From sequence record SRR22947727_980: a stretch of DNA of 53,108 nt, one strand, 5' to 3'. The notes beneath the pieces are model-generated. The model had not been told where the DNA came from, did no database searches, and worked only from the letters and a program-made list of their open reading frames with translations. Positions 1 to 53,108 of this stretch are shown piece by piece; the stretch's first letter is position 1; the number at the start of each line of letters is the position of its first letter. The position numbers were made by a program, and so were the translations under genes.

Positions 1-1
1 T

Positions 2-169
2 CGAGAACAATTTGGTTATCTGGAATTTATACCAGGTGTTCCAGCAAATATAAGGTCTAGAGCCAAGCAAAATCTTAGTCTAATGAAGGACAATGTAATT
101 AACAGTGATGGAGCTGAAACTGTAAATGATACCAAATCTGTAAAAACTGAGAAAACTAATGAAAATTAA
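2..169 (+). CDS. 3' end of a YfgM/TPR-like membrane-anchored protein (partial, runs off window)
   Basis: Frame 2 open from window start: REQFGYLEFIPGVPANIRSRAKQNLSLM...TNEN* (TAA 167-169). Position immediately before bamB-der matches the conserved yfgM-bamB-der order. Confidence 0.6.
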   Translation, partial: REQFGYLEFIPGVPANIRSRAKQNLSLMKDNVINSDGAETVNDTKSVKTEKTNEN

Positions 170-1622
170 ATTAATGAAATATTATTTTAGTATAATCTCA
201 GTACTAATTTTGACTAGTTGTTCGACTATAAGTGGAATAGGTGACGCCGTAGGCTCAATTAATCCATTTGATAGGTCAGATGAAAAATCTAAGGCAGCTC
301 AAGGTAAAGTCGCTGGAGAAACAGATAGGATATCTATTTTAGAATTAAATGAAACACTAAAGGAATCAGAAAATATAAAACCAGAACAAATTGTTTTGCC
401 ACCTGCTTACTCAAATGTTAGCTGGCCCCAAGTTGGGGGTAATGCAGCTCATGCTTTACAGCACACAGATGCAAAAGGAAGTTTTCGTAAACTTTGGTCT
501 AAAAGTACAGGTAAAGGTTCTAATCGAAAAGGAAGAGTTGTTGCTCCCCCTGTCACAGATGGTGGCTATATATATACTATGGATGGAAATAACTTAATTA
601 CTGCTATGGACGTTATTTCAGGAAATAAATTATGGAAGTATAAGGTGGCTTTAACAGAACGGCAAAGAACACGTAAAGGAAGAGTGGGTGTTATAGAACG
701 TGTTCGAGACCCTCTTTCACTTTTGGATGGATCAGGAACTGATAAAGAGTCTGTTGGCGGTGGTATCGCTGTAGAAAATGGGAAGTTATTTGTTACATCA
801 GGATTGGGTGTGGTGAGCGGTTTAGATTCTAAGACCGGGGAAGAGATATGGCGTACTGTTACTAGAACCCCAATGCACTCTGCACCCACTTCTGCGGGTG
901 GGCGTGTGTTTGCTGTTTCGGATGATAACGAATTATTTGCTTTCAACGCTGAAACTGGAGAAGTTATTTGGACTTATCAGGGAATAGTTGAAAGTGCTAG
1001 GATGCTAACTGCTCCCAGCCCTGCTGTCGTTGGGGATACAGTTATATCTGGTTTTGCTTCAGGTGAGTTAATAGCATTAAGAGTGCAAAATGGAAGTGTC
1101 CTTTGGCAAGATGCTCTATCTTCAGCAGGGCAATTAACACCCTTAGCCTCACTGAATGACATTGCTTCAGGACCAGTGGTGGATGATGGATATGTTATTG
1201 CATCAGCTCAGTCAGGAGTAACTAGTGCTTTTGATTTACGAACTGGACAGAGAATATGGACGCAGCCTGCTGGTTCGTTAAATTTTCCATTACTAGCTGG
1301 AGACTTTGTTTACCTAGCTATGACGGATGGTCGAATTATATGCATGTCTAAAACTGATGGTTCAGTAATTTGGATTAAACAGCTTCGATCTCACAAAAAC
1401 ATCAAGAAAAAGAAGAAACGCATATCTTATTCCGGTCCAATATTTGTGGGTGAAAGACTTATGGTCATGTCATCAAGAGGTAAAGCAATAACATTAAATC
1501 CTTATGATGGGACTATAATTGATGAATTTAAAGTTGGTGGAAATGTTTTTATTGCTCCGGTAATTGCGAATGAGACAGTATTTGTTATGACCAATTCTGC
1601 TAAACTTATCGCTTTCCGGTAG
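159..1622 (+). CDS. bamB: Outer-membrane assembly lipoprotein BamB (PQQ-like beta-propeller)
   Basis: Lipobox ILTSC; repeated propeller blades (xxTGExxW, xxDGSVIW); directly upstream of der. Confidence 0.88.
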   Translation: MKIKLMKYYFSIISVLILTSCSTISGIGDAVGSINPFDRSDEKSKAAQGKVAGETDRISILELNETLKESENIKPEQIVLPPAYSNVSWPQVGGNAAHALQHTDAKGSFRKLWSKSTGKGSNRKGRVVAPPVTDGGYIYTMDGNNLITAMDVISGNKLWKYKVALTERQRTRKGRVGVIERVRDPLSLLDGSGTDKESVGGGIAVENGKLFVTSGLGVVSGLDSKTGEEIWRTVTRTPMHSAPTSAGGRVFAVSDDNELFAFNAETGEVIWTYQGIVESARMLTAPSPAVVGDTVISGFASGELIALRVQNGSVLWQDALSSAGQLTPLASLNDIASGPVVDDGYVIASAQSGVTSAFDLRTGQRIWTQPAGSLNFPLLAGDFVYLAMTDGRIICMSKTDGSVIWIKQLRSHKNIKKKKKRISYSGPIFVGERLMVMSSRGKAITLNPYDGTIIDEFKVGGNVFIAPVIANETVFVMTNSAKLIAFR

Positions 1623-1632
1623 TTATACAAAT

Positions 1633-3087
1633 ATGTCCATTGATTCAGGTAAGTTCAAGGATAATGAATCCAATTTAGAAACCCCCAGGGAGCTTCGACC
1701 TGCAAAAATTGCAATCGTTGGAAGACCTAATGTTGGAAAATCAACGATATTTAATCGTTTAGCAGGTAAGAAATTAGCGATTGTTAACGATACTCCTGGT
1801 GTAACAAGAGACATTCGTGAGGTAAGGTCAAAGCTTCGAGGCCATAATATGGTGCTGATGGATACTGCTGGTTTCGAGAATGCTAAAGGTCACAAAATTG
1901 AAGCTAAAATGCGAGCCCAAACTGAGTCGGCTGTGCTTGATGCTGATATCATTTTGTTTGTATATGATGCACGTGAGGGTGTTACCCCACTTGACCGTAC
2001 TTTTGCTGAATTTGTAAGACAAAGTAATAAAACGACCTTTCTAGTAGCTAATAAATGTGAAAGTTCTGCTGCAGACGCAGGAATTACTGATGGTTACTCT
2101 TTAGGAATGGGAGACCCCATAGAGGTAGCGGCTGAGCATAATATTGGTTTTGGAGAGCTTGATGATATGGTTGAGCTTGCCTTGCGCGATGTTGATTTAA
2201 GTCTTCGAAATGATAATATTGATTATGAAGAGGCCCCTGTTCGTATTGCGATAGTGGGTAGGCCAAATGCCGGTAAATCTACATTAATCAATACTTTAAT
2301 TGGTGAAAATAGACTTCTAGTTGGACCTGAAGCTGGTATTACCCGCGACTCTATAACAATCGACTATATGTGGCAAGATCGCCGTGTTCAATTTCATGAT
2401 ACTGCTGGATTACGTAAAAAATCAAAAGTACATGAAACTCTGGAAGTACTGTCAGTGCAAGACACATTGAGGGCAATTAAATTTGCACAGGTTGTTATCT
2501 TATTGATGGACTCAACTAAGCCATTAGATAAGCAGGACCTTCAAATAGCCGCACTATGTGAACGTGAAGGTAGAGCACTTGTTTTGGGAGCTTCAAAGTG
2601 GGATTTAGTAAAAAACAAGTCAGAGACTTCAAAATTTCTACGTGATGAAACTAAGAGATTATTACCTCAATTAAAAGGCTTAGAAATAATTATGTTTTCT
2701 GGACTAACGGGTAAAAGTGTTGATCGTTTATTACCAGCTATTGAACGGGTGCAGATTAATTGGTCAGCCAAAGTTAAAACATCGGATTTAAATGACTGGT
2801 TACGTGAAAAAGTACAGCGGCACCCACCTCCAGCTGTAAATGGTAGACGTATTAAACCAAAATATATCTCTCAGACTAAAACAAGACCTCCTACATTTAT
2901 ATTAAAGTGTTCAAGGGCTACAAAGTTGCCTGAAAGTTACAAAAGATATTTGATTAATGGTCTCAGAGAGGATTTTGATCTACCATCCGTTCCAATCAGA
3001 TTTTTTGTGAGAGCGGATGAAAACCCTTATGATAATACTGTTCGCAAACAAGGAATAGAGCCTTTGCGGAAAAAGGATAGGCCTTAA
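1633..3087 (+). CDS. der: Ribosome biogenesis GTPase Der (EngA)
   Basis: Two tandem G domains: GRPNVGKS/DTAG/NKCE and GRPNAGKS/DTAG/SKWD; C-terminal KH-like domain. Confidence 0.97.
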   Translation: MSIDSGKFKDNESNLETPRELRPAKIAIVGRPNVGKSTIFNRLAGKKLAIVNDTPGVTRDIREVRSKLRGHNMVLMDTAGFENAKGHKIEAKMRAQTESAVLDADIILFVYDAREGVTPLDRTFAEFVRQSNKTTFLVANKCESSAADAGITDGYSLGMGDPIEVAAEHNIGFGELDDMVELALRDVDLSLRNDNIDYEEAPVRIAIVGRPNAGKSTLINTLIGENRLLVGPEAGITRDSITIDYMWQDRRVQFHDTAGLRKKSKVHETLEVLSVQDTLRAIKFAQVVILLMDSTKPLDKQDLQIAALCEREGRALVLGASKWDLVKNKSETSKFLRDETKRLLPQLKGLEIIMFSGLTGKSVDRLLPAIERVQINWSAKVKTSDLNDWLREKVQRHPPPAVNGRRIKPKYISQTKTRPPTFILKCSRATKLPESYKRYLINGLREDFDLPSVPIRFFVRADENPYDNTVRKQGIEPLRKKDRP

Positions 3088-4158
3088 TTAACCTATTTGC
3101 CCTCTGTGTCTAAGCTTATGGTCTGCAAGTACACAAGCTAGCATTGCCTCTGCCACAGGCACACCCCTTATTCCGACGCAAGGGTCATGTCTTCCTTTTG
3201 TTTTCAAATCAATTTCTTGTCCATCAGAATTGATGCTTTGTACGGTTTTTAATATTGAGGATGTTGGCTTAATCGCTATGCGAACTATGATATCATCTCC
3301 ATTAGATATACCTCCTAATATTCCGCCAGAATTATTACTTAGAAAATGTGGTTTACCTTTGTTCATTCTTAATTCATCAGCATTCTGAGTGCCGTTCCAT
3401 CCAGCTGAATTAAAGCCAGCTCCTATTTCAACACCTTTTGCTGCATTTATACTCATCATACCCATTGCGATATCAGAGTCTAATTTTCCATAAATTGGAG
3501 CACCCCATCCGGCAGGAACACCAGAGGCGTGTATTTCAATAACAGCTCCTACTGAATTACCCTCTTTTCTGATGGAGTCTAAATAAGATTCCCAGTTTGA
3601 AACTGAATCAGGGTCAGGACACCAGAATGGATTGTTATCTGTTACATCCAAATTAAATTTTGTTCTATTAATTTTTAATTCCCCAATCTGTACAACAGCT
3701 CCCCTTATTTTTATATCTTTTCCCAGGACTTTTCTGGCAATTGCCCCAGCTGCAACACGATTAGCAGTTTCACGTGCAGAACTTCTACCCCCACCCCTAT
3801 AATCACGTATTCCATACTTATTCTGATAAGTCATATCCGCATGGCCTGGGCGATAACTTGATTTTATCTCTGAATAATCTTTACTTCGTTGATCTGTATT
3901 TTCTATCATTAAACTTATTGGAGTTCCTGTGGTTTTTCCTTCAAATACCCCAGATAAAATTTTAACAATATCAGCTTCTCTTCTTTGAGTAACGAAACGT
4001 GAAGTACCTGGTTTTCTTTTATTTAAGTATTTTTGAATGTCGAATTCAGATAATTCAACAAGTGGGGGGCAGCCGTCTATAACGCAGCCTATAGCTGGTC
4101 CGTGACTTTCTCCCCATGTAGTAAATCGAAATAGGTGTCCAAAGGTATTGTGTGACAT
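3088..4158 (-). CDS. aroC: Chorismate synthase
   Basis: GESHG, RPGHAD, RSSARET and GRHDPCV signatures. Confidence 0.98.
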
Positions 4159-4242
4159 ATTAATATCTTTAGACGTCTAAGATATATAATGCCAGAGGAA
4201 GTTGACTAATATTTAACAAATATATCAATTTATATATTATTT

Positions 4243-4275
4243 AAAAATAAAAAATGGAGGGTTTAACCCTCCATT
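4243..4275 (-). terminator. Rho-independent terminator of the TonB-dependent receptor gene
   Basis: Inverted repeat AATGGAGGG-TTTAA-CCCTCCATT (4253-4275) followed on the minus strand by a T-rich tract, about 25 nt after the stop at 4300. Confidence 0.85.
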
Positions 4276-4299
4276 ATATAGTTCGAGACTTACGTTAAA

Positions 4300-7200
4300 T
4301 TAAAAATTATAATTAGCACCAAATCTGATTTCATATGCTGAAGCATCGAAACTTGTTGAGAATGGTTGTCCTTCCACCAATGTGCGAGGGAAACCAGGTT
4401 GCTCAAGAACGCCCCATTTGTCATTAATTAGATTAGTTAGATTATCAATGACCATGAACACTTGCGCTCTGTCGCCATCACGCATGCCTGGCAATTCCTG
4501 AGAAATTTTTAAGTCAACTTTAGTCCAGCTTGGGCCAGTGAACTGATTTCTAGTTGTACCTTGTTGAAGGATGCTTGAGTTACCTAAAAATGGAGTGAAA
4601 CTATAGATACTATTTTCTACTCCATCTTGGGTGCGGCTGTATGGACGTCCTGAGCTAGATTGGAAGAAAGCAAAGATACGAGTATCATAGTCTTTCCAAA
4701 AATCTTTTGTGTAAGATACTGAACCTGAAAAACGATGCTTAATATTATAATTCGAAGGAGCTAATACCTCTTCTTCTGGGTCTAGAAATGCTCTGTTGTT
4801 ATAGTTTGAAAACGCAACAGAACTTGTCATAGGCGATACATCTTTTGCATTTGAGTAAGCATAACCAAAGGTCGCTGCCCATCCACTATCCCAGTCCTTT
4901 GAAATACCGAGAGAGGCTACAAAAGCTTCATTTCCAATTTCACTATTAGTCAAAGTAAAGGCATCCATGTTAGGACTGTCATATGTCGGGTATGTAACGC
5001 CATCGACAATGCGTGTTCCATCTTGGATAAGGTCAGCACGTTTAATTATTGCCGTATCTTTACTTTTGGAAATTAATAGGTCGGCTTGGAACAACCATGG
5101 ACCACCAAATATATCCTCACCAGTATTAAAATCTGGTGTCCATGTAGCACCAAGGGAGTATTTCCAATCGGATGGAATTTTAAAGTCAGGGTCAAGGTAG
5201 TTAAGTTCAAAATTACTACCTACTCCAGTAGCCACTGAATCATAGACTACATCTGGTATTGCATAACCAGCAAAGTTAGGAACTCCTTCTTCAGCACCGG
5301 AGTATGTTTGAGCAAACAAGTCGATTGGATTTGGCTGTCCACCACGACCAGCACGTGCTAGTGCACCCACTTGATCAATATTATTTGCTGAATAGTTGTT
5401 TGAAAGCCAAACATTTGGATTACCACCTGAGTATCTACCAATTCCGCCTCGAAGTTGTAAGTCATCAGCCGCGTCCCATGTAAATGCTAAACGAGGCTGC
5501 AATAGGCTTTTGCCATCGAGTGTTTGAGAATTAGAGAATCCATATTCTTGAAGAAAATCAGGATTTTCTGTTGGTGCGTCTGAAGTTGTATACCAATCAA
5601 AACGTGCACCAGCTATAACAGACAAGCTGTCATTTAATTGAATTTCGTCTTGAGCGTATACTGTATTGATAGCATAACCCCAATCAGCAGCTGCATCTAC
5701 AGGGTTTTGCGATGGTGCGTTATTATAGTATATACGATCGACTTGGCCAGCCTCGAATTCATCAATACCACGAAAACGGAGCTCTGTTTCTGTATGTTGC
5801 ACAAATAAATTAAAGATGTTCAAATTACGGTGTTCTGCACCGAATAGTAATGAATGGTTTCCGGCATCATAGTTTGCCCTAAAAGACAAATCTAACTGAT
5901 CATAAGCTAATTTGTTTGCTTGACGGCTATCATCGCCACCCAAGTAGACTGTTACGCCACGGTCGGTACGTATTTGGATTTCTCCAAAATCATTTCCACC
6001 AATTGAACGCACATCATTTTCAAGATCCAGATAACCTACTCTAACTTCTGTTGAGAAATTGTCTGACCAGTCTGAATAGATGGCTCCAGATATGGACTCA
6101 AGCTTAGAGCCTCTGTTGTAAAGGTGATTTGAGAATTCATATTCATTACTATCCCCGTCAGAACGTACTGTGTTGAAGCCATCATTATAATTATATGTGA
6201 AGGCAGCTCTGTGCTGGTCATTAATATTCCAGTCGAGCTTAACTAATATTTTTTCATCGGCATTGGCAAAGCTTGAAGGCGTTGTGCCTGGGTTATATTG
6301 ATAAACGCGATTAGAGATTTCTGAAATTCGGTCAAGTTCCGCTTGGCTGACCTGAAAATTACCCGTTCCAATAGTTTGGTCTAGATTAAATGTATTCGCA
6401 CCCTCTAGTTTTTCATAAGCTACATTGAAGAAGAGCTTATCTTTGATGATTGGGCCATTTACGTTTATGCCATAACGGATTTCATCATAATCATTGTAAT
6501 TTGCATCTCTTCCATCAACTTTTTTTCCACGGAGTCCGTTATCAGTGTAATCCATAAATGCGCCGCCGTGAATTTCATTCGTACCCGATTTCGTAACTGA
6601 GTTAATGTTACATGCTGTAAATCCACCGTATTTTACATCAAAAGGAGCAATCTCAACGGAAACTTGTTCAATAGCATCAAAAGGAAATGGTTGGCGCTCT
6701 GTAGGGTATCCATTTGAATTTAAACCAAAAGCATCATTCATAGAGATACCGTCAAGTGTTATTGAGTTGAATCTTGAACTTTGCCCTACGCACTGTACTG
6801 AGTTTATATCTCCTCTGGATTCGTCCACATAAACTCTAGGGTCTAATCTAATAATATCAGCAATATTTCTGTTTATTGCAGGTGCATTTTCTAATGTTAC
6901 CTGACTGAATGTTGCACTAGGGCCAACTGCTACATCTGCTAAAACTTGCTTTTGAGCCACAACAATGATTTCGTCCACGGAACTGCTTGCATCAAGAGAA
7001 AAGTTCATCGAGGTCGAACCACCGAGTGAAAGGCTGATGTTTTCCACGCGCTTACCTTGGAAACCATTTGCTGACACTGTTACTTCATACTGACCTGAAA
7101 CGGGCAAGTTTCTAACAGCAAAACTACCAGATACATCAGTTTGTGCGCTTCTCGTTAAGCTTGTAGCTGTATTTGTTATAGTTACTTGTGCTCCGGATAA

Positions 7201-7347
7201 AGGTGCATTGCTAGAAGTTGTAACATAACCCTGTACTTCTGATGTTGTAACTTGCGCTTGTGCTATTGAACCAAGGCTCATAGCAAGGGCTATAGATGAT
7301 GCGCTCATGATGGCTTTGAAGCCTAATGAAGTAATGTGTGAGTTCAT
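4300..7347 (-). CDS. TonB-dependent receptor, Oar-like, with N-terminal carboxypeptidase-regulatory-like domain; candidate nucleoside/nucleic-acid fragment uptake
   Basis: Signal peptide (..AQA-Q); N-terminal LSGAQVTI...GSF...Y.VTVSA.GF domain; plug motifs (NSITLDG, YGGFTACNINSVTKSGTNE); C-terminal RFGANYNF. Substrate inferred only from neighbours. Confidence 0.9.
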   Translation of the reverse strand: MNSHITSLGFKAIMSASSIALAMSLGSIAQAQVTTSEVQGYVTTSSNAPLSGAQVTITNTATSLTRSAQTDVSGSFAVRNLPVSGQYEVTVSANGFQGKRVENISLSLGGSTSMNFSLDASSSVDEIIVVAQKQVLADVAVGPSATFSQVTLENAPAINRNIADIIRLDPRVYVDESRGDINSVQCVGQSSRFNSITLDGISMNDAFGLNSNGYPTERQPFPFDAIEQVSVEIAPFDVKYGGFTACNINSVTKSGTNEIHGGAFMDYTDNGLRGKKVDGRDANYNDYDEIRYGINVNGPIIKDKLFFNVAYEKLEGANTFNLDQTIGTGNFQVSQAELDRISEISNRVYQYNPGTTPSSFANADEKILVKLDWNINDQHRAAFTYNYNDGFNTVRSDGDSNEYEFSNHLYNRGSKLESISGAIYSDWSDNFSTEVRVGYLDLENDVRSIGGNDFGEIQIRTDRGVTVYLGGDDSRQANKLAYDQLDLSFRANYDAGNHSLLFGAEHRNLNIFNLFVQHTETELRFRGIDEFEAGQVDRIYYNNAPSQNPVDAAADWGYAINTVYAQDEIQLNDSLSVIAGARFDWYTTSDAPTENPDFLQEYGFSNSQTLDGKSLLQPRLAFTWDAADDLQLRGGIGRYSGGNPNVWLSNNYSANNIDQVGALARAGRGGQPNPIDLFAQTYSGAEEGVPNFAGYAIPDVVYDSVATGVGSNFELNYLDPDFKIPSDWKYSLGATWTPDFNTGEDIFGGPWLFQADLLISKSKDTAIIKRADLIQDGTRIVDGVTYPTYDSPNMDAFTLTNSEIGNEAFVASLGISKDWDSGWAATFGYAYSNAKDVSPMTSSVAFSNYNNRAFLDPEEEVLAPSNYNIKHRFSGSVSYTKDFWKDYDTRIFAFFQSSSGRPYSRTQDGVENSIYSFTPFLGNSSILQQGTTRNQFTGPSWTKVDLKISQELPGMRDGDRAQVFMVIDNLTNLINDKWGVLEQPGFPRTLVEGQPFSTSFDASAYEIRFGANYNF

Positions 7348-7485
7348 TTAATTCTCTATGGGTTGTGAGATTTATCTCGGGTGAATCATTAAAAAAATTT
7401 AATCTTGAGCATTAATACTTATTTTTCGTCCATCATGCCACCTATCAACAACAAAAAACTGTGAATTGAAATTATTTTTTTTATA

Positions 7486-7503
7486 TGTTGTACTCTTACA
7501 ACA
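7486..7503. promoter_or_regulatory. Palindromic candidate transcription-factor site between the divergent receptor and udk genes
   Basis: TGTTGTA-CTCT-TACAACA, perfect 7-bp inverted repeat. Confidence 0.55.
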
Positions 7504-7588
7504 CCTCTGACTTCACTTAATAGAAAATATCATTAGCATCTATAAGAATGGTTTGTTAGTTAGGGGCTAATTTAAAAAAGTAATATTT

Positions 7589-8221
7589 ATGTCACATATC
7601 ATAGTTATTTCAGGTGGTAGCTGTTCCGGAAAAACCACTTTAGCAAGACTCTTACAAGAACGTTTAGGGCCTAATCGCTCCATGATCATTTGTCAGGACG
7701 ATTATTACCTCGATATACGCGAGAGAGTGACAGATGATAAAATTCCAAACTTTGATATTCCCGATGCTCTTGATTTTAATTTACTATTAGAAAACCTTGA
7801 GTGCCTGAAGGAAAATAAGTCAGTCGTTTTACCTAAGTATGACTTTTCAGTGCATCAAAGAATTGATTCTTCCAGCCTCACAGATCCAAAAGATTTCATA
7901 ATTGTAGAAGGTTTATTGTTGTTAGATAATCCTGGAATTAGAAATTTTTCCGATTTATCTGTATATCTATCTTGTTCTAAAGACATCCGATTTGAGCGAA
8001 GACTAACTAGGGATGTTAAAGAAAGAAAAAGAATAAAGGAATTCGTTATTAAACAATTTTCGAATGATGTTGAGCCAGCACATGTCAAGTACATTAAACC
8101 CTCCTCTGTTCATGCAGATTTAATCATAGATCAAAATGACTTTATAAATTCTGTTGACCAAGTGCTAGAGACTATTATGGATTTACTTCCTAAGGTTGAT
8201 TCTAAAAAATCAGTTTGTTAA
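7589..8221 (+). CDS. udk: Uridine kinase family protein
   Basis: P-loop GGSCSGKTT, QDDYY, NFDIPDA, IIVEGLL, RRLTRD. Confidence 0.88.
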   Translation: MSHIIVISGGSCSGKTTLARLLQERLGPNRSMIICQDDYYLDIRERVTDDKIPNFDIPDALDFNLLLENLECLKENKSVVLPKYDFSVHQRIDSSSLTDPKDFIIVEGLLLLDNPGIRNFSDLSVYLSCSKDIRFERRLTRDVKERKRIKEFVIKQFSNDVEPAHVKYIKPSSVHADLIIDQNDFINSVDQVLETIMDLLPKVDSKKSVC

Positions 8222-8244
8222 ACACTTCCTCTTAGGGGCAATTT

Positions 8245-9477
8245 ATGAATCATCCAGCTTTTGGCTTAATAGGCGTTTTTCTCATTCTTTTAATGGCATG
8301 GCTTTTTTCAGAGAATAGGAAAGCAATAAGACTCAGAACAGTCTTTATTTGTTTCGCGTTGCAAGTTTTTATAGCTGTTTTAGTATTATATGTACCTTTT
8401 GGTCAAAAAGTTCTCACAGGAATGTCTGATCTCGTAATCACTTTACTTTCCTATGCTGATGTTGGGATAGATTTTGTATTTGGCGGCTTAGCATCTGAGA
8501 ATATTGGCTTTAGTTTCTTAATTAGAGTCTTGCCAGTTGTTATTTTTTTTGCTGCCTTAATGGAGGTTATGTATCACCTTAAAGTTATGCAATTTATTGT
8601 ACGTCACGCAGGAAGAGCAATATGTAAATTAACAAATACGAGACCTGTTGAATCTTTAAATGTGGTAGCCAATATCTTTGTTGGGCAGACTGAAGCACCT
8701 TTGAGTCTTAAGCCATATTTGCCAAGTATTTCTCGACCTGAACTCTTTACTATCATGGTTTCTGGTATGGCTTCAATTGCAGGAACTGTTTTAGCTGGTT
8801 ATATTCAATTAGGTATCAAGCCTGAATATCTAATTGCAGCTTGCTTTATGTCGGCCCCTGCAGGGCTATTAATGGCAAAGATAATAATGCCATCCAGTGA
8901 TGAAGATTTTGATAAACCAGTGGATGAAGTGTTTGATCTCGCTGATGACCGTGAACATGCAAATGTTATTTTAGCCGCCGCTGTAGGCGCGCAGAATGGT
9001 ATGAAGCTTGCTGTTAATATAGGAGCAATGTTGTTAGCTTTCGTATCTTTGATTGCTTTATGTAATGGACTTCTTGGTTGGGCTGGAGGTTTTTTTGGCG
9101 TTGATAGCTTATCCATGCAAACAATTCTTGGTTTTATATTTGCTCCTGTAATGCTGGTATTAAATGTTCCATGGGCGGAGGCACAACAAGCTGGAGCTAT
9201 TTTTGGAGAAAAAATTGTACTTAATGAATTCATAGCATACATAAGTCTTGTAGATGTGCAGGGACAGCTATCCGAACGTACAGTTGTTGTTTTGACTTTC
9301 GCACTTTGTGGGTTTGCTAATTTTAGCTCAATTGCTATTTTGCTCGGGGGCCTTGGGGCCCTTATTCCTGACCGTATGTCTGAAATGGCAAAGATGGGAA
9401 TCAAAGCGGTATTTGCTGCTTCTCTTGCAAACTTAATGAACGCTGCTTTGGCAGGGATACTAATCAGTGGTTTTTAA
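8245..9477 (+). CDS. nupC: Concentrative nucleoside transporter (CNT/NupC family)
   Basis: Multi-TM; ANIFVGQTEAPL, GMASIAG, NEFIAY, FALCGFANFSS CNT motifs. Confidence 0.93.
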   Translation: MNHPAFGLIGVFLILLMAWLFSENRKAIRLRTVFICFALQVFIAVLVLYVPFGQKVLTGMSDLVITLLSYADVGIDFVFGGLASENIGFSFLIRVLPVVIFFAALMEVMYHLKVMQFIVRHAGRAICKLTNTRPVESLNVVANIFVGQTEAPLSLKPYLPSISRPELFTIMVSGMASIAGTVLAGYIQLGIKPEYLIAACFMSAPAGLLMAKIIMPSSDEDFDKPVDEVFDLADDREHANVILAAAVGAQNGMKLAVNIGAMLLAFVSLIALCNGLLGWAGGFFGVDSLSMQTILGFIFAPVMLVLNVPWAEAQQAGAIFGEKIVLNEFIAYISLVDVQGQLSERTVVVLTFALCGFANFSSIAILLGGLGALIPDRMSEMAKMGIKAVFAASLANLMNAALAGILISGF

Positions 9478-10402
9478 GTCCAATTTCAATTAAACGTTGA
9501 GTTAGGAAGTCTTGCGCTGTAATTGCTGGCTCGGCTTCACGGTCCTCACTCAAGCAGCTTTTCAGTGGCTCAATTATTGTGTCATTGTTAAGATGTAAAA
9601 AGAAAGGTTTTGAATATCTTGAAAACATTGCTCTACTTGGCTTTGGATTTATAACGCGATGGGTTGTTGAAGGCAAAAGACCAGATGTTATTCTTTGAAG
9701 CATATCGCCAACATTGACAACAACCGCTCCTTTTTTAGTATTAATATCTATCCAGTTTCCAGACCTGTGTTTGGCTTGAAGTCCTGACTCTGATGCTCCG
9801 AGTAATAGTGTTATAAGGTTAATGTCTTCATGCTCGCCTGCACGTACTGAGCCATTTGGGGGAGTTACTTTTTGAGCAGGATAATGTAGGAGCCTTAATA
9901 TGGAGTTACCAAAATTCACTTTATTTTGAAACCAATCTTCATTTAAATTTAAATAAATAGCTATTGCTTTTAGTAACTCATTTCCAAATTTATCAAATTC
10001 TTCATATAATTTAAATATGTTTTGGTCGAAATTCTTTATTTCAAGAACGGGTGGGGTGCATTTCATTGTTTTGTTATACTTTGACGATGGAGGAAGCTTT
10101 CTTCCTGTATGCCAAAATTCTTTTAAATCTGCTTCTTTTTTGTTCTTTGCATTTTCTGTACCGATAGGTGAATAACCACGTTGAAAGCCATCTTCTGGAT
10201 CAGAATATTTTTGTTTAATATTTTGCGGCAATGAAAAAAAAGCTTCAGATGATATATCGGCATCATGAATTACTTTTTCAGGTATTCTATGATTTTCAAT
10301 TACAGCAAATCCAGTTTCTTTAAATGATTGACCGAGTAATTTAGAAAAAGCAAACTTATTTATGCTCCAAAGTTGATAATCAATTGGATCTAATTTGATC
10401 AT
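9464..10402 (-). CDS. 2-oxoglutarate/Fe(II)-dependent oxygenase, isopenicillin-N-synthase-like (DIOX_N + 2OG-FeII_Oxy)
   Basis: N-terminal GFAVIENHRI...FFSLP; LRLLHYP; metal ligands H-E-D (HEDINLITLL) and H (STTHRV); RYS 2OG-binding motif; NVGDMLQ. Confidence 0.9.
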   Translation of the reverse strand: MIKLDPIDYQLWSINKFAFSKLLGQSFKETGFAVIENHRIPEKVIHDADISSEAFFSLPQNIKQKYSDPEDGFQRGYSPIGTENAKNKKEADLKEFWHTGRKLPPSSKYNKTMKCTPPVLEIKNFDQNIFKLYEEFDKFGNELLKAIAIYLNLNEDWFQNKVNFGNSILRLLHYPAQKVTPPNGSVRAGEHEDINLITLLLGASESGLQAKHRSGNWIDINTKKGAVVVNVGDMLQRITSGLLPSTTHRVINPKPSRAMFSRYSKPFFLHLNNDTIIEPLKSCLSEDREAEPAITAQDFLTQRLIEIGLKNH

Positions 10403-10463
10403 ATGATGCTTTCAGTTAACATTTTATACTATAATATATATTGTAATTTATATAGCAAACTAA

Positions 10464-10479
10464 TCTAAATCAATTTAGA
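10464..10479. promoter_or_regulatory. Candidate LacI-family-like operator upstream of ribokinase
   Basis: TCTAAAT-CA-ATTTAGA perfect 7-bp inverted repeat, 18 nt before the rbsK ATG; one base from a TAAATCGATTTA LacI-type core. AT-rich, so chance is possible. Confidence 0.4.
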
Positions 10480-10497
10480 CTTTTTTCTGAGGATAAT

Positions 10498-11355
10498 ATG
10501 ACAAGCTTAAAAATATGCTCTTTAGGTTCTATAAATTTAGACTTTATTGTTCAAACCCATTGTTTGCCCACAGCTGGTAAAACTATAGGAGGAGGTACTT
10601 TTGAAACACACCCAGGAGGTAAAGGTGCTAATGTTGCACTAGCAGCAAAAAAAATGGGTGCATATACTACTTTATTAGGTGCTGTTGGTAATGATGAATT
10701 TGCTGTGAAGGCTCTTGATTTATTAAAAAAATCAGATGTGGACCTTAAAAGCATAGTAGTTCTTGATGATGTCTCTACTGGTGTTGCATTTATTAATGTT
10801 GATGAAGATGGTGAGAATCAGATTGCTGTTGCCTCAGGTGCTAATAAAAAATTCTCTCCTGAGCATATTGGAATTATAGATTATGATGGCATTATTACTC
10901 AATTTGAGATTCCGTTAGAAACAATATTTGAAGCTATCAAGAATTACAAAGGATTTGTGGCAATAAATCCATCACCAGTTTTAGATGGATTGGATAAGTT
11001 ATTACCTTACGCATCAGTTATAATTGTTAATGAAGGTGAATATCAGGCTTATAAGGAAACTCTAAAATCCTATACCGGATTATTAGCAGTTACTCACGGT
11101 GCTCAAGGGGCGGTACTAATTAAAAATAATATTGTATTAGCCTCCGTTAAGCCTCCCCACATGAATGCAATAGATACCACCGGGGCAGGCGATTGTTTTG
11201 CAGCGGCGCTTTCCATATCTTTGATGGAGGGAAGGTCTTACGAAGATGCATTAGCATTTGCATGTGCTGCAGGTGCATTAGTTACTCAAAAAATAGGCAC
11301 GCAACCTGCTATACCGTTTCGCCACGAAGTAGAAAAATTATCTAGTATCTTTTAA
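10498..11355 (+). CDS. rbsK: Ribokinase (PfkB family)
   Basis: GSINLD, PGGKGANVA, NEGE, DTTGAGDCF anion-hole motif. Confidence 0.9.
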   Translation: MTSLKICSLGSINLDFIVQTHCLPTAGKTIGGGTFETHPGGKGANVALAAKKMGAYTTLLGAVGNDEFAVKALDLLKKSDVDLKSIVVLDDVSTGVAFINVDEDGENQIAVASGANKKFSPEHIGIIDYDGIITQFEIPLETIFEAIKNYKGFVAINPSPVLDGLDKLLPYASVIIVNEGEYQAYKETLKSYTGLLAVTHGAQGAVLIKNNIVLASVKPPHMNAIDTTGAGDCFAAALSISLMEGRSYEDALAFACAAGALVTQKIGTQPAIPFRHEVEKLSSIF

Positions 11356-11904
11356 TATTCTAAAAAAACGTTCAGGCACTGGTTTTTTTTCCATTATTTC
11401 TTTAAGGGTGCAGCCTACCATTTCATGTGGGAAAACAGTCCATGATTTAGTTTTGTGAACAAAGTAATCTGGTTTTCTTTTGGTTTTATTTTTTTTTGGT
11501 TTGTAAAAAACCGTAGCGACTTTAATTTCACAGGGCTCGCTTAATTTGCAGTTGGTTTTTATTGCTTCAATTGTTGCTTCAACCGATCGACCTGTATCAA
11601 AGATATCATCAACTAATAAAACTTTACTATCGGATGAAATATTTTCAATAATTTGAGTGATTCCGAAAATCTTTACTTCATTTGATTGCTTGTTTATTCC
11701 TTTATATGAAGAAGTTCTAATGGCAAAGTGTTCTGCATGTACGCCAAGTAAATCTAATATTTCATGAACGGCGATGCCAATCGGTGCCCCACCTCGCCAA
11801 ATTCCAATAATGTGTGTTGGGTTAAACTCACTTTCAAATATCTTGAGCCCCAATTCAAATGAACTTTTAAGTAGTTCTTCAGCTGTAATAAATAGTTTTT
11901 CCAT
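11338..11904 (-). CDS. Type I phosphoribosyltransferase (hypoxanthine/xanthine-guanine PRT-like)
   Basis: GIWRGG, PRPP-binding VLLVDDIFDTGRS, WTVFPHE. Confidence 0.88.
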   Translation of the reverse strand: MEKLFITAEELLKSSFELGLKIFESEFNPTHIIGIWRGGAPIGIAVHEILDLLGVHAEHFAIRTSSYKGINKQSNEVKIFGITQIIENISSDSKVLLVDDIFDTGRSVEATIEAIKTNCKLSEPCEIKVATVFYKPKKNKTKRKPDYFVHKTKSWTVFPHEMVGCTLKEIMEKKPVPERFFRILKDTR

Positions 11905-11975
11905 GTAATAAAGTTAATATAAAGCTTTTCTGTAATCAACTGTTCTAATCCTGTAAAAATACGTTATAGTAATTT

Positions 11976-12914
11976 ATGAAACGGAAACTTATAATTGATT
12001 GCGACCCAGGACAAGATGATTGCATAAATCTGTTTCTGGCCTTACCTCCTACAAATCTGTATGAGGTATTAGGGATAACTGTTGTAGCTGGTAATGTAAG
12101 TTTAGATAAAGTTTCAAGAAATGCCCGTCTGATCTGCGAGTTGTCTAATCGTTTTGATATTCCTGTTTATGAAGGCTGTGATGCTCCTCTAGAGATTTCT
12201 TTGGTAACAGCAGAGGAAGTGCATAGTGATGAAGGTTTAGAAGGAATAGAGATTTTTGAACCAAAAATTAAAGCTCAAGATAAACATGCTGTGGACTTTA
12301 TAATTGATGAATTAATGGCTGCTGAAAACGGAGAAATCACTTTAGTTCCCACAGGCCCTCTTACTAATATTGCATCAGCTATTCAGAAAGAGCCATTAAT
12401 TGTTGATAAAATAGCTGAAATTGTTTTGATGGGTGGCGCTATGAGAGAAGGAGGAAATATTACTCCTTCTGCAGAATTTAATATTTTTGTTGATCCTAAA
12501 GCTGCCCAAATAGTATTTTCTAGTGAATGTAAAATAACTGTTTTTGGGCTTGATGTAACTCATCAAGTTTTATCTTCCTTTGAAGTCCTCGAGAGAATTA
12601 AGGCAATTAAAAATAATGTTGCTCAGTCGGCTTACAATCTATTAACTTGCTATGGTCGATTTGATGCTGAAAAATATGGTAATGATGGAGCGCCATTGCA
12701 TGATCCATGTACAATGGCCTATATCCTTAAGCCCGATTTATTTGAGTTTAAACAATGCAATGTGAGAGTAGAAGTTCAATCTGAATTAACGAGGGGTCAT
12801 ACCTCTGTAGATTTTTGGAATTCCACTAGTTTGCCCCAAAATAGCTTTTGGGCACATAAGGTTGATACTGAGGGCTTTTTTGATTTGTTGGTTCATCAAC
12901 TTAAAAAATATTAA
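11976..12914 (+). CDS. Inosine/uridine-preferring nucleoside hydrolase
   Basis: Ca-binding DCDPGQDD, TGPLTNIA, AEFNIFVDP, LHDP. Confidence 0.93.
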   Translation: MKRKLIIDCDPGQDDCINLFLALPPTNLYEVLGITVVAGNVSLDKVSRNARLICELSNRFDIPVYEGCDAPLEISLVTAEEVHSDEGLEGIEIFEPKIKAQDKHAVDFIIDELMAAENGEITLVPTGPLTNIASAIQKEPLIVDKIAEIVLMGGAMREGGNITPSAEFNIFVDPKAAQIVFSSECKITVFGLDVTHQVLSSFEVLERIKAIKNNVAQSAYNLLTCYGRFDAEKYGNDGAPLHDPCTMAYILKPDLFEFKQCNVRVEVQSELTRGHTSVDFWNSTSLPQNSFWAHKVDTEGFFDLLVHQLKKY

Positions 12915-12919
12915 AGACT

Positions 12920-13504
12920 TTATTTGCAGGTTTTTTTCTCTAGCCAATGTCTTCTGCATAGGCTTATGTACTTTTCATTTCCTCCTACTTCAACTTGTTC
13001 ACCATCTGTTATAGCTTTGCCTTTGGTGTCAAAGCGCAAAGTCATCGTAGCTTTTCTTCCACACCAACAAAGTGTTCTTATTTCTCTCACGTCATCTGCG
13101 ATTGCTAACATTGTAGCGCTTCCGGGAAATAGATTTCCTTTGAAATCTGTTCTAAGACCATAGCACATAACTGGTATGCCAAAATCATCAGATATACTCG
13201 CAAGTTGCCAAACCTGATCTGAGGTTAGAAATTGAGACTCGTCAAGAAGAATACAATCGACTTTTATTTTATTATAATATTGTTTTATAAATTCTTCTAA
13301 ATTTGTATCCGTAGTAAAAATTTCTGCCTCAGCTTTGATTCCAATTCTTGAAACAATGTGATTTGATAATGGATCACGTGTGTCAACCTCAGGCTTTAGT
13401 AGCAGTGTTTTCATACCTCTCTCATGATAATTATATGCTGACTGGAGTAATATAGCAGATTTTCCAGCATTCATTGCCGAATAACTAAAATATAATTTTG
13501 CCAT
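12920..13504 (-). CDS. tdk: Thymidine kinase
   Basis: YSAMNAGKS, LDESQFL, YGLRTDF, zinc-site CWCG...CRRH. Confidence 0.96.
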   Translation of the reverse strand: MAKLYFSYSAMNAGKSAILLQSAYNYHERGMKTLLLKPEVDTRDPLSNHIVSRIGIKAEAEIFTTDTNLEEFIKQYYNKIKVDCILLDESQFLTSDQVWQLASISDDFGIPVMCYGLRTDFKGNLFPGSATMLAIADDVREIRTLCWCGRKATMTLRFDTKGKAITDGEQVEVGGNEKYISLCRRHWLEKKTCK

Positions 13505-13580
13505 TAATTAAGCCTTTTTGAACGAATCTATTCTTCATTCAATACACGAATTATTTATTTGCCCAAACTAGTAGATGAAT

Positions 13581-13796
13581 CTAAAAACTACGACTCCTAG
13601 CCTGAACTCTAAAAGCTTTTGGCACAGGCGGTATTAAAGTTTGGTATGCCTCTTGGGCCAAAAAAAACCCGCGCTCGTCCGCATAGGGACTATCAGGATG
13701 AAAAAACTTTGCTTTTTTACGCCAAGCAGTCCTAATGTCGGCTTCTCTTGCTGACATATTGAGACCTAAGGTAAGTAAGGCTTGTTGACGTGTCAT
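13581..13796 (-). CDS. Minimal J-domain protein (about 71 aa)
   Basis: MTRQQALLTLGL...IRTAWRKKAKFFHPD...AYQTL. Start moved to the ATG at 13796, where the J-domain begins. Confidence 0.8.
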   Translation of the reverse strand: MTRQQALLTLGLNMSAREADIRTAWRKKAKFFHPDSPYADERGFFLAQEAYQTLIPPVPKAFRVQARSRSF

Positions 13797-13923
13797 TATT
13801 ATAGCCCTAAATTCTAAGAGGAAACCATTATTCGATATCAGCGTATCTGATAATAGTAACGACATAGTTAACAATAAGGTTAATTATAGGGTTAATTAAT
13901 AAATTTTTAGCTGTGGAAATACA

Positions 13924-14580
13924 ATGAATAAATCGATAATTCCAATTACTCCAAGTGAAACAGAATATGCTTCCAGCAAGTCGAGAGATGTAAGCTGGAT
14001 AAAAAGTTTAAACCCTATTGAATTATTTTCAGAATGGCTGTCTGATGCAATTACATCAGAAGTAAATGATGCTAATGCGATGTCTGTTGCCACAGTAGAT
14101 AAAAATGGAATGCCAGATGTCCGTATTGTTTTACTAAAAAATTTAGATGAGCGCGGTTTTGTATTTTATTCAAACTCAGAAAGCTCTAAAGGCCAGCAGT
14201 TAATTTTTAGCAATAAAGTAGCCTTAGGCTTTCACTGGAAAAGTAAAAAAAGACAGGTACGTGTGCGGGGGAATGCCGAGGTTGTAACTTCAATTGAAGC
14301 GGACAATTATTTTGCATCTAGAGCCCGTGGATCAAGACTAAGCGCTTGGGCTTCAAATCAATCACGTCCAGTTAAAGATAGAGAAACAATGATGCACAAA
14401 TTAAATAAAATCGAAGCAAAATTTGAAGGAAGTTCTGTTCCACGGCCAAGTCATTGGCAGGGTTGGCGAGTAAAACCAGAAACTATAGAGTTTTGGCAAG
14501 ATGGCGCTTACAGATTCCATGATCGCATAGTTTTTTCTTCGAATGGCGATAGCTGGATCAAGAGTAGGCTTTATCCATAG
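13924..14580 (+). CDS. pdxH: Pyridoxamine 5'-phosphate oxidase
   Basis: RIVLLK, RQVRVRG, SAWASNQS, IEFWQDG..RFHDR, C-terminal RLYP. Confidence 0.96.
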   Translation: MNKSIIPITPSETEYASSKSRDVSWIKSLNPIELFSEWLSDAITSEVNDANAMSVATVDKNGMPDVRIVLLKNLDERGFVFYSNSESSKGQQLIFSNKVALGFHWKSKKRQVRVRGNAEVVTSIEADNYFASRARGSRLSAWASNQSRPVKDRETMMHKLNKIEAKFEGSSVPRPSHWQGWRVKPETIEFWQDGAYRFHDRIVFSSNGDSWIKSRLYP

Positions 14581-14585
14581 TATAG

Positions 14586-15485
14586 CTAATTAGAAGTTAT
14601 TGTATATCTGCACTGCAGACTATTATCTGTACCCGCCGTCACTATGCCTTTTTCTCGAAGATGTATTAAATGTGCTAGTACACTATGGGCCGCAGCTGGG
14701 TATAGTCTTTTATCAAGATTTGAGTACAATTTCTTCACAATATCTAAAATTTCATTGGAACCTGTTTTGAGTGCATCAATAATTTGCTGTTCTCGATTAT
14801 ATCTATGATTTATGTAAGCATCAATAAAGTTATTGACCTCTTTAATATAAGTTCCGTGAGTTGGAAATAGTAATGAAAAATCTCTGTCTTTTATTTTTTT
14901 TAAGCTGTTTAAGTAATCGCCCATGTGACCTTCATAAGGAGATACCACACTCGTAGACCAGCCCATTATATGATCACCTGAAAATAGTAAATTCTCTTCC
15001 TTAAGAGCGTAACAAACGTGATTAGATGTATGTCCTGGTGTGTGGATAGCTTCAATAGTCCATCCTTCACCTTTGAATAAATCTCCGCATTTAATATCCA
15101 CATCAGGTTTAAAAGTGTTGTCATCACCCTCTTCAAGGGATGGAATTTTTATTTTATTTTTTTTATCAGTGCTAAGTCCATATATATTGCAACCGTGTTC
15201 AAGTGCTAGGGGTTTGGCTAGAGGTGAGTGATCAAGGTGATGGTGTGTCAAAAAGATATGGGTAACTTTTTTTTCTGTAAGTGCTTTTTTGAGCGCTTTC
15301 TTGTGTTCAGATGTATTTGGTCCAGGATCTATAACGGCTACGTTTTTATTTCCAACAATATAGACACCTGTTCCTGTAAAAGTAAAAGGACCTGGATTAT
15401 TGGCAATAACTCTTTTAACGCGAGGGCTCATGACAGAACATTCGCCGTATTTAAAATCAAAGTCTTTTATAAATGGAATGCTCAT
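14586..15485 (-). CDS. MBL-fold metallo-hydrolase (LACTB2-like, with C-terminal winged helix)
   Basis: NPGPFTFTGT, THHHLDH, TPGHTSNH, SGDH, PTHG. Confidence 0.88.
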   Translation of the reverse strand: MSIPFIKDFDFKYGECSVMSPRVKRVIANNPGPFTFTGTGVYIVGNKNVAVIDPGPNTSEHKKALKKALTEKKVTHIFLTHHHLDHSPLAKPLALEHGCNIYGLSTDKKNKIKIPSLEEGDDNTFKPDVDIKCGDLFKGEGWTIEAIHTPGHTSNHVCYALKEENLLFSGDHIMGWSTSVVSPYEGHMGDYLNSLKKIKDRDFSLLFPTHGTYIKEVNNFIDAYINHRYNREQQIIDALKTGSNEILDIVKKLYSNLDKRLYPAAAHSVLAHLIHLREKGIVTAGTDNSLQCRYTITSN

Positions 15486-15522
15486 TATTTGAATATCATA
15501 TGAAATTCTAGTTTAAACATTT

Positions 15523-16170
15523 TTATCTTACACGTCTTACACGTATAGCAACCCCACGTGAGTTAATTCTCAGGAAGAAACTGCCTAAAGCCCCCTTGGA
15601 TATTAATGCAGTATTTTTTTCCTGGTTTTTTGTTTTTGGTAATTTAAAGCGTGTAGTATCGATTTGTTCCCAAACCTGTCCGTTTGTCATAAAGAACCTG
15701 GTTTTTTTATAGCCAAACTCTGTCGTTTTTTTGATATTTAAAACAACTTCATCAATATTTTTTACTTTAATATTTTGCTTTTTATCTTTTTTCTTATCTG
15801 ATTTTTTTACAGGTGATATCAGATCATTTGTTTCTGTAACATTCTCTGCGCTGGCCACACCTTCAGGATTTTCTTTTAATCCAAATATGCGATTGATAGA
15901 TAAAGAAGGAATATTAAAACCAAAGGCTTCGCGTTCAACATTTTCAATTTTTGATTTACTTACGGTCACTAATTCCCCGTCATTATTGGCCTTTTCAAAG
16001 CGTTCTACGGCGTTATCATAGCATTCAAGCCTTGTTTTTGGATTTTTTAGAGACTTACATTTATATATAGCTAACAATTCATCTGGGGTATCTCTGTCTT
16101 GTGCGAAAGATATATTTATCGCGAATATGCCAATCACAGCTGATATTATCAGAAAGTTTGCTTTAATCAT
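15523..16170 (-). CDS. Secreted hypothetical protein with N-terminal C-x11-CYD motif, divergent from the second TonB-dependent receptor
   Basis: Signal peptide (..SFA-Q); KCKSLKNPKTRLECYD; C-terminal beta-rich FMTNGQVWEQ...GALGSFFL...IRVRRVR. Confidence 0.75.
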   Translation of the reverse strand: MIKANFLIISAVIGIFAINISFAQDRDTPDELLAIYKCKSLKNPKTRLECYDNAVERFEKANNDGELVTVSKSKIENVEREAFGFNIPSLSINRIFGLKENPEGVASAENVTETNDLISPVKKSDKKKDKKQNIKVKNIDEVVLNIKKTTEFGYKKTRFFMTNGQVWEQIDTTRFKLPKTKNQEKNTALISKGALGSFFLRINSRGVAIRVRRVR

Positions 16171-16276
16171 TTGCTGCTCATTTGTATTAAAAAATTAATT
16201 TATTAACTAAATTCTTACCCGTCTATCCTTGAGTTATATATAGAAATTCAAAAAGAACAATATTGAGATTAAGGTG

Positions 16277-16294
16277 GGTGGCAAATTTGCAACT
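16277..16294. promoter_or_regulatory. Imperfect palindrome resembling the site at 7486-7503
   Basis: gGTGGC-AAATTT-GCAACt; ends 138 nt before the receptor ATG at 16433. Confidence 0.4.
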
Positions 16295-16432
16295 ATGCCA
16301 TAAAAATATTTTTTTTATTAAATTTTAGTAATTTTTTTCTTGTGACTCATGCTTTTATAGGATTTAAGCATAGATTACATACGGAATGAATCCGTCAAAA
16401 TTAAAATGAAACCAGTTCGAAGGGGTTCCTTT

Positions 16433-19400
16433 ATGAATATTTTAGACAAAACACGTTTGCTTCAAACTTCTATTTTATCAAGTTTGATGATGGGATTGGG
16501 AGGAGTTGCTTACGCACAAGTTGATACAACCCCAGCTGAGGTAGAACAAGTTGAAGCAGAAGCAGAAGAAGATGATTTTGCAGAGGAGAAAGGTGAAATA
16601 GTTGTTACTGGTTCACGTCTTCGTAGGAATGAATTTACATCCGCTTCGCCATTACAGGTTATCGATGGGGAGCTTGCTCGAGACCTAGGTTTAGTTGATG
16701 CTTCAGATTTACTAGGACAAACAACTGTTGTTCAAGGTCAGCAAATTACTACTGGTTTATCAACATCAGCTGGTAATTTATCAGCTAACGGGCCTGGTTC
16801 TGCTACTGCATCTCTTCGTGGTTTGAATCCTGGACGTACATTAGTTTTAGTTAATGGTCGACGCTTAGCTCCTGCTGGTGTTCGTGGCGCTCCAAGTGCG
16901 CCGGACCTTAACCTTATCCCAGGCTCGCTTGTACAGCGCGTTGACGTACTTCTTGATGGTGCTTCATCGGTTTATGGTTCAGATGCTGTTGCGGGTGTTG
17001 TTAACTATCAGTTACAAAGAGAGTTCGAAGGTATTGAAATTGATGCATACGCTACAATACCTGAGCTACCGGGTAATGCTGGTCACAGAGAAGTCTTTTC
17101 TCTTAAGACAGGTGTATCTAATGATAAAGGTTTCTTAACGTTCGCAGCTGAGCACAGCCGTGTGGCAGGATATCCTGAAAGTGCGATGTCTGATTTTTAT
17201 TCTCCATATAGCAATGGGTGCTTAAGTTATGTTACTCAGGGTGCTAGTGGTGAAATTTATGATCCAGACCGATGTGCTGGTTCTTTCGGTGCTGGCTCTG
17301 CTATTACTGGCATCGGGTATCTAGGTTATCAAGAAGGTAACGTAGGCGAGGTTTATCGAGGCTTTGCTTTACCAGATAACTTCACTGGAATTGGAATCAC
17401 TGGAAACCTGATTCAGCCTGACGATCCAGATGGACAAAGATTGTTAATATTCCCTGAAGAACTGGATGCAGCTTTTGCGCCAGACTTTAACCGTACATCA
17501 ATGTTCACGTTTGGTGAGTATGACACGGGTCTCTATGGTAATATGACAGCTTATTTTGAAGCTTCGTATGCTACCCGTGAGACAAAAACTAACACAGCTG
17601 GTCAGGGCGCCATTAATTTATCTGGTGACTATCCTCTTAATCAGTTCGATTTTGCTGGTACTAGCTCAACGCTTTTTTTCCAATCAACTTTTATTAACGA
17701 CACAAATGTTGCGCAAACACGCTTCATCTCTGGTCTGAAGGGTGACCTTCCTTTTCTTGAGGAAGCTGGTTTAAATAATTGGGCTTATGATGTTAATGTG
17801 AGTTATTCTCGTTCAAGTGGTCAAGATGCCGTAAAGGGTATCCCATACTTTCCGCGCCTAGCCCAAACACTTAACAACACAGTGGTTGATGCTACAACAG
17901 GTGAAATATCTTGTACGCCTGTAACTGTATCAGGGGCGGATCAAGACGTGCCTTGTCGTCCTTTAAACTTCTTTGAGCCAACTTTCTTGTTTGGCGGAGA
18001 ATTTGAAGACCCAGAAGATACTGAATACCTTTTCCCGAATCGTTTAACTGATACCATTGTTAAGCAAAACATGATTCAGGGTTATGTTTCTGGTGATCTT
18101 TTTGATATTCCCACAGGTGGTACAGTGATTGCTGGATTTGGTGGTGAATATCGTGAAGATATTATTGAAACACGCACCTCCTTAGCGGGTGATTTTGAAG
18201 GTTTCTTCAATGATCCAGGCTCAAATGGTAGAAGAACTTTACATGAAGTCTTCGGTGAGATTGAAGTGCCATTGGTTAAAGATCAGTATGGTATTCATGA
18301 GTTGAGTGTTAACCTCGCTGGACGTTATACCGATGAAAGTAACTTTGGTTCAGCTGAAACTTATAGTGTTAAGGGCGTGTTTGCTCCAACTGATTGGTTG
18401 AGCTTACGTGCCACATATGGCACATCATTCCGTGCTCCTAATTTAGGAGAGCAGTTTGGTGGACGCGTAACAGGATTTGCTAACCCAAGCGACCCATGTC
18501 GTGTTCCAGGTGTGGCTGTTCCGTTCCAAGATACTGATGGTGACGGAGAAGATGATAGACGTATCTATGATGCAAACTTAGACCCACGTGATGCTGACAT
18601 TATTGCAAACTGCCAAAATGGCGGTGGCCCATTTGGTCTTGCTGCTACGGACCCATTCAATTTAGGAGCCAATGGTATAGGTACAAGTCCAACCCCATTC
18701 TTCTATGGGTCACCAACAAGAGTGGCAACTGGTTCAAATCCTGATCTCAAGCCAGAAACTTCAACTGCGATCTCAGTAGGTGGGTCATTCGATCAGCCTT
18801 GGTTTGAAGATTTTGACTTACGTTTTGCAGTTAACTATTTTGAGATAGAGATCAATGATGAGGTTAACCAGTTAACAGCTGGTACAATTGTTAATCGTTG
18901 CTATAACTCAACAGGGTTAACGGATCCAACATGTGAGTTTATAACACGTGCTCCGCGTACAACTGATCCTACATCTGGTGAAGTGACATTTGTGTCAGCT
19001 TTAAATCAGAACTTAGGTGCCCAGTACGTTGAAGGTATCGACTACAACGCTGAATTTGGTTTTGATTTCAAAGCACCTTTCTCAGATGACCAATTTGATT
19101 ACAATTTAATCTTCCGTGCTACGCAGTCGCTCAGACAGGATATAGAGGAAGCTATTGTTACTGGTGTTAGAGTTAATGACAATTTGGGTGAATATGGTAA
19201 TCCAAAGTGGCGCTTGAACTTTACACAGCAGCTAACTTGGAAAGATTTTGGTTTCTTATTCCAGTCACGTTATCTTGATAGTATGGTTGAAAGTGTGATT
19301 GAATCAGAAAGAAATGATCCTGTTACTACTTTCTTCTCACGTTGTGTTCAAGCTGAGGGCGCTGGTACTCCAGAAAACCGTAATTGTCGTCAATATGATG

Positions 19401-19594
19401 ATTTGGCTAGTTATTGGTTACATAGCGCATCAATATCATATTCGAAAGATACATATGTACTACGTGCAGGTGTAAACAACGTATTTGATACTGCTCCTCC
19501 TTTGACTGATAATAACAATTTAGGTAGCCTTGCGGGTATCGGCTATGATATTGGCGGACGTACTTTCTTTGTAAACGCGACTAAAAAGTTTTAA
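16433..19594 (+). CDS. TonB-dependent receptor (Cys-rich loops; candidate peptide uptake)
   Basis: SD AAGGGG then ATG 16433; signal peptide; EIVVTGSR TonB-box region; RTLVLVNGRR and GASSVYGSDAVAGVVN plug motifs; C-terminal F. Confidence 0.93.
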   Translation: MNILDKTRLLQTSILSSLMMGLGGVAYAQVDTTPAEVEQVEAEAEEDDFAEEKGEIVVTGSRLRRNEFTSASPLQVIDGELARDLGLVDASDLLGQTTVVQGQQITTGLSTSAGNLSANGPGSATASLRGLNPGRTLVLVNGRRLAPAGVRGAPSAPDLNLIPGSLVQRVDVLLDGASSVYGSDAVAGVVNYQLQREFEGIEIDAYATIPELPGNAGHREVFSLKTGVSNDKGFLTFAAEHSRVAGYPESAMSDFYSPYSNGCLSYVTQGASGEIYDPDRCAGSFGAGSAITGIGYLGYQEGNVGEVYRGFALPDNFTGIGITGNLIQPDDPDGQRLLIFPEELDAAFAPDFNRTSMFTFGEYDTGLYGNMTAYFEASYATRETKTNTAGQGAINLSGDYPLNQFDFAGTSSTLFFQSTFINDTNVAQTRFISGLKGDLPFLEEAGLNNWAYDVNVSYSRSSGQDAVKGIPYFPRLAQTLNNTVVDATTGEISCTPVTVSGADQDVPCRPLNFFEPTFLFGGEFEDPEDTEYLFPNRLTDTIVKQNMIQGYVSGDLFDIPTGGTVIAGFGGEYREDIIETRTSLAGDFEGFFNDPGSNGRRTLHEVFGEIEVPLVKDQYGIHELSVNLAGRYTDESNFGSAETYSVKGVFAPTDWLSLRATYGTSFRAPNLGEQFGGRVTGFANPSDPCRVPGVAVPFQDTDGDGEDDRRIYDANLDPRDADIIANCQNGGGPFGLAATDPFNLGANGIGTSPTPFFYGSPTRVATGSNPDLKPETSTAISVGGSFDQPWFEDFDLRFAVNYFEIEINDEVNQLTAGTIVNRCYNSTGLTDPTCEFITRAPRTTDPTSGEVTFVSALNQNLGAQYVEGIDYNAEFGFDFKAPFSDDQFDYNLIFRATQSLRQDIEEAIVTGVRVNDNLGEYGNPKWRLNFTQQLTWKDFGFLFQSRYLDSMVESVIESERNDPVTTFFSRCVQAEGAGTPENRNCRQYDDLASYWLHSASISYSKDTYVLRAGVNNVFDTAPPLTDNNNLGSLAGIGYDIGGRTFFVNATKKF

Positions 19595-19619
19595 ATTACT
19601 CAGTAATTTGAATTTAATT

Positions 19620-19646
19620 AATCCCGCTTAATGCGGGATTTTTTTT
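19620..19646 (+). terminator. Rho-independent terminator
   Basis: AATCCCGC-TTAAT-GCGGGATT followed by a T run, about 25 nt after the receptor stop. Confidence 0.9.
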
Positions 19647-19818
19647 GTTGTAAACATATGTCATCCAGATTGTTAGGTAATTTTATTGTATTCTATAAGA
19701 TAGAAATCATAGGTTGTAAGTTTTTTAAAAATCAGAACGATTTGAGTTAAAAACGAATTGCAATTATAAATTTGAGCAGATAGAAGCCGCATTTATAAAG
19801 TTGACTCTGTAGTGTTTT

Positions 19819-19892
19819 TGGGGCGTAGCCAAGCGGTAAGGCATCGGGTTTTGATCCCGTGATCGTTGGTTCGAATCCAGCCGCCCCAACCA
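19819..19892 (+). tRNA. tRNA-Gln (anticodon UUG)
   Basis: Acceptor TGGGGCG/CGCCCCA; D-arm GCC-AAGCGGTAA-GGC; anticodon loop TTTTGAT; T-arm GTTGG-TTCGAAT-CCAGC; encoded CCA; U1-A72 pair. Confidence 0.96.
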
Positions 19893-20119
19893 CAGTCTTT
19901 GCAAATAATAACTTAAATACTATAAATGGTTAATTTTAACTGCCAAATTTAAAATTGGACTGATATTTTATTAGAAACATTAATTTTCAGCACTAATCCC
20001 AAAAAAAATCCACAGATATGCATCCTAGCGATTGATTTAATATTTTTGGACGTGTAAGCGAATTCATATAATGATATAAAACTCTGTTCAATGAGCCTAA
20101 ATTATTTTGGAGGGAAGTC

Positions 20120-20935
20120 TTGGTGAATTTACGTATCGCCACTAAATCAATATTATTAGGGGTTGCAGCCTTAGTTGTTTCCGCGGGTAACAATGCTTAT
20201 GCGCAGAGTTCATCCTTGGAAACCTACAAGAGTATACTACAGCAAATATCTGACCTAAAATTATCTACAGCTCAGAAGGAAGTTTTTGTTCAAACTCAAA
20301 ATGATAAAATTTCTAACCTTCAAGGACAGATTGAAGGAATTCCGGCCACAACAGTAACTGTTGGTCCATTGCTTCAAAAAATGGCAGCAGCTATCGAAAG
20401 TGAAATATATTCTGATTATCCTTTTAAAATTGAAGAGCGTTTAATTCGTCTTGATAAGTTTAAAGAAACGCTAGATGATCCTGAGGCATCACCGGGTCAA
20501 AAAATGAGACAGGCATTAAATATATACGATATAGAGGTGGGTTATGGTAATTCAGTTTCTTCATATACTGGTAATAACCCTATAAACCCTGGTGTTAGAT
20601 ATGCTGCTTGTCAAGAAGATCAGGATAGTCGCGCTTGTGGTTTAACGGATGACCATAAAAAGAAAATGGCTTATAATAATGGTAAGCCAACAGGAAATGG
20701 GGCTTCAATTGAGGATCTAAAACCTGAGCTTATGGACGGCGCATATCTTCATTATGGTCGACTTTCTTTTGTATATCTAGAATTTGATAGCTCAGAAGCT
20801 TGGCGATATGATTTAGACACTAAGAGTTGGGTTGAGTTATCGGGCTCTGATGTATTGGATGTTAGGAGAGCAGTTAGAATTGCACGTGGACAATCAGCAC
20901 CAGGTGTTTTATCTGCTCCTGTACATTTGAATTAA
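20120..20935 (+). CDS. DUF3450 (TtpB-like) periplasmic coiled-coil protein, paralog 1
   Basis: TTG start after SD GGAGGG; signal peptide; D.PF...ER..R, IEVGYG, YGRL, AVRIARGQSAP motifs shared with the next gene. Confidence 0.8.
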   Translation: MVNLRIATKSILLGVAALVVSAGNNAYAQSSSLETYKSILQQISDLKLSTAQKEVFVQTQNDKISNLQGQIEGIPATTVTVGPLLQKMAAAIESEIYSDYPFKIEERLIRLDKFKETLDDPEASPGQKMRQALNIYDIEVGYGNSVSSYTGNNPINPGVRYAACQEDQDSRACGLTDDHKKKMAYNNGKPTGNGASIEDLKPELMDGAYLHYGRLSFVYLEFDSSEAWRYDLDTKSWVELSGSDVLDVRRAVRIARGQSAPGVLSAPVHLN

Positions 20936-21009
20936 TAAAAATGGGTACAGAAATGCTTTATGGTATTTCTGAAGTAAATAAACAACGAAAGCAAACTTGG
21001 AAGGAAACC

Positions 21010-21771
21010 ATGTTAAAATCTTCAATTGCAAAGCGCTTTTTGATGCTAGGGGCTGCCGGGCTTATGATGTCTGGCCCTGCTTACGCTCAGCTTGAGAGTG
21101 CGTTAAATACGGCTAAAGCATCATCATCGGCAAGCGCAGCATCTCAACAACGAATAGAGGGCCTTGATGACGAGGCTGATCAAGCGGTTCGAGAATTTCG
21201 TGCCGTTCTTCAGCAGAAAGATAATATAGCTCTCTTTATAGCTCAGCAGGACGTATTTTTGCAGTCGCAAAAGTCTGAAATAGCTAGTTTGGGGCGGCAA
21301 TTGGGAACTGTTGAGCAGATTAAGCAAGGCATGTCACCCATGATGCTTAAAATGGCTGCAGAGATTGAAGATACCATTAAGGCTGATATTCCTTTTAACT
21401 TAACTGAGAGACTTTCTAGAGTTGAAAGAATGAAAAATGTTTTGGCTGATCCCGATGTATCGCCTGCAGAGCAATACAGACAGGTGTTAAATGCTTTTAA
21501 AATAGAAGTATCATATGGTCAGGGTATAGATAGTTATGAGGGTATGCACCCGACTCGACCAGGAAACGTCGTTAACTTCTTACGTTTTGGACGAGTATCT
21601 CTTGTTTATATGACAAAAGATGAGTCAGAGGTTGGTAGATATAATCTAGAAAATCGCTCATGGGATATACTTAAAGGTGCTGATGCTTTGGCTTTACGTA
21701 AAGCAATACGTATTTCCAAGGGTGAAGCAGCCCCAGATGTGGTCTTCGCGCCAGTCACAGTTAGCAATTAG
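21010..21771 (+). CDS. DUF3450 (TtpB-like) periplasmic coiled-coil protein, paralog 2
   Basis: SD AAGGA then ATG 21010; signal peptide (..AYA-Q); DIPFNLTERLSR, IEVSYG, FLRFGRVSL; sits before TtpC. Confidence 0.85.
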   Translation: MLKSSIAKRFLMLGAAGLMMSGPAYAQLESALNTAKASSSASAASQQRIEGLDDEADQAVREFRAVLQQKDNIALFIAQQDVFLQSQKSEIASLGRQLGTVEQIKQGMSPMMLKMAAEIEDTIKADIPFNLTERLSRVERMKNVLADPDVSPAEQYRQVLNAFKIEVSYGQGIDSYEGMHPTRPGNVVNFLRFGRVSLVYMTKDESEVGRYNLENRSWDILKGADALALRKAIRISKGEAAPDVVFAPVTVSN

Positions 21772-21787
21772 GTTTGAGGGAAAAAAA

Positions 21788-23173
21788 GTGAGTAACAAAA
21801 TGAAATTCTTTACTAAGACAACGGCCACTATAATGAGTGCCGCATTAATGCTTTCAGCTACTGCTGCGAGTGCTCAGATAAACTCTATAAGTGATCTTTT
21901 GAATCAGGTGCGTTCAGATTCTGCTAAAACTGCTGCAGAGAACCGTGATCGTGAAGCCAAATTTAGACAGAAACGTAATCAGCAATCTGCTCTTTTAAGG
22001 CAAGCTCGCGGCGAACTCGGGGCACTAGAGCGTAAAGCGCAAAGCGTTCAATCAACTTTTGATGCTAACGGAAGAAGAATAGCTCGTCTTGAGGGCGAAC
22101 TTAGGGCAGCCCAGGGTGATTTTGGCGAAGTTTTTGGACTTGCAAGATCTAAAGCGGGTGAGTTTAAAGCTATACTGGATAGTTCACTCATAACTGCTCA
22201 GTATCCCACCCGAACTGAGGTTCTAGGTACTGTATCAGAGTCTAAGGCTCTTCCAGACTCTGATCAGTTAAATGCAATCTGGCAGTCAATGCTTCAGGAG
22301 ATTAAAGCGCAAAGACAGGTAGCTACTTTCTCAGCTCCTGTTGCTAATGTTGATGATGGGGCAATGCAGTCAGTGACTCGTGTTGGACCATTTTCGATAT
22401 TTACAGCTGAAAATGCTGACTTTTTACAATATACACCTCCTTCTGGAAGTGAAGAGAATACACTTCTTGCAAAATTACCTCGTCAGCCAGGCGGAGCAAT
22501 CTCTTCTGCTGCTTCTGATGTAACTAAAACAAACTCGGGTATTGTTTATGCTCCGATTGACCCAACACGTGGAGAGCTATTAAAGTCTTTCGAACGTGTT
22601 CCGGACACTGGGGAGCGAATTGCACAAGGTGGAACTATCGGTAAGATCATACTCTTATTATTAGCTATAGGTGTTCTATTTGGTATCCTTAACATAGTAC
22701 GTCTTTCATTGGCTAAGATGGCTGTAGGTGGACAGAAGCGTAATGCCCAGCCTGATGAAAAGAATGCTTTGGGTCGTATTATGATGGCTTATGAAGGTTC
22801 AAAAAATAAGGATGCAGATACAGTCGAGCTCAAGCTTGATGAAGCTATTCTTCGCGAGTCGCCCAAATTTGAATTTGGGTTGAACTTTTTAAAACTTGCG
22901 GCTGGTATAGCCCCTCTATTGGGATTATTGGGTACTGTTACAGGTATGATTAAGACCTTCCAAGCTATGATGATTTACGGTACTGGTGATCCTCAGTTAA
23001 TGGCTGGCGGTATTTCTGAGGCATTGGTAACTACGATGCTTGGTCTCATAGCTGCAATTCCTCTTCTAATATTGCATAGTTTCTGTTCTTCTATAGCGCG
23101 TTCTATTCAAGGAACGCTTGAGGAGCAGTCAGCTGGTATAGTTGCGCGTCATGTTGAAAGCCGTGGTGCGTAA
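21788..23173 (+). CDS. TtpC-like long MotA/TolQ/ExbB proton-channel protein
   Basis: GTG 21788 after SD GAGGG (ATG 21800 is an alternative); signal peptide; periplasmic coiled coil, VTRVGPF, IDPTRG; C-terminal APLLGLLGTVTGMI...GGISEALVTT. Confidence 0.88.
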   Translation: MSNKMKFFTKTTATIMSAALMLSATAASAQINSISDLLNQVRSDSAKTAAENRDREAKFRQKRNQQSALLRQARGELGALERKAQSVQSTFDANGRRIARLEGELRAAQGDFGEVFGLARSKAGEFKAILDSSLITAQYPTRTEVLGTVSESKALPDSDQLNAIWQSMLQEIKAQRQVATFSAPVANVDDGAMQSVTRVGPFSIFTAENADFLQYTPPSGSEENTLLAKLPRQPGGAISSAASDVTKTNSGIVYAPIDPTRGELLKSFERVPDTGERIAQGGTIGKIILLLLAIGVLFGILNIVRLSLAKMAVGGQKRNAQPDEKNALGRIMMAYEGSKNKDADTVELKLDEAILRESPKFEFGLNFLKLAAGIAPLLGLLGTVTGMIKTFQAMMIYGTGDPQLMAGGISEALVTTMLGLIAAIPLLILHSFCSSIARSIQGTLEEQSAGIVARHVESRGA

Positions 23174-23208
23174 AATTCCAGTTATAAAGCTGTGGAAAGG
23201 TTAATCAG

Positions 23209-23730
23209 ATGAATCCCATCAATGTTTATAACGGCCTCCAAGAGTTTTTGGGAGTTGGCGGAGTTGTACTTTTTGTGATAATGTTAGTAACTTTCGCTCT
23301 TTGGACATTTATTCTTGAAAGGTTTGCGTATTATTTCTTTGCACACAAACCTGCCATGTCTGAGTTGAAATTAGAGTGGAATGCTCGGAGCGACAAAACA
23401 TCTTGGCGGGCCCATGCTGTTCGAGATGAAATGGTTTCGCAGATTAAGGAAAAAACTGATACTAATGTTGGCATTATCAAAACATTAGTTGCGTTACTTC
23501 CCTTGCTCGGTTTACTTGGTACTGTTACGGGTATGATCGAAGTTTTTGATGTGATGGCACTTTCAGGCTCATCTAATGCACGACTTATGGCTGGTGGAGT
23601 CTTTAAGGCAACAATCCCAACAATGGCGGGTATGACAGCAGCATTATCAGGTTTATATTTTTCAACTGTATTGCCGCGTTGGAGTGCACGTGAAACTGCT
23701 CGTTTCTCTGATGAATTACAGGTAGGATAA
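23209..23730 (+). CDS. exbB: ExbB (MotA/TolQ/ExbB family)
   Basis: LPLLGLLGTVTGMI, MAGGV.KATIPTMAG. Confidence 0.88.
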   Translation: MNPINVYNGLQEFLGVGGVVLFVIMLVTFALWTFILERFAYYFFAHKPAMSELKLEWNARSDKTSWRAHAVRDEMVSQIKEKTDTNVGIIKTLVALLPLLGLLGTVTGMIEVFDVMALSGSSNARLMAGGVFKATIPTMAGMTAALSGLYFSTVLPRWSARETARFSDELQVG

Positions 23731-23734
23731 TATT

Positions 23735-24154
23735 ATGCGAAGAGGACGCCGTAAATCAGGTGGTGATGAAGCCGAAGTAGATATGACGCCAATGCTTGAC
23801 ATTGTGTTTATCATGCTCATTTTCTTTATTGTGACTGCAACATTTCTGGATGAAAAGGGTGTAGACCTTACTCAGCCTCCACCGCCTCCAGACAATGATA
23901 TACCAACAAAATCTACTCCTGCAATTACTGTGTATGTGGATGGTAGGGATCAGTGTTCTGTAGATGGGCAGGGTACAACTTGCGATAGAGTTTCTCTGCG
24001 TGTTGAACGATTGCTAGCTGATAAGCCAGGCGCGAGTGTTATTCTCAGATTAGACGAGGGTGCCAGGCATGAGCTTATGGTTGGCTTGAAAGATGAATTG
24101 GATACAAAAGGTTTGGCTTCGAAAATAGAAATTCTTCGAACAACTGGTTCTTAA
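23735..24154 (+). CDS. exbD: ExbD/TolR protein, copy 1
   Basis: DMTPMLDIVFIMLIFFIV TM with the conserved Asp. Confidence 0.9.
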   Translation: MRRGRRKSGGDEAEVDMTPMLDIVFIMLIFFIVTATFLDEKGVDLTQPPPPPDNDIPTKSTPAITVYVDGRDQCSVDGQGTTCDRVSLRVERLLADKPGASVILRLDEGARHELMVGLKDELDTKGLASKIEILRTTGS

Positions 24155-24204
24155 AAAGAATTTTTTGACGTATGCCTTCTGTGTAAATGAAATAAGGTAG
24201 TAAA

Positions 24205-24603
24205 ATGGCAAGACGAAGTCGCATTCAAATGGATGATGAGGATACAGAACTAAACATGACACCAATGCTGGATGTTGTGTTTATTTTATTAATATTTTTC
24301 ATTGTTACTTCAGTTTTTGTAAAAACGCCAGGGATTGAACCTTCAAAACCTGAGGCAGTAACATCTAAAGAGTGGAAGCCTTCTATCTTGATCGCTGTAA
24401 ACTCTGCTAATGAAGTGTGGATTGATAAGCGCCCATACGATGTTGATGAAATTAGACCTGTAATTATGTCAATGCAGGCTGAAAACCCAAAAGCAGAAGC
24501 TATTATTAATGCGGATAAAGATTCTGAGGTTGGTGTTGTTATGTCTGTTCAAGAAATGATGCAAGATTTAGGAATTGTCACACGTGTTGGAACAAGTCAG
24601 TAG
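24205..24603 (+). CDS. exbD: ExbD/TolR protein, copy 2
   Basis: NMTPMLDVVFILLIFFIV TM with the conserved Asp; IINAD. Confidence 0.9.
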   Translation: MARRSRIQMDDEDTELNMTPMLDVVFILLIFFIVTSVFVKTPGIEPSKPEAVTSKEWKPSILIAVNSANEVWIDKRPYDVDEIRPVIMSMQAENPKAEAIINADKDSEVGVVMSVQEMMQDLGIVTRVGTSQ

Positions 24604-24612
24604 GAACTAAAG

Positions 24613-25242
24613 ATGAAGAATGTAATTAGATGGATACTTGGATTTCCTGTAGCTGCTTTAGTTACTATAGGATTGTTTATATTGATGATGACTCTAATTG
24701 CGGAAGAGTTTAAACCGCAAGAGAAGTTAGCCACTGCTTCATTTGATATTAATCCAACAGTTGAAGACATAAAAGTTATAAAAAGAGATACTAAAGTTAA
24801 GCAAGTAAAAAAAGTTGTTACACCTCCACCCCCCCCAACTATTGAGAGGCAACAGGCTGCTAAACCACAAGAACGTATTGCCTCTTTGGAAGGAGCAATT
24901 CCGGATTTTGAAGCCCCTAAGATTGATAGAAAGAACTTCAAAATTGCTGTATCAGACCGTGATGCTCAGCCACTAGTAAGAATACCTCCTATTATGCCAC
25001 CACGTGCAGAAAAATCTGGGCATTGCAGGGTCAAGTTTGATGTAAGTCCTGAAGGAGCTCCATTTAATGTGACAACGACTTTTTGTACTCAAAGACTTTT
25101 TGAGCGTGCGACAATTAAGTCTGTTCAAAGGTGGAAGTATAATCCTAAGATAGTTGATGGGCGCGCTGTTGCTCGAAATGGAGTTGAGAATAAAGTAACT
25201 TATCGTCTTACTGACGAGCGTGGTCGCATTATTCCTGAATAA
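24613..25242 (+). CDS. tonB: Short energy transducer TonB
   Basis: N-terminal TM, PPPPP linker, C-terminal domain (GHCRVKFDVSPEG...WKYNP.IVDG). Confidence 0.88.
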   Translation: MKNVIRWILGFPVAALVTIGLFILMMTLIAEEFKPQEKLATASFDINPTVEDIKVIKRDTKVKQVKKVVTPPPPPTIERQQAAKPQERIASLEGAIPDFEAPKIDRKNFKIAVSDRDAQPLVRIPPIMPPRAEKSGHCRVKFDVSPEGAPFNVTTTFCTQRLFERATIKSVQRWKYNPKIVDGRAVARNGVENKVTYRLTDERGRIIPE

Positions 25243-25293
25243 ATAATAGTTTAACTCTTCTTCTGAAGAGTAATTTGAAAATTGGAGAAATTG

Positions 25294-26793
25294 ATGATGG
25301 CTCTTTATCGGAAAAAGTCTTCACTTAAAAAACTTATAGCGGCTACGGCTATAGCGCTCGTTTCAGCCACATCACTTCCTGTTTTGAGCGTATCTGGGTT
25401 TGCCTATGCGCAAGAAGTTACAGAGGGAAGGCAATTTTCTGCCAAAGCAGGCGAAGCTGTAAATGCAGCTCTTCAACTGATTAATAATGACCAGCACAAA
25501 GAGGCTTTAGTCGCTTTGAATGCTGTATTAGTTTTTCCAACACTTAACCCATATGAGCGATCAACTATTTATCAAATGCAAGGCGCCAGCAATTATGAGT
25601 TAAATGACTATCCTGCTACAATTACCTCCTTTAGAAATGCTATTAAAGCAGGCGGTTTGTTACCCAACGAAATAAATAGTCTGCAAGTAAATATAGCTCA
25701 ATTAATGATAGCTAATGGACAATATGCTGAAGGAGCTCAAGCTCTTGAGCGTTTTATTAATAGAACTGGGCAAGTTAAGCCCGCTTATATTGAAATGTTA
25801 ACCCAAGCATGGGTGCAATCAGAAAACTATAAGAAAGCATTACCTTGGGCTGAGAAATGGTTCAAAGCCGCTCGCCCTAAAGAACGTAAGCATTTTGACT
25901 TAATGAACTTTTTATACAACAACTTAGGAATGCAAGCTCGCCAAGCTGATATCGTAAAGCAGATGATTAGTAGGTGGCCAGAAGACAAAAACCTTTGGGA
26001 TGCTTGGGCTTCTATGCTGGCGAACGGAGGCCGAGAACAAGAAGCTTTTGAGGTTACTAAGATGTTGTATCTAGGTGGAGCACTAAATTCTGAGCAAGAC
26101 TTAATGAAAGTTGTACAGTATTACTCTTTTTACGATATGCCATTTCAGGCGGCTGAGATTCTTGAAAAAGAAATGAATGCAAACCGAATATCAAGATCAT
26201 CAGAAAAAATGGTTCAATTATCTTCTTTATTTCGTCAAGCACGTGAATACAAACGAGCGATACCTATTTTAGAGAGCGCAGCTGCAAGTTCTGGTAAAGC
26301 TAAATTATATGCTGATTTGGGGGAAGCGCTTTATAATGAAGGACAGTGTTTAAAAGCTGAAACAGCCTTTAAAAGTGCTATTAATAAAGGTTATGATGCT
26401 GGTAAATCTTGGATGTTAATTGCCACATGCCGTTATGAGGACACACAAAAACAAGCAAGAATTAATTGTAAAATGTCTGAAGAAGAAAAGCGTTCAGCAC
26501 CAATTACTAAATCACGTGAAAGCGCTATACAGGCATTTGAGCAAGTTCCAAGTTCATCACGCGAGGGAAGAAACGCTAAAAAATGGATTTCGTTCATAAA
26601 AGCAGAACGCCAAGCTGTTGAAAATCGATGTATTTTTGAAGCTAACGTGGTTAAAGAGCTTTGTTTTGCAATTATTAAAGGTGCTTACGATAATGAGGTT
26701 TTTGTTGGAAGATTTGATCTCGATGATCCAAAGTGTGAGGCCTTTAAGGAAGAGTACGATTCCAAGTATCGTGTAAAAATAGTTGAAAGATAG
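25294..26793 (+). CDS. Periplasmic tetratricopeptide-repeat protein (TtpD-like)
   Basis: SD GGAG; signal peptide (..AYA-Q); multiple TPR-like helices; last gene of the Ton operon. Confidence 0.82.
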   Translation: MMALYRKKSSLKKLIAATAIALVSATSLPVLSVSGFAYAQEVTEGRQFSAKAGEAVNAALQLINNDQHKEALVALNAVLVFPTLNPYERSTIYQMQGASNYELNDYPATITSFRNAIKAGGLLPNEINSLQVNIAQLMIANGQYAEGAQALERFINRTGQVKPAYIEMLTQAWVQSENYKKALPWAEKWFKAARPKERKHFDLMNFLYNNLGMQARQADIVKQMISRWPEDKNLWDAWASMLANGGREQEAFEVTKMLYLGGALNSEQDLMKVVQYYSFYDMPFQAAEILEKEMNANRISRSSEKMVQLSSLFRQAREYKRAIPILESAAASSGKAKLYADLGEALYNEGQCLKAETAFKSAINKGYDAGKSWMLIATCRYEDTQKQARINCKMSEEEKRSAPITKSRESAIQAFEQVPSSSREGRNAKKWISFIKAERQAVENRCIFEANVVKELCFAIIKGAYDNEVFVGRFDLDDPKCEAFKEEYDSKYRVKIVER

Positions 26794-26825
26794 TAATTAG
26801 GTATTATTTTTGTTGTTTTTTGGTT

Positions 26826-28931
26826 CTATAAAATAGAAATTATAAAGGCATATTCTAGCGAAACTTCTTTGAGCGAATCATATCTTCCTGATTGGCCTTG
26901 ATGCCCTGAATCCATATTTATTTTTAGTAGGATGGGGGAATTACCTTGCTGATTTTCACGCAGTATAGCTGCCCACTTTGCGGGCTCCCAATAAGTAACC
27001 CTGGGATCGGTTAGTCCGCCAGTAATTAGTATGGGCGGATAATCATTTTTAACTACATTTTCATAGGGCGAATAAGCTGCAATGCAATCATAGTCTTCGG
27101 AATTAACCAATGGATTACCCCATTCAGGCCATTCTGGCGGTGTTAATGGAAGTTCACTATCTGACATTGTATTGAGTACGTCTACAAAGGGTACGGCTGC
27201 TACAGCTCCGGCAAACAACTCAGGAGCTTGGTTAATGGCTGCACCTACAAGAAGACCACCCGCAGAGCCTCCATATGCGCAAATTATACCGGGTGAGGTA
27301 TATTTTTTCTCACAAAGCCCTTTTCCGACATCTATATAGTCATTAAAGGTATTCTTTTTTTTCTGAAGCTTTCCATCTAGGTACCATTGATAACCCTTAG
27401 ACATTCCTCCTCTAATGTGAGCAATTGCATATGTAATGCCACGATCAACTAGGGGTAGTATTGAAGTTCTAAAGCTAGCTGGTATTGTAATACCGTATGA
27501 ACCATACCCGTACAGTAAAAGTGGTGAATTGCCATCTTGAATAAAACTCGAATTGTAGAGAAGAGTAACTGGAATATTAGAACCATCTCTCGCTTTTATG
27601 TCAATTCTTTCACATTTATAATCAGTCGTTGTGTGCCCACTTGGAACTTTCTGAGTTTTCAGTAGATCTCTTTTATGAGTCTGCATATTATAATCATATA
27701 TTTGATTGGGTGTAGTGGGTGAAGAATATGAATACCGAAGATATTGAGTTCTATATTCATACCCCGGTAAAAGACTTATACTATAAGCCTGTTCATCGAA
27801 ATTGATTACTTTTTCTGAGCTATCTTCTAGGTTTCTAATTATGATTTTTGGGAGGGCATTTTCTCTGACTAGTCTAACCAAGTAATTTGAAAAAGTTCTT
27901 AATTCTAAAATCAATGTTCCAGGCTGATGAGGTATAACTATATTCCAATTTTTGCAATCTAGTTCGTTGATGCTTGTTTGCATAACTGCAAAATCTGTAG
28001 AGTTATTATAATTTGTTAGTATATATAAACTTTCATTATGATCGTGAATGCTGTATTCATGACCTGGGGATCGTTTATTAATACAAACTGGCTTATCGTA
28101 AGGTTTATTTGAAGGGATTACCCATACTTCATTAGTAGTGTGGTTGTGAATATTAATTTTAATATAATTGCCACTATCTGTTTCTCCTACGGATACAAAA
28201 AAACTAGGGTCTTTTTCTAGATAAACTAACTTTGGTTTATCTGATAAATCATGGATATTTTTGGCATAGACAGCGCAAGGTCTTTGGTTGTTATCACGCT
28301 CAACCCAAAATAGAATATTATTATCTTTAGCCCATTGAATTTCCCCATTACTATTTATTATTTTTGTAGTGTGAGCCTCACCAAGCATAGGCTTAATAAA
28401 TATTTCATAGTTTTCCGCTCCTGATCCATCAACTGCATAAGCTAACCATTCATGATTTTTACTATGGGCTATGTCGCCAATGTCAAAATAAGATGGGTAA
28501 GATTTTGAAAGTTTTTCTGCATCAAGTATTATTTGTGGTTGATTTAATACTTCTCTAGTTGCTTGATTAATTGGAAAGCGCTGGTAGATGCCATGTTCAT
28601 GATTAACTTCGTATTTGTGATTATATGCATATTTGTAATCTGGCGATGGTACCGTTGCGGTGTTTGGCTCTAAACGACCTTTCATTTCTTGAAGTAGTTT
28701 TTCCCTAAGAGGTTTTAAGTCTTCCAGTACCTGTTCAGTATAAAGGTTTTCTTTCAATAAGTGTTTATTTATTTCAGGGTTTAATTTAGACGTATTTGTC
28801 ATTACGTCTTGCCAGTTATCGTCTTTAAGCCAGCTATAATTATCATATCTAGTTTTATTTAACTGTTTTATAGTTTTTCGGACTTTTTTTGTAATTGGTG
28901 GCGAAACATTCGTTCTTAAATTTTTTAACAT
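26826..28931 (-). CDS. ptrB: Oligopeptidase B (S9A family)
   Basis: DNYSWL, YGYGSYG, nucleophile GGSAGG, LTPPEWPEWGNP, DPRV, SGH. Confidence 0.93.
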   Translation of the reverse strand: MLKNLRTNVSPPITKKVRKTIKQLNKTRYDNYSWLKDDNWQDVMTNTSKLNPEINKHLLKENLYTEQVLEDLKPLREKLLQEMKGRLEPNTATVPSPDYKYAYNHKYEVNHEHGIYQRFPINQATREVLNQPQIILDAEKLSKSYPSYFDIGDIAHSKNHEWLAYAVDGSGAENYEIFIKPMLGEAHTTKIINSNGEIQWAKDNNILFWVERDNNQRPCAVYAKNIHDLSDKPKLVYLEKDPSFFVSVGETDSGNYIKINIHNHTTNEVWVIPSNKPYDKPVCINKRSPGHEYSIHDHNESLYILTNYNNSTDFAVMQTSINELDCKNWNIVIPHQPGTLILELRTFSNYLVRLVRENALPKIIIRNLEDSSEKVINFDEQAYSISLLPGYEYRTQYLRYSYSSPTTPNQIYDYNMQTHKRDLLKTQKVPSGHTTTDYKCERIDIKARDGSNIPVTLLYNSSFIQDGNSPLLLYGYGSYGITIPASFRTSILPLVDRGITYAIAHIRGGMSKGYQWYLDGKLQKKKNTFNDYIDVGKGLCEKKYTSPGIICAYGGSAGGLLVGAAINQAPELFAGAVAAVPFVDVLNTMSDSELPLTPPEWPEWGNPLVNSEDYDCIAAYSPYENVVKNDYPPILITGGLTDPRVTYWEPAKWAAILRENQQGNSPILLKINMDSGHQGQSGRYDSLKEVSLEYAFIISIL

Positions 28932-29140
28932 TATAATGATTTAAACTGATGCAGAAAAACAGGCAAGGATTGCTTTCAAATAAGGTTTAAAAATGTGTTA
29001 AGATAATTAATTGAACTATAATCAAGTATATGCACAAATTTTTTGAATAATTTATTTTTTTTTTGTTCTATTTTACTTCCACTTGAGAGATGACATGTTT
29101 ATGTATTAAAGGTATTATTCATTTGAACGGAGCATTTTTA

Positions 29141-29629
29141 ATGCGTCATGCATCTCTTTTGACACTGGCTATGGCGGCGACTTGGCTTATGCTCTCAGGT
29201 TATTTCATTGGCATGATTTTAACTTTTGGCATTATCTCAATAATCTTGGTGGTGTGGATGACTAAAAGATTATCTATTCTCGATAATGAAAGTGTTCCAT
29301 ATTTAAATATATTAAAGACATGTAAATATTACATATGGTTATTTATAGAAATAGTTAAGGCCAATATTCAAGTAGTAAAAGCTGTGATAGGTTCTAATGC
29401 GGAAATTAGCCCTTCATTAATAAAAATACCTATGCATACTGATATTGATATAGCTCAAACAATGTTTGCAAACTCTATTACACTTACGCCGGGAACGGTA
29501 AGCGTAGATGTTCAAAAAGACCATATTTTGGTTCATGCTTTATTGAAGGAAATGAGTAAACCAGAAGATTTTTATGAAATGCATTGTCGTTCAGCAAAAG
29601 CTGTAAGCATTGATTTGAAAGACAACTAA
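29141..29629 (+). CDS. mnhE: Mrp/Mnh antiporter subunit E
   Basis: ANSITLTPGT, LVHAL; ATG 29141 after SD GGAG. Confidence 0.92.
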   Translation: MRHASLLTLAMAATWLMLSGYFIGMILTFGIISIILVVWMTKRLSILDNESVPYLNILKTCKYYIWLFIEIVKANIQVVKAVIGSNAEISPSLIKIPMHTDIDIAQTMFANSITLTPGTVSVDVQKDHILVHALLKEMSKPEDFYEMHCRSAKAVSIDLKDN

Positions 29630-29941
29630 ATGGTCATATTTTTAGAATACTTTAACCTAGGCGCTGCATTTTTTATTATCATATGTATGGTATTAATGTT
29701 AGGCCGTTTATTGGGTGGACCAACATTATATGATAGGTTATTGGCGGTAAATTCTTTTGGCACTAAGACTATAATATTTCTCTGTATTTTTTGTTTTATT
29801 ATCAATAGGCCAGATGGCTTAGATATCGCTTTATTATATGCCCTGATGAATTTCATAGCAACAATTGCTGTTTTGAAGTTTTTTAATTATCGTTGTCTTG
29901 GTGTTTCTTTAATAAAAGAGCAGATGGAGGCGGAGGAATGA
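29630..29941 (+). CDS. mnhF: Mrp/Mnh antiporter subunit F
   Basis: GPTLYDRLLA, LDIALLYA. Confidence 0.92.
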   Translation: MVIFLEYFNLGAAFFIIICMVLMLGRLLGGPTLYDRLLAVNSFGTKTIIFLCIFCFIINRPDGLDIALLYALMNFIATIAVLKFFNYRCLGVSLIKEQMEAEE

Positions 29942-30327
29942 TAATTGCTTTTCTTTCAGCAGTTGTTCTAGATAGTAATTTAGTTTGGACCGAAATACTT
30001 CAAATTTGTCTTTCCTGCCTGGCTATAGCTTCAGGACTATTTTTTGTATTGGCTGGCTCAATAGGTGTTCTTAGATTTCCAGATTTTTATACTCGATTGC
30101 ATGCTGCTGGAATGACAGATACTTTAGGAGCTGAATTAATATTAATTGGATTAATTCTTCAATCAGGGTTTACTCAAACGAGTTTAAAGCTTTTGATGAT
30201 AGGTTTCTTTTTATTATTAACAAGTCCCACTGCTACTCATGCGATAGCACATTCAGCTCATACAGCTAATCTTAAGCCCAAGCTAGGAAAGCATAGTTTT
30301 TCTAAAGTCCAGAGGGATAGATCGTGA
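29938..30327 (+). CDS. mnhG: Mrp/Mnh antiporter subunit G
   Basis: RFPDFYTRLHAAG, SPTATHAIA; ATGA overlap with the mnhF stop. Confidence 0.92.
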   Translation: MIIAFLSAVVLDSNLVWTEILQICLSCLAIASGLFFVLAGSIGVLRFPDFYTRLHAAGMTDTLGAELILIGLILQSGFTQTSLKLLMIGFFLLLTSPTATHAIAHSAHTANLKPKLGKHSFSKVQRDRS

Positions 30328-31064
30328 TGCTATTATCTTATGTTGTATCTCCAACCATAATTCTTGATGTAGCCTTAATGGGAATTTTGATAATAGTTGC
30401 TTTTTCAATAGTTAGAATGCGTAGTTTATTTGCTATAGTTATGCTTCAGGGCGTTTACTCTTTAGTTTCAGCTGCTTGGTTTGTATCTTTGGATGCAGTT
30501 GATGTTGCATTCACTGAAGCTGCAGTAGGCGCTGGGGTTTCTACTGTATTAATGTTGGCCGCAATGTTGTTGGCGAATAGAAAGTCAGACCCCGTCCCTA
30601 TTTCTAAACAAATTGCCCCTTTATTAGTCGTTCTAATTGCTGGGCTAGCGATGTTTTATGCAATTGGAGATATGCCGGCTTATGGTGATGTAAATTCACC
30701 TGCTAACACGGGTGTTGGGATGGATTATATTGAGCGAACTACCAAAGAAATTCACATCCCTAATGTTGTTACCGCTGTTTTAGCAAGTTATCGAGGTTAT
30801 GATACATTTGGAGAGGCAGTAGTTATTTTTTCTGCAGGGTTAGGTGTCCTTTTATTACTTGGTCTTAACGGAAACGCAGGCCGGTGGACAGCAAGACCTA
30901 CCGGTAGGCAGATATACCCGCCAATAGCTCCGTCTGCTAATTCACGATTGATCGCTTCACGTGATAATATTAAATTACCAATAGGTTCTATAATTGAAAA
31001 ACCTTCTTCTGTTAACTTGAGAAAGAGTAAAAATAATCGTCTTAAAGATAAAGGTAATAATTGA
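30324..31064 (+). CDS. Mrp subunit: DUF4040 plus MrpA C-terminal/MnhB-related region
   Basis: AVDVAFTEAAVGAG, NVVTAVLASYRGYDTFGE; basic C-terminal tail. Confidence 0.88.
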   Translation: MMLLSYVVSPTIILDVALMGILIIVAFSIVRMRSLFAIVMLQGVYSLVSAAWFVSLDAVDVAFTEAAVGAGVSTVLMLAAMLLANRKSDPVPISKQIAPLLVVLIAGLAMFYAIGDMPAYGDVNSPANTGVGMDYIERTTKEIHIPNVVTAVLASYRGYDTFGEAVVIFSAGLGVLLLLGLNGNAGRWTARPTGRQIYPPIAPSANSRLIASRDNIKLPIGSIIEKPSSVNLRKSKNNRLKDKGNN

Positions 31065-31504
31065 TGCACGATCCGCATGTAATTTTGAAAGTTATAAGTA
31101 AGTTTTTAGTGCCATTTATTGCATTGTTTGCTTTTTATGTTCAGTTTCATGGTGATTTCGGTCCAGGAGGAGGCTTTCAAGCTGGAGTTATACTTGCTGC
31201 TGCTGTAATATTATATGCATTAATATTTGGTCTTGATGCAGCAAAGAAAGCATTCCCGCCTAGTTGGATAAGGATAGGTATGTCATTGGGTGTTTTGCTT
31301 TATGGCGGCACTGGAGTTCTTACTTGGATTTTAGGGGGTGACTTTTTATCTTATGGAGTACTAGCCCATGATCCAACACATGGACAGCATTATGGAATAA
31401 TAGCAGTAGAGCTTGGTGTTTTATGCTCTGTGACTACTGTGATGATAGCAATTTTTTATGCATTTGGTTCGAGGCAACCTGAAGTAAATGAGGATAATTG
31501 GTAA
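31064..31504 (+). CDS. mnhB: Mrp/Mnh antiporter subunit B
   Basis: HGDFGPGGGFQAG, VELGV. Confidence 0.9.
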   Translation: MHDPHVILKVISKFLVPFIALFAFYVQFHGDFGPGGGFQAGVILAAAVILYALIFGLDAAKKAFPPSWIRIGMSLGVLLYGGTGVLTWILGGDFLSYGVLAHDPTHGQHYGIIAVELGVLCSVTTVMIAIFYAFGSRQPEVNEDNW

Positions 31505-31965
31505 TGCTTTCTACTGTACTTGATCAATATAATTATGCAGTTGTCATAATTCTGATGATGACTGGTCTTTATGTAGTTTTTGCGAGCAGAAATTTAATAA
31601 AAAAACTTGTTGGGTTGTCTATTTTCCAAACCTCTGTTTTTTTACTTTACATAACGATTGGAAAAGTATCAGGAGGACAACCTCCTATTGTGGAAAGTCA
31701 TGGCTCTGATCATGCTAATTTAGAAATTCCACTTGTTGCTTCAATCAGCGAGATTGATTCTGTAATTCAATCAAGTTCTGAAGTATTATACTCTAATCCG
31801 TTACCACATGTTTTAATTCTAACGGCAATCGTTGTAGGTGTTGCCACATTGGCAATAGGTTTGTCACTAGTAGTTCGTATACGAGAAGTTTATGGTACTA
31901 TTGAGGAAGATAAAATAGAGGAATTTGATCGAATTTACTATAAAGAAATATTGGAAGGGCAATGA
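31504..31965 (+). CDS. mnhC: Mrp/Mnh antiporter subunit C
   Basis: NLIKKLVGL, NPLPHVLILTAIVVG. Confidence 0.92.
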   Translation: MLSTVLDQYNYAVVIILMMTGLYVVFASRNLIKKLVGLSIFQTSVFLLYITIGKVSGGQPPIVESHGSDHANLEIPLVASISEIDSVIQSSSEVLYSNPLPHVLILTAIVVGVATLAIGLSLVVRIREVYGTIEEDKIEEFDRIYYKEILEGQ

Positions 31966-33500
31966 ACTTAATGTCCATATTTCCACAATGGATTATTGAA
32001 CAAGGTCCTGCTTTTTTAATTGTCCTTCCACTAATAATGGGTGCAATCACGGCGGTAATACCAAATAAAGGTATGGCATGGTGGGTAACATTTTTCGTAA
32101 CAATAATTTGTACATATACTGCTTTTAGTCTTTTTCAGCATGTTTATTTTGACAGCTTTTTGCTTTATACTATGGGTGGATGGAATCCCCCTCACGGAAT
32201 ATCACTAATTGTTGATGGCTTAAGTGCTCCAATTTTACTTCTGATCTCTGTGATGGCAGTATTAACTGTTATTTATGCTTTACCTGCCTCAATTTCAGAA
32301 ATTGAGCCAAAAAAGAGAGCCCCTTTTTACGCAGCTTTCTTGATATGCTTTGCAGGTTTAATGGGAATGGTAATCACTGGTGATGCTTTTAATGTTTTCG
32401 TTTTTCTTGAAGTAAGTTCTATTAGCACTTATGCTCTTGTAGCGATGGGTGCCGCGCGTGACAGGCGTTCTTTAGCAGCAGCTTATAATTACCTTATAAT
32501 GGGTTCTATTGGTGCTACATTCTTTGTTATTGGGCTGGGTTTTCTGTTTATGGAAACAGGAACCTTAAATATGGCCGAGATGTCAGATATTTTATCTGAG
32601 CTTGATGGTGGCTCTCGTGTATCTAAAGTTGGCTATGGATTTATAATAGTAGGCTTGGGGCTTAAGATTGCAATGTTCCCGCTTCATACTTGGTTACCGC
32701 GTGCTTATGCATATGCTCCAACAAAAATTACAATTTTCCTGGCTTCGACAGCTACTAAAGCGGCTATTTATTTGTTACTCAGATTTACATTTACAGTATT
32801 TGATCCAAGTTTTGATTACATTGCTATTATGCTTAAGTACTTAATTATGGGTGTTGCTATTGTGGGAATGGCCTTCGCATCGTTTCAAGCTATTTTTCAA
32901 AGTGATGTACGCAGAGTATTAGCCTATTCATCAGTTGCACAAGTGGGTTATATTTTGCTTGGTATTGGTATTGCCACATCCTCTGGCTTAGCAGCGGGCT
33001 ATTTACACTTGCTTAACCACGCAGTTATCAAGGGCTGCTTATTTATATCAGTTGGTGCTTTTTGGTATCGTTTTGGCATTACTCGTGTAAATGATTTTTC
33101 TGGTTTATTTAAGACAATGCCTTTAACTATGGGAGCATTTACTCTGGGTGGTTTGTCATTAATAGGCGTTCCATTTACAGCTGGTTTTGTGTCAAAAGTT
33201 AAATTAATTCTAGCTGCTGCCGAACAAGATATGTGGTGGGCTGTATTGGTTATCGTATTTAGTTCAGTTTTAGCTATTGTTTATATAGGTAGAATAATTT
33301 TATTTGCTTATTTTGGAACTCCACCAAAAATTAATGGTAGTATTTTAGTTAAAAATGAGGCGCCCTTAATGATGCTCTTTCCAATGTGGACTCTAGGATT
33401 AATGTCGATTGCTATCGGTGTAAATGCATTTGGAATAGGAGATAGTTTCGTTTCTGCCTCAGAGATTGCTGCATCAGTATTGCTTGGAGAAAGAGGTTAG
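31962..33500 (+). CDS. mnhD: Mrp/Mnh antiporter subunit D (antiporter-like subunit 1)
   Basis: DAFNVFVFLE, LKIAMFPLHTWLP, TKAA, LAYSSVAQVGY, GFVSK. Confidence 0.9.
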   Translation: MNLMSIFPQWIIEQGPAFLIVLPLIMGAITAVIPNKGMAWWVTFFVTIICTYTAFSLFQHVYFDSFLLYTMGGWNPPHGISLIVDGLSAPILLLISVMAVLTVIYALPASISEIEPKKRAPFYAAFLICFAGLMGMVITGDAFNVFVFLEVSSISTYALVAMGAARDRRSLAAAYNYLIMGSIGATFFVIGLGFLFMETGTLNMAEMSDILSELDGGSRVSKVGYGFIIVGLGLKIAMFPLHTWLPRAYAYAPTKITIFLASTATKAAIYLLLRFTFTVFDPSFDYIAIMLKYLIMGVAIVGMAFASFQAIFQSDVRRVLAYSSVAQVGYILLGIGIATSSGLAAGYLHLLNHAVIKGCLFISVGAFWYRFGITRVNDFSGLFKTMPLTMGAFTLGGLSLIGVPFTAGFVSKVKLILAAAEQDMWWAVLVIVFSSVLAIVYIGRIILFAYFGTPPKINGSILVKNEAPLMMLFPMWTLGLMSIAIGVNAFGIGDSFVSASEIAASVLLGERG

Positions 33501-33501
33501 C

Positions 33502-34986
33502 ATGGAGTTTACTAATGAATTGGCATTGCTTCTACTTTTGTTAATTCCACTCATTGCTGGTGTATTAATACCTTTCTTTTCTGATCGTCCTAATTTCAGA
33601 GAGGCGATTACATTTTTAGCAGGCATACTGCTACTATTTGATGTAATATATTTATTAAGTGTTATTAGCTCAGGGGTAAAACCAGAATTGCATTTGTTCA
33701 CATTTGCTGGCAACTTTGATATTAGGCTAGAGCTAGAACCATTAGGAGCAATCTTTGCAGCAATTGCAAGTTCATTATGGATTATAAACTCTGTATTTAC
33801 TTTAGGTTATATGCGGGGAAATAAAGAAAAAAACCAAACACGATTTTTTGCATTAGTCGCAATTGCTATTTTTGGTACTATGGGGATAGCAGCTTCTGCT
33901 AACTTAATAACATTATTTATATTTTATGAAGCTTTAACAATCTCAACATTTCCTTTGGTTACTCACAAGGGTGATGCGAAAGCAAAGCGTGGAGGTACAA
34001 TATATGCTTTAGCTTTAATGGGATCATCATTAATGTTTTTACTTCCTGCAATACTTGGTACACATATAGTGGCGGGGCATTCGGACTTTACTATTGGTGG
34101 AATTTTTCCGACAGGTACAAGTATCTTCACTACATCTATTTTACTTTTATTATTTGTTTTTGGTATTGGTAAGGCAGCCTTAATGCCCATGCATTTTTGG
34201 TTACCTAACGCAATGGTAGCTCCTACCCCAGTTTCAGCACTTTTACACGCTGTAGCAGTTGTAAAGGCAGGTGTTTTTTCTGTCTTAAAAGTAATCATAT
34301 TTATCTTCGGCGAGTCTGTAATGGCTGATATGAATATGAGCACTTGCCTATCTTGGGTGGCAGCCATAACAATTGTGCTTGCTTCAATTATTGCCTTAAG
34401 AAAAGATAATTTAAAAGCGAGGTTGGCTTATTCAACAGTTTCACAACTCGCATATATTACATTTGGAGCGATGCTAGCCACGCCAGCTGCATTTATAGGT
34501 GGTGCGTTACAAATTATAATGCATGCTTGGGGTAAAATTACCCTATTTATGTGTGCTGGTGCAATTTATACTATCTCACATAGAACAGAAATATCTAAGT
34601 TGGATGGTCTAGGTAGAACCATGCCTTGGGTCTTCGGGGCTTTTCTAGTAGGCTCTATCTCAATTATAGGAATACCACCTATGGGCGGATCTTGGCCAAA
34701 ATACTTTTTGATTGTAGGAGCAATTGAGAGTGGTAAGGGTATTTTGACTGCTGCACTTGTATTGTCATCTATTCTAAATATTGTTTATCTAATCCCGATT
34801 TCTATCAGAGCTTTTATGAAGCCACCTAAAGATATTTCAATAGATAATAGCTTAATAGAAGTACGAAAGAAAAATATTTGGGTAATAGTTCCGCCAGTGA
34901 TCTCAGCTTCTGGAGCTTTCATTTTATTCTTTTATGTTGGAAGTATTGTTGACTTCTTGCAGCCTGTAATTTCAGTAGGTGAATAG
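33502..34986 (+). CDS. Mrp antiporter-like subunit 2 (MrpA-type core)
   Basis: FYEAL, GKAALMPMHFWLP, PTPVSALLHA (MrpA/NuoL-type His), LAYSTVSQL; ATG 33502 after SD GAGG. Confidence 0.88.
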   Translation: MEFTNELALLLLLLIPLIAGVLIPFFSDRPNFREAITFLAGILLLFDVIYLLSVISSGVKPELHLFTFAGNFDIRLELEPLGAIFAAIASSLWIINSVFTLGYMRGNKEKNQTRFFALVAIAIFGTMGIAASANLITLFIFYEALTISTFPLVTHKGDAKAKRGGTIYALALMGSSLMFLLPAILGTHIVAGHSDFTIGGIFPTGTSIFTTSILLLLFVFGIGKAALMPMHFWLPNAMVAPTPVSALLHAVAVVKAGVFSVLKVIIFIFGESVMADMNMSTCLSWVAAITIVLASIIALRKDNLKARLAYSTVSQLAYITFGAMLATPAAFIGGALQIIMHAWGKITLFMCAGAIYTISHRTEISKLDGLGRTMPWVFGAFLVGSISIIGIPPMGGSWPKYFLIVGAIESGKGILTAALVLSSILNIVYLIPISIRAFMKPPKDISIDNSLIEVRKKNIWVIVPPVISASGAFILFFYVGSIVDFLQPVISVGE

Positions 34987-34988
34987 TT

Positions 34989-35354
34989 ATGAGTTTAATT
35001 AAAAAATCAAGTCAGCAAGTCAAGCCTTTTGACAAAGAACGAGATATTCACCCTTTTGCTATTCCTTTTCTTTGGTTGGGAAATAAGAAGGTAATAAACA
35101 ACTTTATATGGATACCGTTTTCCGGCTTAATATTAATGATTTTAATCGGTCTTTTATATCCACAAAAACACCCTGCCCCTTGGGATGTAATACCAGGTTC
35201 TTGGGCTTTGATAGGATTTTTTTCTTATTGTTTAATAGTTTTATGTGCGAAACCCCTTACCTCGCTTTTGGCTCAGCCGGAGGATTATTATGGCGAAGGA
35301 GGGCTATTGGACCCTGAATTTTCTGTAGAAAATATGGTAGATGAAAATGATTGA
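34989..35354 (+). CDS. Small two-TM hypothetical protein embedded in the Mrp operon
   Basis: 2 nt after the previous stop and overlapping the next start; two hydrophobic segments. Confidence 0.72.
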   Translation: MSLIKKSSQQVKPFDKERDIHPFAIPFLWLGNKKVINNFIWIPFSGLILMILIGLLYPQKHPAPWDVIPGSWALIGFFSYCLIVLCAKPLTSLLAQPEDYYGEGGLLDPEFSVENMVDEND

Positions 35355-37098
35355 TTTTTTACAAATTAATCCAGGGGTTTGGCTTATACTATCAGGTCTT
35401 ATCTGTACAATAATTCCTCACACCCCTTTCACTCAACTATACCGTAAGTGCTTAGTTGTTTGTGCACCTATATTTACCGCCTTTATGATAACCCAAATTT
35501 TTACTTCCGACATTGCTATAGGGGGTTTGATATCGATTGCGGGTATTGAATTGACAACCTTACGAATTGATAATTTATCAATGGTATGGGGTTATCTGTT
35601 TTGTTTAATTGGTGTACTTAATGGCATATATGGATTGCATGAAAAATGTAAAATTACTGATAGTGCTGCTTTAATTTATTCAGGCGCTGCAGTTGCAGGA
35701 GTTCTCTCAGGCGACCTTTTAACTTTATTTCTTTTTTGGGAGTTAACTGCTATTTCATCCGTTTTTTTGGTATGGCGTGGCGGAGAGCATGCATATGCAG
35801 CTGGAGTAAGGTATCTAGCTTTACATGTATTATCTGGTGTTATTTTATTAATAGGTGCAGTTATTCATGCGAAGTTTAATGGTGGGAGTTATGCCTTTAA
35901 CCACATTGGCTTACAAAACCTTGGCGGTTGGCTTATATTACTCGCCATTGGTATTAAATGCGGTTTTCCTTTTCTACACATGTGGATGCAAGATGCATAC
36001 CCTAAGGCTTCAATTACGGGCACAGTAATTTTATCTGCATTTACCACTAAAATGGCAATCTACACATTAGCTCGAGGGTATGTTGGAACCGATATTTTAA
36101 TATACATTGGGGCAGTGATGACTTGTTTCCCTGTGTTTTTTGCATTGGTTGAAAATGATCTAAGAAGAGTATTATCTTTCTCGTTAAATAATCAATTGGG
36201 CTTTATGGTTTGTGGTATTGGTATAGGTACTGAATTGGCAATTAATGGGGTTGTGGGGCAAGTTTTTGTTCATGTAATATTTAAAAGTTTGTTATTTATG
36301 TCTATCGGTGCGGTTATCTATCGCGTTGGAACTGCGAAAGCCTCCGAATTAGGAGGTTTGTTTCGTTCAATGCCTATAACTGCATTGTTTTGTTTAATTG
36401 GTGCTGGTTCAATAGCCGCCTTCCCTTTGTTGGCAGCTTTTGTTACAAAGGCTATGATTATAAGTTCTGTTATTTATGAGGCACATCATAATTCAGTTTT
36501 ATATCTGATAGCAGCAATGTTACTTTTTGCATCAGCTGGTGTTATGGAGCATTCGGGAATAAAAGTTCCTTATTTTACATTTTTTAGCCATGATAGTGGA
36601 CGCCGTGTTAAAGAAGCTCCATGGAATATGTTAGTAGCTATGGGACTCGCAGCTTCATTATGTATATTTTTAGCTTTTCCTTGGGGGGGTTACCAAATGT
36701 TATATAACCTACTTCCTTATGAGGCTAACTACAAGCCATATACTGTAGATCATGTAGTCTTCCAACTACAATTATTATTTGCAGCAATCACAGCATTTTG
36801 TCTTCTAAAGAAATCAGGCCTATATCCAGCAGAAAAACGATCAGAAATTTTAGACTTTGACTGGTTCTATAGAAAATGCGGATTTGATCTGCTTAAGTCG
36901 ATAAACTTAGGGTGGAATACTCTTGATGCGAAAATGTCAAATATCACCCGAAGTGCATATGGCTCGGTGAATAAGTGTTTGTATGGAGTATTTAGTCCTA
37001 TTGGTAGTTTTAGCAAAGCAGCCCCAAGCGGATTGGCTTCTGTTATGACTGCAGCTATGCTCATATTGGTGCTTATTATTGTATATTTTGTAAGATAA
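35341..37098 (+). CDS. Mrp antiporter-like subunit 3 (MnhD family)
   Basis: FWEL, IKCGFPFLHMWMQDAYP, SAFTTK, AFVTK. Confidence 0.88.
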   Translation: MKMIDFLQINPGVWLILSGLICTIIPHTPFTQLYRKCLVVCAPIFTAFMITQIFTSDIAIGGLISIAGIELTTLRIDNLSMVWGYLFCLIGVLNGIYGLHEKCKITDSAALIYSGAAVAGVLSGDLLTLFLFWELTAISSVFLVWRGGEHAYAAGVRYLALHVLSGVILLIGAVIHAKFNGGSYAFNHIGLQNLGGWLILLAIGIKCGFPFLHMWMQDAYPKASITGTVILSAFTTKMAIYTLARGYVGTDILIYIGAVMTCFPVFFALVENDLRRVLSFSLNNQLGFMVCGIGIGTELAINGVVGQVFVHVIFKSLLFMSIGAVIYRVGTAKASELGGLFRSMPITALFCLIGAGSIAAFPLLAAFVTKAMIISSVIYEAHHNSVLYLIAAMLLFASAGVMEHSGIKVPYFTFFSHDSGRRVKEAPWNMLVAMGLAASLCIFLAFPWGGYQMLYNLLPYEANYKPYTVDHVVFQLQLLFAAITAFCLLKKSGLYPAEKRSEILDFDWFYRKCGFDLLKSINLGWNTLDAKMSNITRSAYGSVNKCLYGVFSPIGSFSKAAPSGLASVMTAAMLILVLIIVYFVR

Positions 37099-37154
37099 AT
37101 ATTTTTACTTATCCTATTCTTTAAATTGAATCGGTTCCGTAATAAAAAATAAGG

Positions 37155-37170
37155 TTAATTCCTTATTAAC
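37155..37170 (+). promoter_or_regulatory. CtrA binding box
   Basis: TTAA-TTCCTTA-TTAAC, exact TTAA-N7-TTAAC on both strands, within AAGGTTAA-N7-TTAACCTT; about 95 nt upstream of the PAS gene. Confidence 0.65.
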
Positions 37171-37264
37171 CTTTAAATCAATCAAACAATAGCTTGCCAC
37201 ACTAATATCCCTGATTCACTTATAGTTAAAGTTATTAAACTTTTATTTTAAATGTTTATAGGGG

Positions 37265-37777
37265 TTGAAAGTGCTTTCTGATAATAATGTTCTTCAGCAA
37301 ATGGTTTTGCCAGAGCAGCAAAGCTTTTATAATTATTGGTTGAGTAAATGTGATGGAGAATTTTTTCCTTCAAGGCAAGATATTTTCCCGAGTGATATCT
37401 CTAAGCAGCTTCCAATGACTAGTATTATCAATGTGGAGAACAGAGAAGTTAGAAGATTCAAGTATAGACTTGCTGGAACCGGTTTTTGGAAATTATATAA
37501 AAGTGAGATACAAGGAAAATTTATAGATGAGCTACCTATTGGTGATCGTTCAGATTATTGGAATCGAGTGCTTGGACAAGTGGTTGATAAACGTAAACCT
37601 TATGCTGGTGTAACTCAACCTGGAACAAAGAATTCATCAAACTATGCTTTATTTTGGGTAAGATTACCTATTTCTGACAACAAAAAAGATGTTAATCTCA
37701 TATTGGGTTACGATCATTTAGTAAAAATTTCTGAAGTAGAGCAAGATCAATCAAAATCAGGTTTAATGTCCGCTTAA
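37265..37777 (+). CDS. Single-domain PAS (PAS_5-type) protein, MopJ-like
   Basis: YW.......PSRQDI.P, FKYRLAGT, EIQGK, VRLP, ILGYD pattern; TTG start uncertain. Confidence 0.75.
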   Translation: MKVLSDNNVLQQMVLPEQQSFYNYWLSKCDGEFFPSRQDIFPSDISKQLPMTSIINVENREVRRFKYRLAGTGFWKLYKSEIQGKFIDELPIGDRSDYWNRVLGQVVDKRKPYAGVTQPGTKNSSNYALFWVRLPISDNKKDVNLILGYDHLVKISEVEQDQSKSGLMSA

Positions 37778-37859
37778 AAACAATGCTTGTTTTCAAATAG
37801 TGACAAAAGATAATTTAGTTGCCTCTTGTTATGCATATTTTTATTCTTAAATTATATTA

Positions 37860-38741
37860 ATGGCTAAAGACCCTTATAAATTATTGAATGTACCAAAGAC
37901 GGCTAATGATACAGAGATTCAAAAAGCTTACAGGTCATTAGCTAAAAAATATCACCCTGATGTAAATAAAGATAAGCCACAAATGGCTGAGAAATTCAAA
38001 GAAATTTCTGCTGCTTATTCTTTATTATCCGATAAAGAGATGAGAAGTAATTACGATAAAGGCCAAATTGATGGCTCTGGACAACAAAAAAGTCCCTTTG
38101 GGCACGGAAGGAGTGGATATAGTTCTGGGTTCTCTAGCATGGGAGGGCAGGATGATATGGCAAATATGTTCTCATCTTTATTTGGAATGAATATGAGTAA
38201 CATGCGTGGTGGTATGCAACAAAGATACCAGCCACCTCAAAAAGGAGCAGATCTAAGATATAAAATTAATATTTCTTTCATTGATGCTTTAAAGGGTGGA
38301 TCTAAAAAACTATCATCCGGCTTAATCGTTAAAATACCTAAGGGTGTTGAAAACGGTCAGGTGTTGAGAGTAAAAAATAAGGGAAAACCAGGGGTTAACG
38401 GAGGTCCCAGTGGGGATGTCAAAGTTGAGATTTCTGTAGCTTCACATAAAAACTTAAAAAGAAACGGTAAGAAATTACTTCTCAATCTACCTATCTCTCT
38501 TGAAGAGGCTCTCTTCGGTTGTAAAATTTCCTTATCTTTGCCAAGTGGTGAAGTTGAGTTTAAAATACCTGAAGGTTCAAATACTGGGCAAAAAATGCGA
38601 TTAAATGGTAAGGGTGTAAATGGAGGTGATTTAATAATTACTCTCAAGATAACTTTGTCTGATGAAGAGATTAATGATTTAAAGAAATGGTCAGGGCTAA
38701 AAAATAATTTAGATTATAAATACCGCAAGGGACTTATCTAG
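37860..38741 (+). CDS. Class B DnaJ / CbpA-like co-chaperone
   Basis: J domain with HPD, G/F/M-rich linker, C-terminal domains (KIPKGV, KIPEGSNTG), no CxxCxGxG zinc finger. Confidence 0.88.
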   Translation: MAKDPYKLLNVPKTANDTEIQKAYRSLAKKYHPDVNKDKPQMAEKFKEISAAYSLLSDKEMRSNYDKGQIDGSGQQKSPFGHGRSGYSSGFSSMGGQDDMANMFSSLFGMNMSNMRGGMQQRYQPPQKGADLRYKINISFIDALKGGSKKLSSGLIVKIPKGVENGQVLRVKNKGKPGVNGGPSGDVKVEISVASHKNLKRNGKKLLLNLPISLEEALFGCKISLSLPSGEVEFKIPEGSNTGQKMRLNGKGVNGGDLIITLKITLSDEEINDLKKWSGLKNNLDYKYRKGLI

Positions 38742-38797
38742 GAATATTTTTTATTTGAAGCGTTATTGAAGTTATTATTTAAATTTTTAGGTAAAAT

Positions 38798-39439
38798 ATG
38801 AATAGCGAAAATATTATTCATACTGAAGTGAGAAAGATCAAGGCAGCTAAATTAATTTCTCCTTCCGTTGAAAGAAATAAGATACCTATTGGTAATGCTT
38901 TAAATCTTTTTTTTCAAAAGAGAGCCAATATTTTTGAGGTAGCATCAGGAACTGGCGAGCATGCTGTACATTTGTGTAGTTTAAGGCCTGATATCTATTG
39001 GCAGCCTTCTGATCCTGACAGTGAAAGTAGAAAAAGCCAGGATGAATGGTCTCATAACTACAGAAATCAAATTAGTTTATCTTTAAATATAAGCACATTA
39101 GAGGTAAATTGGGCTGACCGTTTGAATGTATATGATATCGTGTTCTGTGCGAATATGATTCATATTGCTCCATGGACCGCAACAACCGGACTCATAAAGG
39201 GGAGTTATAAAATTTTGCCACGATTTGGCATGCTTATTTTGTATGGCCCATTTTTAGATGGAAAAAATTCGGCAATTTCAAACATTGAGTTTGATAAGAG
39301 GTTAAAAAACCAGAACTCTTGTTGGGGTGTTAGGGAGGTAAATGATATAAGTAATATTTGTAATGTTTCCGGTTTTAAACTTTTTAAAAATATAAATATG
39401 CCAAATAATAATAAAATACTAATTTTTAAAAAGTTATAA
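38798..39439 (+). CDS. DUF938 family SAM-dependent methyltransferase-like protein
   Basis: SPSVERNKIPI, EVASGTGEH, WQPSD, NMIHIAPW, YGPF, MPNNN. Confidence 0.88.
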   Translation: MNSENIIHTEVRKIKAAKLISPSVERNKIPIGNALNLFFQKRANIFEVASGTGEHAVHLCSLRPDIYWQPSDPDSESRKSQDEWSHNYRNQISLSLNISTLEVNWADRLNVYDIVFCANMIHIAPWTATTGLIKGSYKILPRFGMLILYGPFLDGKNSAISNIEFDKRLKNQNSCWGVREVNDISNICNVSGFKLFKNINMPNNNKILIFKKL

Positions 39440-39528
39440 TCACAATAAATATTACATTTTTGTAATATTTTCGTCATAACTTGGTTATAATCATATTATC
39501 ATACTGGCTTTAATTAAGGAGGTTTTTT

Positions 39529-40623
39529 TTGAATTTTATAAAAAAAATATTAATTCAAACAATCCTGATGATTACCATATTTCCTCAGTTCTTAAGCGCT
39601 CAAGATGAAGTAACTAGCACCAGTTTTTCTGATATGAGCATAGTAAATAAAAAAATTTCATCAAATATTTCTATTGCTGACTTGGTTGAAAAAGTAAGCC
39701 CATCTGTTGTTAATATAACTGTGTCTTACGGTTCAAATTCACCACAATTATTTGGATATGGTTCGGGTTTTATTATTTCAGCTAGAAAAGAAGTTATTAC
39801 CAATTTTCACCTTATTGATAACGTTGATAAAATTGAAATTGAGCTTAATGATGGAAAAATATACCCAGCTTCAATAATAGGTGCTGATGCGGAGACTGAT
39901 TTAGCACTACTTCGTTTGGAAACCAATATATCTATTCCATATTTGAGCTTAGCTGAAAATAAAAGAAATAGAGTTGGTGATTGGGTTTTTGCAATAGGAA
40001 ATCCATACGGAATGGGCCAATCGGTAAGTTTAGGTATAATTTCCGCAATTGGTAGGGCAAGAAAGGATGGTGGCTCGTATATTGATTATATTCAGACTGA
40101 TACAAGCATTAATAAAGGTAACTCGGGTGGCCCATTATTCAATTTGAGGGGCGAGGTTATTGGAGTGAATTCTGCTATATATTCACCAACCGGGGCAAAT
40201 ATTGGGATTGCATTTGTAATACCACTAAAAGTTGTAATGAATGTAATTACAGGACTTCGTAATGACGGCCGAATGAAACGAGGCTATATAGGAGTAATTC
40301 TTAAAACTGAAGAATTTCAGGTGGAGGATGAGAATCCTATTTATTCTTTGAATTCCGTTTATGGAGCTACAATTAAAAAAATTGTACCTAATAGTCCTTC
40401 ACATTTCTATGGTTTAATGGAGAAGGATATTATACTTGATATAAATGGAAGCACTATTCGAAACTCTACTCAAGCTACTCGCGCCATAGGTGCTCTGAAA
40501 CCTGGTGAATTTGCGAATTTAATTATAAGGCGAAGAAACAAAACTTATAAATTTGAGATAATGATTGGAGAACGCCCAAATAAAGGTGAACTAGAAGTTA
40601 TTAACAAAGAATTTAATGATTAG
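39529..40623 (+). CDS. HtrA/DegP-family serine protease with one PDZ domain
   Basis: TTG start after AAGGAGG; signal peptide; triad TNFH, TDLAL, GNSGGPL; C-terminal PDZ. Confidence 0.9.
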   Translation: MNFIKKILIQTILMITIFPQFLSAQDEVTSTSFSDMSIVNKKISSNISIADLVEKVSPSVVNITVSYGSNSPQLFGYGSGFIISARKEVITNFHLIDNVDKIEIELNDGKIYPASIIGADAETDLALLRLETNISIPYLSLAENKRNRVGDWVFAIGNPYGMGQSVSLGIISAIGRARKDGGSYIDYIQTDTSINKGNSGGPLFNLRGEVIGVNSAIYSPTGANIGIAFVIPLKVVMNVITGLRNDGRMKRGYIGVILKTEEFQVEDENPIYSLNSVYGATIKKIVPNSPSHFYGLMEKDIILDINGSTIRNSTQATRAIGALKPGEFANLIIRRRNKTYKFEIMIGERPNKGELEVINKEFND

Positions 40624-40668
40624 AAATTTGTATACATTCAAATGATAAGTTGATTTTAGGAGGTCTAA

Positions 40669-41340
40669 ATGAGAATATTAGTTATTGAGGATGACAAAGT
40701 TGCTGCTGAATATGTCCGAAAGGGCTTAATGGAGGCAGGACATGTAATTGACATAGCCAATGATGGGGATCTGGGTTTAGAAATGGCACAGGCCACAGAT
40801 TATGATGTATTGGTTATCGATCGAATGCTACCAAAGATGAATGGTTTAGATGTATTAAAAGGCTTGCGGGCTAGTAAAGATACAACCCCAGTTTTAATTC
40901 TTTCCGCACTTGGCGAAGTGGATCATAGAGTTGAAGGATTGAGAGCTGGAGGTGATGATTATCTTGTTAAGCCATATTCATTTACGGAGCTTTTGGCGCG
41001 CATTGAAGCTATAGGTCGTAGAAATGACCCCTCTGGAGTAGTTGCAAATCTTAAAATAGGCGAACTTGAAATGAATCTTTTATCAAGAACTGTCAAAAGA
41101 AATGGAAAAAAAATATTACTTCAGCCTAGAGAGTTTCGTTTATTGGAATGTTTAATGAGAAATTCTGGGAGGGTTGTAACAAGAACAATGTTATTGGAAA
41201 AAGTTTGGGATTATCATTTTGACCCACAGACTAATGTTATAGACGTCCACATCTCCAGACTAAGAGCTAAAATTGATAAGGATTTTGCTGTACCATTGTT
41301 ACATACCGTGAGAGGAGCTGGTTATTGCTTGCAGGAATAA
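40669..41340 (+). CDS. OmpR-family response regulator
   Basis: IEDD, DRMLP, DDYLVKP, winged-helix IDVHISRLR...TVRGAGY. Confidence 0.95.
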   Translation: MRILVIEDDKVAAEYVRKGLMEAGHVIDIANDGDLGLEMAQATDYDVLVIDRMLPKMNGLDVLKGLRASKDTTPVLILSALGEVDHRVEGLRAGGDDYLVKPYSFTELLARIEAIGRRNDPSGVVANLKIGELEMNLLSRTVKRNGKKILLQPREFRLLECLMRNSGRVVTRTMLLEKVWDYHFDPQTNVIDVHISRLRAKIDKDFAVPLLHTVRGAGYCLQE

Positions 41341-41366
41341 TAGATTGCTAATAACTATCCTTTCTT

Positions 41367-42809
41367 ATGATTACAAACTTTAGTAAAATATATAAAAATA
41401 CACTTTTCAGATATTCTTTGTTAGGTGCTTTATTGTTTGTTTTATCTTTAATGATAGTGGCTGTTTCTGTATACTATGCAACTGTTACATCTGAGTTAAA
41501 TCGAGTAGATAAACTTGTAGAAACGGAACATTCTGAAATTCAGAAAATATATGATGAAAATGGTTTTCAAGCAGTAGAGCGTGAAGTTACTTTACGTACT
41601 GCTTCTAGCGAGGGTCTTTATGGTTTAGTTAACAAACGTGTTGCTATAGGTAATTTATTTTTTCAGGAGGTTACTAAAGAAGACGGTGAATTACCTTTGT
41701 TAACTGGCCTTGAACCTAATGAGTTTAATAAAGTAGCTTTTTTATATAGTAATCCACATAGTGAAGAAAATGATTTTAAGGATAGACGCGCTAGGGCATT
41801 GGTGGGGCCAATAAGAACTGAAAATGGTGTAGCTGCAATTTTGGTTGTTGGTCGCGATGTTGAAGGTACTATGAGAACAGGGCTTAAAGTAAGAAATGCT
41901 ATTTTTATCTCCTCACATATAGCATTGATTTTAGGTTTGATATCGAGTTGGTTTCTCTCAAAACGATTTACGCGCCGGGTTGATGCTTTTAATAAATTAG
42001 CTGATGATGTACGATTAGGAAATTTAGAGAGACGTGCGCCAAGAAATTACTCACATGACGAAATGGATATGTTGGCTGAACATTTAAACGGTATGCTTGA
42101 CCATATTGAACGTTTAATGAAGTCAATGAAATATGCTGGTGATAGTGTAGCGCATGATCTTAGAACTCCATTAACTCGATTAAGAACAAGATTGGAAAGT
42201 GCTGCTATTAAAAGGGAAAATACCGAAGACGCAGAGGTATTTTTTTCTGCCGCTGAAGATGCCAATGACTTATTAAAAACATTTGATAGCATTTTACGAA
42301 TATCTAGACTTGTAACCGGTGAGAAAAGAGAATTGTTAATTAATATTGACCCTAAAACTCTCCTTGATGATCTTGCTGATTTATATGAACCTTCGTGTGA
42401 AAGTGCTGGTTTGGAATTTATTGCAATCACCCCTAAAGGGCATATTATTAAAGCTGATAGAGGACTAATGTCACAAGCTGTCTCAAATTTAATTGAAAAT
42501 GCGATAAAATATACACCAAAAGGTGGGAAAGTGAAACTTGAGTTGTTAAAAACAAGCAAAGGATTAGTTGAGATATCTATATGTGATAATGGACCAGGTA
42601 TTCCGCTTGCAGACAGAGAACGTGTTAAAAGTCGTTTTGTAAGGTTAGATAAAAGTCGTACTCAGCCGGGTAATGGACTAGGCTTATCGCTAGTTGATGC
42701 TGTTGCTCATTTCCATAATGCTGATTTTATTTTGAGCAGCATCGATAATCATAATACTAAAAGACCTGGCCTGAGAGCGGCAATTATTTTCCCGAAAAAG
42801 AATATTTAA
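41367..42809 (+). CDS. Sensor histidine kinase (2 TM, HAMP, HisKA, HATPase)
   Basis: AHDLRTPL H-box, NLIENAIKY, DNGPGI, GLGL. Confidence 0.95.
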   Translation: MITNFSKIYKNTLFRYSLLGALLFVLSLMIVAVSVYYATVTSELNRVDKLVETEHSEIQKIYDENGFQAVEREVTLRTASSEGLYGLVNKRVAIGNLFFQEVTKEDGELPLLTGLEPNEFNKVAFLYSNPHSEENDFKDRRARALVGPIRTENGVAAILVVGRDVEGTMRTGLKVRNAIFISSHIALILGLISSWFLSKRFTRRVDAFNKLADDVRLGNLERRAPRNYSHDEMDMLAEHLNGMLDHIERLMKSMKYAGDSVAHDLRTPLTRLRTRLESAAIKRENTEDAEVFFSAAEDANDLLKTFDSILRISRLVTGEKRELLINIDPKTLLDDLADLYEPSCESAGLEFIAITPKGHIIKADRGLMSQAVSNLIENAIKYTPKGGKVKLELLKTSKGLVEISICDNGPGIPLADRERVKSRFVRLDKSRTQPGNGLGLSLVDAVAHFHNADFILSSIDNHNTKRPGLRAAIIFPKKNI

Positions 42810-42855
42810 TAAGTGGTTCAGTTCAATCGTTAAAAATTATATTAAAGTACTAATT

Positions 42856-45447
42856 TTAACCTAGTATTTTTAAAGTTATTTCTAGAATATTATTAGAGGG
42901 ATTAGCATTTATTACAGTTTTAAGTAAAGATTTAATTGTATTCTGACGGTCATTATCTAATTTTTCTACGACTTCAAAAACACCTAAAAGTCTAGATGCT
43001 ATTGATGGATTTACTTTATCTAATCTTAAAATCTGATTGATAAAAAATTCATACCCACTCCCGTCTTTACTGTGAAAAATAAAAGTATTTTCGACAGAAA
43101 AACTTCCTAGCACAGCTCTTACGCGATTGGGGTTTGTTATTTGAAATAACTCATGCTGAATTAAATTTTTGATCGCATTCAATCCACTTCTGTGGTTTCT
43201 GCTTGCTTGTAATGAAAACCATTTATCAATTACTAAGGGGTTGTTTTTCCATTTATTATAAAACAAATTGATTGGTTCGTTTGCTAATTCTTCATCTAGG
43301 TTATTTAAGGAGATTAATGAAGAAAGTTCATCAGTCATATTATTTGCCTCATGAAATTGTTTGATTGCAAAGTCTTTAGTGACTGGGTCACGCCTTGACG
43401 CTAGTAAATACAAACAAGTATTTTTAAGTGCACGATCACTGATTGAAGAAATACCATTTTTAGTTAGATTATTCTTATTAAGCCTTTGATAGGTAGATAC
43501 TAATTCTTCGCGTGATGAGTCTGCTATTTCTTTGTTTAGCCAATTACTTGCTAATTGCACAGCAATTGGATCTAATTTCGTATTTGCATTTAAAATCTCA
43601 TTTTGATTAGGTATAGTTAGTGAAAGGGATTTAAATGCATTATCTAGATTATTGTTACTCAGAATATTTTTGAGAGTAGAGGTATAACTGCCTAAAGATT
43701 TACTTTGATAAGGTCTACGGTTATCTAAGATTAGTTTTGATGCATTACCAATAAGTATTCGTGATATAATTTGTCCAGATTCCCAACGATTAAATTCATT
43801 TTCATCGTTCTTCATAAGACGAAGAGTATCATTGATATTTTGTTTAAAATATAAATTTACTGGAGCAGAAAAATCTTGAAGAATAGATATACTAAACTCT
43901 TTATTCGGATAATCTACTACGACTGTTTTAGATAAGCTATCAAGTATAGTTATTTTTTGTTTTAAAATTGGCCCTTCATTTCCAATAATTTGCCATTTGA
44001 TAGGAATGACTTGTGGTTTCTTATCTTTTTCGGTGTGATTAGATAGTAAAATTTGATTAAAGGTTAATTCAAGTTTATCTTTATTCTTTAAGTATGAAAC
44101 ATGAATTTGCGGCGTTCCAGATTGGCTATACCATAATAAGAATTGCTCAAGATTTGTATTTGAAGCTTCTTCAAAGCATTCAATAAATTCTTCAATAGTT
44201 GCAGCTCGGCCATCGAGTTTTTTAAAGTAAAGGTTGCAACCCTCGCGGAAATTATCTGGTCCTAATAATGTTTTAAGCATACGAATAATTTCAGCCCCTT
44301 TTTCATAGACCGTAGATGTATAAAAGTTATCAATTTTTATATAACTTTCTGGTCTTACAGCATGAGCTAATGGTCCAGAATCTTCAGAAAATTGAAATTT
44401 ACGTAATCTTTTAACATCTTTGATCCGTTGAACGGATGCGCCTCTCATATCTGCAGAGAACTCTTGATCACGAAAAACGGTAAAGCCCTCTTTAAGGCAA
44501 AGTTGGAACCAATCACGACAAGTTATTCTGTTTCCAGTCCAATTGTGAAAGTACTCGTGAGCAACTATTGATTCTATCCTTTCATAATTTAAATCAGTAG
44601 TAGTTTTTGCATCGGCTAATAGTAGAGATGAATTAAAGATATTTAATCCTTTGTTTTCCATTGCTCCAAAATTAAAATCTCTAATGGCAACAATCATAAA
44701 CCTATCTAAATCATATTCACGTCCAAAATTATCTTCATCCCATTTCATCGCCTTTATAAGACTTTTCATTGCGAATTCAGCTTGATGTGATAACCCAGTA
44801 TCTACATATATACTCAACAGTATTTTACGATTATTCATTGTTGTAAAAGAGTTTTCTAAAACATCGAAGTTCCCAGCTATTAGTGCAAATAAATATGCAG
44901 GCTTTGGAAATGGATCTTCCCATATTGCAAAGTGTTGACCTTTAGGCAGCTCACCACTTTCAACCATATTTCCATTTGCAAGAAGATAGGGGTAATTATT
45001 TTTATTGGCAGTTATTTTAACTTTGAAAGTGGATAATATATCTGGGCGATCGAGATAGTATGTAATTCTACGAAATCCCTCTGCTTCGCACTGAGTACAG
45101 AATTTATTGTCGGATAGATATAGTCCCATTAAACCAGTATTAATTGAAGGGTTAATTGTATTAATTAATTCGAGAGAAAATTCATCTGGTATATTAATAA
45201 TTGTAAGTTGAGAGCTCTCTATTTTATAGAACTCTTTCTTGAGGGGTTTATTATTTACTTTTATTGATATGAGTTCAATGTCTTCACCGTCAAGAACAAG
45301 GGGACCTTTAGACACACGTGAAATTTTCATTGTATTTTTTACGATTGTGCATGTTTGATCTAGCTGAAAGTCTAGATAAACTTTATCAACTCTAAAATTG
45401 GGGGGGGTATAATCGACTAAATTAGTTGCTTCAGGTGATAAGTTCAT
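42856..45447 (-). CDS. pepN: Aminopeptidase N (M1 family)
   Basis: TQCEAEGFR, GAMEN, HEYFH...LKEG, YEKGAE, NPNRVRA. Confidence 0.97.
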   Translation of the reverse strand: MNLSPEATNLVDYTPPNFRVDKVYLDFQLDQTCTIVKNTMKISRVSKGPLVLDGEDIELISIKVNNKPLKKEFYKIESSQLTIINIPDEFSLELINTINPSINTGLMGLYLSDNKFCTQCEAEGFRRITYYLDRPDILSTFKVKITANKNNYPYLLANGNMVESGELPKGQHFAIWEDPFPKPAYLFALIAGNFDVLENSFTTMNNRKILLSIYVDTGLSHQAEFAMKSLIKAMKWDEDNFGREYDLDRFMIVAIRDFNFGAMENKGLNIFNSSLLLADAKTTTDLNYERIESIVAHEYFHNWTGNRITCRDWFQLCLKEGFTVFRDQEFSADMRGASVQRIKDVKRLRKFQFSEDSGPLAHAVRPESYIKIDNFYTSTVYEKGAEIIRMLKTLLGPDNFREGCNLYFKKLDGRAATIEEFIECFEEASNTNLEQFLLWYSQSGTPQIHVSYLKNKDKLELTFNQILLSNHTEKDKKPQVIPIKWQIIGNEGPILKQKITILDSLSKTVVVDYPNKEFSISILQDFSAPVNLYFKQNINDTLRLMKNDENEFNRWESGQIISRILIGNASKLILDNRRPYQSKSLGSYTSTLKNILSNNNLDNAFKSLSLTIPNQNEILNANTKLDPIAVQLASNWLNKEIADSSREELVSTYQRLNKNNLTKNGISSISDRALKNTCLYLLASRRDPVTKDFAIKQFHEANNMTDELSSLISLNNLDEELANEPINLFYNKWKNNPLVIDKWFSLQASRNHRSGLNAIKNLIQHELFQITNPNRVRAVLGSFSVENTFIFHSKDGSGYEFFINQILRLDKVNPSIASRLLGVFEVVEKLDNDRQNTIKSLLKTVINANPSNNILEITLKILG

Positions 45448-45575
45448 TTGTATTTTAAATCCTTATTGAGTCTCTTTATTTGCTGAACTGGAATGCAAAT
45501 ACAAGAAAGATTTTATTCTTGCCTTTTGCTGACTATTCGCTACTGCCACGCGCATAGGATTAAGGTTTATAAATT

Positions 45576-47435
45576 ATGACAGATAGTATTCAAACACTAC
45601 GAAATGTTGCGATTGTTGCTCATGTTGATCATGGTAAAACTACTTTGGTTGATAAGATGCTTAGACAATCAGGTACACTTGATGAACGTGGAGAACGTGA
45701 AGAAAGAGTTATGGACAGCAATGATATTGAAAAAGAACGTGGAATTACAATACTTGCAAAAAATACAGCAATACGATGGCATAATAAAAAAGATAAAACC
45801 GATTGGCGCATTAATATTGTGGATACTCCTGGGCATGCTGATTTTGGTGGGGAAGTAGAACGAGTGCTTTCAATGGTTGATTCGGTTGTATTATTGGTTG
45901 ATGCTGTTGAGGGCCCTATGCCACAAACGACCTTTGTTACAAAAAAAGCACTTGCGCAGGGCCTGAAGCCAATTGTCGTCGTTAATAAGATTGATAGGAA
46001 TGGCGCTCGGCCCGATTGGGCAGTAGATCAAACATTTGATTTGTTTGACAGGTTAGGCGCTTCTGATGATCAACTAGACTTTCCAGTTGTTTATGCTTCT
46101 GCTTTAAATGGTTGGGCTTCGTATACTGCTGAAAATATTGACGGGGATATGACTGCTTTATTTGAGGCTATTATAAATCATGCACCGGTACCAGATGTTG
46201 ATCCAGATGGTGACCTACAACTTCAGGTATCTGCCCTCGATTACAATAGTTATACTGGTGTTATAGGAATTGGTAGAGTAGTTCGCGGTACATTGAAAAA
46301 AAATCAAACTGTTGTTGTCTCTAAACCTGACTCTTCAGTACGAAAGGCTAGAGTTGCATCTCTCTTTGGTTTTATGGGACTTGAAAGAGTAGAAACTGAT
46401 TTTGTCTCTGCAGGTGATATTTGTTGTTTTACAGGTATAGATAAGCTTGAGATTTCAGATATGATTTGTGATCCAGAGAATATTGAAAATCTACCTCCAT
46501 TGAGTGTAGATGAGCCAACAATATCTATGACTTTTCAAGTTAATGACTCGCCATTTGCAGGGCGGGATGGTAAATACGTTACTTCAAGAAATATAAACGA
46601 TCGTCTGAAAAAAGAGTTAATTCATAATGTTGCATTACGAGTTACTCAATTAGAGGAAGCTGATAAATTCCGTGTTTCAGGTAGAGGTGAACTTCATTTA
46701 TCCATTCTTATTGAAAACATGCGTAGAGAAGGATATGAGTTGGCTATCTCTAGACCCCAAGTTATAAATAAAGAGATTGATGGTATTTTATGTGAGCCAT
46801 GGGAAATACTTACTATTGATGTTGAGTTAGATCACCAAGGCTCAATTATGGAAAAGCTCGGTGAGCGTAAAGGAATGCTTAAAGATATGGTTTCTGATGG
46901 TAAAGGAAGGGTGCGTTTAGATTATGAGATTCCAACGAGAGGTTTGATAGGTTTTAGATCTGAATTTTTAACATTAACGTCAGGTACAGGTCTACTCTAT
47001 CATAATTTTGATACTTATAAACCTAGAACGAATGCTGGCATAGGGCGAAGACAAAAGGGAGTTTTAGTTTCTAAGGATTCTGGGAAAGCTGCTGGCTTTG
47101 CTTTATGGAATCTACAAGAGCGCGGTAAAATGTTTATAAGCCATGCTGAAGAGGTTTATGAGGGAATGATTGTTGGGATAAATTCTCGTGATAACGATTT
47201 AGTTGTCAATCCTCTAAAAGGAAAGCAACTCACCAATGTAAGAGCTTCAGGTACAGATGAGGCAGTGGTGTTAACGACGCCGATTAATGTTACATTAGAA
47301 TATGCCTTGGAGTTTATTAATGATGATGAATTGGTTGAGGTAACTCCTAACAATATAAGAATACGAAAGCGTTATTTGTTAGAGCATGAACGTAAAAAAG
47401 AGTCCCGTAGAATAGAAGCTATGTCTGAAGGTTAA
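45576..47435 (+). CDS. typA: Translational GTPase TypA/BipA
   Basis: AHVDHGKTT, RGITI, DTPGHADF, NKID, GRGELHL, KQLTNVRASG, ELVEVTP. Confidence 0.97.
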   Translation: MTDSIQTLRNVAIVAHVDHGKTTLVDKMLRQSGTLDERGEREERVMDSNDIEKERGITILAKNTAIRWHNKKDKTDWRINIVDTPGHADFGGEVERVLSMVDSVVLLVDAVEGPMPQTTFVTKKALAQGLKPIVVVNKIDRNGARPDWAVDQTFDLFDRLGASDDQLDFPVVYASALNGWASYTAENIDGDMTALFEAIINHAPVPDVDPDGDLQLQVSALDYNSYTGVIGIGRVVRGTLKKNQTVVVSKPDSSVRKARVASLFGFMGLERVETDFVSAGDICCFTGIDKLEISDMICDPENIENLPPLSVDEPTISMTFQVNDSPFAGRDGKYVTSRNINDRLKKELIHNVALRVTQLEEADKFRVSGRGELHLSILIENMRREGYELAISRPQVINKEIDGILCEPWEILTIDVELDHQGSIMEKLGERKGMLKDMVSDGKGRVRLDYEIPTRGLIGFRSEFLTLTSGTGLLYHNFDTYKPRTNAGIGRRQKGVLVSKDSGKAAGFALWNLQERGKMFISHAEEVYEGMIVGINSRDNDLVVNPLKGKQLTNVRASGTDEAVVLTTPINVTLEYALEFINDDELVEVTPNNIRIRKRYLLEHERKKESRRIEAMSEG

Positions 47436-47522
47436 TTTTTTAGATTTTTCTATATAAATGCAAACTAAGTTTGTCTAAAATCCGTAATATGAAGTGTATT
47501 ATTATTTAATTGCGGATTATGC

Positions 47523-48185
47523 ATGACTTTTGGAAATGAAACTGTAACTATCGGCAGTATGTCAGATAGTGAATCAAAAACATATTCAGACTCAAGACGC
47601 GCTTCTCCCAAGAGCATGAGTGCCGCTAAAAGAGATGCCCACTGGTTATATTCAATAGCAAATAAACAAGATGCAAGAGCGCTTTCTGAATTATTTGAAA
47701 TTTATGGACCAAAATTGAAAGGCTGGCTTATGGCCAGAGGAGTCGGTAACGGCACTGCCGAAGATATAGTTCAAGATGTGATGATCAAAGTTTGGACTAA
47801 AGCAGGTAGTTTTGATCCTACAAAAGCGAGTTTCGCTACTTGGGTCTATCGCATGACAAGAAACCGTTGGATTGACCACAAAAGAAAGCATGGAAGAATG
47901 GATGTTAGGGATCCTGACCTAATGAAAATCATTGCCGATGATGAAGTTCAATCTGCCGAAGTCAACTTTATGGCTCAACAGAACTCCGATATTTTAAAAG
48001 AACAGATCTCTCGTTTAACCAAGGCGCAACAGATGGCAATTCGAATGGCCTTCATGGAATATAAAACACATAAAGAGATTTCTGAGGAGACAGGTTTGCC
48101 CTTAGGGACAGTTAAAACACGTATCAGAAGTGCTATTCAAGCTTTAAAGGCGAATATGGCAAAACATATAGGTCAAATACAATGA
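47523..48185 (+). CDS. rpoE: ECF sigma factor, RpoE of the RpoE-ChrR type
   Basis: Region 2 (EDIVQDV..KVW, TWVYRMTRNRWID) and region 4 (PLGTVKTRIR); coupled to chrR by ATGA overlap. Exact start uncertain. Confidence 0.88.
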   Translation: MTFGNETVTIGSMSDSESKTYSDSRRASPKSMSAAKRDAHWLYSIANKQDARALSELFEIYGPKLKGWLMARGVGNGTAEDIVQDVMIKVWTKAGSFDPTKASFATWVYRMTRNRWIDHKRKHGRMDVRDPDLMKIIADDEVQSAEVNFMAQQNSDILKEQISRLTKAQQMAIRMAFMEYKTHKEISEETGLPLGTVKTRIRSAIQALKANMAKHIGQIQ

Positions 48186-48847
48186 CATTCTCAGTTGATA
48201 AAAAAATAAAGATTTCAGAAGATATAATTACTGAATACGCAGCAGGTAATCTTAGCCCAGCTAAGCACACTGTTGTGGCATGTCAGAGCGAGATATGTGA
48301 AGAAGTTTCAAGCCGTATAATGTTTCAAGAGCAAATTGCAGCGTCTATGATTGAAGAGGTCCAAACTAAAATCCTTTCTCCCCTTTTCATGGGAAACGTT
48401 TTGGCAAATTTGCCTCCTCAAGACAAATTTTCATCTAATAATACTAATATCGAAAATAACTCTCCACGAACACTTAGCCATCTTTTAGGGTGTGGGTTAA
48501 ATGAAATGAAGTGGAAATCACTAATACCTGGTGTGGCTGTTCATGATATATTAGGTAATAGACATACTAAAGATGGTGATAGGCTATACCTTTTGAAGGC
48601 TAAAGGTGGAATGCAAATGCCTAATCATGGCCATAATGGGGAAGAGTGGACACTTATTCTAAAAGGCAGTTACAATGTTGGTGATAAAACTTTTGTCCGA
48701 GGCGATCTACACATTGAAGATGAAGATGAGATACATAGCCCCCATATTAACGAAGGTGAGGACTGTATTTGCTTGGTTATGACTCAAGGTCCACTAAAAA
48801 TGAAAGGTTGGCTTCCTCGGTTAGTTCAACCTTTAGTAGGTATTTAG
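48182..48847 (+). CDS. chrR: ChrR-family anti-sigma factor (anti-sigma domain plus cupin)
   Basis: EYAAGNL N-terminal motif; cupin PNHGHNGEEWTLILKG...HSP...CICL. Confidence 0.88.
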   Translation: MTFSVDKKIKISEDIITEYAAGNLSPAKHTVVACQSEICEEVSSRIMFQEQIAASMIEEVQTKILSPLFMGNVLANLPPQDKFSSNNTNIENNSPRTLSHLLGCGLNEMKWKSLIPGVAVHDILGNRHTKDGDRLYLLKAKGGMQMPNHGHNGEEWTLILKGSYNVGDKTFVRGDLHIEDEDEIHSPHINEGEDCICLVMTQGPLKMKGWLPRLVQPLVGI

Positions 48848-48848
48848 C

Positions 48849-51683
48849 TCAGCCATAAGCGTCATAGTGATGTGTTATGGCCACAGTTATTTGTTTTACG
48901 AGATTACCAGCTCTTTCTAGTGGTTTGATTATTGACTCAGTTATATGAGGAAAGCCACCTGGCGGAGCTACTGGTTCGTTAGTCTTCTCCTGTAGTTGCT
49001 CTGTCCATTCCAATGCAGACCTTGTTTCTGGGTACCGATCTTTCAAATCTTTTATTATACTATCTATTTGAAATGTTTGTAGCTTTTGTAAAACATTTAT
49101 TTGGGAGCTGCTTTCTTCACCAGCAGCAGGTAATTCTGTAGCTATTATCATCATTTTCATAATAATTGATAACCTAAGTGCATGTAAGATCTCTAAATCC
49201 TCAATATTATAATCATTAGATACATTCATTTGAGTCTCAAAAAACTTTATAGAATTATAAGTATCAATTCGTAATTGATTGGAAAGATCCATTATTTGTG
49301 ATCGCCAAGAGAGTGATTTTAAAGTTGCGGCAACTTCTAAGCTCTTGCTTTCTAACCGAGGTTCATTGCTTGATATACCTCTACTAACCCAAAAACCAGG
49401 GTCAAATAGACGGCTGTAAGCACTCAATATTGACATATTTGTGCGTTCCAGTGAACTAATTACTAATGAGAAAATTGAATTTGCTCTTGGCGAATTTTTA
49501 TAATGGTTTGAAAATTTTTCAATATCGATAGAAACAGCCTTACCAATACCGTAAAAAATATTTGCCGGTATTCCAAACTGTTGTAAAATTGCATTATGCG
49601 GTATGGCACGTAGTTGCCTTGGATCAAACATACCAGATTCTGCTTTTGACCTTTTGGATGCTCTTGAGCCCGTTGGTATAAGAAGATTTTGTCCAAACCC
49701 TGAAAGCAATTTTATATAATTTGGATCATTATATAGATTTTCTTGTTGAGAGCTTATTGTTCTAAATACATCCCAAGAGAAATCAGTATCTTTGTAAAAT
49801 ATATCAATATCAGCTTTCTCTTTATTAGCATAACGTGCTTTTAGAAGAGAACTGATAGTGGCATTTGTTAAATCTTCAGTCTGGAACCACATAAAACCAT
49901 CACCCCCTTGGAAGCTTGTTTCGTGGCAGATAGGTAATAAGCGTTTTTCGAATTGTCTCATTGCCCAAGGACTCATGACATAATTTATTCTATCTATTAT
50001 AGACCCAGAATGCCCACCTCTTCCTAAACTTTCACCATGAGTATTGAATATAACTGCAGTTACATTCTTTAGGTTAAACTTCTCCATTTGCGATGCAAAA
50101 TGCGAATGCAGGCGTTCTATTGCTAAGGTTGCTGGTATTTGCCCCATAAATCTACCAGCATCAGAAAACCCTGTTTGAATTGCAAATACACCCCTATCCT
50201 TGATATACTCTCTGTATACTTCATTTTTCAACATTTTACCAATTATACGACCTCCATTATTCAAAGCATCTGCTGTTTCAAACAATGGGGAAATATCTAA
50301 ATATTTTTCAATTCCATATCTTTTAGCTAAATAGAGCATGCCCATAGGAGTTAAGCTATCTTCACATTCAGCAATTAAGAGTCTTATGGGCGTTTCATCG
50401 TCAATATATTTGTGAATTTGTGCAGTTAGTATCATTTTTTCATGTGCTGTAGACTTTTCTAACGCCAATGAACCAAAATTTACTGGTTGTACTTTCACAT
50501 TTTTTGTAAGTTTAGATGCTCTTAATAATAAAGTTCGTTTATCTGAAGTATGATCGGCTATTCCAAAAGTTGATTTTAATGCAGAAACAACATGCTGATT
50601 GTTTAAGCGAAAATGAATTCGAGCTGTACCAAGGCCAAAAGCGACCATTTTTGACCGCAAACAAATTAAATCTCTATTAAGTTCAAATATTTCATTGTGC
50701 TCAAGTATCTTGTTTATGAGTTTAATTGGACTTTTAAGGTTTAAGAAGCGTCGGGTTGATGTTCTTGTAAGGTTATTTGCAGCTGCAACAAGATTTTCTG
50801 GATTTGTTATATCTTTTTCAAACAGAGTTAAATCTCTCTCAGCACTTTCATGTGCGTCCGATAGTTTTTTTAAAAGTTCATCTAAATGATTATTTTCTTG
50901 TAAACTTTTTTCATATTTATCGCTTATATTTGAAACTGATTTTTTGTATCTATAGAGTTGATCTCTTTTTTCTTGAAGTCTTAGTCTTAAAGCATCCCCC
51001 CAACTTATGTCTGTTCTACCATCAATATCATACCCTACCCAACTGTATGCATTTATTAAGTGGGGCGTTATAGACTTCCAATCATCAGGAAATAACTTTC
51101 TACCTATACTGATGATGCTGCTGTTTATATTATCCAGCTCAATTTGAATTCTTTCGAGCGTTTCTTGTGTATCTTCATGTTCCTCTTTCAGTGTGGGTGC
51201 CCTTTTAGGTAAATAAGGGAAGCCTTTTAACTCTTCAACTGAACTATTGTATTTAGTCTCCTGACTACTTGCAATTACTCCTAAACATTTACGTATATCT
51301 CGCGATAAAGAAAATGTTGGATGGGCTGTGAGAACTATACCAATACCAGGGCTTTCAGCCCAAATTTTAAAAGCTTTAAACCCCTCATTAGCTTTTTGAA
51401 ATGCTATTTTTTCTAGTGATTTCTTTGTATCACTATTACTGTAAATACCAGCTCTTTTTCTTAATCTTCGGCTTCTTTGGATTGCTGCATTGTCAGATAT
51501 AGATTTAACTAAACTTTCTATATCTTTGAAAGCTACAGTACGGTCTTCAACATCTTTTGAAATATCGTAAGCTAATAATTTTATTGCATTAGACTGAGGA
51601 TCAGAATTTTTATGGGTTCTATATTTAATTAATTTAGTTTTTAATTGATCGTTTAGTTCTATAGATGTTTTTTTACGAGTAAT
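48849..51683 (-). CDS. ppc: Phosphoenolpyruvate carboxylase, divergent type, 944 aa, predicted ATT start
   Basis: Manual translation shows no stop in this frame from 51713 down to the stop at 48849. The part missing from the ORF track contains IVLTAHPTF (about 51312-51338) and SWVGYDIDGR (about 51015-51044). Downstream motifs: SPLFET, GFSD, GRGG, LRAIP. Confidence 0.85.
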   Translation of the reverse strand: MTRKKTSIELNDQLKTKLIKYRTHKNSDPQSNAIKLLAYDISKDVEDRTVAFKDIESLVKSISDNAAIQRSRRLRKRAGIYSNSDTKKSLEKIAFQKANEGFKAFKIWAESPGIGIVLTAHPTFSLSRDIRKCLGVIASSQETKYNSSVEELKGFPYLPKRAPTLKEEHEDTQETLERIQIELDNINSSIISIGRKLFPDDWKSITPHLINAYSWVGYDIDGRTDISWGDALRLRLQEKRDQLYRYKKSVSNISDKYEKSLQENNHLDELLKKLSDAHESAERDLTLFEKDITNPENLVAAANNLTRTSTRRFLNLKSPIKLINKILEHNEIFELNRDLICLRSKMVAFGLGTARIHFRLNNQHVVSALKSTFGIADHTSDKRTLLLRASKLTKNVKVQPVNFGSLALEKSTAHEKMILTAQIHKYIDDETPIRLLIAECEDSLTPMGMLYLAKRYGIEKYLDISPLFETADALNNGGRIIGKMLKNEVYREYIKDRGVFAIQTGFSDAGRFMGQIPATLAIERLHSHFASQMEKFNLKNVTAVIFNTHGESLGRGGHSGSIIDRINYVMSPWAMRQFEKRLLPICHETSFQGGDGFMWFQTEDLTNATISSLLKARYANKEKADIDIFYKDTDFSWDVFRTISSQQENLYNDPNYIKLLSGFGQNLLIPTGSRASKRSKAESGMFDPRQLRAIPHNAILQQFGIPANIFYGIGKAVSIDIEKFSNHYKNSPRANSIFSLVISSLERTNMSILSAYSRLFDPGFWVSRGISSNEPRLESKSLEVAATLKSLSWRSQIMDLSNQLRIDTYNSIKFFETQMNVSNDYNIEDLEILHALRLSIIMKMMIIATELPAAGEESSSQINVLQKLQTFQIDSIIKDLKDRYPETRSALEWTEQLQEKTNEPVAPPGGFPHITESIIKPLERAGNLVKQITVAITHHYDAYG

Positions 51684-51690
51684 TGTTTTA

Positions 51691-51697
51691 CTCCTTA
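51691..51697 (-). promoter_or_regulatory. Shine-Dalgarno for ppc, overlapping the gap stop codon
   Basis: Minus strand reads TAAGGAG-TAAAACA-ATT; the TAA is the gap stop and the spacer is 7 nt. Confidence 0.8.
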
Positions 51698-52705
51698 AAG
51701 AAACTTTGACATTTCAGAAGCTGTGTCTAGCATGCGGTTTGAAAACCCCCATTCATTATCATACCAGCTTAAAACTCTAACCAAAGTGCCATCTATTACT
51801 ATTGTTTCACCGGAGATAAGGTTTGATGAGTGAGGGTCATGATTAAAATCAATAGAAACTGTTTTATCATCAATTACTTGTAAAATATTTTTTAATGTTC
51901 CTTTTTCAGCATCTCTAAAGCTGTTTAAAACATCATCTATTTTTACAATTTTTTGAAGGTTTACAGTTAAATCAACAGCAGAGACATTAGGTGTAGGTAC
52001 CCGTATTGCTTTGCCATCAAGTTTTCCTTTTAACTCAGGAATTACCAACCCTATTGCGCTAGCAACACCGGTTGATGTTGGAATCATTGACATGGCTGCT
52101 GCTCTTCCACGATTGAAATCTTTATTATGTATTGTATCAAGTGTAGGCTGATCGCCCGTGTAAGCATGTATAGTTGTCATAAAACCATTTTTTATGCCAA
52201 ATGAATCATTAAGAACTTTCGCTACTGGTGCTAACGCATTCGTTGTACATGAACCGTTGGAAACAATTTTGTCAGACGCGTCTAAATTTTTATGGTTAAC
52301 ACCATATACAATGGTTTTATCGGCTTCAGCACCGGGTGCTGAAATTAAGACACGTTTTGCGCCTGCCTTTATATGACTAAGAGCTTTATCCCTATGGGTA
52401 AATATTCCTGTACACTCCATAACGATATCGATGCCATCATCAGACCAATTCAAATCCTCAAGATTACGAATTGAGGTAACATTTATTTTCTTTCCATTTA
52501 CTTTTAAAATATCACCTTGGCTTTGTATTTCTCCATTGAATCGACCATGTACAGAGTCATACTTAAATAGATGTGCTAAATTATCTGTTTTTGACAGGTC
52601 ATTAACCCTAACTATCTCAATGTCTTTTTTATGATTTTCTTCTAAGGCTCGCAAAATATTACGCCCTATACGTCCAAAACCATTTATAGCAATTCGGATG
52701 GTCAC
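51695..52705 (-). CDS. gap: Glyceraldehyde-3-phosphate dehydrogenase (type I)
   Basis: INGFGRIGR, catalytic SCTTN, RVPTPNVS, WYDNEWG; GTG start. Confidence 0.97.
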   Translation of the reverse strand: MTIRIAINGFGRIGRNILRALEENHKKDIEIVRVNDLSKTDNLAHLFKYDSVHGRFNGEIQSQGDILKVNGKKINVTSIRNLEDLNWSDDGIDIVMECTGIFTHRDKALSHIKAGAKRVLISAPGAEADKTIVYGVNHKNLDASDKIVSNGSCTTNALAPVAKVLNDSFGIKNGFMTTIHAYTGDQPTLDTIHNKDFNRGRAAAMSMIPTSTGVASAIGLVIPELKGKLDGKAIRVPTPNVSAVDLTVNLQKIVKIDDVLNSFRDAEKGTLKNILQVIDDKTVSIDFNHDPHSSNLISGETIVIDGTLVRVLSWYDNEWGFSNRMLDTASEMSKFL

Positions 52706-52724
52706 TAATATATCCTTATAAAAT

Positions 52725-52738
52725 TGACAGCGCTGTCA
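52725..52738. promoter_or_regulatory. LacI/GalR-type operator upstream of gap-ppc
   Basis: Perfect 14-bp palindrome TGACAGCGCTGTCA, GC-rich in an AT-rich spacer, 19 nt before the gap start. Confidence 0.75.
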
Positions 52739-52886
52739 TTATAATAAAACTTGGTTATTAAGCAAGTTAAAATAGGTACATTCAGTTTTTTTTTCTTTTT
52801 TTATAAATTTTGAAAGATAGTTTTACTGTTGTACCTTATTGCTCAATACTCTCTCTTTACTTATGTTTTAATCCCTTTAGAGCTAA

Positions 52887-53108
<222 letters not shown>

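Follow-up and report, generated by a model that had tools for sequence, protein, structure and literature searches.

A TonB-dependent transporter clustered with nucleoside uptake and recycling genes suggests a nucleic-acid scavenging route in a Hellea-like alphaproteobacterium

The closest known system to the locus described here is the set of DNA-utilization (ddb) loci of the Bacteroidales, a likeness that we draw from locus content and published description. In Bacteroides thetaiotaomicron, ddbABCDEF is described as an operon for secreted nucleases, DdbC and its DUF5689 partner DdbD, with the downstream enzymes left unidentified in that account (PMC12478041). The same report describes ddb subtypes in which divergent receptors swap at one chromosomal position, and for Pseudomonadota it recognizes only pilus-based DNA uptake (PMC12478041). 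The ribose utilization systems (RUS) of Bacteroidetes are PULs centered on ribose that include ribonucleoside-cleaving hydrolases and ribokinases; their description mentions no nupC-udk-tdk-oxygenase core (10.1101/574913). Two further systems are likened to ours more loosely. The outer membrane protein RA0C_RS04915 of Riemerella anatipestifer is a proposed DNA carrier in natural transformation, where it has a DUF5689 partner, and homologues were reported only in Flavobacteriaceae (PMC8459023). The PUS/low-phosphate TonB-dependent transporters (TBDTs) of Flavobacterium johnsoniae are phosphate controlled, lie beside phosphatases, and are proposed to import organic phosphorus, their cargo being unidentified in that description (PMC8115612). 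We found no published proteobacterial TonB locus for nucleosides or nucleotides, though supplements and subscription papers may hold relevant data. The main texts of three TBDT surveys do not mention nucleosides or nucleases, and a marine DNA-SIP paper does not mention TonB.

The DNA analyzed here, which we call the window, is a 53,108-nucleotide stretch of record SRR22947727_980 from a Hellea-like alphaproteobacterium. An earlier note, made from the letters alone, had described eight contiguous genes of a nucleoside route at 4300..13504. All eight ORFs were confirmed at that position, and the family calls hold by Pfam and profile cut-offs. The features are as follows.

4253..4275, minus strand: terminator-like hairpin and T run just 3' of the receptor gene (consensus match only)
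4300..7347, minus strand: TonB-dependent transporter of 1015 aa, the receptor (Pfam, AlphaFold model, fold matches, neighborhoods)
7348..7588: receptor/udk intergenic stretch, a divergent promoter region without a Pho-box-like site (best match, 5 mismatches)
7589..8221, plus strand: udk, uridine/cytidine kinase (NF004018 above cut-off, TIGR00235 below cut-off)
8245..9477, plus strand: nupC, NupC/CNT sodium- or proton-coupled nucleoside transporter (PF01773, PF07670, PF07662; 431 bits against TIGR00804, just below the cut-off of 442)
9464..10402, minus strand: Fe(II)/2-oxoglutarate (2OG) oxygenase of DIOX_N type (Pfam DIOX_N and 2OG-FeII_Oxy)
10498..11355, plus strand: PfkB kinase, ribokinase-like (PF00294; TIGR02152 is the top match, below cut-off)
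11338..11904, minus strand: type I phosphoribosyltransferase (PF00156; closest solved relatives are purine PRTases)
11976..12914, plus strand: IU-type ribonucleoside hydrolase with N-terminal aspartate motif (PF01156; E 1e-72 to 1e-65 against RihA and IU-NH structures)
12920..13504, minus strand: tdk, thymidine kinase (NF003300 above cut-off)
20120..26793, plus strand: two DUF3450, two ExbB and two ExbD genes, a 209-aa ORF, and a TPR protein (Pfam)

The substrate of the phosphoribosyltransferase is probably purine bases, judging from its relatives. The strands of the eight genes run -,+,+,-,+,-,+,-, with three divergent gaps (241, 95, and 71 bp) and three convergent junctions (a 14-bp overlap, an 18-bp overlap, and a 5-bp gap), making about seven transcription units. 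Because the strands alternate, this is a cluster and not an operon, and the strand layout rules out a strict operon or PUL reading. A TBDT, an inner membrane transporter, and catabolic enzymes are clustered, as in PUL/CUT-type systems, but the cluster has no dedicated regulator. The label "PUL-like" holds for the clustering and fails in the strict sense, for there is no shared operon, regulator, SusD, or polymer hydrolase. RUS contain a SusC/SusD pair; Pfam found no SusD family among the flanking genes here. Profile searches of the eight genes matched no nuclease, nucleotidase, or regulator family, bearing out what had been said of nucleases and nucleotidases. The set at 20120..26793, which lies outside the cluster, is likely an energizing complex for TonB-dependent transport, with a presumed link to the cluster. 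The 209-aa ORF in this set matched nothing at E 1e-12; that it encodes TonB is a guess from position alone.

How does this cluster compare with the described systems? As in ddb, nucleic-acid use would be anchored by a TonB-dependent transporter, relatives of the receptor adjoin nucleases, and divergent receptors occupy one chromosomal slot in same-genus genomes. Unlike ddb, the cluster holds the inner membrane and cytoplasmic steps and has neither nuclease nor DUF5689. DUF5689 had 0 matches in genome G001 (97% complete), with B. thetaiotaomicron as positive control, and no DUF5689-linked receptor was found in plasmid records. The nearest Bacteroides matches to the receptor (27-29%) have ettA and an EEP nuclease as neighbors but no DUF5689, and they probably represent a paralogue other than DdbC. 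With RUS the cluster shares ribonucleoside hydrolase and ribokinase-like genes (10.1101/574913), and with RA0C_RS04915 its receptor shares the PF13620 N-terminal domain (PMC8459023). The F. johnsoniae PUS, likened by description, differ in being from Bacteroidota and in having no nucleoside salvage genes (PMC8115612). The earlier note had considered this the best candidate for an undescribed system; the cluster is real, but TonB-centered DNA and ribose loci have already been published for Bacteroidota (PMC12478041; 10.1101/574913).

The receptor consists of a signal region, a CarboxypepD_reg extension (PF13620, residues 38-118), a plug (PF07715), and a barrel (PF00593/PF25183), and it ends in a Phe, F1015, that is invariant across 73 sequences. 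The Oar-like TBDT subclass is defined by an Oar-type N-terminal extension between signal peptide and plug (PMC1790865); "Oar-type" refers here to domain layout only. The AlphaFold model has a pLDDT of 87.8, and by fold it matches TBDTs that share 9-14% identity with it. By phmmer there are no solved structures of the receptor family, and a profile search matched the plug region only. In Caulobacter, BugA is CCNA_00224, and CCNA_00210 is known merely as an uncharacterized receptor.

We then asked whether the receptor is tied to nucleic-acid genes in other genomes. Of 17 same-genus genomes, 8 carry the full cluster, counting one whose receptor gene is truncated where the contig ends and another in which tdk is missing at a contig end; G028 and L079 carry it too. 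Two same-genus genomes carry a paralogue of 34-35% identity in the receptor slot, with the neighbors kept. Across 61 relatives, nupC had at most one match per genome (44 had a match), and the five genomes checked for the Plug domain had 15-81 matches each. With so many Plug-domain proteins and at most one nupC, the adjacency of this receptor family to nupC is more than chance pairing. We sampled 121 Alteromonadaceae genomes: 106 have the receptor, 110 have nupC, and 10 have neither, so that the receptor is missing from all but one of the 11 that lack nupC. A neighborhood survey, which the note had proposed, did find the receptor syntenic with nucleoside genes: it lay less than 10 kb from nupC in 75 of the 105 genomes with both, far above the less than 1% that simple arithmetic gives for a 20-kb interval in a 4-Mb genome, although these genomes are akin and such counts overstate the number of independent events. 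Among the other 31 Alteromonadaceae receptor loci, 24 have a nuclease of the EEP or S1/P1 type as neighbor, and cdd-deoA is found at 1.

A second set of 79 loci was chosen by receptor similarity alone, with partners scored within 10 kb. Nucleoside, nucleotide, or nuclease genes were found in 39 and phosphatases only in 5 more; 14 had aguA, and 21 had no labeled partner, several of these on short contigs. Nucleases lay beside 19 of the 79. Overall, the most constant neighbors were nupC and udk; other partners varied by lineage (EEP, S1/P1, PhoA, PhoD, Amn, PpnN, UshA, NCS1, and cdd/deoA/upp). PhoD or PhoA genes lie directly 3' of the receptor in the close relatives L035, L078, and L079. Nucleic-acid contexts are spread throughout the receptor tree, and in both Alpha- and Gammaproteobacteria the family accompanies genes for the catabolism of nucleosides and nucleic acids. 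Two observations count against a dedicated nucleic-acid role. The nearest relatives outside Maricaulaceae-type loci are 53-55% identical, and some of these copies adjoin agmatine deiminase and a carbon-nitrogen hydrolase without nucleoside genes; moreover, one Hellea homologue (67% identical) is unlinked to its own nupC cluster.

Regulatory sites were scanned upstream of this one receptor family, using what we take to be the Pho-box and RutR consensus sequences. Pho-box-like sites (at most 2 mismatches) occurred in 35 of 89 homologue upstream regions, against 0 in coding controls and 1.3 expected from shuffles; RutR-like sites preceded 12 of 72 homologues, against 0 in controls. Relatives with larger genomes have a Pho-box-like site at the receptor/udk intergenic position; in relatives the receptor looks to be under phosphate starvation control. 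Colwellia-type loci have a TetR_C_3 (RutR-like) gene next to the receptor. In the window itself, both Pho-like and RutR-like sites are missing upstream of the receptor. PhoB is present in G001. Without a Pho box, the receptor of this small-genome lineage may be constitutive or otherwise controlled. Neither sigma-70 sites (28, against 33.8 in shuffles) nor terminators (5, against 6.3) were in excess. The RNA data (four runs, all contigs) are unsuited to ranking expression. In one run a single 3117-base contig spans 4289-7381 and ends before udk, a weak hint of a separate receptor transcript that DNA in the library could also explain.

An outer membrane importer beside genes for nucleoside uptake and recycling suggests a route for feeding on DNA or RNA fragments, and we think that the cluster is probably the uptake-and-recycling end of such a nucleic-acid scavenging route. 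Its cargo is more likely to be nucleotides or short oligonucleotides than nucleosides; phosphorylated cargo is favored by the Pho-box-like sites upstream of homologues and by their phosphatase and nuclease neighbors. Of the two cargoes that the note had put forward, these findings favor short oligonucleotides over free nucleosides. Perhaps the receptor nonetheless imports free nucleosides, with dephosphorylation occurring outside the outer membrane? The steadiness of nupC and udk as neighbors would fit, as would the RutR-like sites before 12/72 homologues, which are pyrimidine responsive if real, and the window's own cluster has no nuclease, phosphatase, or Pho-like site. However, free nucleosides contain no phosphorus, which sits poorly with Pho-box-like sites in 35/89 homologues and with the PhoD/PhoA genes directly 3' of the receptor in L035, L078, and L079. 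Nucleosides also fit through porins. We consider free nucleosides an unlikely cargo.

A general Pho-regulon importer of organophosphates, for which nucleotides are one cargo among many phosphoesters, is similarly improbable. It would account for the finding that, of 22 aguA-linked copies lacking nucleoside neighbors, 17 have Pho-like sites, and for the PhoD, PhoA, PhoX, acid phosphatase, PstS, and porin O/P genes among the neighbors. Distant Bacteroidota relatives of the receptor adjoin varied phosphoesterases, which fits such broader uptake, and Flavobacterium TBDTs are described as induced at low phosphate (PMC8115612). Yet nucleic-acid-specific genes dominate among the partners (nucleases, nupC, udk, cdd, deoA, Amn, PpnN), and the receptor and nupC are jointly absent from 10/11 genomes without nupC. 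It is very improbable that the receptor is a bystander, or imports an unrelated cargo such as agmatine or polyamines, and that the feature is a salvage cluster only. In favor of this view, transcription of the receptor gene points away from the salvage genes; aguA and a carbon-nitrogen hydrolase lie 3' of it in 14/79 loci, and polyamine synthesis genes are nearby in Brevundimonas. But the aguA-linked copies are scattered among nucleic-acid-linked ones in the receptor tree, which reads as a chromosomal position kept in Caulobacterales; Pho-like sites precede most of these copies, and nupC linkage in 75/105 genomes against less than 1% expected is hard to square with a bystander.

The earlier note had left the 2OG oxygenase as a bystander, but it belongs to the core of the cluster: it adjoins nupC in 40/40 deoC-lacking genomes, compared with 11/69 that hold deoC. 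Of the 121 Alteromonadaceae genomes, 115 encode the enzyme itself, among them most of those with deoC; in a set of 74 chosen genomes, it was found in 14 of 23 with deoC and 46 of 51 without (one genome scored positive through a 30% homologue in its own locus). Strict exclusion of oxygenase and DeoC was not found; only position beside nupC tracks deoC loss. Since most deoC holders have it too, the oxygenase is not simply an alternative to DeoC. It is close to the solved but uncharacterized structures 3OOX and 3ON7; automatic ESM Atlas names were uninformative, and we found no account of it in the literature that was searched.

Of its relatives with pockets described in publications, the best match is the fungal thymine 7-hydroxylase (E 7e-32), of the same DIOX_N fold family; in Neurospora that enzyme shares with ours the metal and 2OG ligands and Phe292 (PMC4787775). 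All iron and 2OG ligands are kept: H191, D193, and H248 form the His-X-Asp...His motif, and R170, Y174, R262, and S264 correspond to Arg190, Tyr194, Arg286, and Ser288. F268 corresponds to Phe292 of the base sandwich. Four of six thymine-contacting residues differ, however. The base-sandwich Tyr217, where Phe or Trp is allowed, is I194, invariant in 33 homologues, and Asn87, Glu122, and Asn294 are Q74, H98, and H270. Our enzyme differs also in being bacterial and in having no decarboxylase gene in its cluster. A fungal pyrimidine-deoxynucleoside 2'-dioxygenase (EC 1.14.11.3) converts deoxynucleosides to ribonucleosides with 2OG and O2. Fungal thymidine salvage pairs a thymidine-to-ribothymidine hydroxylase with a ribonucleoside hydrolase (PMC4787775), and the cluster likewise pairs oxygenase and hydrolase.

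Tentatively, the oxygenase is a candidate deoxynucleoside 2'-hydroxylase. It might instead oxidize or remove base or nucleoside modifications, either by oxidizing the thymine methyl or by demethylating RNA-derived modified nucleosides; we hold this only slightly less likely. The match to thymine 7-hydroxylase and retention in most deoC holders speak for such a role, and 2OG demethylation of 2'-O-methyl nucleosides has been described (PMC12709175). But the thymine contacts are largely changed, including Tyr217 to Ile. The described demethylases, PHYHD1/FJS, are PhyH-type dioxygenases (PMC12709175), whereas Pfam gives DIOX_N and 2OG-FeII_Oxy in our enzyme and no PhyH. Uracil made from thymine would also have little use in the absence of Upp, for which 8/8 same-genus genomes gave no match.

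We propose the following scheme for nucleic-acid scavenging. Nucleases encoded elsewhere, or made by other organisms, would cut DNA or RNA outside the cell. G001 has no S1/P1 nuclease, endonuclease I, or 5'-nucleotidase C domain; it has two exonuclease-III-like EEP genes, one short SNase-like match, and a single Endonuclease_NS gene, the contig of which looks chimeric. The TonB-dependent transporter would carry nucleotides or short oligonucleotides into the periplasm, where phosphatases such as PhoD, encoded elsewhere in the host lineage and adjacent in relatives, would free phosphate. As expected from their families, NupC would import the nucleosides, and Udk and Tdk would re-phosphorylate pyrimidine nucleosides; alternatively, the hydrolase would split ribonucleosides into ribose, for the ribokinase, and base, for the purine PRTase. 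No match to deoC, deoA-type, or upp genes was found in any of the eight same-genus genomes with the cluster. With DeoA, DeoC, and Upp lacking in these bacteria, we propose, again tentatively, that the oxygenase may hydroxylate C2' of deoxynucleosides, making DNA-derived nucleosides usable by Udk or the ribose-specific hydrolase.

Dissolved DNA and RNA are a large marine source of phosphorus, nitrogen, and carbon (PMC8289736). How pieces of nucleic acid at low concentration cross the proteobacterial outer membrane is not settled in the literature that we searched. This work names a candidate receptor family, found in 106/121 Alteromonadaceae genomes and in small-genome Hellea, that can be counted in metagenomes and has culturable hosts, and it offers a functional hypothesis for a widespread oxygenase family with two solved structures and no function. 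That both parts hold, with the receptor family as the main, so far unnamed nucleotide and oligonucleotide importer of marine Alpha- and Gammaproteobacteria and the oxygenase as a bacterial deoxynucleoside 2'-hydroxylase, is on the unlikely side. If true, it would mean an oxygen-dependent route from dissolved DNA to ribonucleosides without the DeoA/DeoC pathway.

The eight contiguous nucleoside genes that the earlier note described at 4300–13504 are all present, and profile scans bear out their families: a TonB-dependent transporter (TBDT) with a CarboxypepD_reg extension (the receptor; 4300..7347, minus strand, 1015 aa), a uridine kinase, a CNT/NupC transporter, a DIOX_N-type 2OG oxygenase (9464..10402, minus strand), a ribokinase-like PfkB kinase, a type I PRTase whose nearest solved structures are purine PRTases, an IU-type nucleoside hydrolase and a thymidine kinase. 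They are flanked by aroC and by a short DnaJ-like ORF, then pdxH. From after udk-nupC the strands alternate: neighbouring genes diverge across three gaps and converge at three tight junctions, and the cluster forms about seven transcription units. Family scans of the eight genes detected no regulator and, as the earlier note had it, no nuclease or nucleotidase. The window also holds these features:

13581–13874, minus strand: short DnaJ-domain ORF (Pfam), kept beside tdk in same-genus genomes
15523–16170, minus strand: 215-aa ORF without a Pfam match; its N-terminus is signal-like
16406–19594, plus strand: a second TBDT (1062 aa), from a family other than the cluster receptor's; conserved in near kin
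19819–19892: tRNA-Gln, preceding the DUF3450/ExbB/ExbD genes
20120–26793, plus strand: two DUF3450, two ExbB and two ExbD genes, a 209-aa ORF and a TPR gene (Pfam)
29090–37098, plus strand: Mrp/Mnh-type Na+/H+ antiporter operon with three Proton_antipo_M subunits (Pfam)
48849–50660, minus strand: 603-aa ORF with a weak, partial PEP carboxylase match

The genes at 20120–26793 are likely a TonB energising operon, and the 603-aa ORF is possibly a divergent or partial ppc. RNA contigs lie over the second TBDT in 4/4 runs; it is split into two ORFs in one relative's genome (G014).

The cluster is a real, conserved feature. Receptors 96–97% identical to the window copy come from Hellea sp., and the nearest genome in the set analysed is G001. 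Eight of 17 same-genus genomes carry nupC and the oxygenase gene, in every case within the cluster and adjoining the receptor (truncated at a contig end in one genome; tdk is absent at a contig end in one). In the remaining nine, searches turned up neither nupC nor the oxygenase, and the receptor at best as a weak match. In genome G028 and locus L079, the complete cluster is followed by PhoD and AMP nucleosidase. In genomes G004 and G012, where nupC is 87–88% identical, the receptor slot is filled by a paralogue only 34–35% identical and far from the window copy on the receptor tree (FastTree, 99 sequences of at least 900 aa). This replacement resembles the receptor-subtype replacement reported for ddb, the DNA-utilisation locus of Bacteroidales (PMC12478041). 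On a G001 contig that looks chimeric (L250:1411-2704), an Endonuclease_NS gene stands beside an ORF that duplicates a neighbouring gene in its second half.

Synteny recurs among distant homologues as well. Among 79 loci picked by receptor similarity alone, three of them near-identical Hellea copies, nucleoside, nucleotide or nuclease genes lie no more than 10 kb from the receptor in 39 (nupC in 24, nupC plus oxygenase in 20, a nuclease in 19); the rest have phosphatases only (5), aguA (14) or no labelled partner (21). In an even sample of 121 Alteromonadaceae genomes, the receptor occurs in 106, nupC in 110 and neither in 10. The two lie within 10 kb in 75 of the 105 genomes with both, kin being non-independent so that these are not counts of events; a 20-kb span makes up ~0.5% of a 4-Mb genome. 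Plug-domain matches number 15–81 per genome in five genomes checked, three of the Alteromonas family. An EEP or S1/P1 nuclease lies near 24 of the 31 remaining receptor loci (30 without close nupC, one in a genome without nupC); one has cdd-deoA and six nothing labelled. Partner sets differ from lineage to lineage, an indication of repeated recruitment.

Upstream of the receptor, Alteromonas and Pseudoalteromonas-type loci repeatedly hold two further genes (L097:6432-7385, L106:8635-9501), in many cases accompanied by S1/P1 nuclease and ushA; one of the two weakly matches phosphonate-binding proteins. In Woeseia-like loci (L125, L126, L140) the receptor stands with 5'-nucleotidase, acid phosphatase, carbon-nitrogen hydrolase, NCS1 permease and amidohydrolase, which may together form a module for reductive breakdown of pyrimidines.

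What does the receptor carry? Its AlphaFold model is a confident plug-and-barrel (pLDDT 87.8) whose fold matches are solved TBDTs at only 9–14% identity; the single sequence matched no solved structure. At least 5649 of 8000 scored candidates are homologues, and the best 120 bear generic names. Cargo is therefore not readable from structure, and the case rests on gene context. In some genomes, two or three divergent members of the receptor family share a locus (L128, L081, L137, L151). Such copies may be subtypes that differ in cargo, for instance DNA versus RNA or different lengths.

We scanned upstream regions of this receptor family only, with a Pho-box consensus (up to 2 mismatches) and a RutR-type site. 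Pho-like sites precede 35/89 receptors, Hellea (G010, G004, G012), Algimonas, Alteromonas and Paraglaciecola copies among them. The opposite strand gave 7 and coding controls 0, while shuffles predict 1.3. The same scan found none upstream of the window receptor and its three nearest kin, although G001 keeps PhoB, PhoD and Amn elsewhere in its genome. A phosphate-starvation receptor should carry phosphorus; hence nucleotides or short oligonucleotides would fit better than nucleosides or agmatine. Of the cargoes in the earlier note, short oligonucleotides would thus be likelier than nucleosides. Agmatine import would account for the receptors followed by agmatine deiminase and carbon-nitrogen hydrolase in Hyphomonas, Henriciella, Brevundimonas and other Caulobacterales, some of them 53% identical. 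However, aguA-linked copies are interspersed with nucleic-acid-linked ones on the tree, and 17 of 22 have Pho-like sites, so agmatine fits less well than nucleotides or short oligonucleotides. RutR-type sites (12/72 receptors; 0 in controls) appear to tie gammaproteobacterial copies to pyrimidine sensing.

The oxygenase falls into three sequence subtypes (about 33%, 40% and 45–67% identical) that share invariant pocket residues, each adjoining nupC, or hydrolase and ribokinase. Among solved structures, the uncharacterised 3OOX and 3ON7 come closest, followed by an entry labelled ethylene/succinate-forming enzyme and by Neurospora thymine 7-hydroxylase. Relative to the last, every iron and 2OG ligand and Phe292 are retained, but Tyr217, Asn87, Glu122 and Asn294 are replaced; by these residues it does not classify as a thymine 7-hydroxylase. 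Literature searches, covering open-access papers and mostly their main texts, yielded no function for it. In a Xanthomonas record (L192:146-1573), it follows a cytidine-deaminase-family gene, another nucleoside-type neighbour.

IU hydrolases and Udk act on ribonucleosides. We found no match to deoC, pyrimidine phosphorylase or upp in the eight cluster-bearing same-genus genomes (81–99% complete), or to cdd in five genomes checked. Deoxynucleosides other than thymidine and deoxyuridine would therefore lack an obvious route. Across the even sample, nupC and the oxygenase are at most 1.5 kb apart in 40/40 genomes without deoC versus 11/69 with it. A C2' hydroxylase of deoxynucleosides would explain this pattern, and by analogy with the fungal thymidine pathway, which includes such an enzyme (a reference title in PMC4787775), the oxygenase is a plausible, if less than probable, candidate. 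Against C2' hydroxylation, the gene occurs in 115/121 even-sample genomes. A modified-nucleoside role instead is nearly as plausible.

In the same literature, we came across no account of such a locus from Proteobacteria. The window cluster shares parts with the ribose utilisation systems (RUS) of Bacteroidetes but has no SusD, and differs from ddb in having neither a nuclease in the locus nor a DUF5689 partner; on these features it does not class as a ddb or a RUS locus. By analogy of locus function, however, it would work like ddb.

Follow-up and report, generated by a model that had tools for sequence, protein, structure and literature searches.

A divergent phosphoenolpyruvate carboxylase gene of marine Hellea with a probable AUU start codon just behind gap

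A gene for a divergent phosphoenolpyruvate carboxylase (PEPC), ppc, is present in a 53,108-nucleotide stretch of DNA from sequence record SRR22947727_980 (the window), which is DNA of a marine Hellea sp. (Alphaproteobacteria). There is strong support for placing its start at an ATT codon behind a Shine-Dalgarno (SD) sequence that overlaps the stop codon of gap, the cistron upstream (Table 1). We have good confidence in the fuller reading, that ppc is initiated at this AUU through the overlapping SD and that ribosomes handed over from gap probably contribute.

The ppc frame is open on the minus strand from 51713 to the stop codon at 48851-48849, with 10 open codons 5' of the ATT that overlap the end of gap. 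The latter starts with GTG and stops with TAA at 51697-51695; the last two bases of this stop codon are the first two A of the ppc SD, and 7 nt (51690-51684) lie between the SD and the ATT. A first-pass annotation, made from the letters of the window alone, had described the junction in this way, and the frame scan, letters and translation agree with it: the frame continues beyond the TTG at 50660 up to 51713, the 341 additional codons contain no in-frame ATG, GTG or TTG and do contain VLTAHPT and SWVGYDIDGR, and initiation at the ATT gives a product of 944 aa. No canonical in-frame codon preserves the conserved N-terminus of the protein, conserved motifs preceding the first ATG, GTG or TTG, and a start at TTG 50660 yields a 603-aa product that lacks His121. 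This arrangement is peculiar to ppc among the 43 stop-to-stop frames of at least 150 aa in the window, in that 351 codons precede its first canonical start, against no more than 34 in the others. The SD is also unusually strong for the window, where a match of at least 6 nt is seen in just two of 39 other long ORFs.

Table 1. Features of the gap-ppc region, in coordinates of the window.
Feature	Position	Strand	Basis or remark
gap (glyceraldehyde-3-phosphate dehydrogenase)	51695..52705	-	ORF; Pfam Gp_dh_N (129 bits), Gp_dh_C (209 bits)
Shine-Dalgarno AAGGAG of ppc	51691..51696	-	6-nt SD match, spacing 7
ATT, proposed ppc initiation codon	51681..51683	-	11 nt past gap stop
ppc, divergent PEP carboxylase	48849..51683	-	944 codons and stop; PF00311 match, model, full-length fold
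Second in-frame ATT (residue 19)	51627..51629	-	No SD; three NCBI models of a relative, 926 aa each, start here
VLTAHPT motif, residues 117-123 (His121)	51315..51335	-	5' of first canonical codon; model strand E114-119
SWVGYDIDGR motif, residues 214-223	51015..51044	-	Columns S214-R223 invariant; model strand E210-219
TTG, residue 342 from ATT; first canonical start in frame	50658..50660	-	Scan for ATG/GTG/TTG

The position of TTG 50660 as the first canonical codon, together with the truncation of many automatic models of relatives, could be taken to mean that only the 603-aa protein is made and that the 341 codons ahead of it are a decaying remnant left by recent loss of a start. These codons are nonetheless under purifying selection, with a dN/dS of 0.13 for codons 2-341 against loci L002 and L003, and they include the invariant VLTAHPT and SWVGYDIDGR motifs and two barrel strands of the structural model. 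In relatives the first canonical codon is scattered between codons 13 and 341. The first-pass annotation had pointed to ATG in all close relatives, together with lack of expression or a relaxed dN/dS, as the mark of recent start loss, and neither the ATG nor the relaxation is seen: 54 of 78 family loci have ATT or ATC (ATY) as the homologous codon, and loci with ATY only are found over deep branches of the tree. We consider a remnant of this kind highly improbable.

That the N-terminal 341 codons are translated and form part of a PEPC fold is strongly supported by conservation and by a predicted structure. In the AlphaFold2 model of the 944-aa protein (pLDDT 80.4, pTM 0.82) the N-terminal part supplies strands of the PEPC barrel, and in Foldseek comparisons with the PDB the best matches are all PEPCs (probability 1.00, E 1.6e-18 and weaker). 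The match to solved PEPCs is full-length, with TM 0.55-0.65 over about 970-1000 columns at 12-15% identity. Like E. coli Ppc (1fiy, 1jqn) and the maize and Arabidopsis PPC enzymes, the Hellea protein matches Pfam PF00311 PEPcase (residues 14-558; 66.4 bits, cut-off 22.4) and has aligned VLTAHPT, FSD and GRGG motifs, although the alignment of VLTAHPT to 1fiy lies in a weak local stretch. His121 of this motif, which we take to be the catalytic His, is invariant in all 16 aligned family members. The protein differs from canonical PEPCs in its low identity, in a score against the NCBIfam equivalog NF000584 (85.4 bits) that is below the cut-off of 815, and in its C-terminus, ...ITHHYDAYG, for which the family consensus is ...THHYDAFG. 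Classical PEPCs end in an NTG-type C-terminal motif, and this is absent. The gene thus belongs to a divergent subfamily and is not an equivalog of a characterised enzyme; because identity is only 12-15% and NF000584 falls so far below its cut-off, carboxylation of PEP to oxaloacetate is the predicted activity, and the metabolic meaning of the gene is predicted with it. A PF00311 match is given by ppc alone in each of G001, G012 and G003, and no other PEPC-like gene was found in these three Hellea genomes.

The identity of the ATT codon could be questioned, in that an assembly or sequencing error might conceal a true ATG, an outcome for which the first-pass annotation had allowed. All sequencing runs were examined as contigs, and those of four runs (two DNA, two RNA-library) from four studies give no alternative letter at 51681-51683, the nearest differences from the window being at 51539 and 51948. 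The stretch is present, in whole or in part, in 19 runs of 15 studies. The nearest genome (L001) has a junction identical to that of the window, and relatives have ATT or ATC at the same place. No support for an error was found among these contigs and relatives, and we give it practically no chance.

The 78 distinct family loci derive from Hellea, Litorimonas, Algimonas and Robiginitomaculum, and fall into 26 with ATY only, 28 with ATY and a canonical codon within three codons of it, and 24 with a canonical codon only. Among the 54 ATY codons there are 42 ATC, 12 ATT and no ATA, and the ATY-only loci with a recorded SD (n=24) have a match of 4-7 nt at a spacing of 4-10. A set of 15 relatives' loci gives a similar picture, with ATT or ATC as the residue-1 codon in 12, each with an AGGAG-like SD just 5' of it. 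All eight rows of the clade containing the window (support 99) are ATY only, and the third base of the start codon is T or C in these eight rows and in the partial locus L015. Synonymous sites in this clade are saturated (pS 0.77-0.96), so that alignment of the junction across relatives, a comparison that the first-pass annotation had suggested, finds ATT or ATC and a well-spaced SD conserved despite saturation. The gap gene is directly upstream in 67 of the 78 loci, its stop codon preceding the start by about 50 nt at most, and a putative ATT or ATC start behind gap is common to many related species. Among cultured strains, Hellea balneolensis DSM 19091 (L032/L007) has GGAGGAG, a 6-nt interval and then ATC GCC CGC AAA, with a predicted N-terminus of M-A-R-K (M-T-R-K-K in the window), and Litorimonas haliclonae CIP111178T (L104) has ATT. 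In a Litorimonas/Algimonas clade that reads ATC AAA CGN ATG, the SD is 7-8 nt from the ATC and 16-17 nt from the annotated ATG.

The distance from the gap stop codon to the ATY varies from 9 to 36 nt and occupies all three phases, but the ATY is always 26-27 codons ahead of a DPQ[SA]N motif, and the variable upstream distance combined with the fixed downstream one argues for a start at the ATY and not upstream of it. The same comparison bears on the idea of a Gap-Ppc fusion made by frameshifting or by read-through of the gap stop codon, which the 10 open codons 5' of the ATT and the sharing of a single frame by gap and ppc in L015 might suggest. Against it, the phase of ppc relative to the gap stop codon differs among relatives, the spacer varies in both length and sequence, and most loci have an in-frame stop 3-12 codons 5' of the ATY; the likelihood of such a fusion is vanishingly small.

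Two further near-cognate codons are in frame downstream, an ATA at residue 8 (51662-51660) and the ATT at residue 19, and the latter is where NCBI models P0005-P0007 of a close relative begin. Neither has an SD match 3-13 nt away, however, and neither is start-like in the more distant Hellea loci, in which the residue-19 codon is not ATY. Residues 2-27 are moreover under purifying selection, with dN/dS of 0.14 and 0.27 in comparisons with the closest relatives. Initiation at either codon is very unlikely.

The likely route for initiation at the AUU of residue 1 is that it would be decoded as fMet by the ordinary initiator tRNA, the strong AAGGAG overlapping the gap stop codon serving to place the ribosome on it, and that ribosomes ending gap would be handed to the ppc start site. 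The interval between the gap stop codon and the AUU is so short that ribosomes terminating on gap would be delivered to it, and ppc probably owes its translation partly to re-initiation and partly to ribosomes recruited de novo by the SD. Translational coupling to gap as a contributor fits this anatomy. RNA-library contigs cover gap and the ppc start (X15, X14), although they show neither strand, level nor RNA start, and two of them bridge the junction (X15 record 16, X14 record 9), which does not imply a single transcript; DNA may also be present in such libraries. A scan of 48600-53108 gives 18 promoter-like sites where 18.2 are expected, and no terminators. The only Rfam match over the window is a tRNA at 19819-19889. 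A 6-bp hairpin predicted in the junction RNA, in which some SD bases pair with the two U of the AUU, was considered and rejected, its z-score being -0.93 and its complementary bases not being kept in L002.

The two confirmed AUU starts in E. coli are those of infC and pcnB (10.1101/063800; pcnB also appears in the reference list of PMC3592434). In one reporter AUU is 6-8 fold weaker than AUG or GUG (PMC3592434), and excess IF3 inhibits non-canonical starts (PMC2268962). The proposed ppc start resembles that of infC, which is also an AUU-type start with an SD a few nt past an upstream stop codon, that of thrS, and at whose junction, UAA GGU AUU, about half of initiation is re-initiation (PMC3592434). 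The two differ in stop-to-start spacing, which is 3 nt at thrS-infC and 11 nt at gap-ppc, and in that infC encodes the discriminating factor itself, whereas ppc encodes an enzyme of central metabolism and not IF3, so that no autoregulatory loop is obvious. In pcnB, for poly(A) polymerase, ppc has a precedent for an enzyme gene with an AUU start, the output of pcnB being held down by the inefficient AUU; it differs from pcnB in that ATT or ATC recurs through the loci of one family, behind gap. With operons that use termination-reinitiation the gap-ppc pair shares co-directional genes, a very short gap, an SD located where the upstream gene ends, and conserved adjacency. Classic coupled pairs, however, overlap as ATGA or TGATG with an AUG (PMC6728339, PMC10666635), and gap and ppc are instead separated by 11 nt, with a non-canonical codon as the proposed start.

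By these precedents the AUU would be expected to give less output than an AUG, and IF3 level may modulate ppc as it does infC. A weak start could then set the Ppc:Gap ratio or tie anaplerosis to IF3. The infC gene of the same lineage is of interest here, and its start could be read in two Hellea genomes, that of the nearest genome, G001, being cut by a contig end. In G012 infC has an SD, 8 nt and an ATC, and its conserved domain is not preceded by any canonical codon; in G003 it has the same SD-ATC arrangement together with a downstream ATG; ATC in an apparent start context is thus present in the lineage outside ppc.

A special initiator tRNA that reads AUY was sought with a GAU-anticodon pattern and discarded, as neither of the two matches, both in G003, is a tRNA. 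The real initiator tRNA has a CAU anticodon and an A:U first pair in its anticodon stem. This pair is described as natural in all alpha-proteobacteria (PMC5389676), and it therefore explains nothing specific to ppc.

A more complex question is whether the codon itself has been selected. An AUU or AUC may be the genuine start and yet be nearly neutral, its identity mattering little given the strong SD and the hand-over of ribosomes from a heavily translated gap, so that it drifts and takes no part in IF3 regulation. In keeping with this, the 73-row tree requires 15 or more switches among the three start states, canonical codons adjoin the ATY in 28 loci, 19 of the 24 loci with canonical starts only remain behind gap, and the ppc SD is stronger than most in the window. 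The number of changes and the adjoining canonical codons imply that ATY is replaceable; selection for a weak start is a hypothesis. Set against drift are the T or C at the third base throughout the clade of the window despite saturated synonymous sites, the absence of ATA among the 54 codons and the SD-ATC start site of infC in the same genus; these point to some constraint, though the rows are related to one another and so do not count as independent. We regard near-neutral drift as a distinct possibility, short of an even chance. The relationship with gap adjacency is suggestive only: L067, a copy with ATC only, lacks an upstream gap, and four phylogenetically independent contrasts between gap adjacency and ATY-only starts agree in direction but are not significant (median p 0.5).

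At the other extreme, ppc and infC might share an AUY start discriminated by IF3, through which the IF3 level, and with it growth state, would throttle the only anaplerotic PEPC relative to the Gap made from the same mRNA, with selection in the Hellea clade disfavouring ATG and ATA. We regard this as unlikely; if true, it would describe a small 'IF3 regulon' joining the capacity for translation to the fixation of carbon as oxaloacetate. For the idea that a weak start sets the Ppc:Gap ratio or ties anaplerosis to IF3, the SD-ATC of infC in two Hellea genomes counts in favour, and the repeated changes of start type count against weakness of the codon being strictly required.

Public annotation of the gene is uneven. 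The expectation of the first-pass annotation that standard gene callers would truncate ppc is borne out in part, in that 46 of the 120 database models listed are truncated, but NCBI models P0002-P0004 of close relatives are 944 aa long with M at the homologous start codon. Models of near-identical genes have lengths of 944, 926, 828, 819 and 811 aa, and others from relatives are over-extended into gap (967-970 aa). The start codon is therefore already in use in three NCBI records, and no paper on it was found in literature on PEPC start codons, Hellea PEPC and conserved non-AUG or AUC starts.

Confirmed bacterial genes with AUU or AUC starts are very few, and here, in a group of marine Alphaproteobacteria at family level, a gene of central metabolism keeps a putative AUY start beside a fixed partner gene. 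The gap-ppc pair would provide a natural system, with cultured strains in which it can be tested, for asking whether selection uses weak starts to set the ratio of proteins within an operon, how far re-initiation relaxes the choice of start codon, and whether the level of IF3 reaches past infC. For the organisms themselves, metabolic reconstructions built on truncated models may miss or mis-score their sole PEPC.

The frame encoding the divergent PEP carboxylase (ppc) of this marine Hellea sp., an alphaproteobacterium, lies directly behind gap, and the junction reads ...CTT TAA GGAG TAAAACA ATT ACT CGT AAA AAA.... A protein of 944 residues results when translation begins at the ATT; its motifs VLTAHPT and SWVGYDIDGR occupy residues 117-123 and 214-223, and the first in-frame ATG, GTG or TTG is the TTG at 50660, residue 342 counting from the ATT. 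These features, together with the Shine-Dalgarno (SD) sequence and the open frame, had been described in the first-pass annotation, and every detail is confirmed. Among the 43 stop-to-stop frames of at least 150 aa in the window, that of ppc alone has a long stretch ahead of its first canonical start (351 codons; at most 34 in the others). The SD is strong for this genome, with a 6-nt match present in only 2 of the 39 other long window ORFs when the best-supported canonical start is chosen for each.

Features of the gap-ppc junction in the window
Feature	Coordinates	Strand	Remarks
gap	51695-52705	-	GTG start; Pfam Gp_dh_N and Gp_dh_C
gap stop TAA	51697-51695	-	junction sequence
AAGGAG (SD of ppc)	51696-51691	-	followed by 7 bases before ATT
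ATT, ppc residue 1	51683-51681	-	junction sequence
ppc frame	open from 51713 down to stop 48851-48849	-	directly after gap

Two accounts raised at that first reading would make the ATT an accident, and neither holds. The first is an ATG lost to assembly or sequencing error, which is ruled out by the identical junction in the nearest genome among the relatives (L001) and by independent contigs. The window stretch or part of it is present in 19 public runs from 15 studies, and contigs were compared from two DNA and two RNA-library runs of four studies, all of which cover 51681-51683 (X4 record 21, X15 record 16, X14 record 9 and X1 record 3); ATT holds in these contigs with no alternative letter at the three positions, the nearest differences being at 51539 and 51948. 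The second is a recent start loss, which is ruled out by a dN/dS of 0.13 for codons 2-341 (0.06-0.07 for codons 342-944) against the two closest relatives, at 87-88% protein identity, a value that also argues that the N-terminal part is translated and constrained. In metagenome runs the summed contig depth rises 5-30 fold over 51660-51830, with many loose ends; this reflects the conserved end of gap (the WYDNEWG region), common to other organisms, and is no feature of the Hellea genome. The sole Rfam match in the window is one tRNA gene (19819-19889).

As a PEP carboxylase the ppc product is divergent. It exceeds the Pfam PF00311 cut-off with only 66 bits (residues 14-558), the NCBIfam equivalog scores 85 bits, under its cut-off of 815, and by sequence the sole hit is a weak one to E. 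coli PEPC 1fiy (E 5e-8, residues 336-558). An AlphaFold2 model built from 16 family members (pLDDT 80.4, pTM 0.82) aligns along its whole length with plant and E. coli PEPCs of solved structure (Foldseek probability 1.00, TM 0.55-0.65, 12-15% identity). The strands that the model shows at residues 114-119 and 210-219 precede the first canonical codon, and a protein of 603 aa begun at TTG 50660 would therefore be without them and without His121. The gene is the sole PF00311 match in each of three Hellea genomes (97-99% complete). The C-terminus (window 48849-48875) is ...THHYDA(Y/F)G throughout the family, whose identity to solved PEPCs is only 12-15% and which differs from E. coli PEPC at several positions aligned with the GRGG region. 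It forms a separate, uncharacterised subfamily of PEPC in marine Caulobacterales-like bacteria.

The gene is present in 24 of the 41 related genomes searched (14/17 in the same genus). Junction alignment, proposed as a check at the outset, shows ATT or ATC (ATY) at the residue-1 codon in 12 of the 15 loci reaching the N-terminus, with an AGGAG-like SD just upstream each time: ATT in two (L001, L002) and ATC in ten (L003, L005-L010, L012, L013, L015), L013 having ATG immediately after. The other three (L011, L023, L027) carry a different codon there, with ATG or TTG after it. A one-genome-per-species scan added 80 named loci, giving 108 records including the window. Twelve were duplicates, L004 is cut at the N-terminus by a contig end, and 21 lacked the anchor motif; six of these were rescued by tblastn, L046 repeats L011, and the other 14, distant homologues (at most 37% identity) or fragments without an N-terminus, were left out (among them the fragment L027, whose TTG start was read in the 15-locus comparison). 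The resulting set comprises 78 distinct family loci and 2 outgroups. ATY without a nearby ATG, GTG or TTG is found at 26 family loci (25 directly behind gap), ATY with a canonical codon within three codons at 28 (23 behind gap), and a canonical codon only at 24 (19 behind gap). The ATY codon is ATC at 42 loci, ATT at 12 and ATA at none, and the SD of the ATY-only loci is a 4-7 nt match at a spacing of 4-10 (24 loci with a recorded SD). ATY constantly lies 26-27 codons ahead of an invariant DPQ[SA]N motif, whereas its distance from the gap stop varies between 9 and 36 nt and takes in all three phases, with a spacer variable in length and sequence, which argues that coding begins at ATY and excludes, as a general mechanism, that frameshifting or read-through yields a Gap-Ppc fusion. 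The first canonical codon of the relatives falls anywhere from codon 13 to 341, and there is thus no conserved internal start.

The ATY start is old and persistent, since ATY-only loci are spread over many deep branches of a FastTree phylogeny built on 73 full-length rows (first 35 residues removed to keep the trait's own columns out) and the window's clade of eight rows (support 99) is entirely ATY-only despite saturated synonymous sites (pS 0.77-0.96), yet canonical codons have been gained beside it many times, the tree requiring a minimum of 15 changes between the three start states. Family loci without a preceding gap have a canonical codon in 10/11 cases, the exception being L067; the association of gap adjacency with start class offers only 4 independent contrasts and is not significant.

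Robiginitomaculum antarcticum DSM 21748 carries two genes for this PEPC. One, L067, starts with ATC only and lacks a gap gene upstream, retaining just a relic of about 20 nt reading like the Gap C-terminus (VMAKFL*); L077 lies in a different genomic context with ATT ATG. At the junction in one Litorimonas/Algimonas clade (L047, L048, L050, L052, L054, L055, L057-L062, L064, L065, L082, L084, L092) the SD is followed after 7-8 nt by ATC (or ATT) AAA CGN ATG. Public models begin at the ATG (941 aa, MTTQEL...), while the SD is positioned for ATY; for the ATG there is either no SD match or one of just 4 nt at a spacing of 11-12. ATY AAA is constant in 17/17 rows although the spacer varies, and the sister row L083 lacks the ATG altogether. 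The annotation in this clade may omit the first three codons, or ATY and ATG may both serve as starts.

In two Hellea genomes infC, the textbook example of non-canonical initiation, likewise has ATC in start context. In G012 (L109) it reads TAAGGAG, 8 nt, ATC GCC AGA CGC, with no canonical codon ahead of the conserved domain, and G003 (L108) has the same SD and ATC plus an ATG eight codons further on. The two share an SD, 8 nt and ATC GCC AGA CG(C/T), and their first codons, I-A-R-R, resemble I-A-R-K of H. balneolensis ppc. The initiator tRNA (L131-L134), identical in three Hellea genomes (G001, G012, G003), has a CAU anticodon, a C1xA72 mismatch and an anticodon stem whose first pair is A:U. 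Such a first pair is described as natural in all alpha-proteobacteria (PMC5389676), so nothing about the initiator tRNA is special to ppc.

A plausible scenario is that fMet-tRNA would read the AUU with a third-position mismatch, the poor codon being compensated by the 6-nt SD and by ribosomes terminating 11 nt upstream. In E. coli reporters AUU is 6-8 fold below AUG or GUG, about half of initiation at the thrS-infC junction is by re-initiation, and at a 20-nt distance re-initiation is about 40% of initiation (PMC3592434); Hecht et al. place non-canonical codons at 0.01-2% of AUG, and such starts are reported to be inhibited by excess IF3 (PMC2268962). From these published data we infer that synthesis of Ppc would stand in a low, fixed ratio to that of Gap, and initiation is possibly IF3-sensitive.

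The expectation that gene callers truncate ppc holds in part: 46 database models are truncated at 828, 819 or 811 aa, some cutting into VLTAHPT, but three NCBI models from Hellea MAGs (P0002-P0004, 944 aa) already begin MTRKK or MTRRR at the ATT/ATC codon. Three NCBI models of 926 aa use an ATT at residue 19, and models of 967-970 aa extend back into gap. Among the database proteins compared (P0002-P0121), NCBI models of near-identical Hellea genes disagree (944, 926 or, from an internal start, 819 aa), and non-NCBI models are mostly 828, 819 or 811 aa. Literature searches found no paper describing the start of Hellea ppc. The ATY start is already implicit in P0002-P0004, and its kind is known from the AUU starts of E. 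coli infC and pcnB; its interest lies in the depth of its conservation, its fixed partner gene gap and the availability of cultured strains.
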